A stretch of DNA of 64,000 bases from a virus. Lineage: Duplodnaviria; Caudoviricetes. The stretch covers positions 552 to 64,551 of the IMG/VR virus record IMGVR_UViG_3300031996_000005. One strand, 5' to 3'. Shown here one piece after another: positions 1-64,000 of the stretch (its first letter is position 1; each line of letters opens with the position of its first letter). The notes beneath the pieces were generated by a model, which did no database searches, had not been told where the DNA came from, and saw only the letters and a program-made list of their open reading frames with translations. The position numbers and the translations under genes are program-made.

Positions 1-5
1 ACTCA

Positions 6-43
6 GGGGGCGGCCTCCCCCACTAACTCGGGAGACCGCCCCC
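6..43 (+). terminator. GC-rich hairpin downstream of major capsid gene (possible attenuating terminator)
   Basis: GGGGGCGG(6-13)/CCGCCCCC(36-43) plus inner CTCCC/GGGAG; no U-tract. Confidence 0.45.
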
Positions 44-83
44 GGGCGTCGTTCAGGCGCTTACATCCACACTGGAGGCGATA

Positions 84-395
84 ATGGCAACGGCAGAGCA
101 GATCACCGAGCTCCGTGAGTTGATCAGTGACACGGTGGCCCCGTTCCAGTTCACCGCGCCTCAGCTTGGCACCTTCATTGACACGAACGAATCGCTGCGC
201 GCTGCGGCCAGCCTCGTGTGGACGATCAAGGCTTCGAAGCTCGTTGGTCTGGTCGACGTGTCTGAGGGTTCCTCCTCACGCAAGCTCAGCCAGCTGTATC
301 AGCAGGCACTAGCGATGTCCACTTTCTACAGCGATGCTCCCTCGACGGCTTCCCGGGTCGGCAAGTCGGGCACTCGGGCGATTGTTCGCCCGTGA
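84..395 (+). CDS. head-to-tail adaptor
   Basis: GGAGG RBS; 103 aa; position after major capsid; AAA..W..KA motif typical of actinophage adaptors. Confidence 0.65.
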   Translation: MATAEQITELRELISDTVAPFQFTAPQLGTFIDTNESLRAAASLVWTIKASKLVGLVDVSEGSSSRKLSQLYQQALAMSTFYSDAPSTASRVGKSGTRAIVRP

Positions 396-766
396 TCACG
401 AACCCGCTTGAGCTGGCCACTCAGCGCGAGCTGACCCGGGTTTTCATTGAGCAAGATTTCGAGTGGCTGACCCTAACCCCTCGTGTGCAGGTAAAGACCG
501 CCACGGGGGGATACGTCTTCCAGGGGCAGCCGTCACGAGCTCCTCAAATGTTCAAGATTATCGAGAACATGAGCGTGGCACGGACGAGTCTCCGCGTGCC
601 GGCCGGGACCCAGCGTAAAGAGGAGTTCACCCTCCTGGGCAAGTGGGACTCCCTGATCGCCGTAAACGACATCTTCACCTTTCGGGGTACTCAGTGGGAA
701 GTCGTGGACCAGGTGTGGGACAACGGCTACGAGCGTCGGGCTCAGGCGATCCAGTATGGCCACTAG
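392..766 (+). CDS. head closure/stopper protein
   Basis: GTGA overlap with upstream gene; 124 aa beta-rich; synteny. Confidence 0.55.
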   Translation: MITNPLELATQRELTRVFIEQDFEWLTLTPRVQVKTATGGYVFQGQPSRAPQMFKIIENMSVARTSLRVPAGTQRKEEFTLLGKWDSLIAVNDIFTFRGTQWEVVDQVWDNGYERRAQAIQYGH

Positions 767-1118
767 ATTCCGCTGGACCGCGGACAACCTGACCGTCAAC
801 ACCCGAAACGTTGGTCCACGGATCGAGAGGGCCATTCGGGAGGCAGTTGATTACCAGGCCACCCGGTCCGAGACCTACATGCGAACCCACGCACGTTGGA
901 CCGACCGCACAACGAATGCACGGAATGGCCTGCGTACCATCACGTCACATACGCCGGGCCCACACAGCCGACACACCATCATCCTGACGCACTCGATGCA
1001 TTACGGAATCTGGCTTGAGGTTCGCTGGTCGGGCAAGTACGGCATCCTGCCGGAGTCCATCCGGGGCGGAGGCCAGGAGCTCATGAGACTGTTCGGCAAG
1101 CTGTTTGGGAGACTCTGA
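756..1118 (+). CDS. HK97 gp10-like neck/tail completion protein
   Basis: W.DRT.NARNGL and Y.IWLE motifs; synteny. Confidence 0.6.
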   Translation: MATRFRWTADNLTVNTRNVGPRIERAIREAVDYQATRSETYMRTHARWTDRTTNARNGLRTITSHTPGPHSRHTIILTHSMHYGIWLEVRWSGKYGILPESIRGGGQELMRLFGKLFGRL

Positions 1119-1498
1119 TGACCATCCGGGAAACGGTCTACTCGCTGTTGTCGACCGATCCGGAGATCGCAGCCCTCGGCTTTACCGAGGTCTGGAACGT
1201 TGAGGCCGTCGACAACCCCGAACGGCATAAACCCTTCCTCGTGACCACCTGGGCCGAAGGTCTGCCCGTGTTTGGACAGGCCCTTTACCGCGACCTGGTC
1301 GTGTGGGCTCACGATGACGGTGGAGATTTCACGCGCATCGATGCTGCTCTGGAGCGCGTCCGTATTCTTCTCGGGGACCTGGTCCACGAGGGGGGAATCA
1401 GTCAGGTGTCATATGCCGGAAGTTCCCCGGACCTTTATGACGACGGGTTCCGTACTATCACCCGTAACTACGGCTTTCGGATCAATGGATCCGGATAG
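1118..1498 (+). CDS. tail terminator
   Basis: TGATG overlap; 126 aa; precedes tail tube; C-terminal DLYDDGF motif. Confidence 0.6.
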   Translation: MTIRETVYSLLSTDPEIAALGFTEVWNVEAVDNPERHKPFLVTTWAEGLPVFGQALYRDLVVWAHDDGGDFTRIDAALERVRILLGDLVHEGGISQVSYAGSSPDLYDDGFRTITRNYGFRINGSG

Positions 1499-1501
1499 GA
1501 G

Positions 1502-1732
1502 ATGACCATGGCGAATGCCACCCCTGAAGACAAGTCAGTTCCGGTGGTCAAGTACGTCGGCGACGCCGGCGTGCGTGAGATCACCCGGGCGCAGTGGAAG
1601 GCCGCTGGTGTCGAGGGTCAGGAGACGACCATCTGGGATGAGTCAAACAACCACACCCTCCTGGCCTCGGTCTTCACTCCGGAGGCCCTCGAGATCATCA
1701 AGGCTGATCGCGGCCTGCAGATCAAGCAGTAG
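1502..1732 (+). CDS. hypothetical virion-region protein
   Basis: 76 aa, host-like codon usage, in operon. Confidence 0.6.
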   Translation: MTMANATPEDKSVPVVKYVGDAGVREITRAQWKAAGVEGQETTIWDESNNHTLLASVFTPEALEIIKADRGLQIKQ

Positions 1733-1735
1733 GTC

Positions 1736-1924
1736 ATGCCCGCGACCCTGCGGTGCCCCAGCAAAAAGTATGCCGAGGTCATCAACGACCACGTCATCGA
1801 GGTCAAGTGTTCGTCTCGATTTTGCGGAGCTGCTAAAGGGGTCGTGGTCTTGCATCGCCTCGATTTGACCACGGGCGAATGTACTACCCGCACGTTCAAC
1901 GAACCCCCACACAGAAGGAAGTGA
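1736..1924 (+). CDS. small Cys-containing (zinc-ribbon-like) protein
   Basis: LRCP...EVKCSSRFC, 62 aa. Confidence 0.5.
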   Translation: MPATLRCPSKKYAEVINDHVIEVKCSSRFCGAAKGVVVLHRLDLTTGECTTRTFNEPPHRRK

Positions 1925-1928
1925 GACC

Positions 1929-2483
1929 ATGGCATCAACTGCCCTCCCCTACGGGCTGCGGGACATCAAGGTGACGCCGTTCCTTGATCAGCAGCTGGAG
2001 ACGCTCGGTACTCCGGTGGATCTCCCCAACGCTCAGACGTTCTCGTTCACGGAGGCCGAGGACTTCACCGAGCTCCGCGGTGACGACAAGCTCGTCACCT
2101 CGCGGGGTTCCGGCTCGCACGTTGAGTGGGAGCTTGAGGCTGGTGGTCTTTCCCTGGCCGCCGTCCGGGTCATGTTCGGTGGTGTCGTCACTGAGTCGGG
2201 CACCGCGGGCACGGCGAAGACCGTTCTGCGGAAGAAGTCGCTGGACGCTCGCCCGTTCTTCCGGCTCGAAGGCCAGGCCATCAGCGATTCAGGTGGCGAC
2301 GTTCACGCGGTCATCTATCGCTGCCGCGCGACGGACAGCCTGGAGGGCGAGTTTGCCGACGGGGAGTTCTTCATCACCGGGGCGTCCGGTACGGGCTTCC
2401 CGTCCCTGGCCGCTGCCGACGATGACGTGCTCTACGAGTTCATCCAGAACGCGACGCCTGCCGCTATCGGCAGCGGTAGCTGA
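1929..2483 (+). CDS. major tail (tube) protein
   Basis: AAGGAAG RBS; 184 aa; PYGLRDIK, ELRGDD motifs; precedes chaperones and tape measure. Confidence 0.8.
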   Translation: MASTALPYGLRDIKVTPFLDQQLETLGTPVDLPNAQTFSFTEAEDFTELRGDDKLVTSRGSGSHVEWELEAGGLSLAAVRVMFGGVVTESGTAGTAKTVLRKKSLDARPFFRLEGQAISDSGGDVHAVIYRCRATDSLEGEFADGEFFITGASGTGFPSLAAADDDVLYEFIQNATPAAIGSGS

Positions 2484-2515
2484 TCCACCCCAACCAGGGA
2501 AATAGGAGCACTAGG

Positions 2516-3109
2516 ATGCCAACCCCTCGCAAGACCACGGATAAGAGGAAGACCGTTCGCTCGCAGGGAATTGCCGCCCAGCGAGCGCAGGTACTCGGTG
2601 AGGACCGCGCCGGCAATGATCCCTACGCGCCGACTGTGTGGGGCTCTGCGGAGTCCCTGGGCACGCTCCAGGACCTCGTGTTGCCCAGTGGCCAGCGTTG
2701 CCTTGCGCAGCGTCCCGGACCTGAAGGTCTGATGGCGGCCGGCCTGCTGGATGACCTAGACATGCTGGCGGGTGCACTGCCCAAGGCCTCCGGGGCGGGC
2801 AAGCCTTCCACACCGAAGTTCGATCCCGAGGTGGTCATGGCGGACCCGGCCATGATGCGACAGGCCATGGCCCTTATCAACCGGGTCACCGTCTTTGTCG
2901 TGGTAAAGCCGGAAATCACGATCGAGCCCGAGGACCCTCGGGACAAGGAACTCGGCAAGATCTATCCCTCGTCCATCTCTCTTGAGGACCGCATGTTCCT
3001 CTTCAACTGGGTCGTCGGGGGTACCAGTAACCTGGAACAGTTTCGTCAGCAACTCGACGAATCTGTGGCGTCTGTGGAATCTGGCGAAGACGTGGAAAAC
3101 GCGTCCTAG
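2516..3109 (+). CDS. tail assembly chaperone (short form)
   Basis: between tail tube and tape measure; AGGAG RBS. Confidence 0.75.
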   Translation: MPTPRKTTDKRKTVRSQGIAAQRAQVLGEDRAGNDPYAPTVWGSAESLGTLQDLVLPSGQRCLAQRPGPEGLMAAGLLDDLDMLAGALPKASGAGKPSTPKFDPEVVMADPAMMRQAMALINRVTVFVVVKPEITIEPEDPRDKELGKIYPSSISLEDRMFLFNWVVGGTSNLEQFRQQLDESVASVESGEDVENAS

Positions 3110-3329
3110 CGAGATGATGCACATTGCCGACCCGCTCACTGCGTTCTATTTTGATCGTGCAGTGACGACGTTCGGCACGGAAGTTGAATCCGCCATGGAT
3201 GAAGCTGCCGAAGGGGCCAAGACCAACAAGGAATCACAGCGCCGCCGTCAGCTGACGTTGGCAAAGTACATGAAGGCTCCGGATGGCACGGCCGCTCCGG
3301 GAACTTTCAGGGACCCTGCGGCAAGATAA
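3042..3329 (+). CDS. tail assembly chaperone C-terminal extension (frameshift product)
   Basis: overlapping open +1 frame, FVSNSTNLWRLWNLAKTWKTRPSE...DRAVTTFG; candidate shift site TTT CGT at 3041-3046. Confidence 0.6.
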   Translation, partial: FVSNSTNLWRLWNLAKTWKTRPSEMMHIADPLTAFYFDRAVTTFGTEVESAMDEAAEGAKTNKESQRRRQLTLAKYMKAPDGTAAPGTFRDPAAR

Positions 3330-3345
3330 GAAGGCGGAGACCTCC

Positions 3346-6042
3346 ATGGCTGACTACAACCTCGGCACCGCTCACGGCAAGATCGAGATTGATGCCGATA
3401 CCAGCGGTGTGGATCAGGCACAGAGGGCACTTCGGGGAGTCGGAAACGAGGCGGACGACACCGGCGAAAAGTTCAAAAAGCTGGACAAGGACGTCCGAGT
3501 TGCCGCCAAGGGCCTGAACGTTGTCCGCAGCACGCTGATCATGCTGGGCACGAGAGCGGCCATTGGCGCGGTGGCCATCGGGGCCCTGACTGGTATGGCC
3601 GAGCAGCTGTCAGGAGTTCTCGGGCTCGTTCCCGCGGTGGCCATCGGGGGTGGGCTCGCGCTGGGTGCCCTGGCCCTCGGTTTCCAGGGTTTCGGCGACG
3701 CGATGAAGAACGCGGGCGATCCGGCGAAGTTCGCGGAGTCGCTCAAGACCCTATCCCCAGCCGCCCGGGAAACGGCCATCGCCCTGCAGAATCTACGGGG
3801 GCCGTGGAAGGACCTGCAGCAGGCCGTTCAGGACCAGCTGTTCGCCAACACCGGGGCCCGGATCTCCGAGCTCGGGAACACGTACCTGCCCATGCTGCGG
3901 GGCGCCCTGGTCAACGTCGCGGGGTCGTTCAACACAGCGTTCCACCAGATCGCCGACATCTTCATGACCGCCCAGCGACAGGCCGACATGAGGATGATCC
4001 TCGGAGCGACGTCGGCAGCGGTGGGAAACCTGGTCGCAGCTTTCCCCCCACTGGTCTCGGCGTTCCTCGACATCGCCGCGGTGGGTGCTCCGATCTTCCA
4101 GGACCTCACCGCCTCGGTAGGACCGCTGGCTCAGAAGTTCGCGGAGTTCATCGCCAGGGCCCGCGAGTCGGGTCAGCTCGCCGCATGGATGCAGACGGGC
4201 ATTCAGGCAATGCGCGACCTATGGACGATCATCAGTCTGCTAACCGGAACGGTCCTCAACCTGGTCGCCGCGCTTGGTGGCCCGGCCACGCTGATGGGTG
4301 TTCTGCTGGCGGTTGCCCAGGCGCTGAACACGCTAAGCCAGTTCATTCAGCAGAACATCTCCTGGTTGGGCCCCCTGGCCACGGCCATTGGAGCGATCGT
4401 CCTCGTCTACCGGGTGTGGTCCCTCGCCCTCGCGGCACACGCAGCGGCTACAACTTGGTGGGCCACTTCGCTGCTGGCCTCGCATCTGCGAGCGGTCGCC
4501 GGGCTAGCCCTGACGGCCACACAGGTGGCTGCACATTACGGCCGCATGATGCTGGCTGGTGCGGCCTGGGTGGCAACCGCGGTGGCACAGATCGCCGTCA
4601 TCATCTGGCAGTGGACCATGATGGCCGCGCAGGCGACGCTACAGGCGCTGCGGGTGGCTGCGGCCTGGTTGCTGACCGCGGGTGCTAACGCGATTGCGGC
4701 CGGAGCGGCAACTGCTGCGGCGGGAGCACGGATCATCGCCGCCTGGGCACTCATGGCCGCTCAGTCGATGTTGCATGCCGCCCGGGTTGCGGCGGCCTGG
4801 CTTATTACTACTGGGGCTTCCATGGTCACCGCTCTCGCGCGGATGGCCGCCACTGTAATTCTGTACGTGGCCCAGTGGGTCATCATGGCGATCGGAGCAA
4901 TGGCGAACGCGGTCATCATGGCCGCTGCCTGGTTTGTTGCCCTCGGCCCGGTGGGCTGGGTCATCGCTGTGATCATTGCACTCGTTGCTTTGATCATCGC
5001 CAACTGGGATAAGGTCGTCGCCTGGACAAAGGCCGCTTGGAATGCAACGGTCCAGGCGGTTCAGCAGGCCTGGCAGTGGATTACCTCGACTGTATCTGCG
5101 GGAGTCAACTGGGTCTTGAGTGTGGTCTCCTCGGGCCTGAACGCGGTCACTAACTTTTTCTCCAGTTCATGGAATGCGATCGTCGGTGGAGTCCAGGCGG
5201 CGTGGCAGTGGATTACCTCAACGGTATCCGCTGGAATCAACTGGGTCTCGAATGTCATCTCTTCAGGCATGAGCGCGGTCACTAACATTTTCTCGAGTGC
5301 GTGGAATGCGGTCGTCAATGTTGCTCAATCCGCCTGGCAATGGATTACCTCAACGGTCTCCTCCGGAATCAGCTGGATCGGCGGAGTCGTCGCCGGGGGC
5401 ATGAGCGCGGTCATCAACATTTTTTCCGGCGCCTGGAACGCCGTAGTGGGGGCCGTCGCTGGGGGCGTTAATAACGTGATGAGCCTGGTCGGCAGCCTGC
5501 CGGGACGCATCATGGGAGCCCTCGGGAACCTGGGTGGCATGCTGACCGGGGTCGGTCACAACCTGGTGATGGGGCTCTGGAATGGCATCGCCGGTGCGGG
5601 TGGCTGGTTGCTCGGGATGGTTCGAAATTGGGCTAGCAGTATCGTCAACAGCATCAAGAGCTTCTTTAGGATTGGCTCACCATCCAAGCTGTTCCGGGAT
5701 GAGATCGGTAAGTTCCTGCCCGCCGGTCTGGCTATTGGTATTGAGGCCAACGCAAAGCAGGCGCTCAAGGCTGCGGACGCACTCGGTACTGGAGTCATGA
5801 AGTCGGTAGGGATGTCCGTGGGGGGCCCCGAGAAGTTCTGGGAAGACCGTCCGCTCGGCCCCAAGTACGTTCCCCCGTCGCGCGAGGTGTCGTCGTACAG
5901 CGATGCTCAGCAGGAGACTGCTGCTGCGGGTGCCGAGACGCAGAAGATCGTCAACTTCAATACCTACAACCCCGTGGCCGAGCGTGCCTCGGATTCAGAG
6001 GCTCGCCGTCTGCGCGCCCTGAGTGCGCTGGGAGCGTTCTAA
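3346..6042 (+). CDS. tape measure protein (~898 aa)
   Basis: long Ala/Gly-rich helical protein, N-terminal MADYNLGTAHGKIEID, periodic Trp repeats; start taken at ATG 3346. Confidence 0.92.
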   Translation: MADYNLGTAHGKIEIDADTSGVDQAQRALRGVGNEADDTGEKFKKLDKDVRVAAKGLNVVRSTLIMLGTRAAIGAVAIGALTGMAEQLSGVLGLVPAVAIGGGLALGALALGFQGFGDAMKNAGDPAKFAESLKTLSPAARETAIALQNLRGPWKDLQQAVQDQLFANTGARISELGNTYLPMLRGALVNVAGSFNTAFHQIADIFMTAQRQADMRMILGATSAAVGNLVAAFPPLVSAFLDIAAVGAPIFQDLTASVGPLAQKFAEFIARARESGQLAAWMQTGIQAMRDLWTIISLLTGTVLNLVAALGGPATLMGVLLAVAQALNTLSQFIQQNISWLGPLATAIGAIVLVYRVWSLALAAHAAATTWWATSLLASHLRAVAGLALTATQVAAHYGRMMLAGAAWVATAVAQIAVIIWQWTMMAAQATLQALRVAAAWLLTAGANAIAAGAATAAAGARIIAAWALMAAQSMLHAARVAAAWLITTGASMVTALARMAATVILYVAQWVIMAIGAMANAVIMAAAWFVALGPVGWVIAVIIALVALIIANWDKVVAWTKAAWNATVQAVQQAWQWITSTVSAGVNWVLSVVSSGLNAVTNFFSSSWNAIVGGVQAAWQWITSTVSAGINWVSNVISSGMSAVTNIFSSAWNAVVNVAQSAWQWITSTVSSGISWIGGVVAGGMSAVINIFSGAWNAVVGAVAGGVNNVMSLVGSLPGRIMGALGNLGGMLTGVGHNLVMGLWNGIAGAGGWLLGMVRNWASSIVNSIKSFFRIGSPSKLFRDEIGKFLPAGLAIGIEANAKQALKAADALGTGVMKSVGMSVGGPEKFWEDRPLGPKYVPPSREVSSYSDAQQETAAAGAETQKIVNFNTYNPVAERASDSEARRLRALSALGAF
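5077..5472 (+). repeat. three 132-nt (44-aa) tandem repeats in tape measure
   Basis: TGGATTACCTC at 5077, 5209, 5341. Confidence 0.85.
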
Positions 6043-6043
6043 G

Positions 6044-6895
6044 ATGGCCAACACCACCCCGGAGACTCTGTCCGTCAACGGCGTCGTGCTCAACACCTAC
6101 GCCAAGAACATCGAAAGTCTAACGGGACGGCTGCGGACGCCGGCCCGTCGCACCTCCAACGTTTCGGTTCCCGGTCGGCACGGAGCTGTTCGCAACCCGA
6201 ACCGGCTATTTGCCGAGAACATCCTCACTCTGCCGATGTGGGTCATCGGCTGTGATGATGACGGAAACATCCCGGGGGGAAGCACTCAGCGTAAGGAGTT
6301 CTTCAAGCGAATCGATGAGCTCACCGCACTGTTCCTGGGCTCGACGGGCGTCCTCGACATTCGCCACACACTCCCGGACGGCTCGGTCCGGCAGTGCTTC
6401 GCCGATGTGCTCGACGCCATCGACTTCACCAGCGAGACGAGCAACCCCCTGGGCAAGTTCGGGGTGAGCCTCACCCTAGCCGATCCCTTCTGGCAGGACC
6501 TGACCTCGACCAGTCAGGAAGTGGTGGCCAACGGCGGAACGGTCTCCTTCACAAGCTTTCAGGGCGGAACCGCCCCCATGGAGGACCTGACCGCCACGGT
6601 CATGGGCCCCTGGAACAACCCCAAGCTGACCTTTGCCGACGGTAGCTGGGTCCTCTACAGCGACACGTTCACCTCCACACAGGGGGTCATCATCAATTCG
6701 GCTAACTGGTCGGTCACCGGTGTGGGGGGCAAGGTGGTCGCCCTGAACAAGCTGACCTATTCGAGCCCCACCAACCGGTGGATGTCGATTCCGGCGGCAC
6801 CTGCGACTCCCCTGTCGGTCACCCTCGCGGGGAGCTCGCGGACAACCGCAACAAAGCTGACCCTTGCGGGTCGACGTAAATACTTGGTGGGCTGA
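6044..6895 (+). CDS. distal tail protein (Dit-like minor tail)
   Basis: directly after tape measure; VPGRHG and DPFW motifs. Confidence 0.75.
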   Translation: MANTTPETLSVNGVVLNTYAKNIESLTGRLRTPARRTSNVSVPGRHGAVRNPNRLFAENILTLPMWVIGCDDDGNIPGGSTQRKEFFKRIDELTALFLGSTGVLDIRHTLPDGSVRQCFADVLDAIDFTSETSNPLGKFGVSLTLADPFWQDLTSTSQEVVANGGTVSFTSFQGGTAPMEDLTATVMGPWNNPKLTFADGSWVLYSDTFTSTQGVIINSANWSVTGVGGKVVALNKLTYSSPTNRWMSIPAAPATPLSVTLAGSSRTTATKLTLAGRRKYLVG

Positions 6896-6896
6896 C

Positions 6897-9800
6897 ATGG
6901 GCATTGAATTCCGGCTGCTCGAAGCCGGCGTAGAGACCGCTGTCCTGCCCGATGTGGAGAGCTTCTCGCTCTCTCCCGTGCTGTGCGATGAGGGGGCGGT
7001 CGAATTCTCCTACCCCAAGGATGGGCTCAACTGGCAGGTGCTCGCCGGTAAGGACGAGTTTTTCCTCGCGGTGTACCTGGATGGTGTGCGCCAGGGACAG
7101 CTGGACGCAGTCGTCAAAGAGATAGACGGCGACGATGTCGAGGACAGCTCGGTGTGGAAGTTCACCGGGTTCTTCACCACGGGCCGACTCGCTGAAGCGA
7201 TCGTCTTTCCGAAGGGCTGGCCGAGCTCGGTCAATCCGGCGGACCCAAAGCAGCGATTTACGAACGTCACCCCCGGGGCCCTGATTCTGACCTTCATGCA
7301 GCAGGCGCAAAGCCGTGGCACGCTAACCGACATCGGCACCAGCACCTTCACCGGAACGACCGACTCCAAGGGTGCCGCCTGGACGCACGTCGTCAGTCTC
7401 GAATATGCGCCGGGTGTCGATTACCTGACCGTCCTCAAGAGCCTGCATGACCAGCAGGTCATCGAGTTCGAGATCGTGTCCGGGCAGCTGAAGGTCTACG
7501 AGTTCCAGTCCCTGTCCACCGACCGTACGGCGGTCGAGCCTCCCCTGATATTCCGGCGGGGGCGAGACCTTCTGGACAGTCCTCGAAAGAAGTCGACTCG
7601 CGATCTGGGTACGACCATTCTGGCTTCGGGTGCGGATGGCCTGTTCCTTGAGCGGGTGGACTCTACCCAGGTTGCCGCGCGACGCCGGATCGAGATCGAC
7701 GCCGCCCAAGGCCAGGTGAAGGACACCGGCACGCTGAGCGCGTACGCCGATGCCGTACTTGCTCAGGTCAGTTCGGCCAAGATGGAAAAGACCCATGGTC
7801 TGGTCTTTGTGGACTCCACCAGCCCGCGGCCGATCCGGGATTTCAACGTCGGTGACTGGGCCTACTCGGACATGGGCAACGGTCTTGAGCGACTCCGCAT
7901 CAAGCAGTGGGTGCTCAAGCTGAGCAGCCAGGGGGAACTCACCGGTTCGGTCACGCTCAATGACTTTTTCGCCGAGCGGAACGAGATGCTGACCCGCCGC
8001 ATCGAAGGGATCATCGGCGGGAGCACGATCGCCGGGGGAAGCAAAGCGGTCTCTGAGGTCCCCGGCGACATCGTTGACAACCTCGCCCCGAAGACGCCCA
8101 CCGGGCTGTCCCTATCTAGTGATGCCTACATGGACAACCAGGGCCTCACGTTCGCCCAGTTCAGTGCCACCTGGCTCGCGGTGACGCAGAACGCGGATAA
8201 CACCATTCTTGAGGACCTGGAAGGCTACCAGCTCCAGTGGCGTTACGAAACAGCCGCCGTGGGCGAGGGACGCATCCTCAACGCGGGGAACGGCACGTTT
8301 GCCTCGTGGTCGCCCGTGACCCCCGGGGTGAACATCTATGTCAGGGTGAGGGCCTATGACCGAGCAGGCAACTTCAGTCCCTGGTCAGCTGAGCAGACCA
8401 TCCTTACGGCCTCCGATGGGACAGCACCCGAAGCGCCGGCCGCCCCCCTAGCGGACAACTACCTGGGCCTGTTCCGCATCCGCTCGACGGGAGCAACAGC
8501 CAGCGGGGCCGCGGTCGCCAAGGACCAAAAAGGCGTGTGGGTGCACGTCAGCACCACCAACAATTTCACCCCGACGGTCGCCACCCGTACCGATTTCCTC
8601 TCCGGCAGGGGGGCGGGGGTCTCCTTCTACAAGGGGGCTTATGGCGTTGCGCTGTACACCAAGCTCCAGGCCGAAGACCACAGCGGGAACCTCAGCACGC
8701 CCTCTGCCCAGGCGTCCGCTTCACCTTCGGCCGTCGTCAGTGCGGATGTCTTCGACGGGGCCATCGGAACGCTCAAGCTCGCCGACCTCGCCGTCACGAC
8801 GGCGAAGATCAATGACCTGGCGGTCAACGACGCGAAGATCGGAAGCGTCAGCGTCGGCAAGCTGACCGCGGGCATCATCAACGCCCAGGTCACGATCTCG
8901 GGGCGGCTCGGCACGGCCCTGACCGGTGCTCGCCGCGAGATGAACAGCATCGGCTTCCAGGCTTATGACGCCTCGAACAACCTCACGATCAGCCTCGATG
9001 GTGTAGACAACCTCCTCACCGGAAAGTTCAAGACCGCGATCTCCGACCGACGCATTGAAATTGGCACCAGAACCAATGGGGTCGGCCTCATCGAGTTCAT
9101 TGCCCCCGACGGGGCGACGGCGGAGCTTGGCTCGTTCAGTTCGGCCTCCGCCGGTGAAGTGATCCGAATGGGTCCGGTCCTCCCGGGCGTCAGTCAGTTC
9201 TGGAACAAGACCCAGATGCAGCACAACAGTCAGATTTACTCGTGGTCCGCGTATCACAAGATCTCTGTCGGCGGTGACAACGCCCCGGATCTCAAGGGAT
9301 TCGACCTAACCTGGGCGCAGACTCGCGGCACAGAAGCCGTGCCGCAGATGCCGGAGGAGATCCGCTTCTCTATCACCTCCGCTGATGCCACCTTCAACAT
9401 TCCGTACAACGGAGGAAGTGGGGGGAGCTTCCGGGTCAATGGAAGGAAGTCGGACAACAGCCTCTACAGTCGGTTCTGGGTCAGCCCGACGCACGTGTAT
9501 TTCCAGTGGCCCACCAACAACTCTCGACTCACCGTCATGGAGCAGAGTTCCGCTGGCGTTAGCGCTCGTCTGCAGTTGGTCAACACGTACAACTACGGAT
9601 CATTCATCCGGTTCTTCAGCGAGTCGAATGGTACCTCCAGTCGAGTCGATTTCACGGATGCCAACGAAACCGTCTACATCCCAATTCTGGCGTCGGCCTT
9701 CAACGTTTCGTCCTCGCAGGAGGTCAAGGAAGACATCACCGACTTCGGCTCGGGCGGAATGGACGTTGTCCGCAAGATGCGCCCTCGCCGCTACCGCCGC

Positions 9801-10001
9801 AAGCCCGGTTCCTCTACGGACGGAAAGAGGGCCGCCCGGGGGCCGGTGGAGCTGGGTCTCGTCGTGGAAGAATCGCCCGCCGAAGTGCTCGACTCCGGGG
9901 GTAAGGCCATCAATCTCTACGCGATGCTCACCGCGGCGGTTGCCGCGATCAACGAGTTGGATACTCGACTGGACACCATCGAGCAGAGGAGCTCAGAGTG
10001 A
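6897..10001 (+). CDS. minor tail/baseplate hub protein with FN3-like domains and C-terminal intramolecular chaperone (peptidase S74-like)
   Basis: Tal-like N-terminus, YVRVRAYDRAGNFSPWS FN3 strand, C-terminal SSSQEVKEDI...GLVVEE and coiled coil. Confidence 0.8.
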   Translation: MGIEFRLLEAGVETAVLPDVESFSLSPVLCDEGAVEFSYPKDGLNWQVLAGKDEFFLAVYLDGVRQGQLDAVVKEIDGDDVEDSSVWKFTGFFTTGRLAEAIVFPKGWPSSVNPADPKQRFTNVTPGALILTFMQQAQSRGTLTDIGTSTFTGTTDSKGAAWTHVVSLEYAPGVDYLTVLKSLHDQQVIEFEIVSGQLKVYEFQSLSTDRTAVEPPLIFRRGRDLLDSPRKKSTRDLGTTILASGADGLFLERVDSTQVAARRRIEIDAAQGQVKDTGTLSAYADAVLAQVSSAKMEKTHGLVFVDSTSPRPIRDFNVGDWAYSDMGNGLERLRIKQWVLKLSSQGELTGSVTLNDFFAERNEMLTRRIEGIIGGSTIAGGSKAVSEVPGDIVDNLAPKTPTGLSLSSDAYMDNQGLTFAQFSATWLAVTQNADNTILEDLEGYQLQWRYETAAVGEGRILNAGNGTFASWSPVTPGVNIYVRVRAYDRAGNFSPWSAEQTILTASDGTAPEAPAAPLADNYLGLFRIRSTGATASGAAVAKDQKGVWVHVSTTNNFTPTVATRTDFLSGRGAGVSFYKGAYGVALYTKLQAEDHSGNLSTPSAQASASPSAVVSADVFDGAIGTLKLADLAVTTAKINDLAVNDAKIGSVSVGKLTAGIINAQVTISGRLGTALTGARREMNSIGFQAYDASNNLTISLDGVDNLLTGKFKTAISDRRIEIGTRTNGVGLIEFIAPDGATAELGSFSSASAGEVIRMGPVLPGVSQFWNKTQMQHNSQIYSWSAYHKISVGGDNAPDLKGFDLTWAQTRGTEAVPQMPEEIRFSITSADATFNIPYNGGSGGSFRVNGRKSDNSLYSRFWVSPTHVYFQWPTNNSRLTVMEQSSAGVSARLQLVNTYNYGSFIRFFSESNGTSSRVDFTDANETVYIPILASAFNVSSSQEVKEDITDFGSGGMDVVRKMRPRRYRRKPGSSTDGKRAARGPVELGLVVEESPAEVLDSGGKAINLYAMLTAAVAAINELDTRLDTIEQRSSE

Positions 10002-10219
10002 ACTACGAATGCGCCAAGTGTGGAGCTGATGTGGGAAACGGCTCAGTCCAGAGTGCAGTTATCGTGAGTGACCTTGATCCAGATACCCCCGGAATGGTCC
10101 GCAACCTGTACTTTTGTCGGGACCACGAGGATAAGGATGGACACAAGATCAAGGGCTGTGCCAACAAGGTGCTGTCTGCCGCGAACCTGAAGCATCACAA
10201 GGAGGAAAAAACGAGATGA
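9998..10219 (+). CDS. hypothetical Cys-containing protein
   Basis: GTGA overlap; CAKC...C...C. Confidence 0.55.
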   Translation: MNYECAKCGADVGNGSVQSAVIVSDLDPDTPGMVRNLYFCRDHEDKDGHKIKGCANKVLSAANLKHHKEEKTR

Positions 10220-10425
10220 CGCAGCCGGAGCCCCGTGAGGCCGCGCAGGACGATCCGATCGGATGCAGCTACGAGGACTTGATCCTTGAACTCACCAATC
10301 AGATCAGCTCTGAAACACAGCAGAGCGCCATTCAGCGAGTGATCATCCGCAAGCAAAAGAAGTTGATTGAAGATCTCCAGGCGGAGTTGACAGCCCCACG
10401 AAAGGAAAGCGATGGACCCTCTTAA
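10216..10425 (+). CDS. hypothetical coiled-coil protein
   Basis: ATGA overlap, GGAGG RBS, 69 aa. Confidence 0.55.
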   Translation: MTQPEPREAAQDDPIGCSYEDLILELTNQISSETQQSAIQRVIIRKQKKLIEDLQAELTAPRKESDGPS

Positions 10426-10984
10426 GCGAGTCATCTCCAGGTCCCCGCTGGGGTTCCTCTGGCGGTGTCTTGACCGAGCGGGACCGCATTACCTCGCGCT
10501 GATCCTCTCGGGTGTACTGGGATACTTATGGCCCCCACCCTCTATGCAGGATTCGACAAACACGCCAATTGCCTTCTATGCCTGGCTCGGGGGCTTATCG
10601 TTAGGAGGACTGTTGTGCGCGGTAGGACGTTGGAGCGACAAACCCTCGTTAGGGGTCGTTGGTCTTTCATTGATCTTGGTCGATCTAATGACCTACGTCG
10701 TTTCCCTGACCAGCCGCTGGCCCGAGTCGGCTGCCGGAATTTGCTTCATGATCTCCATCATTTCCCTGTTCGGGTACCGGCTATGCCACAAGGTAAAAAC
10801 TCGTGATGCTAGAGCTGCTATCCGGCGTGGAAACCCCACCCGATCCGATCTGGCTACGTACGCTTTCGACCGTCTTGCCGGTAGCCGGAGCAATCGCGGT
10901 GGCTGCGTTGACGGGTCAGAAGGTGGTGGAGCGCTTCCGGGAGAAGAAGGAGAGGGACACTCCCCCACCCGCCGACCCGGCTGA
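10412..10984 (+). CDS. membrane protein (about 4 TM segments)
   Basis: hydrophobic stretches in first 125 aa; 3' part overlaps next gene by 182 nt. Confidence 0.5.
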   Translation: MDPLKRVISRSPLGFLWRCLDRAGPHYLALILSGVLGYLWPPPSMQDSTNTPIAFYAWLGGLSLGGLLCAVGRWSDKPSLGVVGLSLILVDLMTYVVSLTSRWPESAAGICFMISIISLFGYRLCHKVKTRDARAAIRRGNPTRSDLATYAFDRLAGSRSNRGGCVDGSEGGGALPGEEGEGHSPTRRPG

Positions 10985-11309
10985 GTCCGTGGCGGTCGTC
11001 GCGGTCGAGAGATCATCGACGGACCCGATCCTGCGGCTGTTCATCGAAGACCTGCACAACCGGCTGAGCGAGGCCCACACGGAGGCGGCTCAGCTGCATC
11101 AGTTCCGGGCGGTCGACGCCGGCACCATCGCGCGGCTGAGTGCAGAGCTCACCGACAAGGAAGAGCGTCTGTCGGAGGTCGAGCAGGAGCTGGAGAGAAA
11201 GACCACACAGAACCGCGTGCTGCGCGGTCGGTTGGAGCAACTGAACCACGAGCTGGAGTCGACCCGGCATCAGCTTGCCCTCTGCCTGGAAGGTAGCGAC
11301 CCCCGATGA
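10803..11309 (+). CDS. N-terminal TM plus coiled-coil protein (lysis-associated candidate)
   Basis: TVLPVAGAIAVAALTG hydrophobic segment, heptad-rich C-terminus, precedes holin. Confidence 0.65.
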   Translation: MMLELLSGVETPPDPIWLRTLSTVLPVAGAIAVAALTGQKVVERFREKKERDTPPPADPAESVAVVAVERSSTDPILRLFIEDLHNRLSEAHTEAAQLHQFRAVDAGTIARLSAELTDKEERLSEVEQELERKTTQNRVLRGRLEQLNHELESTRHQLALCLEGSDPR

Positions 11310-11605
11310 TCCTCGACGCCCAGACCCTTGGCCTTCTGATCGGCACAGTCCTGCCCCTGCTGGTCGGTCTGGTGACCACCCGGGTAACCAGTCCCGCCAT
11401 CAAGGCGACCGCACTGGCGGGGCTCTCAGCGCTCACCGGCTTCCTGACGGAGCTGACCACGCCGTCGTTCGAGCTGAAGTCGGCGATCCTGACGTGGCTG
11501 GGGGCCTTCCTCGTGGCCGTGGGCATGCACTACGGCCTGTGGAAGCCAGTTGGGGCCACTGCCACGGTTCAGGACATCGGCTCGGGTCGCCACCACGCTG
11601 TTTGA
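11306..11605 (+). CDS. holin
   Basis: 99 aa, 3 hydrophobic helices, GTVLPLLVGLVT and HYGLWKP motifs typical of actinophage holins. Confidence 0.75.
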   Translation: MILDAQTLGLLIGTVLPLLVGLVTTRVTSPAIKATALAGLSALTGFLTELTTPSFELKSAILTWLGAFLVAVGMHYGLWKPVGATATVQDIGSGRHHAV

Positions 11606-11899
11606 TCTTTCATTTTTTCTCCCCCCGACGGTGTCTCGTGTTTGGGGGTGAGGTGTAGGGTACGCAGGACGCAAGGCCCCCCAGGGCCTATGCGCTCCAT
11701 GCGTTACCACGTTCGCAGGGGCTCACTATCCCCTCCCCTCCCCCACACACACAGACGCACACCAGAGGGCCGCCCCCGTGCCTGTCTTCGGACCGGACCA
11801 CGGGGGTGTTTTATGGGGAGGGCTCTTAACACAGATACGGTCCCTAGCCCAGGTACCGGGGCCCCCGACCAGTATTTTTCTCCCCGGCCCGGGGTCGGG

Positions 11900-11937
11900 T
11901 TGACAGGCCCCGGGCACGCTGAGTTAGGTTCCTTCAC
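11900..11937 (+). promoter_or_regulatory. sigmaA-like promoter TTGACA-N19-TAGGTT followed by CCTTCAC
   Basis: same TAGGTTCCTTCAC as at 30836-30848; spacer is long. Confidence 0.55.
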
Positions 11938-11971
11938 ACACCCCAGAGCGCACCGAGGAGGTAACGCTTAA

Positions 11972-12556
11972 ATGGCTCGCCAGCCCGACACGTTCAGCCC
12001 CAGCACCCCGGGAGCAGCTGCTCCCCGTGTGGTCGACGTCCTGGCGGACGCGACGATCGAGGTGGAGGACTTCTGTGCCGGCGGTACCAAGATTTTTTTG
12101 TCCCCGGAGCGGCCTGAGGCCGCACTCCCTCATGAGGTAGAGGGGGATACGTCCCCGGCTGATACAGTCGGCGCGGAAAAAGTTTCGGGCCCCGTCCCGC
12201 CGAAGATCTACTCTCGACGAGAGCTGGTGCCGTTCGACAGCAGGTGGCTGGCTGAGCACGTCACCACGGTGACGGGAACCAAGCTCACCGCTCGCGAGGC
12301 GAGGATCGTCCTGCGCAGGCTGGCCCAGCGCGGCGAGATCTCGCGCGACGTCGGCACCGACAGCTCGCGCTACGCGTTCACCGGTCCGGACGACCCCCGG
12401 GTTGCGGTGGTCATCGAAGAGATCCGGTCCGAAGCAGCCAGGAAGATCAACCGGGACAAGATCGTGCGAACCCGGGCAGCCGCGGTGAAGACAGCTGTGG
12501 AGACCACTCTCCCGCACCCCGCAGACGATGACCTCATCGAGGATCTCGTCATCTGA
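11972..12556 (+). CDS. hypothetical protein
   Basis: GAGGAGGT RBS, 194 aa. Confidence 0.7.
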   Translation: MARQPDTFSPSTPGAAAPRVVDVLADATIEVEDFCAGGTKIFLSPERPEAALPHEVEGDTSPADTVGAEKVSGPVPPKIYSRRELVPFDSRWLAEHVTTVTGTKLTAREARIVLRRLAQRGEISRDVGTDSSRYAFTGPDDPRVAVVIEEIRSEAARKINRDKIVRTRAAAVKTAVETTLPHPADDDLIEDLVI

Positions 12557-12647
12557 GTTAGCTCCACCCCCATCACACCGCACGGGCCTGAGGAACTCGT
12601 GCGCCCTTTTCCTGCCCCAGTCACCACAACGAAAGCAGAGACTTCTC

Positions 12648-13088
12648 GTGGCCGAGACGCTCGATTGCAAAAAGGTTGCTTCCACGCTGAACACCGAGCC
12701 GCGTAAATTGCGGCGGTTCCTGCGGGAGGACAGCACGTACATGAACGTTGGCCAGGGCGGCCGGTACAAGTTCACCTACGCCGACCTGGAGATGCTCCGG
12801 GAGCGCTTCACACTTTGGCAGGAAGGTGTGAACACCCGGCGCGCCAAGCGCAACACCACTGGTCTTATGAACAACTCGGCGGTCAAGGTGGCGGCAGAGG
12901 AGGAGGCTGAGCCGGCCGTCATCGAGATCCCGAAGTGCACTCCCGCGCTGCGCAAGCTGGAGGCCGAGCAGATTGCTCGGCTGGAGCGTCGACTGCGGGA
13001 GTGCGGGCTCCATGTCACGCAGATGAAGGATCGCCGCCCCTGGAGCCCCACCTGGACCCCCGTTCGTGTGGGGGAGATGGCCTCGTGA
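12648..13088 (+). CDS. putative HTH DNA-binding protein
   Basis: KKVASTLNTEPRKLRRFLR...GGRYKF; start placed at GTG 12648. Confidence 0.55.
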   Translation: MAETLDCKKVASTLNTEPRKLRRFLREDSTYMNVGQGGRYKFTYADLEMLRERFTLWQEGVNTRRAKRNTTGLMNNSAVKVAAEEEAEPAVIEIPKCTPALRKLEAEQIARLERRLRECGLHVTQMKDRRPWSPTWTPVRVGEMAS

Positions 13089-13453
13089 GTCGGCCTGAGA
13101 GCCTCGGAGAGCTCCTCGAGCGGCGGGGGGGTGAGTTGCTGCAGGCTGCCCGTCGTCTTAGTAGGGTCGCGCCCATGACGACGACACACGTGCACGAGCT
13201 GATCGGGAACCTCCTCGATGATCAGATCCGCTGGCTCCCCAACCCTTGTCCCCAGGAGGTGAAGGCGGCAGCCAAGGGACGGGTTCACTACGTTCTAGAC
13301 AACGGCTTCGTCCCTCACCTGGAGTACTCAGACGGCGAGCTCCTGGTGTGGGAGCTGGTGGACTTCCTCGGATTTAGCCGCACTCAACCCTGGGATGCAC
13401 AAGCCCAGATCTCTGAGCTGATCGACCAGTACGACCTGTCCACCCCGCGCTGA
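13085..13453 (+). CDS. hypothetical protein
   Basis: GTGA overlap with upstream stop, GGAGA RBS. Confidence 0.6.
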   Translation: MSRPESLGELLERRGGELLQAARRLSRVAPMTTTHVHELIGNLLDDQIRWLPNPCPQEVKAAAKGRVHYVLDNGFVPHLEYSDGELLVWELVDFLGFSRTQPWDAQAQISELIDQYDLSTPR

Positions 13454-13468
13454 CCTGGCCTTACCTCC

Positions 13469-13504
13469 GGCCCCCCACCGTTTTAAGACTGACGGTGGGG
13501 GGCC
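13469..13504 (+). terminator. 13-bp perfect inverted repeat, terminator-like
   Basis: GGCCCCCCACCGT / ACGGTGGGGGGCC with 10-nt loop, just after a stop codon. Confidence 0.6.
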
Positions 13505-13540
13505 GCTTGGCATCTATGCACAAGAGTGTGTGTAGAGGAC

Positions 13541-13570
13541 TTGTCGGGTTTCCACCCAGCGGGATACTGT
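13541..13570 (+). promoter_or_regulatory. promoter TTGTCG-N18-TACTGT
   Basis: intergenic, upstream of GAGGAG RBS and ATG 13609. Confidence 0.5.
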
Positions 13571-13608
13571 GTGCGTCATCACCGCTCCGAGGCCGAGGAG
13601 ACCTCCCC

Positions 13609-14058
13609 ATGATTGACCACTCGAAGTGCACACACGCTCGAACCAAGGCCGCACGCACTGCCTGCCGCAAGGCTCGCGAAGAGCTGGACGCGTCAGTCGC
13701 GCGACACCCCGCGTCTAGCTCTCCGGCGCAGCAGCCCACGCGAGCAAAGAAGACGGTCCCCCAGTCCAAGCGCCGTCTTCCCTCGATGATCTCTCCGCTA
13801 CTTCTTCCGGTCATCGAGGCGGCCAGGCAAAAGGGGCTCCAGATCTTGGTGGCCTCAGACCCCGAGCACGGGGTGCATCAGGCCTTCATGATCGGCAACC
13901 CCCTGAAGCCAAGCTGCGAGCTGCTTGCCGGCATCTTCAAGGCTTCACTTCGGGGGGATGGAATTCGAGCTGAGTACTACCACGTCGAGAGCGGGGAACT
14001 GCGGCAACTGAGCCGCCGTCGGGCACTGCTCGACGTGAACGATCTAGCGAGGACCTGA
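13609..14058 (+). CDS. hypothetical protein
   Basis: GAGGAG RBS; N-terminal DHSKCTH...AC motif. Confidence 0.65.
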   Translation: MIDHSKCTHARTKAARTACRKAREELDASVARHPASSSPAQQPTRAKKTVPQSKRRLPSMISPLLLPVIEAARQKGLQILVASDPEHGVHQAFMIGNPLKPSCELLAGIFKASLRGDGIRAEYYHVESGELRQLSRRRALLDVNDLART

Positions 14059-14073
14059 CCCCCCACCCCAGAC

Positions 14074-14118
14074 GCTCCCCCGATGGCCTACCCCCGCCCC
14101 CCGGGCCATCGGGGGAGC
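14074..14118. terminator. 15-bp perfect inverted repeat at convergence of transcription units
   Basis: GCTCCCCCGATGGCC / GGCCATCGGGGGAGC. Confidence 0.65.
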
Positions 14119-14153
14119 TTCATGTCTTGCCCTGGTGTTCACAGCACATGACG

Positions 14154-14191
14154 AAACCCCCCTACCCGGGCTCACCTCCGTAGGGGGGTTT
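14154..14191. terminator. 12-bp perfect inverted repeat, bidirectional terminator candidate
   Basis: AAACCCCCCTAC / GTAGGGGGGTTT. Confidence 0.65.
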
Positions 14192-14280
14192 CTACATCGC
14201 TCACTCTTCCCGAGAACTTCGGGAATCCATCCAAAGGAAAAATGGGCTCCCCAGCCTTGAGCGATGCAGGTCAATTGTAC

Positions 14281-14580
14281 CTATTCAGCCGGGGGTGATT
14301 TCTCCCCATCGAGTACCTCCAGGGCCTGGGCTACCGAATACGCGACCACGACCCGGGCGCCAGCCCTGCGCATCTGATCGCCGACATAGTCCTGCCGTGT
14401 GGACGTCGTGTTGCCCGGCATCTTCGTCTCGACCGCGATGAACTGTCCGCGGTAACAACCGATGATGTCGGGCAGGCCGGCCATCATGTGCTCGGAACCC
14501 CACACCTTGAAGACGAAGGCCCCACGCTCTCGCAGGGCGGTCATGATCTTTCGGGACAATCGGGCCTCAGGCTGCGCCAT
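14281..14580 (-). CDS. VRR-NUC domain nuclease (Holliday junction resolvase-like)
   Basis: MAQPE...GLPDIIGCYRGQFIAVETK PD-(D/E)XK motif; start ATG 14580. Confidence 0.85.
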   Translation of the reverse strand: MAQPEARLSRKIMTALRERGAFVFKVWGSEHMMAGLPDIIGCYRGQFIAVETKMPGNTTSTRQDYVGDQMRRAGARVVVAYSVAQALEVLDGEKSPPAE

Positions 14581-14752
14581 CTTCGGCCTCCAGCTCCAGC
14601 ATTTCCCAGCCGCACATTCCGTGGGCACAGTCGTCGTCGTCGCAGGTGAACAGATGCCAGGCAGGCGCCAGACCGAGGACTGTAGAGAGTCGCTCAAGGC
14701 CTGGAAAGCGATGGGGTAGATCAGTTAGATGCATTATTCCTGCTCTTTCCAC
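14567..14752 (-). CDS. small hypothetical protein
   Basis: fills operon gap and overlaps VRR-NUC start. Confidence 0.3.
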   Translation of the reverse strand: MERAGIMHLTDLPHRFPGLERLSTVLGLAPAWHLFTCDDDDCAHGMCGWEMLELEAEDGAA

Positions 14753-14854
14753 GCGGAAGCCCCCCGCACGAACCTTGGTGGCCGAGACGCAAGGTTGGCG
14801 GGGGGCTCCACGTTCAAGGGTAGGCCTCCTCCTGGGGGAAGGAGCCTCTACAGA

Positions 14855-15472
14855 TCAGAGATCTTCGAGGCCAAGCTCATCGAGCTCGTCCTCCTCGACC
14901 CCGTCGGGCTCAGCCTGGGGGGTCGGCTTGGCGGCGGCCCTCCGCTTGGCGGCCGGCTTGGCCGCGGGCTCCGGCTCTGCCTCAACCTCAGGCTCAGCCT
15001 CAGGCTCGTCCTCAGGCTCGTCTTCAACCTCAGGCTCGTCCTCATCCTGGGCGGGCACGCTCTCGTCGTCCAGGTCCGACGACGGGAACACCGCGGTGAT
15101 GACGGACTTCATCTTGCCTTCGTACTCGTCGTCATCGAGGGTGACCCCGATTTCCTTGCCCACGAGACGGGTCGGATCCACGTTGAGCTTCTTCTTCGGG
15201 ACGTCGATGCCGCAGGCGATCAGCAGGTTGCGGACCTTCCACAGGCTGTCCGGGTTCAGCGTGCAGTAGTACGGGTAGGCGGCCGACAGCATGTCAGTGG
15301 GCACCAGGGTGAACACCCACTGGTTGTTGCCGGCGTTCGACTTGTTCGCGATCACCTTGGCGATCTTCACCCGATAGTCCCCGGCGGGGCGGTGCTTCGG
15401 GTTGATCCCCGAGTTTTCCTTGACGTTGGTGAAGTCAAGAACGGCCTTCAGGGGAGTGGCGGTGTCAGCCAT
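14855..15472 (-). CDS. ssDNA-binding protein-like (DUF669-like) with acidic tail
   Basis: PAGDYRVKI...LVGKEIGVTL core, very acidic C-terminus. Confidence 0.7.
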   Translation of the reverse strand: MADTATPLKAVLDFTNVKENSGINPKHRPAGDYRVKIAKVIANKSNAGNNQWVFTLVPTDMLSAAYPYYCTLNPDSLWKVRNLLIACGIDVPKKKLNVDPTRLVGKEIGVTLDDDEYEGKMKSVITAVFPSSDLDDESVPAQDEDEPEVEDEPEDEPEAEPEVEAEPEPAAKPAAKRRAAAKPTPQAEPDGVEEDELDELGLEDL

Positions 15473-16272
15473 CAGTTTGTTGCCTTTCCAGTCTTGAGCA
15501 GCGTCGTCAGCTTCTCAACGGTGGGGTTTTTCAGGTAAGGGGGGAGCGTATGAGCGGAGCGATATCCGGTGTCATACGAAACGTGCGGCTCGAGCCAGAT
15601 CCTACGTTGGATGACTTCTTTCTCATTGATCGAGCCATCGCTGGCCCGGACCTTCACGGTAGTTTTGACGGTGTAGAGCCGACCGATGACGTCCACGATC
15701 GAGTTGACCGCGGAACGCACGCCCTTCGGGAGATCCGGAACGTACATGATTGCCGCGTCCTCGGAGTCTTCATCCTCATCCCCGGACGGAATAGCATCCA
15801 TCATGCGTTCCTGCACGGTGAAGATGACGCCCAGCGGCAGATTGTGGAAGTTGTAGAGCATGGCCTTGACGGCCTCGCCCGACTTTCCGTAGTCCTGCTT
15901 GCCGACCTGACCCGGGCGTCGATCGAGGTCACGCTGCTCAGCCTGATACATGACCCATCGCAGGCTCATGTTGGCGATGCGGGTTAGACCGTCGATGCAG
16001 ACCCACTCATAGTCATGCTTGCCCTCGCGGAGGAACTTGTAGACGTCGTCCAGGTCCTCCCACGAGTTGACCGGCCACACGTCGGGGTTGAGCTTGCTCT
16101 CCTCGTTCGTACCCTCTTCAGGGTCGATGATGAGGACCTTCGGTGCGGTGGCCCCAAAGCGGGTCTTGCCCTTTTTATTGCGAGCGTAGACGAGAATGCG
16201 CGGCTTGCGTTCAGCCTTCTGGGTCGGCGTGGTGATCCGAGCCTTTGCAATCGCGTTGTAGTCCTTTGCCAT
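15472..16272 (-). CDS. AAA ATPase / RecA-like (Sak4-type) recombinase
   Basis: degenerate Walker A YARNKKGKT, CIDGLT Walker B. Confidence 0.8.
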   Translation of the reverse strand: MAKDYNAIAKARITTPTQKAERKPRILVYARNKKGKTRFGATAPKVLIIDPEEGTNEESKLNPDVWPVNSWEDLDDVYKFLREGKHDYEWVCIDGLTRIANMSLRWVMYQAEQRDLDRRPGQVGKQDYGKSGEAVKAMLYNFHNLPLGVIFTVQERMMDAIPSGDEDEDSEDAAIMYVPDLPKGVRSAVNSIVDVIGRLYTVKTTVKVRASDGSINEKEVIQRRIWLEPHVSYDTGYRSAHTLPPYLKNPTVEKLTTLLKTGKATN

Positions 16273-16304
16273 GTCACCTCATCTCTGTTGCTTGTGTTGT
16301 GTGG

Positions 16305-17390
16305 TTATGCACTATCGGCTCCCTTGTCGTCCTTTCCCTTGTCATCCTGGTAGTAGTCCATGGGGTCACCGATGCGGTACAGCTGACGCCGCAGGAATGG
16401 CGCATCGCCCTGGTAGAGCTCTGCCTGACACAGCTCGGTAAAGGAGCACATGAATGTGCAAGAGCGATCAGGTACACGCTCGACCCGGTCCATCTCTTCC
16501 CAGTCATACGCGGTCATACGCTCGTACGTGTGGGCCGCCTCGGCCGCCACTCGGTCAAGCATATCGTCATTTTTCTCCATCACGGATCGATGGAAAAAAT
16601 GACTGGTCTGGACCTTGTCCGGCTCCCAGCGATCCGCCTTGAGAACCTTGAGCCAGTCTCGGTATGGGGCGGGGTCCAATTCATGCCTGCGAATGGTGCG
16701 AACAAGCGTCGGATAATCCGTGTCGCACTTCGCCTTGGACAGGCGCTTCCCATCCTTGAGCAGGGCCGGCACAGAGGGGGCCTTGGTGCGCAGGTAGTTC
16801 CAGATGAACCCCTGGGCCTCGATGCCCTCCTGTCGTGCGATCCACAGGTACAGGGCTGACTGGGTGTCGAGCAACCGGAAGCTGAAGTCGGGGAACGTTT
16901 TCATGTTCTTGTGGTCGACTAGCCACAGACCAAAGCGGTCGTGTACTGCCATGTCGATCTTGCCTCGGAGAATGGCATTACCGACGAGTGGCGTCTCAAG
17001 AGTGAATTCGGTTCCTCCTACATCCCAGCCGTGGTGTGGGTCGTCCTTGTTCGCCCCGTAATGCCAGAGATAGGACAGCATCAATTGCTTACAGTCGGTG
17101 GGCAGGTCCCCGAGGGACTCTTGCTCCTCATCAAAGAGCTCGCGGAACTGCTTGGTCAGCTCTTCATGTTTTGCCTTCCAATCGCGACCCGCGTAATACT
17201 CCTCAAGCAGGTAGTGCATCCACGTTCCCATTTTTAAGGGACGAGACCTTTCCACCTTCGACTTGAGCCGCTGAACGTACTTATAGTAGAACTGCCGCGG
17301 GCATCGACGGAACGTCTTAAGCATGGAGTTAGTGACAATCTCTTGCCCCGTCTCCGGATCGATATAGGGAAAGTTCAGCTGAGAGGTCAC
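16305..17390 (-). CDS. Cas4-like PD-(D/E)XK exonuclease
   Basis: SMLKTFRRCPR, GKID...VDHK, C-terminal C..MC.F..LC (Fe-S ligands). Confidence 0.85.
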   Translation of the reverse strand: MTSQLNFPYIDPETGQEIVTNSMLKTFRRCPRQFYYKYVQRLKSKVERSRPLKMGTWMHYLLEEYYAGRDWKAKHEELTKQFRELFDEEQESLGDLPTDCKQLMLSYLWHYGANKDDPHHGWDVGGTEFTLETPLVGNAILRGKIDMAVHDRFGLWLVDHKNMKTFPDFSFRLLDTQSALYLWIARQEGIEAQGFIWNYLRTKAPSVPALLKDGKRLSKAKCDTDYPTLVRTIRRHELDPAPYRDWLKVLKADRWEPDKVQTSHFFHRSVMEKNDDMLDRVAAEAAHTYERMTAYDWEEMDRVERVPDRSCTFMCSFTELCQAELYQGDAPFLRRQLYRIGDPMDYYQDDKGKDDKGADSA

Positions 17391-19900
17391 GCGGCGAGGC
17401 CCTTCCAGTCATAAATCTGCTCGGGGGTGATCTCGGTGGCTCCCCCCCAGCGGGTACCCACCTTCAAATCAGCAATGATCGGTACGTCAAGATTCACGCC
17501 GAACATCCTTTGGAGAGGCAGGTTCTCCATGTTGTTCTTGATGATAGGGAGGGCTACTGACAATTCTTCGTCCGGAATCTCAAAGTTGATGGCGTCGTGC
17601 ACCGTGCCGATCGGATGAGCCGTCATCCCCTGGCGCTTGAACTCCTCGGTGATCCGCACCATGCTCAGCAGCGCCATGTCCGATGCGAAGGACTGAACGG
17701 GTGAGTTGATCGCCTGCCGCTCAGCCTCGGACCGTACCCCCTGATTCGGGCTGTCAACGTCAGGCAGGTGTCGCACCCGACCCAGGGGGCTCTCCACACG
17801 CTTGTACTTGCTCACCAGCTGACGCTGACGGGCGTGCCAGCGGAGCAGCATCGGGAACTGAGTGAAGAAGGCGTCCCGGAAGGCCTTGGATTCCTGCTCG
17901 GTAACCCGCACCCCGTAGTTGCTCCAGGCCGTCTCGATGAACTTGTTGACTCCCATCCCATAGAGGAAGCCGAAGTTCACTGCCTTGGCCTTTTTGCGCT
18001 CGTCCTTGGTGACCCGATCCGCCGGCTTGCCGGTCATCTTCATGGCCATGGTTGTGTGGATGTCCTGACCGGTGGCGTACAGGTGGAGCATGGTCGTCTC
18101 GCGAGCGATGAACGCGGCGACCCTCAGCTCGACTTGCGAATAGTCAGCTTCAACGAAAGAAGATCCGGGAGGCGCCCCGAAGATTCCCCGAACGAAGTCG
18201 TCGCGGGGCACCTGCTGAAGGTTAACTCCACGATTTTGCTTCCGAGAAGTAACCTTATCCGAGTCCGGCTTTCCGCTACTGAGCCGTCCGGTGACAGTGC
18301 CCGTAAGTTTGAACGTCGTATGGATCCGGTCATTTTCGTCCACCTGTTCTGCGTAGGCGCTGAAAAAGGCTGAGTCGTACTTCTGCCACTTCGTTCGCTC
18401 GATGAGTAGCTCAAGGGCTCGGTGGGGGTGCTTGTCCTGCAGGTCGAGCATGATGGCTTCCGCCATGCTCGGCTGCCCGGGTGAGCCATCGTCCGCATCC
18501 TTGCCCCGCGCGAAGACGGGCAGGCCGAGGTGCTCGAAGATGAACCAGCGCGCGAAGTTCGACGGGTTGAAGTTGACCGCCTTGTGACCCCCCTTGTCCT
18601 CGGGCACGAACGTCAGGAGCTCGGCATCGATCGCCTCCAGCTCACGCTTGGCGATGGACCAGTGGGTCATCATCTTTTCGGTGTCGGTCCACACACCCTC
18701 GCGCTCGACCTCGGTGAAGATCTCCGAGCAGGGCATCATGATCCGGGTGAAGATGCGCAGCTTGCGCTTGTTCGCCGGCAGACCGAACTGGCCCTTGAAG
18801 ATCCGGTACAGGCCGAGGGTGTAGAACGTGTCCTTGGCGTTGTATTCCAGGACCTCGCCGAGGGGTGTGTCCACCAGGTCCTTGGTCGAGATGGCCCATG
18901 GCTTCACCCCGAGCAGCTGCTGCGCGAGCGGCTTGAGGCCCTTGGGCCGGTTCTCATCGAGTGTGTGGGCGGCCAGCATCGTGTCGAATGTCAGCGTCCG
19001 CATAACCCCGAACTGGCGCAGCCATCGGCAGTCGAACTTGCCGTTGTGCGCGATCGCCTTGGGCACCGCGTTGAAGTACGGTTGGATCTTGCTGAGCACC
19101 TGTCGCCACTGCCGACGCCATGGTGACCCGGGATGCATCAACGGGACGGCCCAGACGCTCGGGGGCGCGCCCGGATCGTTGGGGGCCAGGGTGACTGCCA
19201 ACGACACGATCGCCGCATCTGGGGCGAACTCGTCGTATCCGTTCGTCTCGATATCGAACGCCATCACCTCAGCCTGCTTGAGTGCCGCGATGAACAGACG
19301 CACGTCCCCCAGGGTGGAGACCGAGTGGTAGGCGAATTCCTCTTCACCATCGACCCCGCGGATCATGCGGTCGAAATACTTGAGGTCGGCTTCGAACCCG
19401 CCCTTCAGCCCCGGATTCCGATAGATCATCGAGGGACTGATGGTGGGCAGCACCCGAGCGTTGCCGCGCTCATACACCACACCGCGGTGCTTCATGATGC
19501 CGGACTTGCCAACGAGGGAGAACATTGCCTCATTGCCGAGAGCAAGGATGAACTTCGGGCCGATGGCCTCGACCTCCCGGTCGAGGTAGGGCCGGCAGGC
19601 CTTCAGGTCGGTCTTGCCTGGGTCGAGATCCCAGGCCCGGCATTTGATGGCCGCGGTAAAGGCGACGTCGGTGGGGTCGACCCCTGCTCGCTCCAGATAC
19701 GTCAGCATCTCCTTCCGGCCCTTGGCTGATAGCGGAGACTTGGTCACCACCATGACGTCAGCTCGGGCGGGCCCCGATGCGGTCACGCAGACGTCCTTGC
19801 CCTGAGCCTGCGTGTGCATCTTGCAGAGCTCGCACTGCGGGTCACGGACGAGCAGCTGGACCTCTGCGTTCATGCGGTCGAGTGGGGTCGCCTCGGTCAT
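17387..19900 (-). CDS. family A DNA polymerase with N-terminal UDG family-4-like domain
   Basis: DIETNG/HNGKFD/YNAKD exonuclease motifs; DYSQVELR, KAVNFGFLYG, VHD polymerase motifs; N-terminal CELC...KC...C. Confidence 0.93.
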   Translation of the reverse strand: MTEATPLDRMNAEVQLLVRDPQCELCKMHTQAQGKDVCVTASGPARADVMVVTKSPLSAKGRKEMLTYLERAGVDPTDVAFTAAIKCRAWDLDPGKTDLKACRPYLDREVEAIGPKFILALGNEAMFSLVGKSGIMKHRGVVYERGNARVLPTISPSMIYRNPGLKGGFEADLKYFDRMIRGVDGEEEFAYHSVSTLGDVRLFIAALKQAEVMAFDIETNGYDEFAPDAAIVSLAVTLAPNDPGAPPSVWAVPLMHPGSPWRRQWRQVLSKIQPYFNAVPKAIAHNGKFDCRWLRQFGVMRTLTFDTMLAAHTLDENRPKGLKPLAQQLLGVKPWAISTKDLVDTPLGEVLEYNAKDTFYTLGLYRIFKGQFGLPANKRKLRIFTRIMMPCSEIFTEVEREGVWTDTEKMMTHWSIAKRELEAIDAELLTFVPEDKGGHKAVNFNPSNFARWFIFEHLGLPVFARGKDADDGSPGQPSMAEAIMLDLQDKHPHRALELLIERTKWQKYDSAFFSAYAEQVDENDRIHTTFKLTGTVTGRLSSGKPDSDKVTSRKQNRGVNLQQVPRDDFVRGIFGAPPGSSFVEADYSQVELRVAAFIARETTMLHLYATGQDIHTTMAMKMTGKPADRVTKDERKKAKAVNFGFLYGMGVNKFIETAWSNYGVRVTEQESKAFRDAFFTQFPMLLRWHARQRQLVSKYKRVESPLGRVRHLPDVDSPNQGVRSEAERQAINSPVQSFASDMALLSMVRITEEFKRQGMTAHPIGTVHDAINFEIPDEELSVALPIIKNNMENLPLQRMFGVNLDVPIIADLKVGTRWGGATEITPEQIYDWKGLAA

Positions 19901-20334
19901 CGCAGATTCACCACCCGAACCCGGGCACGGGTCAGCAGCTGGATACCTTCCACCTTCCGATAGGGCTGCTGGTAGGTGACCGACACCAGGCCGGCGTTAA
20001 TGATCAGCTTGGCGCAGTCGACGCAGGGCATGTGCGTAACGGTCATGTCCGCACCTTCGACCGAGAGACCATGCCGTGCTGCGAAGGCGATGGTGTTGGC
20101 CTCGGCGTGCACCGCGATCTGACAACCCCGTTCCTCGCCTGTGCTGGGGACGTCCCGGGAGTGCTCGCAGTGGGGAAGACCCGCGGGAACCCCGTTGTAG
20201 CCAGAGATGATCACTCGTCCCTGCCGGTGAATCACCGCCCCGACCTGGAGACGGTCACACGTGCCCAGCTTCGCGAACTCGTGGGCCACCGCCATGGCAG
20301 TTTCCTCACGGGTTGGTCGCATCAGCTCGCTCAT
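19897..20334 (-). CDS. dCMP deaminase
   Basis: GYNG, HAEAN, PCVDC zinc-deaminase motifs. Confidence 0.9.
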   Translation of the reverse strand: MSELMRPTREETAMAVAHEFAKLGTCDRLQVGAVIHRQGRVIISGYNGVPAGLPHCEHSRDVPSTGEERGCQIAVHAEANTIAFAARHGLSVEGADMTVTHMPCVDCAKLIINAGLVSVTYQQPYRKVEGIQLLTRARVRVVNLR

Positions 20335-21161
20335 CGCTTGTTCCTTTTGCCCTGACGAACCTGGTTAAGCGCATGGTCATCAGCCTCGAAGGTGTGGAGC
20401 GAGGAGATGATCATGTTCAGTCGGCCGGGTTGCAGGTCGTGTCCCAGCTGGCCGCAGATCCACTGGTTCAGTCGGCCAGCCATGTAGACATCATCTTGGA
20501 AGTGGCGCATGAGATCGCAGGACCGCATGTAGTACCACATGTGGAGACGTCCCCCGCGGATCAGGAAGTGGTATCCAAGGGTGCAAGGCACGCGCTGGCC
20601 GTGCACCGTTCCGGTATCTTCGGGAAACCACACGGGCAGGAACGCTTGTCGAGTCCCGGGTGCTCGGCGAAGCAAGTCAACAACGTCCCCGAGGTCACCG
20701 AGTGCGAAGCGGACTCCCCAGTTGTGCCGGTCTCCGTTGATGCGATGGTGGTTCGGGTCGCTGGGGAAGCCGGCACGCTTCGGCCAGAATCGTTCGGGGT
20801 AGGTGTGGCTGAACTGGACAGCTTGACCATCCTTCTGGAATTTGTGGTCCCGGTTCCCATTCTGGTTGAACGGCCACCAGGCCTCGGAGGGCGGGGGGTT
20901 GAGCGGCACACCGAAGACGCGCTCCTGAAAGTGGTCCTCGGCCCATGGCAGATGAGCGCCCGTCCACTCCGCCAGCGTCTCGGGTGAGGGGGGCAGGCGC
21001 AGCTCGAACGTCACACCCATGAGCTCGCGGGTCTTGACGTCGGTGTCCTGGGACTGCCACTGCCCAACACTCTCAAGAGGCTGGTTGAGGATGTCGACCT
21101 GCATGTCCTCGAACGAGTTTTGGAAGGTGACCATCTCACCATCCGAGCGATACCGCCTCAT
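20331..21161 (-). CDS. thymidylate-synthase-fold enzyme 1 (dCMP hydroxymethylase-like)
   Basis: PCTLGYHFLIR...MRSCDLMRHFQDD, SLHTF; Asp at the E. coli N177-equivalent position. Confidence 0.85.
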   Translation of the reverse strand: MRRYRSDGEMVTFQNSFEDMQVDILNQPLESVGQWQSQDTDVKTRELMGVTFELRLPPSPETLAEWTGAHLPWAEDHFQERVFGVPLNPPPSEAWWPFNQNGNRDHKFQKDGQAVQFSHTYPERFWPKRAGFPSDPNHHRINGDRHNWGVRFALGDLGDVVDLLRRAPGTRQAFLPVWFPEDTGTVHGQRVPCTLGYHFLIRGGRLHMWYYMRSCDLMRHFQDDVYMAGRLNQWICGQLGHDLQPGRLNMIISSLHTFEADDHALNQVRQGKRNKR

Positions 21162-21250
21162 GAAAGAACCTCAAAAAGGATGCTGAACAGCATTGTCAGA
21201 GTGAAGGCGATGCAGATCCAAAAGATCTGAGCGCGCAGTTCTCTACTCAT
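21158..21250 (-). CDS. 30-aa hydrophobic micro-ORF
   Basis: MSRELRAQIFWICIAFTLTMLFSILFEVLS bridges the two TS-like genes with overlaps at both ends. Confidence 0.35.
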   Translation of the reverse strand: MSRELRAQIFWICIAFTLTMLFSILFEVLS

Positions 21251-22250
21251 CGTCGGGTCCGAGCATGTCGTCATCCATGCCGGCCTCATCGGAGAAGGTG
21301 GACATGTCCACGTCCTCGGGGGCTCCCGAGCGACAGTTGCGGAAGATCGGCGAGAAGTCGAGATTCTTAGTCGAAACCGACGCCAGGGGCTTGAACCGCT
21401 TGTTCTGTGAGGCCGCCCCCTTGGACCCCTCACCCCCACCTTCGAAGGGTGCGCCGTATTCGTAACCGAAGACCTCGGTGTGCCAGCGCTTACGGATGCG
21501 TCGGGTCTGGCTGAACTTCATGTCCCCATAGAGGACCCCGTCGTCATCCATCTTCTTAAAGGCATCGAGCCACTTCTGCGAGTAGAACAACCCCGGGGCT
21601 GACGTCTTGGTGTGGGGCTCCGCGGGGTTCTGGAACTGCTCCCGCATCTCGTCGTCGCCGAAGAGATAGGCCATGGACTTGTAGACGTGAAACTGCGGGT
21701 TCTCGTTGTGCCAGACGAACGCCATCTCTTCGGGAGTGACTCCTACACGCTCGCCTACCAGCCGGGCACAGACGTGCGCCACGTTCAGGTCGAGGCCGGC
21801 GATGTAGCCGAGATAGGACGTGCGTGAGTGCAGGGTGATCTGCGGCCGGGGCACGGCCCGATAGCCGATGGCAAGGATGCAGGAGCCCCAGCGTCGCCAG
21901 ACGCGGTCGTTGGACTTCGTGCTCTGCTGGGCGACCAGGTTGGTGCGCATGATGGAGACGCCGCGCTTGCCCTTGGTGAGCTTGGCTTCGCAGCTGGCCA
22001 GCCACTCCTCCAGCGCCACGGGGTTGACGTACTGGCGGACCAGGCTCGACCACCGCAGCTTGTTGACCCAGAGTCGCTGAATGTCGAGGTCATAATCGAA
22101 CGACTCAGCTCGGGCGATGACGTTGTGGAGATGAACGTCCGAGGAGGTCACCAGGTCGAGCTGGTCCGCCGACGAGAAGGAGAGCTTGCGGATGAGGCCT
22201 TCGTGCAGCGCCGTTCCCGTGGGGAAGTTGTAGGCGTGGATCGGAGGCAT
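21243..22250 (-). CDS. divergent thymidylate-synthase-fold enzyme 2
   Basis: SCILAIGYR...HSRTSYLGYIAGLD...QFHVY aligns with TS C..RSxD.....N/D..HxY; start by TGATG overlap at 22250. Confidence 0.6.
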   Translation of the reverse strand: MPPIHAYNFPTGTALHEGLIRKLSFSSADQLDLVTSSDVHLHNVIARAESFDYDLDIQRLWVNKLRWSSLVRQYVNPVALEEWLASCEAKLTKGKRGVSIMRTNLVAQQSTKSNDRVWRRWGSCILAIGYRAVPRPQITLHSRTSYLGYIAGLDLNVAHVCARLVGERVGVTPEEMAFVWHNENPQFHVYKSMAYLFGDDEMREQFQNPAEPHTKTSAPGLFYSQKWLDAFKKMDDDGVLYGDMKFSQTRRIRKRWHTEVFGYEYGAPFEGGGEGSKGAASQNKRFKPLASVSTKNLDFSPIFRNCRSGAPEDVDMSTFSDEAGMDDDMLGPDDE

Positions 22251-22738
22251 CAGTAGCCGCTCGCATTCCGGTCGAAGTTGGTCAGGGACTTGGAGAAGTA
22301 CTCGTGGAACAGGGTCTCCGCATCGAGTCCGGAAAGGATGCAGAACTCGATGAAGAAGTGGAACGCGTCGGCGATCTCCTCGTAAAAAGTAGAGATGCTG
22401 ACGGGTCGCGGCTTGTCCTTCCAACTTTTGCTGCCATCGAGGTGGGCCATCGCCTCGGACAGCTCGCGCACGAGGTGGCCGAACGTCTCGTGGATGCGGG
22501 CCTGTACCTCGCGGACGTGAACGTCTCCCCAGCTCGCCACCTGCGTTGGTACGGACAAACCGGAATCGATCTCCTTATCCCACACCGCACGCATGAAGGC
22601 GCGCTGCTGGGCGAAGATCGTGGCGAGCGTGTCCGGGACCTTGTCCGTCGCGGGGTCAAGGCCGCTGTCGGTGTCGCCAGCCCACCACTCGTCGAAATCA
22701 GGGGTGGTCGCGGTCCAGGGGATCGGGCTGTCGCTCAT
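22250..22738 (-). CDS. all-alpha dNTP pyrophosphohydrolase (dUTPase/dCTPase, MazG-like)
   Basis: ELSEAM...KSWK...EEIADAFHFF motif; start ATG 22738. Confidence 0.8.
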   Translation of the reverse strand: MSDSPIPWTATTPDFDEWWAGDTDSGLDPATDKVPDTLATIFAQQRAFMRAVWDKEIDSGLSVPTQVASWGDVHVREVQARIHETFGHLVRELSEAMAHLDGSKSWKDKPRPVSISTFYEEIADAFHFFIEFCILSGLDAETLFHEYFSKSLTNFDRNASGY

Positions 22739-23265
22739 CGGGTAACGCTCCAGTGGGTGCGGTGAGAGTTGATGTGTGGATGGATGTGGTCGGCAGCGTT
22801 GTGCCTGGTCCAGTCGTAAACCACGATGCCGGCCGAGCTGGCCCAGGACGCCGGCAGAGACGCATAGAGATGCCAGATCGTGTCGATATGCGTCGTCACC
22901 CCGGCCATGTCCCGCTCGTCGCTGACGGCGAGCTTGACGATGTCCAGCGGGGGCAGGCACACGATGGTCAGCGCGCGACGGGCGACATAGCGCCGTAGAT
23001 GTGTCGTGTGGAACTGGGGGTCCATGGTGCCCCGGACGACTGGCCCGTAAATGTACTCGGAGATGAACGGATGCCGGTCGTAGAAATGCACTGGCTCCTC
23101 TGTCCAGTTGCCCACGTCCCGCTCGGCCCAGCGGTAGAGATTCTTGACCGGACCGTTGACCCCATCACTCGCCCGCTCGTGCACGGGAATGCTGGTGTAG
23201 TGCGCGGCGAGCTCGTTGAGCAGGGTGGTCTTCCCCGCCCCGTCTGGCCCTTCGATGATGATCAT
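22735..23265 (-). CDS. dNMP (thymidylate-like) kinase
   Basis: IIEGPDGAGKTT P-loop; YDR..SEYIYG. Confidence 0.85.
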   Translation of the reverse strand: MIIIEGPDGAGKTTLLNELAAHYTSIPVHERASDGVNGPVKNLYRWAERDVGNWTEEPVHFYDRHPFISEYIYGPVVRGTMDPQFHTTHLRRYVARRALTIVCLPPLDIVKLAVSDERDMAGVTTHIDTIWHLYASLPASWASSAGIVVYDWTRHNAADHIHPHINSHRTHWSVTR

Positions 23266-23279
23266 TACTACCCTTCGGT

Positions 23280-24821
23280 TCAGGCTGCGGCTTGCTTGCG
23301 GAGTGCTTCGCGCACTTCGGGAATGCTGGGTGTGGAGCGGAGCAGGGCCTTTGGCGTTTTCAAGATGGCCTTGCCGACGTCGCCGTCCTCTTGCAAGGTC
23401 TGAAACAGGACCTCGTCCACCGTGCCGCGGGCAATCAGGTACGTGAACGTGGTGCTCGAGCGGGACAGGGCGATGCGGTCACACGCCTGGGTGTAGTCGA
23501 CCCAGGAGTTGGTGAGCGAGTACCACACCATGCGGGATGCGGTGCTCAGGTCGATGCCGAGAGATCCGGCCGCCGGCTGCAGAATGAACACTGCGGCCTC
23601 GTCGATCTTGCGGAACTCCCGGATCGCTCGATCGGTGTCTAGCCGCTTCATGCCGCCGCGGAGCTCGAACACCGGCAGGCCCAGCTCTTTGGCGAGTTCC
23701 TTGATCGCATCCATGTCCGCCTTGAACCGGGCAGCAACCACGATCTTCTCGTCGTGATCGCGGGCATCTTCGAGCAGGGGCTCTAGGGCACGAAGCTTTT
23801 CGGTGCCGATGCGGACCGTCTCACCTCCGGTCTCGACACCGTCTTCATCAAAGGTGCTGGCCGTGCCAACCATGCCGGACGTGATCTGGGCCAGCCGCAG
23901 AGCTTGCACGAGCGGAATGGAAGCCTCAGCGATTGCCCCTGTTTCGAGCTTGGCCACCATCTCCTGTGCCATGTCGTCGTACGCCTTAGCCGAAGCATCG
24001 AGCTCGACCGGAACGATCTGTATGTCGCGCGGGGGCAGATCGAAGCACTCGGCCCGGGTTACCGCGAAGGCGTCCAGGTGAATGCGCTCCTGCAGCTCTT
24101 CGAGGTTGCGACCGCCGAGCCACTTCGGATAGCCCCCGACGTTGGTCCACCGACCGAAGTGGTCCTTGAAGTCGGCGAGCGTGGACAGGTCACCGAACCG
24201 GTCGGGGTTGAGGAACTTCCACTGCATGTAGATGTCGTGGGCGCGCTTGGCCTTCGTGATCGGCGTTCCGGTCAGCAGCACCCGGTACTGAAACAGCGGG
24301 GCCATCGACACGATCATGTTCGCGGCCTTACCGGACGCTGACTTGATCTTGTGTGACTCGTCGAGCACGCCGGCACAGGGCTTGCGGTCGACCCAAGTTA
24401 CCAGCTGTTTTCTGGTCTTAAATCGTCCCGAGGCCTTCGAGCGCTGACCGCTGGGCGTGCGAGCTCCGGGCGTACCGAACGCCTCGTAGTTGACCAGGAC
24501 CACCGACAGGTCATAGCCCGGTGTGGGCGGCCTCGGAGGACCGGCCTTGCGCGCCCTTGCGTCCCAGACCTGCAGCTCTACCCGGGCGGGGGAGTGCACG
24601 AAGAACTCGTCGAGCCACACGCCGAGGACCCGGTTCGGTACGATGATGATGGCGCGGTCGATCTTGCCGGTGAGCGCGAGGATCGACAGATAATCGATCG
24701 TCGTCTTCGTCTTGCCGGTCCGCGGCTCCATGAGAAGAGCTCCGCCGTAGCCGGACTTCAGGAGCTTTTTAACCGCCTTGACCTGGTGAACGTACGGTCG
24801 GGTCTTCCATCGGTAACCCAT
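23280..24821 (-). CDS. SNF2-like DNA helicase
   Basis: MEPRTGKT, LDESH, LTGTP, GIDL, QACDRI; GAGGAGG RBS. Confidence 0.9.
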   Translation of the reverse strand: MGYRWKTRPYVHQVKAVKKLLKSGYGGALLMEPRTGKTKTTIDYLSILALTGKIDRAIIIVPNRVLGVWLDEFFVHSPARVELQVWDARARKAGPPRPPTPGYDLSVVLVNYEAFGTPGARTPSGQRSKASGRFKTRKQLVTWVDRKPCAGVLDESHKIKSASGKAANMIVSMAPLFQYRVLLTGTPITKAKRAHDIYMQWKFLNPDRFGDLSTLADFKDHFGRWTNVGGYPKWLGGRNLEELQERIHLDAFAVTRAECFDLPPRDIQIVPVELDASAKAYDDMAQEMVAKLETGAIAEASIPLVQALRLAQITSGMVGTASTFDEDGVETGGETVRIGTEKLRALEPLLEDARDHDEKIVVAARFKADMDAIKELAKELGLPVFELRGGMKRLDTDRAIREFRKIDEAAVFILQPAAGSLGIDLSTASRMVWYSLTNSWVDYTQACDRIALSRSSTTFTYLIARGTVDEVLFQTLQEDGDVGKAILKTPKALLRSTPSIPEVREALRKQAAA

Positions 24822-24847
24822 CGGTGCTCACCTCCTCGGTGATTGGA

Positions 24848-25111
24848 TCAGCGGGCGGACTTGACGGCAGCGAGGTCGGGGATCACATCCATCACGACCG
24901 AGACCTGATGACGTACCTCGGAGAACTCCGCCATGGCGGCCAGGAACTCAGGCGCGCCGGTTCCCTCGGCTTCAATGGCGTCAAACAACTTCTCAGATGA
25001 CTTCTTGAGGTTGTCCATAATGTTGGTCGTGAGCTCTAGCAAACCCGAGCGAATGTCATGGTCGCACTTGTCGCACAGTGGGCAAGAGAATGGGGTGTTG
25101 TCGTCGGGCAT
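24848..25111 (-). CDS. hypothetical protein (CPLCDKC), probably leaderless
   Basis: TAGAGT-N7-ATG on minus strand. Confidence 0.55.
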   Translation of the reverse strand: MPDDNTPFSCPLCDKCDHDIRSGLLELTTNIMDNLKKSSEKLFDAIEAEGTGAPEFLAAMAEFSEVRHQVSVVMDVIPDLAAVKSAR

Positions 25112-25200
25112 GGCCCCAACTCTAGCCGATCCGTGTGTCCCTTATTTTCTGCTCGGGGAGAAATGATCATGGTCGGGGTGCCGCTAGGCTAGGCGTCGTG
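25109..25200. promoter_or_regulatory. divergent leaderless promoters
   Basis: TAGAGT (25124-25119, minus) 7 nt before ATG; TAGGCT (25185-25190) 7 nt before GTG 25198. Confidence 0.55.
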
Positions 25201-27324
25201 GCCCGACTCGAAAACAGGGCATTGACCCCTGATGAACAGCTCAAGGTACTGTCCCGGATCTGGGGTAATGACCGGAGCGGATACTGCTTCCTGCCCTGGA
25301 TCGACGGTTCTGCGCGTGATTCTTCCGCGCGCCGTAAAAACTATCACGAGGGGCGCGCTTACAAATGGCCCCGAGAGAAGGAAGCCATTCTTGACCATCT
25401 CCGCAGCCATGAGAGTGACGACCTGTACTTTGCGCCTTCACTGTTCAACGGAAAGCGGCGCATCGCAGAACAAGCGGCCCCTGAGCGTGCACTATGGGCT
25501 GACCTCGATCCTGTCAACCCACGGGGTCTCGGTGCTCGTCGTCCGACAATCGCTTGGGAAAGCTCACCCGGACGTTATCAAGGCATTTGGCTACTCCCGA
25601 CCGAACGTCCGGGGGCTAGTGGGCCAGGTAAAGAGAACCATCGGCTTACCGTTGAGGTCGGTGCGGACCCTTCGGGATGGGATACGACCCAGCTTTTACG
25701 CGTCCCGGGTCGACTGAATCACAAGCCCTCCTATCGCGATGAGAATGGCGGAGATCCCACACCGGGAAAGCTGCTGTGGATGGATGGTCCCCGCTATACC
25801 TGGGGCGATTTCGACGATCTTCCCGATATTGGCCAGGCCGCTGTAGAGGACATAGATTTCCTTGATGAGGGGCTCCTTTCGCGGGTCGATCGCCACGCGG
25901 TGTGGGGTCGTGTTCGTTTACGTGTCTCTCGGCCAGTTCGTGAATACATGGGCGCTCGGTCTGCTGACGGCGCTGATCGTTCTGATGTGCTATGGCAAAT
26001 TGAGCGTGACCTAGCCGATGCCGGCTGCTCCATTGTGGAAATCGTCGCCATTGTTCGGCCGACGGTCTGGAACAAGTTTGCCGGGCGCAATGATGAGCTC
26101 AAGCGGCTGAAGTCTGAGGCCGCCAAGGCGGTCGCCCAGGTCGTGGCCAACGGCGGCGACGCCGAGGGTGTGCTCGAAGGCGTCGAGGAGGCCCAGAAGC
26201 CCAACATCCAGTGGCTGTCGGACGTCATCGCCCAGGGCATCCCGCGGCCGAAGTGGCTCGTGCGGGGCATCTGGGCCAAGGGCACGTGTGGCTTCATCTC
26301 TGGCGCGCCGAAGAGCTACAAGTCATGGTTCGGTCTGGACCTCGCCCTCACTATCGCTACCGGAAAGAGCTTCCTCGATGACCCTCAGCACTCCATGGTC
26401 GGCGGACCGAAACCGGTTCTCATGTTGCTTGAGGAGGATGACAAGAGGCTGGTACTTGCGCGTCTGGCGCAGATCCTCGAAGCCAAGGACCCCGACAACT
26501 TCTGGCATGGACAGCTATCGGTCGGTGCCGATGGACAGGTCACGTGGCATGGACCCACCAAGTCTCTCCCCCTCGCCCTGCACGTCGGACACGGCTTCAT
26601 TGCCTCTGACGAGGGGTGGCAGGCCTGGCTCGATGAGGCAATGGCCGAAGGGAACTTCGCCGCCGTTGTGATTGACACGCTGGGCACCACCGCCGGTGAC
26701 ATCGACACCGACCGAGCCGGGGAGGTCATGGGCAAGATGCTGCGCCCGCTGAAGATCCTGTCCCAGAAGCACGACTGCGCGATCATGATCGTGCACCACA
26801 ACAAGAAGGGCGATGGGACGAAGCGGGGGGGCCAGGACATGCTGGGCTCTGTCGCGCTGCACGCGTGGGTCGAGAATGCGATCTACGTGCGGGAAAAGCA
26901 GGTGGACCGCCAGGGAACCACGACCACGTTCGTCGAGCGGGAGTCCAAGCAGGCCCCGGAGTATCAGTTCCGCGTCAAGGTGCCGCGCATGGTGGAGCAC
27001 CCCGATGGCTCCCGAACGCTGTGGGCGCCTGAGGTGCTCTCTGGCTGGGGCCACACCGATGAGGACACCCCGTCACCCCGACCGGAGGCTGCCAAGGGCT
27101 CCACGGAGCGCTCAGCGGCTCCTAGCGGCCGTGTGGCCGGTTCCCAGATCGCCTTTGAACTCAAGCAGATGGGCGGGGACCGGAGATTCCTGCCGGTGGA
27201 CCGGATTGCCACCACCCGGGGCCAGTCGGTCTCTGCCACCCGTCGTCAGCTGGATATCGCCGTGGACAACGAGCTGCTGGAGCGGGACGGGGATAGTTAC
27301 CGGATTTCCCAGGGAGACTCTTGA
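25198..27324 (+). CDS. primase/polymerase (RepB/AEP-like) fused to AAA_25-like helicase
   Basis: LYFAP, WADLD, ESSPGRYQGIW; GAPKSYKS Walker A, IDTL Walker B. Confidence 0.88.
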   Translation: MARLENRALTPDEQLKVLSRIWGNDRSGYCFLPWIDGSARDSSARRKNYHEGRAYKWPREKEAILDHLRSHESDDLYFAPSLFNGKRRIAEQAAPERALWADLDPVNPRGLGARRPTIAWESSPGRYQGIWLLPTERPGASGPGKENHRLTVEVGADPSGWDTTQLLRVPGRLNHKPSYRDENGGDPTPGKLLWMDGPRYTWGDFDDLPDIGQAAVEDIDFLDEGLLSRVDRHAVWGRVRLRVSRPVREYMGARSADGADRSDVLWQIERDLADAGCSIVEIVAIVRPTVWNKFAGRNDELKRLKSEAAKAVAQVVANGGDAEGVLEGVEEAQKPNIQWLSDVIAQGIPRPKWLVRGIWAKGTCGFISGAPKSYKSWFGLDLALTIATGKSFLDDPQHSMVGGPKPVLMLLEEDDKRLVLARLAQILEAKDPDNFWHGQLSVGADGQVTWHGPTKSLPLALHVGHGFIASDEGWQAWLDEAMAEGNFAAVVIDTLGTTAGDIDTDRAGEVMGKMLRPLKILSQKHDCAIMIVHHNKKGDGTKRGGQDMLGSVALHAWVENAIYVREKQVDRQGTTTTFVERESKQAPEYQFRVKVPRMVEHPDGSRTLWAPEVLSGWGHTDEDTPSPRPEAAKGSTERSAAPSGRVAGSQIAFELKQMGGDRRFLPVDRIATTRGQSVSATRRQLDIAVDNELLERDGDSYRISQGDS

Positions 27325-27349
27325 CAAGGTCTCAACCGTTGGGTATCAC
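27321..27349 (+). promoter_or_regulatory. promoter TTGACA-N17-TATCAC
   Basis: overlaps primase stop at the start of a 280-nt non-coding region. Confidence 0.55.
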
Positions 27350-27606
27350 GCGCGCGTCTTCATTAAAGATAGATATGGGGGAGGTAGGATTCGCCACCCG
27401 GGCCCGGCGGCCCCCCAGGGCCGACCGGCGCGCCGTGTCGTGGACGCAATCCTATACCTACCCACCTAATTAGTACAAGGGAAAAATTTTGGGGATAGGT
27501 TCAATCCGCCGGACACGCAGGGATCGGCGCGCAAACGCGCTGGGCCCTAGCGGGCCGCGCGAGCGGCCTCCCCGACGCCCGGCACTGAGGTAGGAGGAGA
27601 AGTGGA

Positions 27607-28056
27607 ATGACCATGGAGCAGCTGATCCTGAGAGCGCTGTCGGTCAAGTGGGAGGTGGCCACCGGCTGGCATATCTGGACGTACGTGGCCGGTGAGCGGG
27701 GATTGCCCCCGGGGAATTATCAGACGCCGGAGTACCGGAGCTTCAAGGAAGCGTTGACGAAGCTGCGGGACAAGGGCCTGATCCGCCAGCAGGAGGCGGA
27801 GGCCCTCGCCCAGGAAAGCCCCCGGCGAAAGCGCGCCAAGTCATATTGGGAGTTGACCGATTTGGGCTGGGAGCATTTGGAGCCCACCCTTCAGATCGCA
27901 GCGGTTCCGCAGACGTCTGAGGAATGGGTCAAGCGGCGGATTACTGCCGAGCAGCCCGCGCCCCGAGAGGTGTGGAAGGAGCTCCTGCGGCGGCAGAAGG
28001 CCGGCGAGCTGGACATTGTGTTCGTGAAGTCGAAGAAGGAGACAGCTGATGGATGA
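27607..28056 (+). CDS. putative winged-helix DNA-binding protein
   Basis: AGGAGG RBS; FKEALTKLRDKGLI...YWELTDLG. Confidence 0.55.
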   Translation: MTMEQLILRALSVKWEVATGWHIWTYVAGERGLPPGNYQTPEYRSFKEALTKLRDKGLIRQQEAEALAQESPRRKRAKSYWELTDLGWEHLEPTLQIAAVPQTSEEWVKRRITAEQPAPREVWKELLRRQKAGELDIVFVKSKKETADG

Positions 28057-28231
28057 CAACGACCTGATGCGGCAGCTGGGGCTGCTGGTGGCGCTGCGAC
28101 GGGCCAATCTCAAGCTGATCCCGCCGGACCGGCAGGGAGCCGCCCTGCTCATGACCGAGATCGATGAGCACCTGGACAAGATGCTGGCTCTGGATATTTT
28201 CTCCCCGGCGGGTACCCCTCGAACGGGCTAG
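28049..28231 (+). CDS. hypothetical protein
   Basis: GGAG RBS, 60 aa. Confidence 0.55.
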   Translation: MDDNDLMRQLGLLVALRRANLKLIPPDRQGAALLMTEIDEHLDKMLALDIFSPAGTPRTG

Positions 28232-28241
28232 GGTTGGCGAC

Positions 28242-28334
28242 ATGGAACAGACCCCCTGCGACGCCGGTGTCCACGTGCTCTGCTGTCATGACTGCACCTG
28301 CACCTGTCACGACGAAACCGAGAAGGTGTCCTGA
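28242..28334 (+). CDS. 30-aa Cys/His-rich micropeptide
   Basis: MEQTPCDAGVHVLCCHDCTCTCHDETEKVS; TAGGGT-N7-ATG; TGATG coupling to next gene. Confidence 0.5.
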   Translation: MEQTPCDAGVHVLCCHDCTCTCHDETEKVS

Positions 28335-28726
28335 TGTACGGCATTGAATTCCAGCTGATCTACGCGCCCGAGTGGTACTGGGTCAAGAATGCCGATGGCT
28401 CCCGGAACGAGTGGGCCAATCGCGAGGACGCCGAGACGGTGGCAGCGTTGTCGCTCAGCGTGGACCCGAAGGTGCGTGATGTTCGGGTGATCGACCTGAT
28501 AGAGCTGGCCCTCTTCGACGGGGTCGAGGCCGCGAGTGATCAGCCGCACGAGTTCACCGGTGAGCGCGGGCAGTATCTGGACGTGCTCAGCCTGCGGCAG
28601 GTCTATGACGCCGTACTGACCGTTATGGAGGCCGCGAGCGTGGACCCCGATCCTGGGTTCGTAGCGCGAAAGGTCTGCTGCGAGCTCGAAAAGCAGCTCG
28701 GGATCTATCCGAATGTGAGGCGCTGA
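28334..28726 (+). CDS. hypothetical protein
   Basis: 130 aa, coupled start. Confidence 0.65.
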   Translation: MYGIEFQLIYAPEWYWVKNADGSRNEWANREDAETVAALSLSVDPKVRDVRVIDLIELALFDGVEAASDQPHEFTGERGQYLDVLSLRQVYDAVLTVMEAASVDPDPGFVARKVCCELEKQLGIYPNVRR

Positions 28727-29042
28727 CCGATGGACAGGTTCCTGATGGTGCCGCTGGTGCCGTGGCGGATCACGACGGTGGTTGTGTGGGCCTTTGCGTC
28801 CGCGGCGCTGCTGTCCGTGCAGGAGATCGAGGACACGCTCAAGGATGTGGTGCGGACGTGATTGCGGGAAATGTTCGGTTGCAAATCTTGCTCATTGAGG
28901 GGCACCGGGTGGTCACGGAGTGCTCCCGGCAGGAGGCTGAAGAGTTTCTCGATTCCTTCAGTGACTATTCCGCCAGCGCGCTGACGGTGCCGAACATGCG
29001 AATCACCGTTTCGCTTACGCACATCATCATGGTGACTCTGGA

Positions 29043-29348
29043 GTGACTGAGGTATCCGAACGGCCGACGGTGATCATTACGCCGGCGCAGCGGAAGGTGC
29101 TCGATGAGCTGCTGCGGACCGGGGGAGGTGATCGGCAGATCGGCCAGGCGCTGTATCTGACCGAGAACACGGTCAAAACGCACATGCGGGAACTGATGCA
29201 GCGGACGGGTTCGCGGACGCGCACGGAGCTGGCCGTGCGGGTGATGCGAAATCAGTTCATCATCGGCGTTGCCCGCCAGCACAAGCCTCCGGTAAGGCGG
29301 CAGAAAATGATAGATGAAGCTTCAACTGATTTGACAGAGGTTGACTGA
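29043..29348 (+). CDS. LuxR/GerE-type HTH protein
   Basis: TPAQRKVL...QIGQALYLTENTVKTHM...RTELA. Confidence 0.85.
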   Translation: MTEVSERPTVIITPAQRKVLDELLRTGGGDRQIGQALYLTENTVKTHMRELMQRTGSRTRTELAVRVMRNQFIIGVARQHKPPVRRQKMIDEASTDLTEVD

Positions 29349-29566
29349 TGACTGTTAACAGTGTTGAGCCGTTGCTGCTGACCTGGAATCAGCTCGCTGT
29401 ACTGCGGTTTTTGCGGTTGGTGGGGGAGGCCAGGACGGTGGAGGAGATCGCCTTCGACGCGATGGTCTCGCTGCTGGCTCCGGCCGTGCGTCAGGCGTTG
29501 GTCGTGCTCGCCGGCTACGGCCTGGTGGAAAAGAAGGGTGAGACGACGTGGGGAATCAAGGCTTGA
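29348..29566 (+). CDS. small HTH-like hypothetical protein
   Basis: TGATG overlap; LTWNQLAVL...L..YGLVEK. Confidence 0.5.
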   Translation: MTVNSVEPLLLTWNQLAVLRFLRLVGEARTVEEIAFDAMVSLLAPAVRQALVVLAGYGLVEKKGETTWGIKA

Positions 29567-30762
29567 TTGCAGGGAATGCGATCGTGGGTGTTGTGGCCTA
29601 CGAAGACGATCAGGCCACCGTGTGGCACGGTGATTGCCTGGACAATCTTCGCGAGATGCCCGACAGCTCCGTCGACGCCATCGTCACCGATCCGCCCTAC
29701 GGTCTCGGCTTCATGGGCAAGGCGTGGGACGACCTTCCGCCCGGCCTCCCGTGGGCGCAGGAGTGCCTCCGCGTCCTCAAGCCCGGCGGGCACCTCCTCG
29801 CTTTCGGCGGAACGCGCACCTGGCACCGCCTCGCCGTGGCCGTTGAGGATGCGGGGTTTGAGGTCCGGGACTCCATCGCCTGGCTGTACGGGTCGGGATT
29901 CCCTAAGTCGATGGACGTGTCGAAGGCCATTGACAAGGCCGGGCACCTCTCGGCCCAGTGGGCCGGCTGGGGCACCGCCCTCAAGCCAGCCTTCGAGCCC
30001 ATCGTCGTCGCCCGCAAGCCGCTCGTCGGCACCGTTGCCGCGAACGTCCTGGCGCACGGCACGGGGGCGCTGAACATCGACGGGACGCGGGTGCCTCACG
30101 GCGAGGATGTGGACCTTGAAGCGCGACAGCGTCAGCAGGTCGGTGAGGACAACGGCTGGCGGCTGGCGAAGACGATGACCGGCACCGACATTCCTACCTA
30201 CAAGCCGGGAGGCCGCTGGCCCGCCAACGTCCTCCTCGACGGCGACGCGGCGGCCGAGCTGGACGCGCAGAGCGGGGACCGCCCCGGGATGCGTTCGCAG
30301 AACCTCCACACGACCAAGCCCAAGTTCGAGGGTGGCGTCAACCTGTCGGGGTCCATGACGCAACAGACCGGCCGCGTGGAGGGTTACAACGACCAGGGCG
30401 GCGCCTCCCGCTTCTTCCCCACCTTCCGCTACCAGGCGAAGGCCCCCACGAGGGAGCGGCCGTCCTACATCACCGACGACGGCTCCAAGGTGGCTCACCC
30501 CACCGTGAAGCCCCTCGCCCTCATGCGTTGGTTGGTCCGCCTGGTCACCCCGCCGGGTGGTCTCGTCCTGGACCCGTTCGCGGGCAGCGGGACGACGGTT
30601 GAGGCGGCGATCCTCGAAGGCTTCCGGGTCATCGGCATCGAGCGAGAGGCGGACTATTTGCCGTTGATCGAGGCCCGCATCGCGCGGAACCGGATCACGG
30701 CCGAGGGGCTACCCGCAGTGGCCGACGCGCTAGCTCTGTTCGACTTTGAGGAGCCGGCGTGA
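29563..30762 (+). CDS. DNA methyltransferase (N6-A/N4-C, beta class)
   Basis: GDCL, DPPY, HPTVKP, DPFAGSGTT in beta order; start uncertain (TTG 29563). Confidence 0.9.
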   Translation: MIAGNAIVGVVAYEDDQATVWHGDCLDNLREMPDSSVDAIVTDPPYGLGFMGKAWDDLPPGLPWAQECLRVLKPGGHLLAFGGTRTWHRLAVAVEDAGFEVRDSIAWLYGSGFPKSMDVSKAIDKAGHLSAQWAGWGTALKPAFEPIVVARKPLVGTVAANVLAHGTGALNIDGTRVPHGEDVDLEARQRQQVGEDNGWRLAKTMTGTDIPTYKPGGRWPANVLLDGDAAAELDAQSGDRPGMRSQNLHTTKPKFEGGVNLSGSMTQQTGRVEGYNDQGGASRFFPTFRYQAKAPTRERPSYITDDGSKVAHPTVKPLALMRWLVRLVTPPGGLVLDPFAGSGTTVEAAILEGFRVIGIEREADYLPLIEARIARNRITAEGLPAVADALALFDFEEPA

Positions 30763-30812
30763 CGATGCGCTGCTGACTCCATGGCCGCGCCGACCAGTGA
30801 GCCCTGAACCCC

Positions 30813-30848
30813 TTGTGTCGTGTCAAGACACCGGCTAGGTTCCTTCAC
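30813..30848 (+). promoter_or_regulatory. leaderless promoter with palindromic operator GTGTCAAGACAC
   Basis: TTGTGT-N17-TAGGTT-N7-ATG(30849); palindrome 30820-30831. Confidence 0.7.
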
Positions 30849-31073
30849 ATGACGACGAACCACGGAGCCCGCGCGGACGACCAGTACAACGCGCTGGTGA
30901 AGCATCTCCACGACGCCGAGGAAGTGGCGGGCATGCTGCTCGCCCAGTCGTTCCGGAGCGACGCCCCGTACCCCGACACGGCTCGGGAGATGGCTGAGAA
31001 CTACGCCCTTGAGGCCAACGAGGTGCGGGCCAAGATGAAGGCGTGGCGACTGGCGAACGGGTGGGAGAGGTGA
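30849..31073 (+). CDS. hypothetical protein
   Basis: leaderless start ATG 30849. Confidence 0.6.
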   Translation: MTTNHGARADDQYNALVKHLHDAEEVAGMLLAQSFRSDAPYPDTAREMAENYALEANEVRAKMKAWRLANGWER

Positions 31074-31249
31074 TCCTCCGCTTCGACGTGGCGGTGGGGT
31101 TCCTGCTCGGGTGCCTCTACATCGCCCTCACGATGAATGCCATGGGCGCAGCACCACCGCCTGGGTTCCATACCCGCCATGTCGAGCCCACATCTAGTTG
31201 CGTGTTCAACCAGTCCACGCCGTGCCCTGACCCCAGATAGGTTCCCTAT

Positions 31250-31399
31250 ATGCCCGACCCCAACCACACGCCTCAACGGTCCATCCGGGTCAGCGCGGAG
31301 TTGTGGCTTGCTGCCCAGGTGAAGGCAGCTGAGCGCGATGAGACCGTGACCGATGTGCTCATCCGAGCACTCAAGCGATATGTGAGGAACAAATCGTGA
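31250..31399 (+). CDS. ribbon-helix-helix DNA-binding protein (49 aa, not in ORF track)
   Basis: MPDPNHTPQRSIRVSAELWLAAQVKAAERDETVTDVLIRALKRYVRNKS; TAGGTT-N6-ATG. Confidence 0.8.
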   Translation: MPDPNHTPQRSIRVSAELWLAAQVKAAERDETVTDVLIRALKRYVRNKS

Positions 31400-31647
31400 G
31401 CAAAAAATGGGTCTCCACCCTGAAGCTGGATGACATCTTCCATTCGGAGGCCATCGGCTTCGGGAACAAGCGGGACATCATCGTCAAGAGGATCCGCGAG
31501 GCCGTGTGGTTCAACGTTGATGACGCCGAGTTGGGGGAGATCGTCGACGAGCTCTACGACGCTCTCGACGAGGAAGATTTTGACCTCGCATGGAACCAGT
31601 TCTATGACTGGGCCGACCACAACCGGGTCTGGGTGGTGACGAGCTGA
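31396..31647 (+). CDS. hypothetical acidic protein
   Basis: GTGA overlap; C-terminal YDWADHNRVWV. Confidence 0.65.
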   Translation: MSKKWVSTLKLDDIFHSEAIGFGNKRDIIVKRIREAVWFNVDDAELGEIVDELYDALDEEDFDLAWNQFYDWADHNRVWVVTS

Positions 31648-32078
31648 TGGTTGACATCGAGAGGCTCGACCACCTGCTGGCCTGGGCGACCGAGGAGGAA
31701 GCGAAGAAGCGACGTGGCGAGCCCTCGCAGTGGGACCAGGGCGTCTACTACCTAGAGCGCGACCCCTCGTGTGGGACGGTGTGCTGCATCTCCGGCAAGG
31801 TGGTCCTTGAGGACGGCGTGCCGATTCAGTGGAGTGTGCCGACTGACTGGTTCCTCTGGCCCGTGGACGAAGGGACCGAGGTGGGCTGGACTCCTTACGG
31901 AACTCCCGCGGACTACGCGCAAGAGGCGCTCGGGCTGTCGTTCGAACAGGCGGGTGCCCTGTTCGATGGAGCTAACACCCTGGAGATGCTGCGCGGGGTC
32001 GTGGCCGGCATCAAGCAGGGCTTGGATGACTATCTGATCTGGTCGCTGCACGACGAGCTGAAGGCAGCTGCCTCGTGA
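31647..32078 (+). CDS. hypothetical protein
   Basis: TGATG overlap; WDQG..CGTVCCISG. Confidence 0.65.
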   Translation: MVDIERLDHLLAWATEEEAKKRRGEPSQWDQGVYYLERDPSCGTVCCISGKVVLEDGVPIQWSVPTDWFLWPVDEGTEVGWTPYGTPADYAQEALGLSFEQAGALFDGANTLEMLRGVVAGIKQGLDDYLIWSLHDELKAAAS

Positions 32079-32195
32079 GGCGGCGGGATGAGTGGATCAT
32101 CGGGCTCATCATGCTCATGATCTTTCCCGCGGTTATAGTCCTTGTGCTCTGGCTCGCTCCCCGGTGGCCGTTGTGGTAAGTCGCGCATAGACCTG

Positions 32196-32232
32196 TTGAC
32201 GCCGTGTCTTGACACCGGTTAGGTTCCCTCGC
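32196..32232 (+). promoter_or_regulatory. leaderless promoter with palindromic operator GTGTCTTGACAC
   Basis: TTGACG-N18-TAGGTT-N7-ATG(32233); palindrome 32204-32215. Confidence 0.7.
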
Positions 32233-32583
32233 ATGACGACGACAGGGGACACCATGGACGAGCTGATCCAGTTCCTGCTTGCGCGGATCGCTGACGAGGA
32301 GGAGCTGGCGGCGCTCATTACAGCAGACACGGAGACCTTCAACAGCGAGCCGCGATGCCTCTACGAGATCCGCCGTAAAGACGGCAACATCACGACCATA
32401 ACGCGCTACACCGTCTACGACGCACAGAAGCAGCTGCGCGAGTGTGACGCCAAGCTGCAGATGATCAACGCCATCCTGGACCAGCCCATGAGCCGGGTGC
32501 GGCCTGAAGATCTCTATTTCCTCCGGCTGCTGGCCTTCCCGTACACCGACCACCCGGACTACCACGAGGAGTGGAAGCCATGA
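32233..32583 (+). CDS. DUF6221-like protein, copy 1
   Basis: FLLARIA...LRLLA.PY.DHPDY.EEW.P. Confidence 0.7.
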   Translation: MTTTGDTMDELIQFLLARIADEEELAALITADTETFNSEPRCLYEIRRKDGNITTITRYTVYDAQKQLRECDAKLQMINAILDQPMSRVRPEDLYFLRLLAFPYTDHPDYHEEWKP

Positions 32584-32882
32584 CCGCCATCAACCAGCCC
32601 GTAACCAGTCCCTACCGCAAGGCGCTGGACCGCTGGGCCGCCAAGTACGTCCCCGCCGGCGCCCAGGTGGTCAGCGTGGCGACCGCCTACGATGACGGCT
32701 GGGAGAAGGTCAACAGCCTCGTGTCCGTGTTCGCGGGCCGGCCAGAGAGCATTGACATCATCATCTCGTACCGCCACCCCATCTACCCAGCTGAACTGCT
32801 CTACTCCGAGCTCTCGATGGAGAAGCTGGTAGGCGTCGGCGAGCTGCTGACCGAACTGTTCGCAATCGAGGAGACCTCATGA
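32571..32882 (+). CDS. hypothetical protein
   Basis: coupled ORF, likely start ATG 32580. Confidence 0.55.
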   Translation: MEAMTAINQPVTSPYRKALDRWAAKYVPAGAQVVSVATAYDDGWEKVNSLVSVFAGRPESIDIIISYRHPIYPAELLYSELSMEKLVGVGELLTELFAIEETS

Positions 32883-33085
32883 TGATGAAGGCGTACCTGT
32901 ACGACTCCAACGGTCGCAAGGTGGGAACAGCAACGGTCGGGGAGACGATCCTCGATACCCCCCCGGACCTCACATACGTTGAGTACGTCAGCGAGGACGG
33001 GCAGCGGTATCGCGCTCCCGTCGCCGGGGATGTGGTCCTACTCGATGAGTCGGAGCTGCTCGCAATCGACGAGACCTCATGATGA
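32860..33085 (+). repeat. 26-bp direct repeat (1 mismatch) flanking one small gene
   Basis: TCGCAATCGA(G/C)GAGACCTCATGATGA at 32860 and 33060. Confidence 0.85.
32879..33082 (+). CDS. hypothetical protein
   Basis: lies between the two direct repeats. Confidence 0.6.
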   Translation: MMMKAYLYDSNGRKVGTATVGETILDTPPDLTYVEYVSEDGQRYRAPVAGDVVLLDESELLAIDETS

Positions 33086-33417
33086 CAAAGACGCTGGCCG
33101 ACTTCCTGCTAGCTCGTATCGCAGAGGACAAGGCGGATGCCATCGAGCTGCTGCGACAGCATGAACGCTGGGAGCGCGAGCAGGATCAGAACGGCGCCGA
33201 CGGGAGTCAGGGAAGCATCGTTGTATCCCTCCTTGCCGGCGGACCCTCCGACCCCGCCCGCATCCTCGCCGAGGTCGAGAGCAAGCGGAAGGTGCTGCAC
33301 CTCGTGTGGGCCCTCTTGCAAATGCGCGTGGAAACCGCTGTAGCGGACCAACTCCTACGCCTGCTTGCCCTGCCTTACGTCGAGCATCCTGACTACCGCG
33401 AGGAGTGGAGACCGTGA
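33079..33417 (+). CDS. DUF6221-like protein, copy 2
   Basis: FLLARIAED...LRLLALPYVEHPDYREEWRP. Confidence 0.7.
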   Translation: MMTKTLADFLLARIAEDKADAIELLRQHERWEREQDQNGADGSQGSIVVSLLAGGPSDPARILAEVESKRKVLHLVWALLQMRVETAVADQLLRLLALPYVEHPDYREEWRP

Positions 33418-33740
33418 AGGACCTGGCTGACTTCCTGTTAGCGCGGATCGCGGAAAAAGAGGAGGTGGCGCGCCGAGCCCAGGAGCAATCGGACGGTGAC
33501 CTATGGGTCGTCACCGGTTCCGACAACGCTGTGGGCGTCGATTACCACCCCGACCTCATCCTCGCCGAGTGCAAGGCCGAACGAGAGATCATCCGCGCAG
33601 CACTGCACGGGTTCCTGGTTGAGCAGATTGCGCCCGGGTCGGGGATCGAGGGATACACCGTGGCCCTGCGCGAGGTGCTGGAGATCTTCGCTGCTGTTCA
33701 CCGGAATCACCCCGATTACCCCGAGGAGCTACAACCATGA
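33405..33740 (+). CDS. DUF6221-like protein, copy 3
   Basis: FLLARIAEKE...ILAECKA...HPDYPEELQP; likely start GTG 33414. Confidence 0.65.
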   Translation: METVKDLADFLLARIAEKEEVARRAQEQSDGDLWVVTGSDNAVGVDYHPDLILAECKAEREIIRAALHGFLVEQIAPGSGIEGYTVALREVLEIFAAVHRNHPDYPEELQP

Positions 33741-33928
33741 TCGATTTCATCCGGGCCCTTCTGTGGATGCCTCCCCGCCCCCGTAGGCGCACCTCGTATC
33801 CCACCGCCGAGGAGCGGTACGCCGAGATGGCCTACTCCTCCCTCGCCATCCCGGTGCACGTGCCCGCGCACATCGCGCGCAAGGGCATTGCCGACATCGA
33901 GCGTTTCCTGGCTAACCAGGAGAAATGA
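33737..33928 (+). CDS. hypothetical protein
   Basis: ATGA overlap, GGAG RBS. Confidence 0.55.
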   Translation: MIDFIRALLWMPPRPRRRTSYPTAEERYAEMAYSSLAIPVHVPAHIARKGIADIERFLANQEK

Positions 33929-33941
33929 GACGCTGGAGAAC

Positions 33942-34160
33942 ATGAACTACTACCCCGAGCAGCTCCGCCGCATCGCCGCCATGTGTGAGGCCCTCAACAA
34001 GGGGGACGGCCTGGAGACCGAGGGCGAGGGTGCCGAGCTGGCCTCCCGCATCAAGGTCGTCTACCCCGCGAGCAACCCGGAGGAAGTCCTCGGCTACCTC
34101 GTGGACGAGATCGGCGGGGCCTGGTCGTTCCAGCCGGTCACAGACGGGGCGACGTCATGA
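33942..34160 (+). CDS. hypothetical protein
   Basis: GGAG RBS before ATG 33942. Confidence 0.55.
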   Translation: MNYYPEQLRRIAAMCEALNKGDGLETEGEGAELASRIKVVYPASNPEEVLGYLVDEIGGAWSFQPVTDGATS

Positions 34161-34414
34161 GCGCACCACTACCACCCGGGCACACCCGTCGGCCGGCCGA
34201 GGCCGCTCGGGCCGCGGAGTTTGATGCCGCCCCGGAGCCGCCGGAGATCCGCGGGGAGCAGGTGGCGCGGGCGATCTGCGAGGCCGACTTCGACGTGGAC
34301 GGCTGCCGGTGGTCGTGGGATGACGCCGACTGGCCCGCCCGCGAGGACTACCGGCGCATGGCTCGTGCCGCCATCGCCGCCCTGGATGCCCCCGATGAGG
34401 AGGCCAACCGATGA
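34157..34414 (+). CDS. hypothetical protein
   Basis: ATGA overlap; VARAICEAD...DYRRMARAAIAAL. Confidence 0.55.
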   Translation: MSAPLPPGHTRRPAEAARAAEFDAAPEPPEIRGEQVARAICEADFDVDGCRWSWDDADWPAREDYRRMARAAIAALDAPDEEANR

Positions 34415-34584
34415 AGCTCTACACCCTGACCATCAGCGCACACGTCGACGACTTGGAGACGCTCGACGTGCACCTGGACGCGAACGTGGAGATCTCCGAC
34501 CCGTCGTTGCAGTCGATCGCGCTGTCGATCATCCCCGCGCACCTGCGCAAGGTCGCTGACGACACAGAGCGACAGCAGTCGTGA
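34411..34584 (+). CDS. hypothetical protein (57 aa, not in ORF track)
   Basis: GAGGAGG RBS; ATGA and GTGA overlaps on both sides. Confidence 0.55.
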   Translation: MKLYTLTISAHVDDLETLDVHLDANVEISDPSLQSIALSIIPAHLRKVADDTERQQS

Positions 34585-34838
34585 CCGCCCCCGACGTCGA
34601 CCTGCGGGAGGCGCTGGCGCGGTGGCTACGTAGCCGCTACCCCGTGACGCCCAACGAAGCCCAGCGGGAAGCCGACGCCCTGCTGTCCGGCCCACTCGCA
34701 TCCCTGCTGACCAAGCTCCGGGCCGTGGAGGCGTTACGACAGGCGCTGGCCGGTCTCACGGAGGCTGTCGCTCGGGGCGATGAGCACGGCTTGGCTGAGG
34801 CCTACCGGGCCGCCCGCGGCGCCCTGGACGCGTCGTGA
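34581..34838 (+). CDS. hypothetical protein
   Basis: coupled ORF. Confidence 0.55.
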   Translation: MTAPDVDLREALARWLRSRYPVTPNEAQREADALLSGPLASLLTKLRAVEALRQALAGLTEAVARGDEHGLAEAYRAARGALDAS

Positions 34839-35068
34839 CCGCTCCCACCTGGGAATGGGTAGCCGTAGGACTTTACGCCGCGCTAGCCATCACCCTGCTC
34901 GCCTACATCTGGCACTGGGGCCACAAAGAAAAGCGCTACCAAGAAAAGAAGCGTGCCGAAGGAAACCCCTACTACACCGACGACATGCGCGTGTGGGGCG
35001 GCAAGCGATGGAAGCGAAAGCACCCCTACGTTGTCGCCAGTTCAATAGACCGGGAGGAAGCACCGTGA
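34835..35068 (+). CDS. small membrane protein
   Basis: WEWVAVGLYAALAITLLAYIWHW TM segment. Confidence 0.55.
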   Translation: MTAPTWEWVAVGLYAALAITLLAYIWHWGHKEKRYQEKKRAEGNPYYTDDMRVWGGKRWKRKHPYVVASSIDREEAP

Positions 35069-35442
35069 ACACGGTCGGCGCGATCGGGTTCCTGGTCTTC
35101 GCGTTCGTCGTTCTTGGGTTCATCTACTTCCTGACCGCCCGAGTTCAGCTGCTCTTGAACCACGCCGAGGAGCTCGTGGATCGCGCCACCCCCGAGCCCA
35201 GCATGTCCTGGTACAAACAGCTCAAGGCCGAGTGGTTGGCCGAGTATGAGGGGCGTGCAGTGGACGAGCCCGAGCCGATCACGCAACCCATCCAAGTCGG
35301 CCCGCCCACGGTGCCCACAGAAGCCGTCATCGGGGATGAGTGGGAGCAGCGGCAGAAGGCGATGTACGACGAGGCAATGGCCAACATCCAAGGAAAGGTA
35401 GCTACCCATGTCCCATCAGATGATCATGCCGGAGAAGCCTAA
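35065..35442 (+). CDS. membrane-anchored hypothetical protein
   Basis: GGAGG RBS, GTG 35065, N-terminal TM. Confidence 0.55.
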   Translation: MNTVGAIGFLVFAFVVLGFIYFLTARVQLLLNHAEELVDRATPEPSMSWYKQLKAEWLAEYEGRAVDEPEPITQPIQVGPPTVPTEAVIGDEWEQRQKAMYDEAMANIQGKVATHVPSDDHAGEA

Positions 35443-35986
35443 GCGCGGGTGGTACGCGCGGAAGCGGTTCATCATTCCGGCCGCACTGGGTGTCCTAGTC
35501 CTGGCTGCGGGAATCGCCGGCCAGAGCCCCGAGACACCCACCGCGGAAGCCGGGACCGGGGTCGCCGTGTCGACTGCCCCTGAGAAGGCCATGCCGCGGA
35601 TCGGGGAGCCCGCCTCGGATGGGGACTTCACCTTCGTCGTGTCTGGCGTGGACTGCAGTAGCACTCAGATCGGCGATAAGTACATCAACACCAAGTCTCA
35701 AGGCCAGTTCTGCATCCTCGACGTGGCCGTGACCAACAAGGGGAATTCGGCCGGGTCATTCTTCGGCGAGAATGCGAAGCTGTTCAACACCACGGGACAG
35801 GAGTTCTCTGCCGATACCGAGGCGTCGATCTACCTGCCGGATTCGTCTTCCCTGTATGAGGAGATCAACCCGGGCAACACCCTGAACAGCAAGGTGATCT
35901 TCGACGTGCCAGCCGACACCGTTCCGATGACCGTGGAGCTGCACGACTCGGCCTTTTCCAGCGGAGTTACCGTCGCGCTGCAGTAA
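35408..35986 (+). CDS. DUF4352-like membrane-anchored Ig-fold protein
   Basis: KRGWYARKRFII plus TM; IGEPASDGDFTFVV...INPGN...FDVP...LHDS. Confidence 0.8.
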   Translation: MSHQMIMPEKPKRGWYARKRFIIPAALGVLVLAAGIAGQSPETPTAEAGTGVAVSTAPEKAMPRIGEPASDGDFTFVVSGVDCSSTQIGDKYINTKSQGQFCILDVAVTNKGNSAGSFFGENAKLFNTTGQEFSADTEASIYLPDSSSLYEEINPGNTLNSKVIFDVPADTVPMTVELHDSAFSSGVTVALQ

Positions 35987-36054
35987 ATCGCACATGCGTT
36001 AGGCCCTCTACCTTTTCTCCAGGTGGGGGGCCTTTCGTGTGCCACCATGGTGGG

Positions 36055-36777
36055 ATGCCGATCAAGCTCAGTACCCCTCGAACCTTCGACTACGTCCCGA
36101 GGCTCGACGAGCGCAACCTCGCCCACCGGATCAGCGCAGACCCCTACGGCAGCGGCCTGGCGATGCGTTCCCGCTACTGGGTGCCGGGAAGCGTAGTTAC
36201 TAATCAGGGGAGCGAGGGGGCATGCGTCGGCCATGGCGTCGTCAACGAGGCGATGGCCTCGCCCGTGCGTGTCATCCCGGGCCGCAGATGGACAACCCTT
36301 CTCCATCGAGACGTCGAAGCCAACAACGTCGCTGCCACGGTCTACAGCCGCGCGAAGGAGATCGACGAATGGGAAGGCGTCGACTACGACGGCACCTCCG
36401 TCCGCGCCGGGATGCTCGTCGGCCGCGAACGAGGCTGGTGGGAGGGGTTCCGCTGGGCGCTCAACATGGGCGAGCTCCGGGCTGCCCTCGAGGAGGGGCC
36501 TGTCGTCATCGGTGTTGAGTGGCGCGAGGGGATGTATGACACCTGGATCGACGGGCAGGTCAGGGTCACGGGATCCACCGTCGGTTGGCACTGCCTGCTC
36601 GTGACGGGGTACGCGCCCAGCTGGAACGGCTGGGGTCGTCCTTACTACCGTTGGCGTAACTCATGGGGTCCGTCGTATGGGCGCAATGGCAGCGCGTACA
36701 TCCACGCCGACGATCTGAACTCGATCCTGTTCAAGGCCGGTGGCGAGGCTGCCGTGGCGATCGGGCGGAAGCTCTAG
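36055..36777 (+). CDS. papain-like (C1) cysteine peptidase
   Basis: NQGSEGACVG, GWHCLLVTGY, WRNSWG..YG.NG motifs. Confidence 0.85.
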   Translation: MPIKLSTPRTFDYVPRLDERNLAHRISADPYGSGLAMRSRYWVPGSVVTNQGSEGACVGHGVVNEAMASPVRVIPGRRWTTLLHRDVEANNVAATVYSRAKEIDEWEGVDYDGTSVRAGMLVGRERGWWEGFRWALNMGELRAALEEGPVVIGVEWREGMYDTWIDGQVRVTGSTVGWHCLLVTGYAPSWNGWGRPYYRWRNSWGPSYGRNGSAYIHADDLNSILFKAGGEAAVAIGRKL

Positions 36778-36873
36778 CCCCTCGACCTGGCCTTTTGATT
36801 TAAGGATGTGCTCGCAGCCACCTTTTTTCTCCCTGGACACTCGCCGGGGGAGGATTTAGGCAAGGATGGGGTC

Positions 36874-37176
36874 ATGACAACGACGAACCGACGAGTCCCC
36901 AACGGCCGACAGCACGATGAGCCCTCGCCTGGCTGGTCTGCGACGACCCTTACCGTCGCTGAGGAGATCGATGAGAACGAGGCGCTGAGGAACGCACTCA
37001 CCCTCGCCTACAGGCTGAAGCGTGAGCGTGAGTCGCTGACGAAGGATATCGATAGGCTGAGGCGTGAGCGTGAGTCGCTGCTCAAGGCGCTGAGGGAAGA
37101 GCGGGAGATCCGGCTCAAGCTGCAGATGAAGGCTGGCACGCTGCCCCCGCGCCACACCCACCCGCGCCTGGGATGA
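36874..37176 (+). CDS. coiled-coil hypothetical protein
   Basis: internal repeat (K/R)RERESL twice. Confidence 0.55.
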   Translation: MTTTNRRVPNGRQHDEPSPGWSATTLTVAEEIDENEALRNALTLAYRLKRERESLTKDIDRLRRERESLLKALREEREIRLKLQMKAGTLPPRHTHPRLG

Positions 37177-37445
37177 GCCTCACCGAACGGGACGCCGCCA
37201 TTCTGGAGGGTCTCGACCAGGTCCTACATGCCTTGACCAGACTGGGCGATGCCGTCGGTGAGGTCATCAAGGCCATTAACGTGCCCGATGTCGAGATCGC
37301 CGATCCACCGCCGAGGGGTGGTTATGAGGACCTGCGACACCGGTTGTGTGGGACGTGCGGTAAGCCGTCCTATCCCCACCCGTATCGACATTCGATCACC
37401 CCGCAACTCAACAGATACCAACGAGGTCATGGCACTCAGCCCTAA
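37173..37445 (+). CDS. hypothetical protein
   Basis: ATGA overlap; CGTCG..HPYRH. Confidence 0.5.
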   Translation: MSLTERDAAILEGLDQVLHALTRLGDAVGEVIKAINVPDVEIADPPPRGGYEDLRHRLCGTCGKPSYPHPYRHSITPQLNRYQRGHGTQP

Positions 37446-37673
37446 GTACGACAAGCGCAATCGCACCACAGGCGCCAAGCGATTCACCGGTCCTAGCCAG
37501 GCCGACATGCGGGGGCGGTCCGTTCCCCCGGAGAACCCGACGGGCCGGCTCGTTGAATCAGAGGACAGCCACGGTCTCACCGTCGTCCACTGGGCCCCTG
37601 CCGAGGGTGTGGACTGGACGTGTCCTGACTGCACGACGCAGCTGCGCCGAGCCGAGGACCGAGAGGGATCACC

Positions 37674-37877
37674 ATGGTCCATCGCTTGAGGCACGCCAAG
37701 TTCTGCTCGAAGTGGCCGGAGCTCGTAGACTCTCAGGGCCGGGTGACCTGCTCGTGTGGGGCACGATCGCGACGTCCACACCGTGCTACCAAGCAGCTGG
37801 ACGACCTGGTTCCGGAGGTTGATTCAGGCGGCCTGGTCAAGGCTCGCTTGAGGGCATTCTTTGGGAGGCTTCGATGA
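37674..37877 (+). CDS. hypothetical protein
   Basis: RBS GAGGGA; CSKW...CSCG. Confidence 0.45.
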   Translation: MVHRLRHAKFCSKWPELVDSQGRVTCSCGARSRRPHRATKQLDDLVPEVDSGGLVKARLRAFFGRLR

Positions 37878-38038
37878 GGGGAGGCCGGCCACCTAACCAC
37901 AAGTACCGGTGCGCAGACTGCGGCACCTTGCTCCTGCCTTGGGAGGGGCCTGAACCCACAATCCAGTCGGTGACCTTCTGCGATGCCGACTGCTATACCC
38001 GTTGGCGCAATCGTGGTGGCAGAAAACGGAGAGGCTAG
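37874..38038 (+). CDS. small zinc-finger-like protein (54 aa)
   Basis: CADC...CDADC; ATGA overlap. Confidence 0.45.
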   Translation: MRGGRPPNHKYRCADCGTLLLPWEGPEPTIQSVTFCDADCYTRWRNRGGRKRRG

Positions 38039-38496
38039 GGTTAAGAGCTATGGCGACGAAATCACGGCAGACCGAGAGCTCACCCCCCGTAGTAAATGCC
38101 AAGTGGCTGGCGTTTCACCACCTCGGCAGCGTCGTTACTGTGCACGGCCGGGATATCACGCTCACCCGCAAGATCTCTGGGCTCCCGGACTTTTACACCG
38201 GAGTGCTCACTTCCCTCCGCATGAACAAGAACGAGATCGTTTTGATTCTCGACATTCCCGGGGGTAGGTTCAGCCAGTCTCGAGTGATTGCAGCCGAGCT
38301 GTCGTGATTGTTACCGAGCACGCAACTCTGTTAGGTGCGGCCCACCATCGATACATCCACGAGGCTGACTTTCATGACCGAGTCAAGGGGGTTGTAGAAG
38401 AGCTGCGGGACACCGATCCCTCGGCCTCCCCCCAGACCCGTTTTCAGTGGTCTGAAGGTGTGATGATGGCCCTGCACATATCAGACATAGAGTCCG

Positions 38497-38808
38497 ATGA
38501 AGACCGCGAAACCGGTAGTCCAGCATAGGTCCTGGTGCGTACTCGACCATACGCACGGACGATGTGAGGAAAAGCGCGGAACTTGGGATAGGTCTACGAA
38601 TACCTATCAGTCGCAGCTCTCCGACGATGATCGACGCATGATTCTGCGGGCACTCATCCGTTATCGCAAGAATGGTGAGTCCCGCGAGTCCGTGATCGCC
38701 TGGGTTCAGACCCATCCGGGATTCGAGACCACGTCCGAGAACACGCTACAGACCTGGTACATGATCTATCTCAAGTACTGGAGGAGGGGGGAACGATGGC
38801 CGATCTGA
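38497..38808 (+). CDS. hypothetical protein
   Basis: 103 aa in run of overlapping small ORFs. Confidence 0.45.
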   Translation: MKTAKPVVQHRSWCVLDHTHGRCEEKRGTWDRSTNTYQSQLSDDDRRMILRALIRYRKNGESRESVIAWVQTHPGFETTSENTLQTWYMIYLKYWRRGERWPI

Positions 38809-38989
38809 GCTTGTCTGACTGGTTGGTCGAGCAGTCTCTACGGACGGGACAGAGTTCGGAGTACAAACGCGCGGAGCTCGACCGCAGTCCGTGCCCGCAG
38901 TGTCAGCACGACCGGCACCCCCAGGGGCGTTGCGGCTGCGACTGCCCATCTCCAACCATCCGAGCATTTGACTGCGACTGAAGGAAGCT

Positions 38990-39220
38990 ATGTCACTCGA
39001 TGAGATATTAGGGCCAATGGACGAGACGCCCGACCTGTCGGATCTGGCCGTTGTCACGCTGAACGCCCAGACCAGCGATGGCCGGCAGTACAGCATGGTG
39101 TGGTCGGCTGAGGAGGGCGCGCTGTCAATCAGCGAGGACGGGTTTTATGTTAGCCCGGCCTGCCAAAAGTGGACCTTCACTTTCATCCAAAAATCGCTCC
39201 CTAAGGAGCAGCCATCATGA
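38990..39220 (+). CDS. hypothetical protein
   Basis: AAGGAAG RBS. Confidence 0.5.
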   Translation: MSLDEILGPMDETPDLSDLAVVTLNAQTSDGRQYSMVWSAEEGALSISEDGFYVSPACQKWTFTFIQKSLPKEQPS

Positions 39221-39706
39221 GGAAGCTAGTTCTGAGCGGGCGCATCATCAAGCGAGGCGGGGTCATCGTGTACAGCGACCTAGTCGGACTGGAGACGCAG
39301 CAGTAGTGGGCTTCTCCGACCGACTCAGGGCTCTCGCGGGCCTGTCTCCCAGGTGCACGTGCGTCGATGAACTGCCCGATGGCAAGCACGACAAGACCTG
39401 TCCCCTGTATGAACCTCCGCGCACGCGGATCCGTCAAGCGTCGTTCGAGCATTCACACCGCGTGTGGGTGGCTCCCGATCCGCCCCGATCTTGGTTCGAA
39501 GGTCAGGGCATTGAGCGAGTGGAGAGGCAGCCCCTGAGGGGTCGTCGATGGTGGTGATTGCAGAGAACTGAATCCACACCTACACTCGCATTTGTTGGCC
39601 CTCGGTTCACCTGGTTCCGCACTTTCCTCGGGGTGCGTCAGTCGTCGTCATAACGCTGAGCCGGTGACCGAGGGCCGACGCATGTCTACCCCGAGGAGGT
39701 GGCACT

Positions 39707-40258
39707 GTGCCGCGTAAGCAACCCCTGTCCCAAAAGCCGGCCGCTGTGCGTGCGCGGATTGCGAAGAGCGCCAAGAACGCGGCCCGAGACGCCGAGATCC
39801 TTTACCAAAAGCCGATCTCTGACTGGGACATGGAAGAGCTGGCCCGGGGGCGCCCGAGGAACAGCGCAGGAAACTTCGCCGGACCGCGGCCGGTCTGGCT
39901 GACGCCGCTCATCATGAAGGAATCGCAGGACCGGCTGCGCATGCTCACTCGCCAAGAGCTCTCGGTCTACGCCGGTGATGCCGTGCGGGTCATGGCCCAG
40001 CTGATGAACGAGGACGGCATCGATGACGACGGAAAGCCCCTAGTTTCACCCTCGGTGCGACTGCAGGCCGCTACCTATGTGATGGACCAGGTCATCGGTA
40101 AGTCGACCACCCCGATCGAGCTCACGGGCAACGTCGTGCTGCAGACTCTTATGGCAGACGTCGTGGTAAACGATGAATCAGGTACTGTTGCTCATCCAGT
40201 AATTGAGGGTACCGTCGTTGAAGTCGATCCCGAGGAAGAAAATAAGGGGGGTGAGTGA
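39707..40258 (+). CDS. terminase small subunit (probable)
   Basis: GAGGAGG RBS; WDMEELARGRPR, RLQAATYVMDQVIGK; first gene of late region. Confidence 0.6.
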   Translation: MPRKQPLSQKPAAVRARIAKSAKNAARDAEILYQKPISDWDMEELARGRPRNSAGNFAGPRPVWLTPLIMKESQDRLRMLTRQELSVYAGDAVRVMAQLMNEDGIDDDGKPLVSPSVRLQAATYVMDQVIGKSTTPIELTGNVVLQTLMADVVVNDESGTVAHPVIEGTVVEVDPEEENKGGE

Positions 40259-40566
40259 TGCCTGAGAACCAGGAAATCACCGAACTGCCAGTCATTCCGG
40301 CGCCGGTTCCCGCTCCGGGCCCTCCGCCCGCGAGCAACGGTCGTCCGACGATTCGACGCGGTGACCAGGGTCAGCATGTTCGGGTCCTGCAGGCTCGCCT
40401 GGCGCGTGGATTCGCGCTGCTGAGCGACCAGCTTGGCGTTCTTGTGGTCGATGGCGATTTCGGTCCACGTACCGAGGCCTGGATACGTGAATTCCAGCTC
40501 CGATCGGGTCACCTGACCACTGATGGCGTCGTGGGCCCTCGCACTTGGAGAGCGCTCGGGCTATGA
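40255..40566 (+). CDS. stand-alone peptidoglycan-binding domain protein
   Basis: IRRGDQG..V..LQ..L...VDGDFGPRT...FQ...DGVVGPRTW. Confidence 0.85.
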   Translation: MMPENQEITELPVIPAPVPAPGPPPASNGRPTIRRGDQGQHVRVLQARLARGFALLSDQLGVLVVDGDFGPRTEAWIREFQLRSGHLTTDGVVGPRTWRALGL

Positions 40567-40582
40567 GCGGCGGAGTCCCCTG

Positions 40583-41416
40583 ATGGCCACCGTCGCGCAG
40601 ATCGTCGCCGAGCTCCGCCGGCGGGGTATCACCGTCCATGAGTGGGCGGGCTGGAATGGTCGAGGCAATGAGGGTGTCGCCCACATTGACGCGAAGGGCG
40701 GCATCATCCACCACACCGGCTCGAACTACGGGTCGGCATATGCGGGGCTAGTGGTGTCAACCCGACCGGATCTGTTCGGGGGGTGCCTGTGCAACTTCGC
40801 CGGGAACGAGAACGGGTCGCTGACCGTCCTGGCGTCCGGGCTCGCTTGGCACGCTGCCCCCTCTACCGGGCCATCGCTCGGTGCGCTCGCTCCCTACGGC
40901 AGGAATCTGAACCGCAACACCGTCGGCTTGGAAATCGTCTACCCCGGTAGCTCGCCAATGAGGAACGCCCAGTACCGGACGGCGCTGGTGTGGGCGAAGA
41001 CGGTCGCCGACCTGTGTGCGGGCGGCAACCTTGAGGCGATTCGGGCGCACGCCGAGGCGAGCTCCTCCGGCAAGTGGGACCCCGGCTACGCCACCGGCAA
41101 GACCATCAACATGACCGCGTTCCGCCGGGATGCCGCCGGCTCCGCCACCCCCGTGATCGCCCCGAGAGGACCCGAGATGCGCGTACTGCTCGCTACGGAC
41201 ACCGGCCGCGTGTACACGGCCACCGACACCGAGGTCGCCTACATCAGCGACCCGGCCGTGGCCACCGCCGCTGTCGCGGCCTGGGGCGAGGTGCAGAAGG
41301 TCACCCAGCGGCAGGTTGATCTGCTGTCGTTCGATGCCAATGCCCGCCGTGCCCGGGGCCGTCTGGAGATCGCTGATCAGGTGGCCGAGCGGTTGAACCC
41401 GGCCGCTGCGCGCTGA
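40583..41416 (+). CDS. endolysin, N-acetylmuramoyl-L-alanine amidase
   Basis: IIHHTG, AWHA, N..TVGLEI, H.E...GKWDPG. Confidence 0.88.
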   Translation: MATVAQIVAELRRRGITVHEWAGWNGRGNEGVAHIDAKGGIIHHTGSNYGSAYAGLVVSTRPDLFGGCLCNFAGNENGSLTVLASGLAWHAAPSTGPSLGALAPYGRNLNRNTVGLEIVYPGSSPMRNAQYRTALVWAKTVADLCAGGNLEAIRAHAEASSSGKWDPGYATGKTINMTAFRRDAAGSATPVIAPRGPEMRVLLATDTGRVYTATDTEVAYISDPAVATAAVAAWGEVQKVTQRQVDLLSFDANARRARGRLEIADQVAERLNPAAAR

Positions 41417-41610
41417 TCCGATGGCGCCGCTGAGAGACAAGAGGCCAGGTGAATTCGGCGGTGTGCCGGGTCGGATTCAGCCCGCCCCACACGAGCCGAC
41501 CAACTCTGAGACGCTGTCCCTGATCTACGCGACCGAATCCGCTCCTCCCATCGCGCCGGGACAGACGATTGATGAGGTTGTTCCCGCGACCAAGAGGATA
41601 AAGAAGTAGC

Positions 41611-42594
41611 GTGACGCAGCCTCCCGCCATTCTCACCTACGGCACGCTCAAGTGGTGGGTTGCGGCGTTCCTCGCAGACACAACGGCGGACACGAACGAC
41701 ATCCCCGACCTGAAGCCGGTCAATGGGTCCGCGTTCATCGTCGCGGATATCGCCGAAGACGGCTTGTTCATTTCCCAGGACACCGACACGCCGCTGACCA
41801 TCCTCAAGACGCGCATGGAGCTGCTCATCGTCGATGGGCACCTGCAGGACCGGGCGGGCAACCGTCAGGTCAAGGTGCTGGCGTGTGACTCGCCCGGCCT
41901 GTCGCAGAAGAACTGGCCTTATGTCCTCTCGTTCGAGCTCGATGACGGGCTGACCTTCGGGTCCTTCCCGTTCTACGTCTATACCGATGAGATCGTTGAC
42001 CTCACACAGCGAGCCCCCTTCGAGCTCGTCAACGGTGAACTCATCACCAAGGGTGACCCGGGTGAGGCGGCCACGGTCACGGTCGGGGAAGTCATCACGG
42101 TCGAACCCGACCAGCCGGCTGATGTTGACAACAGCGGAACGGTCAGCGACGCGGTCTTCAACTTCTACATTCCCAAGGGGCGAGACGGTACCGACGGCCG
42201 GAATGGCGAGAGCTACGGCGGTGGGTTCATCGTCCCACCGGTGGATCCCGGCCAGCCGCTGGAACTGACCGTGCAGAGCCGTTGGGGCATCTCCACGGCC
42301 ACCGGGGAGACGTATTACAACGAAGACGGTGTGGTTGGCGTCGAGGCTGCCCTCGTTATGCCGGATCCCTTCACCGGTAACTTCATCCTGTTCAAGCCGG
42401 GCGAGCCCGTTCCCGATATCGGTGAGGCAAAGGGAGAGCAGGAGGGGGTCATTCGCTGGAATGGTTCCGCCTGGAAGTTCAACGGTGTGACGGTCACCGC
42501 CCGACCGACCGCAGGGTATGAGTCTTACCGCTTCAAGGGGGGCACTGTCGCACCAACCTTTGGGGCAACAGGAGATTCCTGGGAAAGCGACTAG
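41611..42594 (+). CDS. virion structural/fibre adaptor protein with short collagen-like segment
   Basis: KGDPGEAATVTVG...FNFYIPKGRDG; C-terminal WNGSAW and RPT..GDSW. Confidence 0.6.
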   Translation: MTQPPAILTYGTLKWWVAAFLADTTADTNDIPDLKPVNGSAFIVADIAEDGLFISQDTDTPLTILKTRMELLIVDGHLQDRAGNRQVKVLACDSPGLSQKNWPYVLSFELDDGLTFGSFPFYVYTDEIVDLTQRAPFELVNGELITKGDPGEAATVTVGEVITVEPDQPADVDNSGTVSDAVFNFYIPKGRDGTDGRNGESYGGGFIVPPVDPGQPLELTVQSRWGISTATGETYYNEDGVVGVEAALVMPDPFTGNFILFKPGEPVPDIGEAKGEQEGVIRWNGSAWKFNGVTVTARPTAGYESYRFKGGTVAPTFGATGDSWESD

Positions 42595-42651
42595 CTAGGC
42601 TTTATGCATTACCATCTCCTGTAATCCCCGACTGACTTAAGGACTACCCCC

Positions 42652-42996
42652 ATGGCTCTGAACGACCCCGCCCTCGTCATCGGCGCAACTGCCATCAAGA
42701 ACGCGATCACGCACCTGCAGCTGCATTCGACCAACGTCGGTGGCACCTGGGCGACTGGCGCTGTCGGCACCCGTGTGGCCTCGACCGGTGCCGTTGACTC
42801 CGATGGTGACATCACCTGGAGCACGGTTAACTTCACCGGCCTCACCGCCAACCAGGCCATTGGTGGCGTCTCCTACTGGTCGGCTTCCACCGCGGGTACC
42901 AACTACGGCGGCTCGGCGACCTCCGGTGACGCGACGGCGAACTCCGCCGGGGAGTACACCGTGACCCTGATCTCGGAGAACAGCACCGCCTCCTAA
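42652..42996 (+). CDS. small virion structural protein
   Basis: 114 aa Thr/Gly/Ala-rich, LQLHS..YWSAST.G. Confidence 0.55.
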   Translation: MALNDPALVIGATAIKNAITHLQLHSTNVGGTWATGAVGTRVASTGAVDSDGDITWSTVNFTGLTANQAIGGVSYWSASTAGTNYGGSATSGDATANSAGEYTVTLISENSTAS

Positions 42997-43042
42997 TCCG
43001 CCGTGAGATCACCGGTCCAATCAATGTAACGAAAGGTGATCG

Positions 43043-46000
43043 GTGGCGATCTCACTACGGGCTGTAGGCGCCACAACCGCCGCAGCAGGGGCGGTTACCG
43101 GTGTCACGGCGGGTGTGCCCGCCGGGCTGACATCCACCGATATCTCGATCCTCACGGTCGAGATCAAGGCCACCACCGCCGGCACCGCACCCACGATCAC
43201 CACCCCCTCGGGGTGGACGCTGATCGGGACCGTCACCAACAACGGCACCCTGGTGGCGGGTATCGACACTGGTTCCAACACGGTCGGCATGTACTACATC
43301 GTTGGCACCTACACGGCTCCGACGATCACCACCACAGGCGCGAACGCCATGGGCGCGGGCATTGTCGCCTTCCAGACGTCCACAGGGGGTACGTGGGACG
43401 TCTCCTCGACAACGACGGGGTCGGACACCTCCAGCGGAACCAACGCCTCTATCACCGGGGCGGCGAACATCAGCGCCGCCACCGGAGATTGGGTCATTGC
43501 CGGGGTCGGCATCTCCGGCGACATCGGGGCGGTGACGGCCGAAACCCTGACCGCGACCGGCGCCACCATCGGCACCCGCGCCAACCGCATCAACCTGGGT
43601 GTCACCACTAACAACGACTCTCGGCTACTCGTCACCGACTGGCCGGTCACCGCCGGCACGTCCAGCGCCGCTCCGGTCTACACATACTCGAACACTTCGG
43701 TTTCCACTTCCCATGCTCGGTTCGTGCGGCTCCGCGAGGTCCCTCCGGTCTACCCGAAGATCGACACGTTCACGGATGACTTCGCTACCGCCGACACCAC
43801 GAAGTGGGTGTCATTCCCCGCAAACACCACCGTCTCGAGCGGACAGCTCAGGATTGTCCCGGATACCGGCTACAGCAGCCTCTACTCGGTCAACACGTAC
43901 GACCTGACCGGCTCGTCGTTCAAGATCGAACTCGTGCAGCCTCCGGCCGTCGGGCTGGGCACTACTGCTGTTTTTTACTACCTGGCCGACGCGGCCGCCA
44001 ACGATGTCCGGTTCGTCTGGGAAGGCGACAACCTCTCCGCCCGCCGCAAGATCGGGGGCACCGAGACTACGATTCTGTCAGCGGCTTACTCGTCGACGAA
44101 TCATCGGTGGCTGCGAATCAGCGAGTCCGGCGGCGTTGTCACCTTCGCTACATCCCCCGACGGCTCGACCTGGACAACCTTCACGACGTGGACCGCGTCT
44201 GGCGTCACGCTATCCGGCGTCAACATCGGAATAGCCGGCGGCTACTACGGGGCAGAGACAGCCCCGGGAACAGCCCTTCTCGACAACCTGAATGGTGCGG
44301 CGGCGGCTCCGCCGGGAGCCGGCACCGCGACCGGTACTTGGACGTTCACGGGTACCGCCAGTGGTAAGCGGACCCCCAAAGCCACGAGCTCGGGTGTGTG
44401 GACCTTTGCAGGGTCTGCTCCTGGTAAGCGAACCCCAAAGGCCACAGCCGGAGGCACGTGGACCTTTGCGGGCAACGCCGTGGGGGGACAGGTCCGCAGG
44501 GGAACCGCAACCGGAACCTGGACTTTCACCGGTTCTACAACGGGTAAGCGGGTACCCAAGGCGACCGCCACGGGCACCCTCGCCTTCGCGGGTACCGCCG
44601 CAGGCGCCGCCCCTGCTGTCGTTGCCAAGACCTACTACGTCGCCGGTACCGGTGGCAGCGACAGCAACAACGGGCAGTCCTCCGGCGCAGCGTGGGCGAC
44701 CATCGCCAAGGTCAACGCGACCACATTCGTCCCCGGTGACACCATCCTCTTCCAGCGTGGCGCTACCTTCACCAGCGCCGTCCTACTCTGTGTCAACTCC
44801 GGCACATCAGTGAACCGCATCACTTACGGCGCTTACGGCACCGGTGCCAAGCCCGTCCTGAATGGCAGTGCCGGTACCCTCGTGCCCCTGACGGTCACCG
44901 GCAACTACGTGACCGTGCAGGACCTCGAAGTCCGAAATGCCGGGACCGCCGCCAACGCGCAGCGCGGCATTTCTTGGGTCGGCACTGACGGCCTTTGTCA
45001 GCGGGTCTACGCCACCGCCAACCCCATCGGAATTCAGGCGGAGAACGGCGCCCACCGGCTCCGGATCACCGATTGCGACCTCGTCGACAACACGATCGTT
45101 ATTGCTCCCGCTGGAGCGGACGACGACTATGGCGCCTCAGGCTGCGTGATTCTGCAGGCTGATAACTGCGAGGTCGACCACAGCCGGATTTCGGGGAACA
45201 TCGGTCCGTCCCCCGACTACGTATACGATGGCTCGGCAGTGGAGATTTACGGCTCCATCGGCACTGTCGTGCACCACAACATCTGTGTCGACAACGAGAC
45301 GTTTTCCGAACTCGGGCACACCCGCACGGCCAACACCGTATTTCACAACAACCTGATCACGTCGACGTTCGGCAACGCCAAGGGTGTCAACGCGCAGGGT
45401 ACGGGCACGTTCGGGCCGGTCCTGAACACTCATTTTCATCACAACACCGTGGTTTTGACTGGGACCACCTCCGTGGGCCTCGTCGCAGGATCCGGATCAA
45501 CGTTCTCCGCGCACAACAACATCATTCAGGCCGCTTACATTGGCTATACGGCGGACAAGATCGATGAGGGGCACAACCTCTACTTCGGCGGGGCTAACGG
45601 TAACGACATCCAGTCGACGGCCAACGCCGGCAGCGGCATCGCGGCCACCTCGGCTATTGCCAACCCACTGTTCATCGGGGGCGGCGACTACCACCTGCAA
45701 GGTGGCTCGCCGGCGATCAACCGGGGAACCACGCTGGCCAACGTCGGCACCGTTGATCTGGATGGTGCTGCACGTACCCAGGGTGCAGCCCCCGACGCGG
45801 GCGCCTTCGAGCGCGCTTCCATACCCGTTGGCACCGGAAGCGGCACTTGGACATTCACGGGTACTGCCACCGGATTCGGTGCGGCGGGATACACCCTGAA
45901 ATACGCGATGTCGTCCGCAGCCCCGACGCTACCCGGCGATGCCGCACTGACCGCTTCGGATATCAGCTTCGGCGCTGGCGCGGTATTCGAGGTCCCCTCC

Positions 46001-48562
46001 ACGGACCTGATCTATGACCCGAACAAGGTCCTGCAGATCAAGGCGGCGGTCGCGTCCACCACTATCGCCGAATCGGTTACCAACAACGTTTACGCCGAAA
46101 TTACGGTTAGCCGAACGGGTGGGTGGACACCGAAGACCCTCCGCATGAAATCCGCCCGCGGTGGTGCTGGGACCGCACGCGGATTCGCCATCCGCAGCAG
46201 CGTCGATGGCTATACCGCGGATCTGATGTATGACGACTCGATCGATACGGCTCGACCGACGCTCACCCAGTACACCGCGGATATCTCCTCTCTGGGCACG
46301 CAGACCGGGGCGGTCACGTTCCGGCTGTACCACTTTGCACCCACGACCCCTAACACCACACACCACGATGACTGGGAGATCGGCTACGTAGTTCCCCGCG
46401 GGGGCACCGCGACAGGTACGTGGAATTTCACCGGCAACGCCACTGGGAAGCGCACCCCTAAGGCTTCCGCTACGGGCGTGTGGACGTTCACGGGTGCAGC
46501 TGTCGGCAAGCGCGTCCCGAAGGGCACGGCCGCCGGCACCTGGAACTACATCGGCAGTGTGGTCGGGAAGCGCAGCCCAAAGGCGACGGCAGTCGGGTCC
46601 GCCACCTGGACAGGCACTGCTATCGGGACTGCTCCGGTCGTCGGGGCGAAAACCGGTGTCGCCACAGGGGCAACGGCCTGGGTCGGGACGGCTGTCGGTA
46701 AGCGTGCCCCTAAAGCCTCATCTACGGGCACATGGTCGTTCTCGGGAGCCTCAACTGGTAAGCGCGCCCCGAAGGCGACGATCTCCGGCGTGTGGACGTT
46801 CTCAGGCAGTGCGGCGGGAAAGCGCACGCCCAAGGCCGCAGCTACCGGCTCGTGGACGTTCACGGGCACCGCCACAGGAACTGCCTCCGCCACCCCCGGC
46901 GACATCCTCAACATCGGCACCGCCGACACTAACCACTTCGATCTGCAAATGGCCCGGTCCGGCGACGCAACATGGACCGAGATCACGCAGGCGCAGATTG
47001 CCTCCGGATACTCCGAAGCCCCCTACTTCGCGACGGTTCGGAGCGGTACCGCCGTCCAGTTCTCGGTCCCCCTCGACGCACCCCTGGTGGGCACCGCAAC
47101 CGGGCCGCGCTCGGAGTTGCGCGAGGTCAACGCCGACGGAACTGACGCCGCCTACAACATCAACACCGGCACCCACGAGTTCCACGGGCGCACTCGGATC
47201 ATGTCCTCCACCCCGGACATCGTGGCCGTGCAGATCCACAATGGGACCTCAGACCGCATCGCGATCCGAACCCAGCTGGTGTCGAGCACCCTGCGACTTC
47301 GGGTGCGCGTCAACGGATCATCGGTCACCCTGACTGGCGGTTCACTCGACGCGTTCAACCCCTACGTTGTCGGCACCGAATTTGAGTGGAAGATCCGCGT
47401 CGACAACGGCGCGATCAGCGTCTACATCGACAACATGACCACGCCGGTCTACACGGCACCGGCCGGCACCCTGGCGCCGACCGCGGGCATCTCCACGTGG
47501 TACTCCAAGGCCGGTGTTTACGCACAGGCGACTGGAGCCGGGACATCCAGCGCCGTCACCGAGCTCCGCGACCTGTCGGTCACTCACACGGCTGGGGCGG
47601 CGCCTGGACAGGGCGCCGCTACCGGTTCATGGGCCTTCACCGGGGCAGCTACCGGTAAGCGTGTCCCGAAAGCCACGGGCCCCGGCGTGTGGACCTTTAC
47701 CGGCAATGCAGTCGGAAAGCGCACTCCTAAAGCCTCGTCTACGGGCTCCTGGGCGTTTTCAGGCTCTGCTATCGGCACCAAGCCCTTGGTGGCGACGCTC
47801 TACACGCTCGCCTACGCGGGGAACACTGCTGCGCCGACCCTGCCCGCCGATGGGGCACTGACCGCGACCAGTATTACCGCCGGAGCGGGCGGCATCCTCA
47901 CGATCCCTCTCTCTACCACTGCTACCACCGCCTACGAACCCAACAAGGTCATCTCCCTGACCAACCGCACGTCGACCGTCGGAACCGAGGCGTCGGCCGT
48001 CAGCTCCGACATCTACTTCGAGTTCACGGTTGGCCGCACCGGCGGCTGGACCCCCAAGACTCTTCGCGCCAAGATCGCAGCTGGGGGTACGGCCGGTCCG
48101 CGCGGATTCATGGTCCGTTCCTCATACGACGGCTACACCACCAACCTGATAGCTCGAGGACCGGAGACCCCGACAACGGAACAGCTCCGGCCGAACCTGA
48201 ACCAGTTTTCGGCCGATCTGTCCGGAATGGGCACGCAGAGCGGCCCCATCACCTTCCGCGCCTACGTCTACGCGGCTGGCAACACCAACCGTGGTTACGA
48301 CTTCGATGACATCGAAATCGACTACACGGGCTTCTCTTCCAACACTGCCACCGGAACCTGGTCGTTCACCGGCAGTGCAGTAGGAAAGCGCAAGCCCAAG
48401 GCCTCCGCTACTGGTTCATGGACGTTCACCGGCGCCGCCATCGGGAGGTCTTCCCCGGCCGGTCGAGTGACCCGTAAATTCAATGGAACTGCGTGGGTGG
48501 TTGCAACAACCAAGAGATACAACGGATCCGCCTGGGTCAACACCGTCGTCACTGGCCTCTAA
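43043..48562 (+). CDS. 1839-aa modular protein: beta-sandwich, lectin-like, beta-helix, duplicated CBM-like domains, PL7 alginate-lyase-like domain, 20-aa repeats
   Basis: TYYVAG.GSDSNNG..GDTILF beta-helix start; DYHLQGGSPAINRG; RSELRE/QIH/YSKAGVY PL7 motifs. Confidence 0.75.
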   Translation: MAISLRAVGATTAAAGAVTGVTAGVPAGLTSTDISILTVEIKATTAGTAPTITTPSGWTLIGTVTNNGTLVAGIDTGSNTVGMYYIVGTYTAPTITTTGANAMGAGIVAFQTSTGGTWDVSSTTTGSDTSSGTNASITGAANISAATGDWVIAGVGISGDIGAVTAETLTATGATIGTRANRINLGVTTNNDSRLLVTDWPVTAGTSSAAPVYTYSNTSVSTSHARFVRLREVPPVYPKIDTFTDDFATADTTKWVSFPANTTVSSGQLRIVPDTGYSSLYSVNTYDLTGSSFKIELVQPPAVGLGTTAVFYYLADAAANDVRFVWEGDNLSARRKIGGTETTILSAAYSSTNHRWLRISESGGVVTFATSPDGSTWTTFTTWTASGVTLSGVNIGIAGGYYGAETAPGTALLDNLNGAAAAPPGAGTATGTWTFTGTASGKRTPKATSSGVWTFAGSAPGKRTPKATAGGTWTFAGNAVGGQVRRGTATGTWTFTGSTTGKRVPKATATGTLAFAGTAAGAAPAVVAKTYYVAGTGGSDSNNGQSSGAAWATIAKVNATTFVPGDTILFQRGATFTSAVLLCVNSGTSVNRITYGAYGTGAKPVLNGSAGTLVPLTVTGNYVTVQDLEVRNAGTAANAQRGISWVGTDGLCQRVYATANPIGIQAENGAHRLRITDCDLVDNTIVIAPAGADDDYGASGCVILQADNCEVDHSRISGNIGPSPDYVYDGSAVEIYGSIGTVVHHNICVDNETFSELGHTRTANTVFHNNLITSTFGNAKGVNAQGTGTFGPVLNTHFHHNTVVLTGTTSVGLVAGSGSTFSAHNNIIQAAYIGYTADKIDEGHNLYFGGANGNDIQSTANAGSGIAATSAIANPLFIGGGDYHLQGGSPAINRGTTLANVGTVDLDGAARTQGAAPDAGAFERASIPVGTGSGTWTFTGTATGFGAAGYTLKYAMSSAAPTLPGDAALTASDISFGAGAVFEVPSTDLIYDPNKVLQIKAAVASTTIAESVTNNVYAEITVSRTGGWTPKTLRMKSARGGAGTARGFAIRSSVDGYTADLMYDDSIDTARPTLTQYTADISSLGTQTGAVTFRLYHFAPTTPNTTHHDDWEIGYVVPRGGTATGTWNFTGNATGKRTPKASATGVWTFTGAAVGKRVPKGTAAGTWNYIGSVVGKRSPKATAVGSATWTGTAIGTAPVVGAKTGVATGATAWVGTAVGKRAPKASSTGTWSFSGASTGKRAPKATISGVWTFSGSAAGKRTPKAAATGSWTFTGTATGTASATPGDILNIGTADTNHFDLQMARSGDATWTEITQAQIASGYSEAPYFATVRSGTAVQFSVPLDAPLVGTATGPRSELREVNADGTDAAYNINTGTHEFHGRTRIMSSTPDIVAVQIHNGTSDRIAIRTQLVSSTLRLRVRVNGSSVTLTGGSLDAFNPYVVGTEFEWKIRVDNGAISVYIDNMTTPVYTAPAGTLAPTAGISTWYSKAGVYAQATGAGTSSAVTELRDLSVTHTAGAAPGQGAATGSWAFTGAATGKRVPKATGPGVWTFTGNAVGKRTPKASSTGSWAFSGSAIGTKPLVATLYTLAYAGNTAAPTLPADGALTATSITAGAGGILTIPLSTTATTAYEPNKVISLTNRTSTVGTEASAVSSDIYFEFTVGRTGGWTPKTLRAKIAAGGTAGPRGFMVRSSYDGYTTNLIARGPETPTTEQLRPNLNQFSADLSGMGTQSGPITFRAYVYAAGNTNRGYDFDDIEIDYTGFSSNTATGTWSFTGSAVGKRKPKASATGSWTFTGAAIGRSSPAGRVTRKFNGTAWVVATTKRYNGSAWVNTVVTGL
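44325..48440 (+). repeat. about 19 copies of a ~20-aa repeat (ATG(T/S/V)WTFTG.A.GKR.PKA) in five clusters
   Basis: visible in translation between globular domains. Confidence 0.85.
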
Positions 48563-48589
48563 AGCCGTAAGTTCAGAAGGGAACGTCCC

Positions 48590-49396
48590 ATGGCCTCCTA
48601 TGTCATCTACACGCAAGCTTCCATCGCGGAAGAGCTCGCGGCAAAGGCTGACCTGGTCCACACGCATCCTGAGTATGCGCTGGTCAACCACAACCACGCG
48701 ACGTTGTATGCGCCGCTCGTGCACACCCACACGGGCTTTGCGCCCACCTCGCACACGCACGCGATCTCTGATCTGACCGCAACGGGTCCGCGAGATGACA
48801 CCCATTTCCTTCGGGGCGATGGCACCTGGGCTATCCCGCCGGGCACGGGTGGAGGGGGTACCGGCGGTGTTACCGATCACGGTGCACTGACCGGGCTCGC
48901 CGATGATGACCATCCGCAGTACCACACGGATGCGCGTGGAGATGCCCGCTATTCGCGCACCACACACACGCACACCGCCGATGGGATCACCGATGCGACG
49001 GTGACCGGTAAAGCCCTTATGCGTGTGGTTGATGCCGCTGCGGCCCGCACGCTCATCGGAGCCAGCACCCTGGCCTTGGGTACGACGGCGACCACGGCGA
49101 TGGCCGGCAACAAGACCTTTACCAAGGCCGAGGTTGGTCTTGCCAATGTGGATAACACCGCGGATGCGAGCAAGCCGGTCTCCACGGCTCAGTCAGCGGC
49201 GATTGCGGCCGCGGTTGCCCCGGTTGCACCGAAGTCGGTTACGCAGGCAATGGTTTATCACGATGGCACACCTGGCGGCGGGACGAGGCCCACGGGCTAC
49301 TTCCGCGTTCTGTGGGTCAACCCGGTAGGAACCAACTATGCTCGTCCAACGAATATGGCAATTGGCGATGAGTGGGAAAAGGAGACAGCCGTCTAA
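48590..49396 (+). CDS. fibre-like protein with His-x-His repeats
   Basis: HTH/HNH repeats, DHGALTGLADDDHPQY, VGLANVDNTAD; C-terminal RPT..GDEW. Confidence 0.7.
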   Translation: MASYVIYTQASIAEELAAKADLVHTHPEYALVNHNHATLYAPLVHTHTGFAPTSHTHAISDLTATGPRDDTHFLRGDGTWAIPPGTGGGGTGGVTDHGALTGLADDDHPQYHTDARGDARYSRTTHTHTADGITDATVTGKALMRVVDAAAARTLIGASTLALGTTATTAMAGNKTFTKAEVGLANVDNTADASKPVSTAQSAAIAAAVAPVAPKSVTQAMVYHDGTPGGGTRPTGYFRVLWVNPVGTNYARPTNMAIGDEWEKETAV

Positions 49397-51954
49397 TGAC
49401 GACGCCCCCCGGCCCGGTTGATAGCTCGGTCGACATCCCCGGTGCCTCGGTGGGTGAAGTTGCCTCGGATGTTTCGGTCACCGTCACCAAGCCCACCGGT
49501 GTGGTTGCCGGTGAGATGCTCTTGACTCTGATCTCTAACTCGGGGTCGGTCACCATCCCTCCGTTGCCCTCGGGGTGGACGGATGTGGCGTCGATGAACG
49601 TGAGTTCGCACTCTAGCCGGCTGTGCTACAAAATCGCGACTTCCAGCGAGCCCGGGAGTTACACCTTCGATTCGGGTACTACCACCGCCGGTCGCCTGTC
49701 GGTGTCGATCCTTCGGGTCAAGGACTTCAACACCACCACACCTTTCGACGTTGCGGCCTACACCTACAGCTCGGGAGTGACGGGTGTGCCCGTCCAGGAG
49801 GTTGTGTTTCCCTCGGTAACCACGGTTACCCCCGGGGCGCTGGTTCTGTACTTCCACACCATGAACGGGACGGGTCCGACGTCGACGTCAGTGCCCCCTG
49901 CGGGTCTGACGAAGGTCGCCGAGGCCCCAACGGTCGGCCGTTACCACGTCGGTTATGCCGAACCTCGTCCCACTGCCGGTGCCACCGGCACGCGCACCTT
50001 CGGTCAGACCAGTGCCACCGCTCGGTACATGGGGGGCATTCGGGTAGTTCTGCGCCCGACAGCGGTGGCCAGTGCCGCCAAGCCCACGGTCAGTGCCGGG
50101 GCCGATGCCCAGCTCGTCAAGGGGTCCACGTTCACCCGTACGGCGACCGAGAGCTCGAACGGTGCCCCGATCACCAGTCGCAACTGGTCGATCCTCTCGG
50201 GACCGTCCGGGCCGGTGGACAGCATTGGCACCGCGGCTGCCCTGTCGTGGAGCACCGCGGAGGGATCGAGCGGAAACTCTCCCGCGAACGGCGACATTAC
50301 GGAGCCGGTCTACAAAGAGATCGCTCTACAGCTCACCTCAACGGCGGAGAACTCCACCAAGGACTGGACGACCGCGTACCGATACATTGAGGACATCGGC
50401 GATGGTCGGGGGTACACCGGCGGTATTGTCGGGTTCTGCTCGGCGACGTTCGACATGGAGATTCTGCTTAAGCGCTATCAGCAGATTGCTCCGAGCAACT
50501 CGCTGGTGCCGTTCCTGGACGAGTTCGCCACGATTTCGGCGCAGAGCACGCAGGCGGCTCGCAACACCATGAGCCACACGCTGCTGGATCCGCTGAACTT
50601 TGTGGCGGCTTGGCAGAATGCAGCGGACAACGATCCACTCTTCCGGCAGGCTCAGCGGGACGAACGGGACCGTGTGTACTGGAACCCCGCCTTTTCACAG
50701 GCTGTCGCTGACGGTGTGGGCCCTCTTGGCTTGGCCATTCTCTACGACATCTCGGTCAACCACGGCCCGGGTACTGACTCGCAGTCCTTTGGGGGCATTG
50801 TTGACACTGCCCGCACAGTTACCGCTCCTCCCTCGGAGGGAGGTAATGAGGTTGCCTACCTGAATGCGCTAACGAATGCTCGCGAGGCGGTGCTTATTCA
50901 GTGGGGTGACATTACGCCGGACCCCGCGACTCCTCCGTCTACGCCGAAACCGACGGTGACGCTGACGGTCCCCACCAGCGGGGCCACGGTGTCCGGTACC
51001 GCCGTGACACTGGACGTGACCACCACCAACACCACTTCGGTCGCCTACTTCGTCGACGGCACACAGGTTGCCAGCGATGGAGTTGGTACCAACGCCGATG
51101 GGTTCCAAGCGACCTTCGACAGCACGACGCTGACCAATGGCACCCACCAGGTAACGGCCAAGGCTACGGGCGCGGGTGGTACTACCACCTCATCCGCGGT
51201 CTCGATCACCATTTCCAATGTGGTCACACCACCCCCCTCGACGACTGCTTCAAGGGCAACTTTGCTGCAGCATTGGAAGCTCCAGCTACCGATCAACTCC
51301 GACAATGCCGGCAACGTCGACGAGATCACCCGTGATCAGCTCGTCGCGGGCTATACGTCCCAATGGTTCAGCGATACGTCGGACGGCAAGGGGTTCAAGT
51401 TCCACACGCCGGTTGATGGAAAGACGACCTCAGGATCGCAGTACCCGCGTACTGAGCTGCGCGAGATGAACTCCAATGGCACCTCGACCGCCGGGTGGAA
51501 CTCGGGCGGGGTGTTCGATGGCACCATCCGGACATTTCAGGCCAACTACAAGATCACACATCTCCCCGCGGGTGACCGTGAGACGACCATCTTCCAGATC
51601 CACAATGGTGACACTGAGGTCACCACCGTTCGCACCACCGAGACCCCGACTGGCATCCGACTCGCGGCTCGTAAAAACGGTTCCTCGATCACTCCGTACT
51701 TCAACACGAACTATCAGTACGGCACGTCATTCGACATCAAGGTCGAAGTCAGCAGTCGGGTCAAGATCTGGTATAACGGCGTTCTCCAGCATGATTATCT
51801 ATTCTCTGACCTGACCGTCGGAGCGGCCGGCCTGTTCTATCTGAAGGCCGGCAACTACCTTCAGGCCAACACCACTACGGCGTCTGCTTCCGAATATGGT
51901 GACGTTGAGATTCGCCCAGTGGCTGGGCAGACCACCTTCCTGACGCGTTCCTGA
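49396..51954 (+). CDS. modular protein: beta-sandwich, PKD-like N-half, GH46 chitosanase (lacks C-terminus), Ig-like, PL7 lyase
   Basis: AENS..YIEDIGDGRGYTGGIVGFCS (GH46); RTELRE/QIH/YLKAGNYLQ (PL7). Confidence 0.85.
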   Translation: MTTPPGPVDSSVDIPGASVGEVASDVSVTVTKPTGVVAGEMLLTLISNSGSVTIPPLPSGWTDVASMNVSSHSSRLCYKIATSSEPGSYTFDSGTTTAGRLSVSILRVKDFNTTTPFDVAAYTYSSGVTGVPVQEVVFPSVTTVTPGALVLYFHTMNGTGPTSTSVPPAGLTKVAEAPTVGRYHVGYAEPRPTAGATGTRTFGQTSATARYMGGIRVVLRPTAVASAAKPTVSAGADAQLVKGSTFTRTATESSNGAPITSRNWSILSGPSGPVDSIGTAAALSWSTAEGSSGNSPANGDITEPVYKEIALQLTSTAENSTKDWTTAYRYIEDIGDGRGYTGGIVGFCSATFDMEILLKRYQQIAPSNSLVPFLDEFATISAQSTQAARNTMSHTLLDPLNFVAAWQNAADNDPLFRQAQRDERDRVYWNPAFSQAVADGVGPLGLAILYDISVNHGPGTDSQSFGGIVDTARTVTAPPSEGGNEVAYLNALTNAREAVLIQWGDITPDPATPPSTPKPTVTLTVPTSGATVSGTAVTLDVTTTNTTSVAYFVDGTQVASDGVGTNADGFQATFDSTTLTNGTHQVTAKATGAGGTTTSSAVSITISNVVTPPPSTTASRATLLQHWKLQLPINSDNAGNVDEITRDQLVAGYTSQWFSDTSDGKGFKFHTPVDGKTTSGSQYPRTELREMNSNGTSTAGWNSGGVFDGTIRTFQANYKITHLPAGDRETTIFQIHNGDTEVTTVRTTETPTGIRLAARKNGSSITPYFNTNYQYGTSFDIKVEVSSRVKIWYNGVLQHDYLFSDLTVGAAGLFYLKAGNYLQANTTTASASEYGDVEIRPVAGQTTFLTRS

Positions 51955-51988
51955 CGCGCACTCCTACTTAAGAGCGGGTAGTTGCTTT

Positions 51989-54900
51989 ATGGTTCTGGCC
52001 TCCGTCAGCCGGGTGGCGATGCACCGGGCATTGATCAACTCGGGCAATCTCAGCCTGACGACCCCATTCTCTTGGTCGGTCTATGGCGACACCTTCACGA
52101 TGAGCACGCCGCCGACTGTTCCGAGCGAGACCAGTACCTACTCGGCCGGAACATATGTGCTGCGGTACTCGGCCACCAACTCAGCTGGAACGGGGACGGA
52201 TGACGTCACGATCCTGGTGAGTGAGGCTCCCGCCGGGGTGTCGCCGCTAGTGCGCGTGCAGGCCCTCGGCGGGTGGAACGCCAGTGATGGGACGACGCAT
52301 ACGGCCGTCTCTACCCCCGTTCTTGCCAATGGGGCTGCGCCCGGAAACCTGCTGATTGCTGCCTGGTCTGTCGACCTGGATGCGGGAGTCTTCACGCCTC
52401 CAGCGGGATGGACCGTGCTGGCAAACCGCCCCGCACCATCGGTCTCGCTCCTGGTGTGTGGAAAGATCGCAGCTGGCGGTGAAAAGCAGGCTGGAGCTAG
52501 CTGGACCACACCCCAGGACCAGGCGAACGCGCTTATTGCTGAGTACGCCTTCGTGGAAGAGGGCAATCCCTACGGGCCGAACCAGTTCCCGAGCTACATT
52601 GACGTTCAGTACACCGATCTTTTGCTCGATCCGGCTCCGGCCATCGTCGACGGAATGGCCCTGGCATTCATTGCTGCGGCGAACACGCGAACGGCGCCGA
52701 GCAAGTTCGACCCGGTTGCTCCAGGTTGGACTAGGGTTTTCAACCTGACCGACGTAACGGATACCTCCGCGGGTCTGGCCCTTCTGGAAAAGCGGGTTGT
52801 TGCTGGCGAGAACCTGGTTACGACCTTCGGCTATACGGCTCTTACCCGCCGACAGGGATTCATCCTGCTGCTCAACCAGGAAGGTGCGGGAGCCACGATC
52901 CCTCCGGACCCCACGCCTACACCGGACCCCACGCCTACACCGGCCGGTGTCATCAATGAGACCGGCTCCCTAGCGAGTCTCGTCGCCGAGGCCTACACCA
53001 ACCGCGTCTCGGCTTCTGGCGATGAGGCGTACGACGTTCCCACCACCGCGCAGGCCGCAGCCCTCGCCGGGGCCTTCCAAAAGATTATGAGTGGTGACCT
53101 CGGCGGGGCCGCTTCCGCTGCCGACCCGCTCGGCTACGACGTCGTCCTCTTCTCGGACACCGCCGTTAACCGGCAGCACGCCGTGCTCCGCGAGCGCTTC
53201 CCCGCTTCGCGCTACTGGGGTCTGTACGTGTGGTCTCGCGATGCTGCGAAGACTGGACTGATCGTGGAGGCGCCCCACACCCGGGCGGACGGCAGCACCC
53301 ACACCGAGGGACAGTCGCTGTTCACCAAGAACAACGCGAAGGCGTTCCTCATGGCGACTGCGCATCGCAACTCGAACGCAGCCACCGACGTCGATGGTGA
53401 CCGCGTTTCGGATATGGCCAACGCGGATGGCGTGGTGAACCCCTTCCAAGAGGTTCACAAGGTTGTCGCTCTTGCCGGATCGACAGTCGTCCAGCTCCAT
53501 GGGTATGCCGATTCCTCGAACACCAGCTACGACATCATCATCTCAGAAGGCAAGTCTTCGTCCTCTCAGCGGACGCAGGACATCGCGACGTCCCTGCGTA
53601 ACGCCACCGGCCTCCGCGTCGCTGTCTACGACGGCACCGTCGGTGCGGGCCTTGGGGCCACCGGCAACGTTCAGGGCATCCAGTCTCGGGCAGCGGGGAA
53701 CTACTGGCTGCACGTCGAGCAGAACAACGCGACCCGGACCGACCCGGCTGCTCGGGACAAGATCGAGAACGTGCTGGCCACCCTGACCAGCGCAGCACCC
53801 ACGCCTCCACCCCCGCCGACTCCTACTCCCACGCCTACATCCCCCTGGCCTGCCCTGAAGTGGGCTGCGCCAAGTGGGTATACCGGATACACGGTCAAGA
53901 ACCTCAGTTCGACCACCGCGGTCAACGTTGCCGACGGCGGGGGCGGTGACGTGTGGATCAAGCTGCCCAAGGATAAGGCAGTGGCACCCCTCCGCATCCA
54001 GAACTGCCGGAATGCGGTGTTGATCGGTGGACAGATCAATGCGGAGCCCACGGAGGTTCTCGACGGCCAGGATCAGCGCCTGATTTACATCAAGGACTGC
54101 ACGGGCACAATCCACATCGAGGGTGTCCTGCTGAATGGAAAAGTCAGTGGGGCCACGTCGGATGCCGTTGCCATCAATGCTCCCAACGCCCTGGTTCAGA
54201 TCCAGCGCGTGCGGGCTGAGGCAATGCAGGGAAGCTCCAACAACCACGCCGACGTCATTCAGCCCTGGGGTGGAGTGCGTGAGTTCCGGATGGATTATGT
54301 CACGGGATCTTCGGACTATCAGGGTCTGCACGTGGGTGAGGCCGCCGGAAAGGTGATCGGAAAGGGCACCATCAGCAATACCAACATCTATGCCTCGGGC
54401 ACTCAGGCAGATGGCAAGGCGGGCCACTTGATCTGGCTCAATCCCGGCAAGTATCCAATGACGGTGGAGAACGTTTGGATTAAGCCGAGAACGGGTCGCA
54501 CCTTTGCCAACTCCATCTGGCCGCAGTCGAATGACCCGACCTACCCCGCCAAGATCGTAAATGGGGTTGCGACGTGGCCGTTAATCACGGGCAGTGTGCG
54601 CGAGGGACGGCCGGCTAAGGACTTTGCTCCAATGGATGCCGTCGGCCTGGACTACCTTGCCCCGACGGGTACCACTCCGCCGCCCGATCCCACGCCGACC
54701 GATCCCACGCCTCCGCCGCCGACGGGAACCTCCCCGACCCTGAATAGTCGGGTTGTCGGTTTCCCTGAGATCGGCCAGGGCCGGGTCAAGGTGAACACGA
54801 ACGCGGTTCGAGCTCGCCTGAAGGTTGGTACCGACCCCGGCGTTACGACGAACATTATCTATAGCCCGTACGCCACACCAAACGCTCAGGGTGACGTTCT

Positions 54901-56050
54901 GCTGACCATTCCTCTGCCGTCCAAATATGACGCCGGTGAGTACTTCTACCGAGTCGCCATGGTGAATTCCGGGGGTAGCGAATTCCTCGACACCAAGGTC
55001 ACCGTCGGGCGCCTCCTCACCGCGCCCACGGGCCGTGTGGGACTCACCATGAGCGGGGGTTCCTGCATCAAGGCGACAGACAGTGACAGCGCACTGGCGA
55101 TGGTCAACCGTCAGGACGACATCGGCTTCATGAATGGAGATCTCTGGTACGCCGACGGCAGCGGCACCGACCTCGCGAACTACCGCTCCAAGATGGATGA
55201 CAAACTGCGGGCAACCAACCTCGCAAAGTGGTTCGCCACCACCCCGATGATCTACACGCCATCGGACCATGACTACGCGATGAACAATGATGGCCTAGGG
55301 CCCGGCACGGCCGGTACGAACTGGAATGCGGTATTCCGCGAGAAGTGGCCACACCCGGCTCTGGCGGTGACCGGGACGCTGGGCTGCTACTGGACCCGGC
55401 CGTGGGGCACCGCTATTCGGATCATTGTTCTGGACACGCGCTCCTTTGCCGCGAAGGGGTCTACGAAGCTGGGGTCGACCCAGAAGGCCTGGCTCAAGAA
55501 CGTGATCAGCACGATGACTGAGGATCTCGGAATCGTCATCCAAGACGGCGTCTGGATCGGCCCGACGGATACCACCTCGGATGACTGGCCGAGCGCGATT
55601 GCCGAGCGGAACGAGATTGGTGACCACATCGCCGCGTCGGGTAAAAAGGTCGTGTGGTTCGGCGGGGACGCACACGCCCTAGCTGTGGATAATGGCACCA
55701 ACAGCCGAGGGGGTTTCCCGGTCTACCAGTGCGCCCCCCTGAACAACTCGGCCAGTCAGAAGGGCGGTCCGTACAGTGGTGGACAATATCCGTCCTCCGG
55801 TTCGGCTGTGGTCCAGCAGTACGGCCGACTCGTTGTCACCCTCGGGACAACCACGTTGACGTGCGCTTTTACGGGTTACTCCTCAGATAACACGGTGAGG
55901 AAAACTCTCACGACTACTTTTCCCGCGAAGCCCGCTCCCGTTGGTTCCGTCTCGGGCCCTGGGCGGTTCGTGTGGAACGGTACAAGCCTGGTCCGCCGCG
56001 AAGTTCAGCGATGGAATGGGACGACTCTATCCGGCACCGATCAACAGTAG
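51989..56050 (+). CDS. modular protein: GH46 C-terminal fragment, PKD-like C-half, beta-sandwich, Zn-hydrolase-like, beta-helix, PhoD-like phosphatase
   Basis: SRV..HR..I..GNL.L..P..W..YGD; AGTYVLRYSATN; GSC..GDLWYAD..DHDY..LDTRS..GGDAH; start codon uncertain. Confidence 0.75.
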   Translation: MVLASVSRVAMHRALINSGNLSLTTPFSWSVYGDTFTMSTPPTVPSETSTYSAGTYVLRYSATNSAGTGTDDVTILVSEAPAGVSPLVRVQALGGWNASDGTTHTAVSTPVLANGAAPGNLLIAAWSVDLDAGVFTPPAGWTVLANRPAPSVSLLVCGKIAAGGEKQAGASWTTPQDQANALIAEYAFVEEGNPYGPNQFPSYIDVQYTDLLLDPAPAIVDGMALAFIAAANTRTAPSKFDPVAPGWTRVFNLTDVTDTSAGLALLEKRVVAGENLVTTFGYTALTRRQGFILLLNQEGAGATIPPDPTPTPDPTPTPAGVINETGSLASLVAEAYTNRVSASGDEAYDVPTTAQAAALAGAFQKIMSGDLGGAASAADPLGYDVVLFSDTAVNRQHAVLRERFPASRYWGLYVWSRDAAKTGLIVEAPHTRADGSTHTEGQSLFTKNNAKAFLMATAHRNSNAATDVDGDRVSDMANADGVVNPFQEVHKVVALAGSTVVQLHGYADSSNTSYDIIISEGKSSSSQRTQDIATSLRNATGLRVAVYDGTVGAGLGATGNVQGIQSRAAGNYWLHVEQNNATRTDPAARDKIENVLATLTSAAPTPPPPPTPTPTPTSPWPALKWAAPSGYTGYTVKNLSSTTAVNVADGGGGDVWIKLPKDKAVAPLRIQNCRNAVLIGGQINAEPTEVLDGQDQRLIYIKDCTGTIHIEGVLLNGKVSGATSDAVAINAPNALVQIQRVRAEAMQGSSNNHADVIQPWGGVREFRMDYVTGSSDYQGLHVGEAAGKVIGKGTISNTNIYASGTQADGKAGHLIWLNPGKYPMTVENVWIKPRTGRTFANSIWPQSNDPTYPAKIVNGVATWPLITGSVREGRPAKDFAPMDAVGLDYLAPTGTTPPPDPTPTDPTPPPPTGTSPTLNSRVVGFPEIGQGRVKVNTNAVRARLKVGTDPGVTTNIIYSPYATPNAQGDVLLTIPLPSKYDAGEYFYRVAMVNSGGSEFLDTKVTVGRLLTAPTGRVGLTMSGGSCIKATDSDSALAMVNRQDDIGFMNGDLWYADGSGTDLANYRSKMDDKLRATNLAKWFATTPMIYTPSDHDYAMNNDGLGPGTAGTNWNAVFREKWPHPALAVTGTLGCYWTRPWGTAIRIIVLDTRSFAAKGSTKLGSTQKAWLKNVISTMTEDLGIVIQDGVWIGPTDTTSDDWPSAIAERNEIGDHIAASGKKVVWFGGDAHALAVDNGTNSRGGFPVYQCAPLNNSASQKGGPYSGGQYPSSGSAVVQQYGRLVVTLGTTTLTCAFTGYSSDNTVRKTLTTTFPAKPAPVGSVSGPGRFVWNGTSLVRREVQRWNGTTLSGTDQQ

Positions 56051-56061
56051 AAAGGCATCAC

Positions 56062-57693
56062 ATGCGTACAACCTCGCGCATCGCGGGAATGGGGGTGGTG
56101 GTTGCCCTACTGGCTATGGGGGTTCTGTTCGCCCCTTCGGCCTCCGCGGCCGCTCCAGCCGCCCCGTCGCTCAACTACGACGTCAACCCCGACCGCTCCG
56201 TGGATCTCGTCTGGACCAAGGTGCCTGGCGCCGTCCAGTACCGGGTCTTCGAGGACGTCAACACTCCCACCAACGGTACCGGCGCTGGCGTGGCCACGGT
56301 GACCGACAACAAGTCCCGTCGTGGCCCGCTAGGGCCCGGGAACTTCGGCTACTTCATCAAGGCCATCAACTCGGCTGGCGAACTATCGGTGGCCTCCAAC
56401 CGGGCCGAATTCACCGTGTCCTCGGATCCGGCCTCGCCGGACGTCAGCTCCATTACCTTCGACAAGCCCGCCACGGGTGCGACGGTCAGTGGGACGACCG
56501 TTCAGTTTGACGCAACCTGCGCCGAGCCGTGCTCCCGCATGGAGTACCGGGTCGACGGCCAGGTCGTTGGCTCGGACACCACCACCGCGGACGGCCTCGG
56601 CGAGGCGTGGGACTCCACCACGGTTCCGAACGGCGACTACTACATCCAGGCCGGCGGCACCAGCGCTGCAAGTGGTCAGGTGGAGGTCACGACGCCCCGC
56701 AAGATCACGGTGAACAACACCGCGGCGACCCCCACTCCTACTCCCACTCCTACTCCTACGCCAACGCCGTCGCCGACTCCTACTCCTACTCCTACCCCTA
56801 CTCCTACCCCGACGCCGAGCCCCACTCCGACACCGACGCCTAGCGGCTCGAAGCTGAGTTGGGCGCCGCCGACCGGGTACGCCAACTTCCCCGCCAAGAA
56901 CGTCACTTCGGCTGGCTTCACTAGCGTCAGCGGCGGTGGCGGGGACGTGCGGATCGTGCTCCCTAAGGACAAGTCGGTTGGTCCCATCCAGATCAGCTCC
57001 TGCCGCAACGTCGTCCTCATCGGTGGCAAGATCAAGGTGCTGGCGTCCGAGACGGCCAACGGTGCCGACCAGCGGGCCGTCTACATCAAGGGCTGCACCG
57101 GCACCGTGCACATCGAGGGACTGGAGATCGATGGCAATGTCTCCGGGTCCACCGCTGACGCCTTCGCAGTCAGCGCTCCTTCCGCCACCGTGCAGGTCGA
57201 GAACGTGCGCGCCATTGGCATGAAGGGCTCGTCGAACAACCACGCTGACTGCTTCCAGCCGTGGGGCGGTGCCAAGGCCTACCGGATCGACCGATTCACC
57301 TGCTCGACGAACTACCAGGGGCTGCACGTCGGTGAGGACCTGGGCCAGATCGGTTCCGGCGATATCCGCAACACGAACATCTTCTCCTCGGGTACCCAGT
57401 CGGATGGCAAGGGCGGGCAGTACATCTGGCTGCCGTCCTCCAACGATTACCCGGTGAAGCTGAGCAACGTGTACATCTCCGGCCGCACCGGTGACTCGTT
57501 CAGCCGTTCCATCTGGCCGAGCACCGACAATTCGAGCTGCAAGGCGTCGATCTCCGGTTCCCCGGCGGTCGCCACGTGGCCCGGTTGCTCGTGGATCACC
57601 GGCAAGGTCACCCAGGGCAAGCCCTCCTCCGGTGACTTCGTCCCCGCGGGTTCGGTCGGCCTCACCTATGCCTCCCCGGGCTACGGTGCGTGA
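56062..57693 (+). CDS. secreted protein: signal peptide, FN3, Ig-like, Pro-Thr linker, beta-helix
   Basis: MRTTSRIAGMGVVVALLAMGVLFAPSASA-A; GAAAGG RBS; beta-helix paralogous to the 53850-54660 region. Confidence 0.8.
   Translation: MRTTSRIAGMGVVVALLAMGVLFAPSASAAAPAAPSLNYDVNPDRSVDLVWTKVPGAVQYRVFEDVNTPTNGTGAGVATVTDNKSRRGPLGPGNFGYFIKAINSAGELSVASNRAEFTVSSDPASPDVSSITFDKPATGATVSGTTVQFDATCAEPCSRMEYRVDGQVVGSDTTTADGLGEAWDSTTVPNGDYYIQAGGTSAASGQVEVTTPRKITVNNTAATPTPTPTPTPTPTPSPTPTPTPTPTPTPTPSPTPTPTPSGSKLSWAPPTGYANFPAKNVTSAGFTSVSGGGGDVRIVLPKDKSVGPIQISSCRNVVLIGGKIKVLASETANGADQRAVYIKGCTGTVHIEGLEIDGNVSGSTADAFAVSAPSATVQVENVRAIGMKGSSNNHADCFQPWGGAKAYRIDRFTCSTNYQGLHVGEDLGQIGSGDIRNTNIFSSGTQSDGKGGQYIWLPSSNDYPVKLSNVYISGRTGDSFSRSIWPSTDNSSCKASISGSPAVATWPGCSWITGKVTQGKPSSGDFVPAGSVGLTYASPGYGA
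56726..56840 (+). repeat. Pro-Thr linker, degenerate hexanucleotide tandem repeat
   Basis: (ACTCCT)n-like, encodes TPTPTPTPTPTPSPTPTP... Confidence 0.85.
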
Positions 57694-57755
57694 CACCACC
57701 ATTTAGCAGAACGTGGTTCTGTACCGTGGTGATCTCACAGCAGTGAACTGACGGG

Positions 57756-59141
57756 GTGAAGTGGATGGCCAAGGTCTTTCGAAAAGATCTGTACTACGAG
57801 AAGACTGGGTACAGTCCACACGAAGGGCAGAAGGCCATTCACTTCACCCCCGTCCGGTTCAAAGTTCTTTCGAACGGACGACGCTGGGGCAAGACGATGC
57901 TCGGCGCCAAGGAGATCGAGCCGAACGCGTTCGTTCCCTCACGCCACATCAACGGGGGCCCGCAGACGGGCTGGATCGTGGGTCCCAACTACCAGGATGC
58001 GGAGAAGGAATACCGCATCATCTACGACCAGTTCCGCAAGCTTGGGATCGACAAGGACGCGCTCAAGTTCGTGAACAACCCGGACAACGGGTCCATGCAC
58101 CTAAAGACGTCCTGGGGATTCGACCTGCAATGCAAGTCGGCCTCAAAGCCCGAGACCCTGGTCGGTGAAGGTCTCGACTTCGTCCTCATGGTCGAGGCCG
58201 GCCGTCATCGTCGCCGTACGTGGGGTCAGTACATCCGCCCCACTCTGTCCGATAAGCGCGGCTGGGCGATGTTCTCCGGCGTTCCTGAGGGCGCCAGCGA
58301 GCACTCTTTGCTGTACGCGCTGTGGCAGCGAGGACAGTCCACACGAGCTCCTCAGTGGCAGTCCTGGCGCATGCCGTCGTGGACGAACACGATCGTCTTT
58401 CCCGGGGGCCGGAATGACCCGGAAATCCTGGATGCCGAAGACGACCTCACCGAGGACGAGTTTCGTCGACAGTACGGTGCGGAGTTCGTTGAGCACGCTG
58501 GCGCTGTTATGTCCGAGTGGGATGACGAGATCCACCTAAGGGATCTAGACTACAATCCGGAATGGCCGCTTTACGGCGCGGTCGACTACGGGTTCACGAA
58601 CCCTTTTGTATGGTTGTGGATTCAACTTGATCACTGGGGCAATGTCTATGTCATCCGCGAGCATCGCTGGGAACGGAAAGACACGCTTGAGATCGCCCAG
58701 GAGATGATGGCCCAGCAGGGGGACCTCGTCCGCAACGCGGTCGCGTTTTACCCGGACCCGGCCGAGCCGGACGACTCGCTCACACTGGAGCGACACCTTC
58801 GCATACCATCACGTAAGAACACCGGCGGAGAGCTCAAGACTAGGCTGTCGTTGATTCGTACCGCTCTCAAGGAAACGAACACGCACCTTCCCTACGGGCA
58901 CGTTGACCGACAGCCTCGGCTTTTTGTTGATCGCTCGTGTAAGACTCTCGCGTGGGAAATGCGCGAGGGGTATCGGTGGCCCGAACATCGATCCGAGGTG
59001 AAGTCTGACTCCGAGCACCCGCTCGACAAGGACAACCACGGGACGGAAGCCCTGGGCCGATTTTTCCGGGGCTACTTCGGAATGCCTGGTCAGGACATGA
59101 AACCCGCGCGGTCACGCGTTCGGGCCGCGAGGATGGGGTGA
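57756..59141 (+). CDS. terminase large subunit
   Basis: GRRWGKT Walker A, LVGEGLD, VDYGFTNP, DKDNH..EALG nuclease motifs. Confidence 0.93.
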   Translation: MKWMAKVFRKDLYYEKTGYSPHEGQKAIHFTPVRFKVLSNGRRWGKTMLGAKEIEPNAFVPSRHINGGPQTGWIVGPNYQDAEKEYRIIYDQFRKLGIDKDALKFVNNPDNGSMHLKTSWGFDLQCKSASKPETLVGEGLDFVLMVEAGRHRRRTWGQYIRPTLSDKRGWAMFSGVPEGASEHSLLYALWQRGQSTRAPQWQSWRMPSWTNTIVFPGGRNDPEILDAEDDLTEDEFRRQYGAEFVEHAGAVMSEWDDEIHLRDLDYNPEWPLYGAVDYGFTNPFVWLWIQLDHWGNVYVIREHRWERKDTLEIAQEMMAQQGDLVRNAVAFYPDPAEPDDSLTLERHLRIPSRKNTGGELKTRLSLIRTALKETNTHLPYGHVDRQPRLFVDRSCKTLAWEMREGYRWPEHRSEVKSDSEHPLDKDNHGTEALGRFFRGYFGMPGQDMKPARSRVRAARMG

Positions 59142-59142
59142 G

Positions 59143-60642
59143 ATGACTAGTCCGGGCGTATTCACCCCGTACAGCACTATCCGGAACCTGATGGGCACGC
59201 TGCCCACGTGGATTCCAGACCCGCTCGACCAGGAACGCATTATGTCGTATCAGGTCTATGAGCAGATCTACTGGGGTGTTCCCGAGACGTTCAAGCTTGT
59301 TGCTCGGGGCTCCGAGGACAGGCCGATCTATGTGCCGACCGGGCGCATCATCGTGGACACCACACACCGCTACGCGGCTGCGGGGTTCGACTTCGCGGTG
59401 GATCTGCGCTCGGGGGGCGACTCCTCGGCCTCGTCGGACGCCCAGGCCGTCACGCTGGCGATTGAGGACCTGTTCACCCGGGAGCGGTTCAAATCCAAGT
59501 TCAACGGCAACAAGCGCTTCGGCCTGATACGCGGTGACTGGTGCTGGCACATCATCGCCAACCCGTCCAAGCCCCAGGGTTCGCGCATCTCCATCTACCC
59601 ACTCGACCCGGCGTCGTACTTCCCGATCTGGGACGAGGATGACCTCGATCGCATTCTCGGCTGTCACATCGTGGACACGGTGACCGATGAGAACGACGAC
59701 GTCTTCATCAAGCGGCTTACCTACCGTAAGAAGGAAGACGGGCCCGGCGTCACGGTTGAGGAGGCGCTCTTCGAGGTCGATGACTGGGGCGGCCCGAAGT
59801 CACGTCCGAAGAAGATCATTCGACCGGTCGAGGACCTGCCTCCGCAGATTACTGCGCTGCCGGTGTACCACATCAAGAACTTCGAAGAGCCGGCCAACCC
59901 CTTTGGGTCCTCGGAGCTGCGCGGGCTGGAGCGGATTATCGGGGCGGTTAACCAGACCATCTCCGATGAAGAGCTCACGCTCGCGCTGATGGGTCTCGGG
60001 GTTTACGCCACCGACGCTCCGCCTCCAACTAATGATGATGGTGAAGAGGTGCCCTGGGAGCTTGGCCCGGGCCGTGTGGTCGAGCATCCCGCCGGCTCGC
60101 GCTTCGAAAAGATTACCGGCGTCGGATCGGTGCAGCCCAGTCAGGATCACATCGCCTTCCTGCTGCGGATGATGAATGAGGCAGCCGGCGTGCCCGACGT
60201 CGCTCGTGGCAAGGTCGACGTTTCGGTTGCCGAGTCCGGTATCTCGCTCATGCTGCAGATGGCGCCCATGCTTGCCAAGGTCGAGGAAAAGGATCAGCTG
60301 ATCCTCGACACGCATGATCAAATGTTCTTCGATCTCGTTCGGGGTTGGTTCCCGGCATATGAGGCCACCAACTTCGGCGAAGACGTGCGTGTCCGCGGCC
60401 GTGTGGGCGAGAAGCTGCCGCTGAACCGTGCGGCCAAGCTCGCCGAACTGCACGAGATGCTGGCGGCCAAGGTCATTTCGGTTCAGTTCTTCCGAGCCGA
60501 GGCAACCAAGTTGGGATACCAATTCCCGACTAACATGGATGCCGACATCATCGCCAGCACTCGGGCGATCACTGAGGCATCTGTCGATCCGCTCGGATCT
60601 CGCATGTCCGAGGAGCAAGACGTCAACTCTCCGGATGAGTAA
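59143..60642 (+). CDS. portal protein
   Basis: 499 aa after TerL; FGSSELRG, AESGISL motifs. Confidence 0.88.
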   Translation: MTSPGVFTPYSTIRNLMGTLPTWIPDPLDQERIMSYQVYEQIYWGVPETFKLVARGSEDRPIYVPTGRIIVDTTHRYAAAGFDFAVDLRSGGDSSASSDAQAVTLAIEDLFTRERFKSKFNGNKRFGLIRGDWCWHIIANPSKPQGSRISIYPLDPASYFPIWDEDDLDRILGCHIVDTVTDENDDVFIKRLTYRKKEDGPGVTVEEALFEVDDWGGPKSRPKKIIRPVEDLPPQITALPVYHIKNFEEPANPFGSSELRGLERIIGAVNQTISDEELTLALMGLGVYATDAPPPTNDDGEEVPWELGPGRVVEHPAGSRFEKITGVGSVQPSQDHIAFLLRMMNEAAGVPDVARGKVDVSVAESGISLMLQMAPMLAKVEEKDQLILDTHDQMFFDLVRGWFPAYEATNFGEDVRVRGRVGEKLPLNRAAKLAELHEMLAAKVISVQFFRAEATKLGYQFPTNMDADIIASTRAITEASVDPLGSRMSEEQDVNSPDE

Positions 60643-60645
60643 TCG

Positions 60646-61536
60646 GTGCCCCCAAGCCAACGCCAGCCGCTGATTGAGTATCTCGGGGTGCAGCGGCAGG
60701 CCGATGCCGAGCTCAATCGCGTGCTGGCTCAGGCTGCGCGAGACGCCGAGCAGCGGGTCCTTGCCCTGGAGCTCGCCCCCCCGGGGATTGGTAACCGGGT
60801 TCGTCAGGCGCAGCTGCTCCAGGTCATCGCAGCCATTCGAGAGCTGCAGGAGCAGCTCTGGCTGCAGGGCATCGGCCCACTGATCGTGCGTCGGCTGGCA
60901 GCTGCCCAGCGCGCGGCAATGCGTGCCGCGGAGTTCATGGATGACGTGCTGTTCGCAGCCCTCCCCCGCCAGCAGGCTGAACTGCTACGTGATGCCGCTC
61001 GCCAGATGGCGAACTCGGGGCTAGTGACCGAAGCCCATCGTCGGGAAGTGAACCTGTCGGCCCGAGTGTGGCGGAATGCCTCGCTGTCCTCCGGAGCGCT
61101 CGAACGGGCCATCCGCGCCGGCATCATTCAGGGACTCTCCGCGCGCGAGCTCGCCGGCACTGTCCGGAGCATGGTGAACCCCTCCACACCGGGAGGTGTG
61201 TCCTATGCGGCTATGAGGCTGGCTCGCACCGAGTTGAACAACGCGTTTCACGAGCGTCAGATCGCGGTGGCGCGAAACAAACCGTGGGTTGTCGGCGTGC
61301 AATGGAACCTCTCCAAGTCTCACCCCAAGAAAGATAAGTGCGACGAGTACGCAACCGAGAACGCGCATGACCTAGGCCGGGGTGTATTCCCCACTGGTGG
61401 TGTACCTTTTAAGCCACATCCCCATTGCCTGTGCTATATGACGTATGAGATGCAGTCCGAGGATGACTTTGTGGCGGATCTCAGACAGTACATTCGCACC
61501 GGCCGACAACTTCCCTCCGAGCGAGGGACTGCTTGA
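60646..61536 (+). CDS. MuF-like minor capsid protein
   Basis: RLARTE..A....W...H...D.CD...P.HPHCLC. Confidence 0.85.
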   Translation: MPPSQRQPLIEYLGVQRQADAELNRVLAQAARDAEQRVLALELAPPGIGNRVRQAQLLQVIAAIRELQEQLWLQGIGPLIVRRLAAAQRAAMRAAEFMDDVLFAALPRQQAELLRDAARQMANSGLVTEAHRREVNLSARVWRNASLSSGALERAIRAGIIQGLSARELAGTVRSMVNPSTPGGVSYAAMRLARTELNNAFHERQIAVARNKPWVVGVQWNLSKSHPKKDKCDEYATENAHDLGRGVFPTGGVPFKPHPHCLCYMTYEMQSEDDFVADLRQYIRTGRQLPSERGTA

Positions 61537-61620
61537 CCCACACCGGGACCGTGCGCCCATCGTGTGGTTGCTAGATCGGGTCGTACAGAGCGACGCCCGC
61601 ATAACACCGGAGGACCGACC

Positions 61621-62385
61621 ATGCTGCGCACCACTCTTCGCCCGTCCGACTTCACGGATCAGGCCGCCGCCATTCTCGCCGCCTCGAAGGCTCGCCGTGC
61701 GGATCTCCGCATGGAGCTTATCGACAATGACGAGGGTGACGGTCCTGATGACGTGGACGACGACGACGAGGGGGATGACGCCTCGGACGATGCCGATGAC
61801 AAGGACGACCCGAAGGCCTCGAAGGACAAGAGCTCCGATGGGGACGACACGGTTGACCGGGCTGAGTACGAGCGCGTCAAGCGGCATCGCGCCGCCGCGG
61901 ATCGTCGGAAGGCTGAGCTCGAAGCTGAGGTCAGCACCCTCAAGACCGAGAACGCTGCGCTGAAGGCAGAGGGCAAGGACGGAAAGCTCGACGAGGCAAC
62001 CACCGCGCGGGTCGCCGAGCTCGAAAAGACCGTTACTGAGTCATCCAAGACGATTCAGACCCTCCGCATCAACAACGCATTCCTGTCCGCCAACGACTTC
62101 ACCTGGCACGATCCGGAGGACGCCATGCGTCTGGCGGATCTGTCCGAGGTGGAGATCGAAGAAGACGGAACGGTTGTCGGTCTCAAGGAAGCCCTTAAGA
62201 AGTTGGCAAAGGCCAAGCCTCACCTCATCAAAAAGGCCGAGGTCAAGGTTGACAAGGACGACGCTGACGAAGAGGACAGGAACCCCTCCGGTTCTGCGAC
62301 AAACGGTCGACGCAAGGGTGGCCGGGCCAAGCCTGACCGCGCTGCGCTGTCCAAGACGTACCCCGTTCTCGCCACCCGGCGCTAA
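61621..62385 (+). CDS. capsid scaffolding protein
   Basis: GGAGG RBS; acidic stretch, coiled coil, L....PHL motif. Confidence 0.8.
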   Translation: MLRTTLRPSDFTDQAAAILAASKARRADLRMELIDNDEGDGPDDVDDDDEGDDASDDADDKDDPKASKDKSSDGDDTVDRAEYERVKRHRAAADRRKAELEAEVSTLKTENAALKAEGKDGKLDEATTARVAELEKTVTESSKTIQTLRINNAFLSANDFTWHDPEDAMRLADLSEVEIEEDGTVVGLKEALKKLAKAKPHLIKKAEVKVDKDDADEEDRNPSGSATNGRRKGGRAKPDRAALSKTYPVLATRR

Positions 62386-62418
62386 CGGCTAACTGCTCTC
62401 CTCCGAAAGAGGTGAACC

Positions 62419-62787
62419 ATGGCACTGGGTGCCCACTACGACAAGTACGACCCGATCTCCGGTGGATTCCGCGCGCCGCTCGCGGCTGCGGTGACTGAGG
62501 CGAACGCCTTCCTGGTCAAGGCTGTCTCGCTCGACGCTAACGGCCGTGTGGTCGTCGGTACCGCGGCGAACTCCGGCTATGTCGGTGTCTTCGTCTCGCA
62601 CGCGGTCCGCGCCATTGGCGACATCGTCGACGTCATGACCGATGGTGAGATCGTGGACGTTCCCGGCCTGGCCGCCGGTACCAAGTACTACGCGGCTGCG
62701 GACGGCACGCTCAACACGACCAACACCAACCCTTACGTCGGCCACACGGTCGAGGCCTCGCGCCTCGTCGTGCGCACCGCTCGCTGA
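62419..62787 (+). CDS. capsid decoration protein
   Basis: 122 aa between scaffold and capsid; YDKYDP.SGGFRAPLA, VSLDANG.VV. Confidence 0.65.
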   Translation: MALGAHYDKYDPISGGFRAPLAAAVTEANAFLVKAVSLDANGRVVVGTAANSGYVGVFVSHAVRAIGDIVDVMTDGEIVDVPGLAAGTKYYAAADGTLNTTNTNPYVGHTVEASRLVVRTAR

Positions 62788-62810
62788 TCCTCGGAAAGGA
62801 GGACACTTTC

Positions 62811-64000
62811 ATGAGCACCAAGCTTGCTCGGGCCTACTCGCTCGACATGGTCACTCCGGCTCACGCTGTCCAGCGTGCCTCGCTCCGCGGTATCGAGACG
62901 ATCGACCCTCGTCACCTCGGCATCATTCAGGGCATCGCCGGTGGCGCCAAGGGTTTCGCCACCACCGGTGATCTGATCACGCAGACCGCTGATGGTCGCG
63001 ACCTCAATGACCTCTGGAACGAGTTCCAGGCCGTCAACGAGGAGTACAACCGTCAGCGACAGACGCTGGTCGACTTCCTCACCTACTCGGTGAACTCGCC
63101 TATCGAAGAGATCCCCGTTCTCGGGTCTCAAGGCGACTTCGAGGAGGCGTCGGAGTTCGGTGTCCCGAAGGCCTACCGGCCCGAGTTCGACTCGTACTCC
63201 ATGGGCTTCGGCTTCAAGTGGTACGACCTCGCGAACCGGTTCACCTGGCAGTTCCTCGCCGAGGCCCCGGCCTCCCAGGTGCAGGCCATCGAGAACCAGG
63301 CTCTTGAGGCTGACTCGCGTCTTGTGTTCAGCAAGATCATGCGTCAGCTGTTCCGCAACACGACCGACGCCGCGACGATCCGCGGGAACGCGTACAACGT
63401 CTACGGGTTCTACAACGGGGTGTCCGACGACGCCGGTACTCCGCCGTCCTACAAGACGAACACGTTCTCCAACGGTCACAACCACTTCCTCGTGAGTGGC
63501 GCCGCGACTGTCGACCAGGGCGACCTGGAGGAGATGGCGAACCACCTCGCCCATCACGGCTACAACCGCCTTGAGGGCTACCGCACCGTTGTCATCGTGA
63601 ACACCGCGGAGGGCAATGTCATCCGCAACTTCCGTTCCACGATCAACGGTGGCGCGGGTATGTGGGACTTCATCCCCGCCCAGGGTCAGCCCACGTCGCT
63701 GCTCGACATCAACACTCAGATCATCAACGGCAGCCCGGTTCCGGGTGAGCTCAACGGTCTGAACGTCATCGGTTCCTATGGTGACCTGATCGTCGTCCAG
63801 GAGGACTACATCCCGGCCGGCTACCTGGTGGCCTTCGCCACCGGCGGGCGGGACAACCTCCAGAACCCGATCGGTTTCCGCGAGCACGCCAACTCCGGTC
63901 TCCGGGGTATGCGTCTGGTCAAGGGCCGTAACGCCGACTACCCGCTGCTGGATGCGTACTACGTGCGCGGCTTCGGTACGGGTATCCGTCACCGCGGTGC
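62811..64000 (+). CDS. major capsid protein (3' truncated by window end)
   Basis: GAAAGGAGG RBS; open to window end; FEEASEFG.P, NPIGFREH motifs; absent from ORF track because there is no stop. Confidence 0.9.
   Translation, partial: MSTKLARAYSLDMVTPAHAVQRASLRGIETIDPRHLGIIQGIAGGAKGFATTGDLITQTADGRDLNDLWNEFQAVNEEYNRQRQTLVDFLTYSVNSPIEEIPVLGSQGDFEEASEFGVPKAYRPEFDSYSMGFGFKWYDLANRFTWQFLAEAPASQVQAIENQALEADSRLVFSKIMRQLFRNTTDAATIRGNAYNVYGFYNGVSDDAGTPPSYKTNTFSNGHNHFLVSGAATVDQGDLEEMANHLAHHGYNRLEGYRTVVIVNTAEGNVIRNFRSTINGGAGMWDFIPAQGQPTSLLDINTQIINGSPVPGELNGLNVIGSYGDLIVVQEDYIPAGYLVAFATGGRDNLQNPIGFREHANSGLRGMRLVKGRNADYPLLDAYYVRGFGTGIRHRG

Follow-up and report, generated by a model that had tools for sequence, protein, structure and literature searches.

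A nested PKD[GH46] chitosanase module divided between two genes of an actinophage: a candidate for fragment complementation

Genes in pieces are known from T4-like phages and include nrdA/mobE of Aeh1, the topoisomerase genes 39/60/mobA of T4, and gene 43 in the form of 43A/43B (PMC2988022). The locus described here resembles these cases in that an insertion divides a phage coding region into two polypeptides while relatives keep the gene whole. The halves of the T4-like genes reassemble into a working enzyme; for the present locus, reassembly is predicted by structural modelling. Unlike the T4-like inserts, the block inserted here encodes no homing endonuclease (Pfam detects only Big_7 and PL7 domains), and translation of most of it extends the upstream piece by a new C-terminal enzymatic module. 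In addition, the gene is cut within a glycoside hydrolase fold, which in turn is nested in an Ig-like fold, and it is an appendage/depolymerase gene, whereas those of the T4-like phages encode replication enzymes.

The enzyme concerned is a GH46 chitosanase. Its fold is represented by the chitosanase of Streptomyces sp. N174 (1CHK) and by 4OLT, 4QWP and 4ILY, which are secreted single-domain enzymes, whereas the GH46 domain described here is spread over two open reading frames (ORFs), with equivalents of N174 E22, D40, R190 and R205 present. Intact PKD[GH46] chitosanases of actinophages (phrog_20173; P0174 of Streptomyces phage IceWarrior; P0005) contain the same module at 48-58% identity and share with our locus the nesting point (...AALSW / GH46 / GxYVLRY...) as well as the catalytic and invariant residues, but each of them is one chain, whereas the module described here is interrupted at the WGDxx|xxxR loop and bears a Big_7-PL7 extension. 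GH46 loops of other phage tail proteins (the P0233 family and P0234) likewise accept large inserts, although these are in frame, occupy other loops and leave one chain, whereas the present insert brings a stop and a restart.

A further parallel is offered by donor-strand complementation in chaperone-usher pili, in which an incomplete Ig-like sandwich is completed by strands of the next chain, linking the subunits. By comparison, the downstream chain of our locus would, according to the structural model, donate two strands and the helix-hairpin of the nested enzyme together.

Anatomy of the divided module

The window, by which we mean the whole stretch of 64,000 nucleotides that was analysed, comes from a soil actinophage. 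The two genes are placed between the endolysin and terminase genes, outside the main tail module. The features considered below are as follows, with L004 denoting a second contig that has the split.

49396..51954, plus strand: ORF A, 852 aa from ATG 49396 (860 aa if from GTG 49372)
50080..50256, plus strand: N-half of a PKD/Ig-like domain, present intact in P0004 and P0003
50311..50916, plus strand: N-part of the GH46 chitosanase (Pfam PF01374 positions 1-179 of 210, E 1.5e-56)
50917..52000, plus strand: inserted block of approximately 1084 nt (3n+1), its borders uncertain by a few nt
50950..51159, plus strand: Big_7 bacterial Ig domain (ORF A residues 527-596, Pfam E 3.8e-08)
51265..51912, plus strand: PL7 (Alginate_lyase2) domain (ORF A residues 632-847) with RTELR, QIH and YLKAGNYLQ motifs
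51937..51958, plus strand: 11-bp tandem duplication, two copies of TTCCTGACGCG, common to the window and L004
51955..51988, plus strand: spacer from the ORF A stop to the ORF B ATG, 34 nt (33 nt in L004)
51989..56050, plus strand: ORF B, 1353 aa
52001..52102, plus strand: C-terminal piece of GH46, a helix and beta-hairpin with R8 and the invariant L23, W29, Y32 and G33
52145..52219, plus strand: last two beta-strands (C-half) of the PKD-like domain

The likelier start of ORF A is ATG 49396, which has an AAAGGAG Shine-Dalgarno (SD) sequence and a TAATG overlap with the preceding gene, and the database copy of the protein (P0158) is 852 aa long. Residue numbers of ORF A are nevertheless counted from GTG 49372 (860 aa) unless 852 numbering is stated. 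ORF A consists of an N-terminal beta-sandwich, the PKD N-half, the GH46 N-part, a Pro linker, Big_7 and PL7. The catalytic Glu (TAENST) and Asp (GDGRG) lie in the GH46 N-part, whose last residues are WGDIT. The PL7 domain matches positions 3-218 of the 225 of PF08787 with 114 bits against a curated cut-off of 29.7, and its R(T)ELR, QIH and YxKAGxYxQ sequences are what we take to be the PL7 motifs. ORF B begins with four new residues (MVLA), followed by the GH46 C-piece, the PKD C-half, a beta-sandwich, further domains and a PhoD-like C-terminus. The nested split of a chitosanase and a PKD-like domain, first proposed in a sequence-only reading of this DNA, is confirmed at every position given there, and its order of parts was read correctly, namely PKD[GH46[linker-Ig-PL7-stop]], then the GH46 C-terminus and the PKD C-half.

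Several comparisons show that the two pieces belong to one module. In the phrog_20173 profile, residues 207-508 of ORF A (852 numbering) correspond to positions 234-527 and residues 6-77 of ORF B continue at positions 528-595 (E 2.9e-10). BLASTP against the intact P0005 likewise places ORF A 240-513 on residues 425-693 (3e-77) and ORF B 8-78 on residues 699-763 (1e-18). Coverage of GH46 by PF01374 is whole only when both ORFs are taken jointly, and Pfam alone gives no score to the 33-aa GH46 piece of ORF B. Compared with PDB sequences, this piece (ORF B 6-38) has four matches at E<=10, all of them to the extreme C-termini of GH46 chitosanases, including residues 214-247 of the 248 of 4qwp (E 0.003). 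The sequence-only reading had assigned 52007-52102 to the GH46 C-terminus and had named a failure of profile alignment there as the observation that would count against the split; the profile, P0005 and PDB matches uphold the assignment. For the PKD domain (K319L-like PKD, PF22352), the score is 16.5 bits for the ORF B piece and 22.7 bits for the intact domain of P0004, against a cut-off of 27 bits.

The residues of the enzyme are complete across the two ORFs. Alignment to 1chk places the catalytic Glu and Asp of ORF A on N174 E22 and D40. By spacing, R8 of ORF B falls at N174 R205, in agreement with the earlier assignment of the SRV arginine, and the split falls between N174 positions 201 and 202. 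All columns that are invariant across 29 GH46 sequences are retained, among them both catalytic residues and, of the structural arginines, R8 and the equivalent of R190 (E91, D109 and R269 of A2; R8 of A1). In a predicted structure of the intact PKD[GH46] module (pLDDT 92.5; TM-score 0.92 to 4qwp, normalised by target length), a beta-sandwich would be built from both PKD halves, and the insertion point corresponds to loop residues 272-278, between two helices.

A search for uninterrupted homologues, which had been proposed as a check, found P0003, P0004 and P0005. PKD[GH46] is uninterrupted in one chain in P0005 and in many Streptomyces-phage chitosanases. P0003 is a 1789-aa single gene at the same locus, its upstream gene being 72% identical to that of the window; it combines parts of ORF A and ORF B, with ORF A 11-294 fused directly to ORF B 53-302 via an intact PKD domain, and the arrangement of P0004 is similar. 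The gene is therefore contiguous in these three relatives and divided in the window, as is characteristic of genes in pieces. Scans of viral contigs returned no relatives for the insert, for the PKD/GH46 N-part or for the ORF B N-terminus, scans of metagenomes and genomes returned ordinary intact GH46 genes only (L005 and L006), GenBank phages had only the GH46 part in common (65-78% DNA identity), and a query with ORF B 1-80 gave no further protein beginning with a GH46 C-piece.

The inserted block and the junction

The block comprises the Pro linker, Big_7, PL7, a stop, the spacer, and an ATG with three codons, and it sits in the loop that joins the final two GH46 helices, where no GH46 residue has been lost relative to the intact homologues. 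Its GC and GC3 contents are like those of the flanks, and neither direct nor inverted repeats flank it. Pfam finds no Hint/intein domain and Rfam gives no match at E<=1 in 49300-52600, which speaks against an intein or a self-splicing intron. The microhomology GGYGACATTACG reported earlier is indeed present at 50290 and 50905, but it does not rise above chance because more than 20 short repeats as good as this one occur in the same 2.4 kb. The PL7 domain ends approximately four residues short of the ORF A stop (TGA 51952-51954), similar to proteins that terminate with PL7; this ending, seen also in P0009, fits a donor fragment spanning a gene boundary, and the block has the appearance of a donor gene's 3′ end plus the spacer behind it and the opening codons of the gene that follows. 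A scenario of two complementary deletions was also weighed, but a single insertion is more parsimonious.

The ORF B frame is open from 51944 and overlaps ORF A, as had been noted, and its first start codon is ATG 51989. The stop of ORF A is supplied by the second TTCCTGACGCG copy. When one copy is removed in silico, ORF A ends at a TAA three codons on and ORF B is still out of frame. The spacer holds a core, TAAGAGCGGGTAGTT, which is kept in L004 and is possibly a weak SD sequence for ORF B. ORF B had been described as having no clear ribosome-binding site; the site is weak, as that description implies, but an SD-like core is conserved, although the conservation of this 15-nt core falls short of statistical significance. 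A scan of viral contigs for TAAGAGCGGGTAGTT gave 22 chance matches, none adjoining GH46 or PL7 motifs, and a scan of the junction revealed no promoter or terminator. We infer that the two ORFs are translated separately.

The junction also has features of bypassing of the T4 gene 60 type, in that the take-off codon precedes a stop and has a matching landing codon: TCC-TGA lies at 51949-51954, and a TCC in the ORF B frame follows 49 nt further on, at 52001-52003. Both are also present in L004. A small 5-bp hairpin bears the take-off codon, and a hop would give the exact residue count of intact GH46. If ribosomes hopped the 49-nt gap part of the time, or if frameshifting or readthrough fused the frames, one chain of approximately 2,200 aa with a three-level PKD[GH46[Big_7-PL7]] structure would result. 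If true, programmed translational bypassing would have a second natural family, in an actinophage, but we regard this as highly improbable. ORF B is in the +1 frame relative to ORF A in the window and in frame behind two stops (TGA and TAG) in L004, the change following from spacers of 34 and 33 nt; this argues against the +1 recoding that had been suggested, and a shared frameshift or a single readthrough is excluded. Moreover, the ATG and SD-like core are conserved, the RNA fold does not exceed shuffled sequences (z -0.6 and -0.5), and, by our own estimate, chance alone would give a matching codon among the first five approximately 8% of the time.

A second phage with the split, and purifying selection on the pieces

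L004 originates from another JGI metagenome, is approximately 90% identical to the window and has the identical split architecture, with the same stop, an ATG and a conserved MV(L/M)ASVSRV start, its ORF B being otherwise differently built. An assembly chimera, joining reads of two phages into one contig, had been listed among the possible explanations, and the window is indeed a soil metagenome assembly; it is nevertheless scarcely credible here, given that both junctions, the stop and the restart recur in this independent contig and that a chimera does not resume a domain at the very residue where it broke off. Furthermore, 246 of 246 sampled 31-mers of 50300-52600 are found in independently built contigs of one soil run, which may itself be the source sample. 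The suggestion of a recent recombinant is also unsupported, since the split is older than the divergence of the two phages (dS about 0.25-0.39).

Selection was assessed by the Nei-Gojobori test as one pairwise comparison of the window and L004, the sole two genomes with the split, which gave 49 synonymous and 16 nonsynonymous changes in the GH46 N-part (omega 0.086; binomial p 1e-17) and six synonymous and no nonsynonymous changes in the GH46 C-piece (p 2.6e-4), all six lying at third positions in the ORF B frame. Omega is lower in both GH46 pieces than in the flanking segments and is lowest of all segments in the GH46 N-part; dN/dS is 0.149 in the PL7 domain and 0.146 in the PKD C-half of ORF B. 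Purifying selection is strong in both GH46 pieces, which indicates constraint on them and does not in itself imply catalysis.

These data bear on whether the GH46 pieces are mere leftovers of an enzyme killed by the insertion, with fragments that do not associate and a phage that relies on other enzymes. Many other depolymerase-like domains are present in the island (PL7, PhoD and others), and one loss might therefore be tolerated. However, both fragments have been under strong purifying selection in the correct frame after the split, and no disabling mutation is present in ORF A or ORF B of either phage, which makes this explanation very unlikely.

Two-chain reassembly and its implications

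Complex modelling of the two ORFs, another check proposed by the sequence-only reading, was performed with ORF A 236-520 and ORF B 1-84 using our own alignments. The ipSAE was 0.86, compared with 0.02 for the best control; in calibration of the tool, this ipSAE mark was attained for 58 of 80 solved complexes, against 2 of 110 mismatched pairs. Contact agreement among the three runs is 89% or more, and the partner pLDDT is 82 or higher. In the model, ORF B touches the GH46 part through residues 7-38 and the PKD N-half through residues 47-80, such that both domains are rebuilt from two chains, although this pass could reflect the model's memory of solved intact GH46 structures.

It is probable that the locus is a conserved gene in pieces that functions by fragment complementation, its chains being predicted to refold together. 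Complementation had been one of the explanations considered earlier, and it is favoured because the split is conserved in a second phage, both pieces are under purifying selection and the complex is supported by modelling. The complex model and the selection data would fit equally well a purely structural role, in which the chains dock as a clasp, the GH46 and PKD halves keep ORF B attached to ORF A and the chitosanase is inactive; since the ancestral protein was one chain, tethering of ORF A to ORF B is needed in any case. We consider such a clasp unlikely, because the catalytic Glu, Asp and every family-invariant column are kept and because omega in the GH46 N-part is below that of the PKD halves, which a clasp would need equally. 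The ORF A/ORF B pair is predicted to hydrolyse chitosan.

Under fragment complementation, the ancestor would have been a single appendage gene (N-terminal beta-sandwich, PKD, body and PhoD), which would first have gained a common phage module, the GH46 chitosanase nested in a loop of the PKD-like domain. A block of approximately 1.08 kb would later have entered the loop between the last two GH46 helices. Expression would now proceed as two chains, with ORF A terminating past the new PL7 and ORF B initiating at ATG 51989. The first ~78 residues of ORF B (the GH46 helix and hairpin and two PKD strands) would dock into the incomplete folds of ORF A, restoring the chitosanase and joining ORF A to ORF B non-covalently. 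Both proteins are presumably located in the virion, as suggested by homologues fused to tail proteins (Sipho_Gp37, DUF5047) and by a fibre-like neighbouring gene.

The locus calls for caution in annotation, as ORF A could pass for a truncated chitosanase and residues 1-80 of ORF B resemble nothing. For GH46 engineering, it provides a ready-made split site already tested by evolution. Gene fission mostly occurs at domain boundaries; at this locus, a cut within a glycoside hydrolase fold inside an Ig-like fold persists under purifying selection in two diverged phages. If the halves refold, this would be a natural split enzyme whose complementation doubles as the joint of two large appendage proteins. 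If the proposed origin is true, a phage would have added a PL7 module and partitioned an oversized gene in one recombination step, with a donor spanning a gene boundary.

The two halves of the chitosanase

The GH46 chitosanase and the PKD-like domain that surrounds it are divided between two reading frames, ORF A and ORF B, as had been proposed from the DNA alone. The cleanest single test of this split is its collinearity with phrog_20173, the phage family in which GH46 is nested inside the PKD-like domain: profile positions 234-527 correspond to ORF A, and positions 528-595, which follow directly, to ORF B residues 6-77. BLASTP against the intact database protein P0005 gave the same order (P0005 425-693 with ORF A 240-513, and 699-763 with ORF B 8-78), and all columns invariant among 29 GH46 sequences are kept by the two ORFs together. 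Residues of ORF A are counted here from GTG 49372, the longest-ORF start (860 aa); the actual start is probably ATG 49396, preceded by an AAAGGAG SD; this start forms a TAATG stop/start overlap with gene 48590-49396 and agrees with the 852-aa database copy.

Pfam domains of ORF A (residues)
320-508: GH46 N-part, GH46 positions 1-179 of 210
527-596: Big_7
632-847: PL7

Residues 5-195 of the Streptomyces sp. N174 chitosanase (1chk) align with the GH46 part of ORF A, where the catalytic Glu and Asp recognized earlier are conserved (N174 E22 and D40). ORF B, from ATG 51989, opens with MVLASVSRVAMHRALINSGNL. Its residues 6-38, searched with phmmer against the whole PDB, had only four matches at E<=10, all of them to the last ~34 residues of GH46 chitosanases, which bears out the assignment of this piece as the missing C-terminus; the Arg equated with N174 R205 is ORF B R8, placed by its spacing from the last aligned helix.

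Uninterrupted relatives were sought and found. In P0005 and in most 500-600-aa actinophage chitosanases, such as that of Streptomyces phage IceWarrior, intact GH46 is nested in the PKD-like domain at the same point as in the window, and P0004 (996 aa) has this domain intact without GH46. In P0003 (1789 aa), which is encoded directly after a 72%-identical homologue of the 48590-49396 product, counterparts of the ORF A N-domain and of the ORF B body are read in a single frame, joined by an intact PKD between them, the protein's own GH46 being intact and located elsewhere; thus, ORF A and ORF B correspond to one gene in a related phage.

The same split in a second phage

Searching the full library by HMMER, with the inserted module as query, identified P0006, which is 90% identical to it; the contig that encodes P0006, L004 (6,976 bp), comes from another JGI metagenome. 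L004 and the window have in common the WGDIT/PDPATPP junction, a TGA stop, an 11-bp tandem duplication and an ATG. ORF B of L004 (2195-5575) opens with MVMASVSRVAMHR, does not contain a 586-aa block of its counterpart (aa 311-896, window 52919-54676) that lies between Pro/Thr-rich linkers, and carries an additional C-terminal domain of ~365 aa that is absent from the window. Whole domains are swapped at the linkers between the two ORF B proteins; domain gain and loss at other places in these genes also occurs at Pro-rich linkers. Because ORF B domain content differs, L004 represents another phage and not a second copy of the same assembly, and its split leaves practically no chance that a chimeric contig explains the arrangement, as the sequence-only reading had allowed.

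Being common to both phages, the split is older than their divergence (dS 0.25-0.39), and the proposal of a recent recombinant is not supported. Selection on the pieces was assessed by Nei-Gojobori counts for this pair and by binomial tests.

Selection on segments, window versus L004
GH46 N-part: omega 0.086; 49 synonymous, 16 nonsynonymous; p 1e-17
GH46 C-piece in ORF B: omega 0; 6 synonymous, 0 nonsynonymous; p 2.6e-4
PL7: omega 0.149
Big_7: omega 0.195
PKD N-half: omega 0.455
PKD C-half: omega 0.146
ORF B body: omega 0.278

Among the segments with a nonzero omega, the GH46 N-part has the smallest value; in the C-piece, each of the six changes falls on a third codon position in the ORF B frame. 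Since the split predates the divergence and omega is low, both GH46 fragments have been maintained since the cut.

The insert and the stop-spacer-start junction

The insert occupies ~50917-52000 (1084 nt, 3n+1). It took away no residue, since the number of residues from the conserved WGD to the invariant Arg is five both in intact proteins (e.g. YQANG) and in the window (IT + SVS). When the intact module (P0005 421-763) is modelled with AlphaFold (mean pLDDT 92.5; TM-score 0.92 to the GH46 structure 4qwp, normalised by target length), the cut site falls in a loop (model residues 272-278) that is preceded by helix 253-271 and followed by helix 279-288. The interrupter is a translated enzymatic module, and what it cuts is an enzyme fold that is itself nested in another domain. 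Neither flanking repeats of the insert nor a contrast in composition with its surroundings was found; the GDIT microhomology pointed out earlier does exist, but is one of >20 short repeats of this kind within 2.4 kb. PL7 ends approximately four residues ahead of the ORF A stop, and the equivalent TTF is also where P0009, a protein with PL7 at its end, stops. The simplest history would be illegitimate insertion of a donor fragment spanning a gene boundary, comprising the 3' end of a Big_7-PL7 gene, its stop, an intergenic spacer with RBS and four codons from the gene that follows, after which selection would have retained only an event costing no GH46 residue. Large in-frame inserts at two further GH46 loops are present in the phage tail proteins P0233 (aa 585-749), with its family, and P0234 (aa 244-521). 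Of the four GH46 pieces in P0157, the final one is truncated at the protein end and may be another split.

Stop and ATG are separated by 34 nt in the window, compared with 33 nt in L004; besides one indel, the two spacers differ at 5 positions out of 34, which is close to the synonymous rate. They share an identical 15-nt core, TAAGAGCGGGTAGTT, and the ATG is likewise unchanged; ORF B had been described as having no clear RBS, and this core is suggestive of a weak SD, although with two sequences the conservation is not significant. At the junction, no promoter or terminator and no Rfam family were found, and the RNA fold is not unusually stable. Relative to ORF A, ORF B lies in the +1 frame in the window, whereas in L004 the two share a frame, with TGA and TAG ahead of ORF B; a shared frameshift or single readthrough is therefore unlikely, contrary to the +1 recoding suggested before. 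TCC is both the codon before the ORF A stop and the fifth ORF B codon, 49 nt downstream, in both phages, which leaves a small opening for gene-60-like bypassing; overall, recoding or bypass joining the two frames into one product is highly improbable.

The tandem duplication (51937-51958, two perfect copies of TTCCTGACGCG, identical in L004) supplies two TGA codons: that of the first copy bounds the ORF B frame on its upstream side, and that of the second copy is the ORF A stop; deleting one copy leaves the frames unfused. An imperfect inverted repeat (51932-51945 and 52003-52016, CCACCTTCCTGACG and CGTCAGCCGGGTGG) brackets stop, spacer and start, and is paired in the MFE fold of both phages with an energy not better than that of shuffles.

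Genome setting and predicted fit of the two products

The source IMG/VR virus record is 64,551 bp with terminal repeats, and the window covers nearly all of it (GC 62.6%). The split locus is within a run of very large genes, with the endolysin on one side and the terminase on the other.

Genes around the split locus (PHROG scan, except the large-gene run)
3283-6042: tape measure
6023-6895: Dit
6864-10001: tail protein
40523-41416: endolysin
43043-48562: large-gene run, 1839 aa
48590-49396: large-gene run, fibre-like protein
49396/49372-51954: large-gene run, ORF A
51989-56050: large-gene run, ORF B
57756: terminase
59143: portal
60646-62385: head morphogenesis and scaffold genes

The 1839-aa gene was considered as a tape measure and rejected, because 3283-10001 contains the canonical set of tape measure, Dit and tail protein genes. 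Giant multi-enzyme genes make up an island at 41611-57693, for which we infer an association with the virion. The 48590-49396 product has repeated H-T-H-x motifs and a Gly run, and matches head-fibre and tail-fibre PHROGs.

Complex prediction for ORF A 236-520 with ORF B 1-84, using custom alignments, gave a score of 0.86 versus 0.02 for the best control; in calibration, the mark was reached by 58/80 solved complexes and 2/110 mismatched pairs. Three runs agreed in at least 89% of contacts, with partner pLDDT of at least 82, and chain 1 pLDDT was 88-89 with the true partner versus 72-73 with unrelated ones. The GH46 part is predicted to contact ORF B 7-38, and the PKD N-half ORF B 47-80. As intact GH46 structures are solved, this pass may reflect memory of the fold; the model shows that the pieces are compatible, and binding goes beyond what it supports. 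That the pieces are leftovers that do not associate seems improbable, and a structural clasp, in which the halves dock without catalysis, is unlikely to a lesser degree. It is fairly likely that this is a conserved gene in pieces, whose two products are predicted to rebuild the chitosanase and the Ig-like domain by fragment complementation, and which would thus be a variant on the theme of phage genes-in-pieces (PMC2988022).
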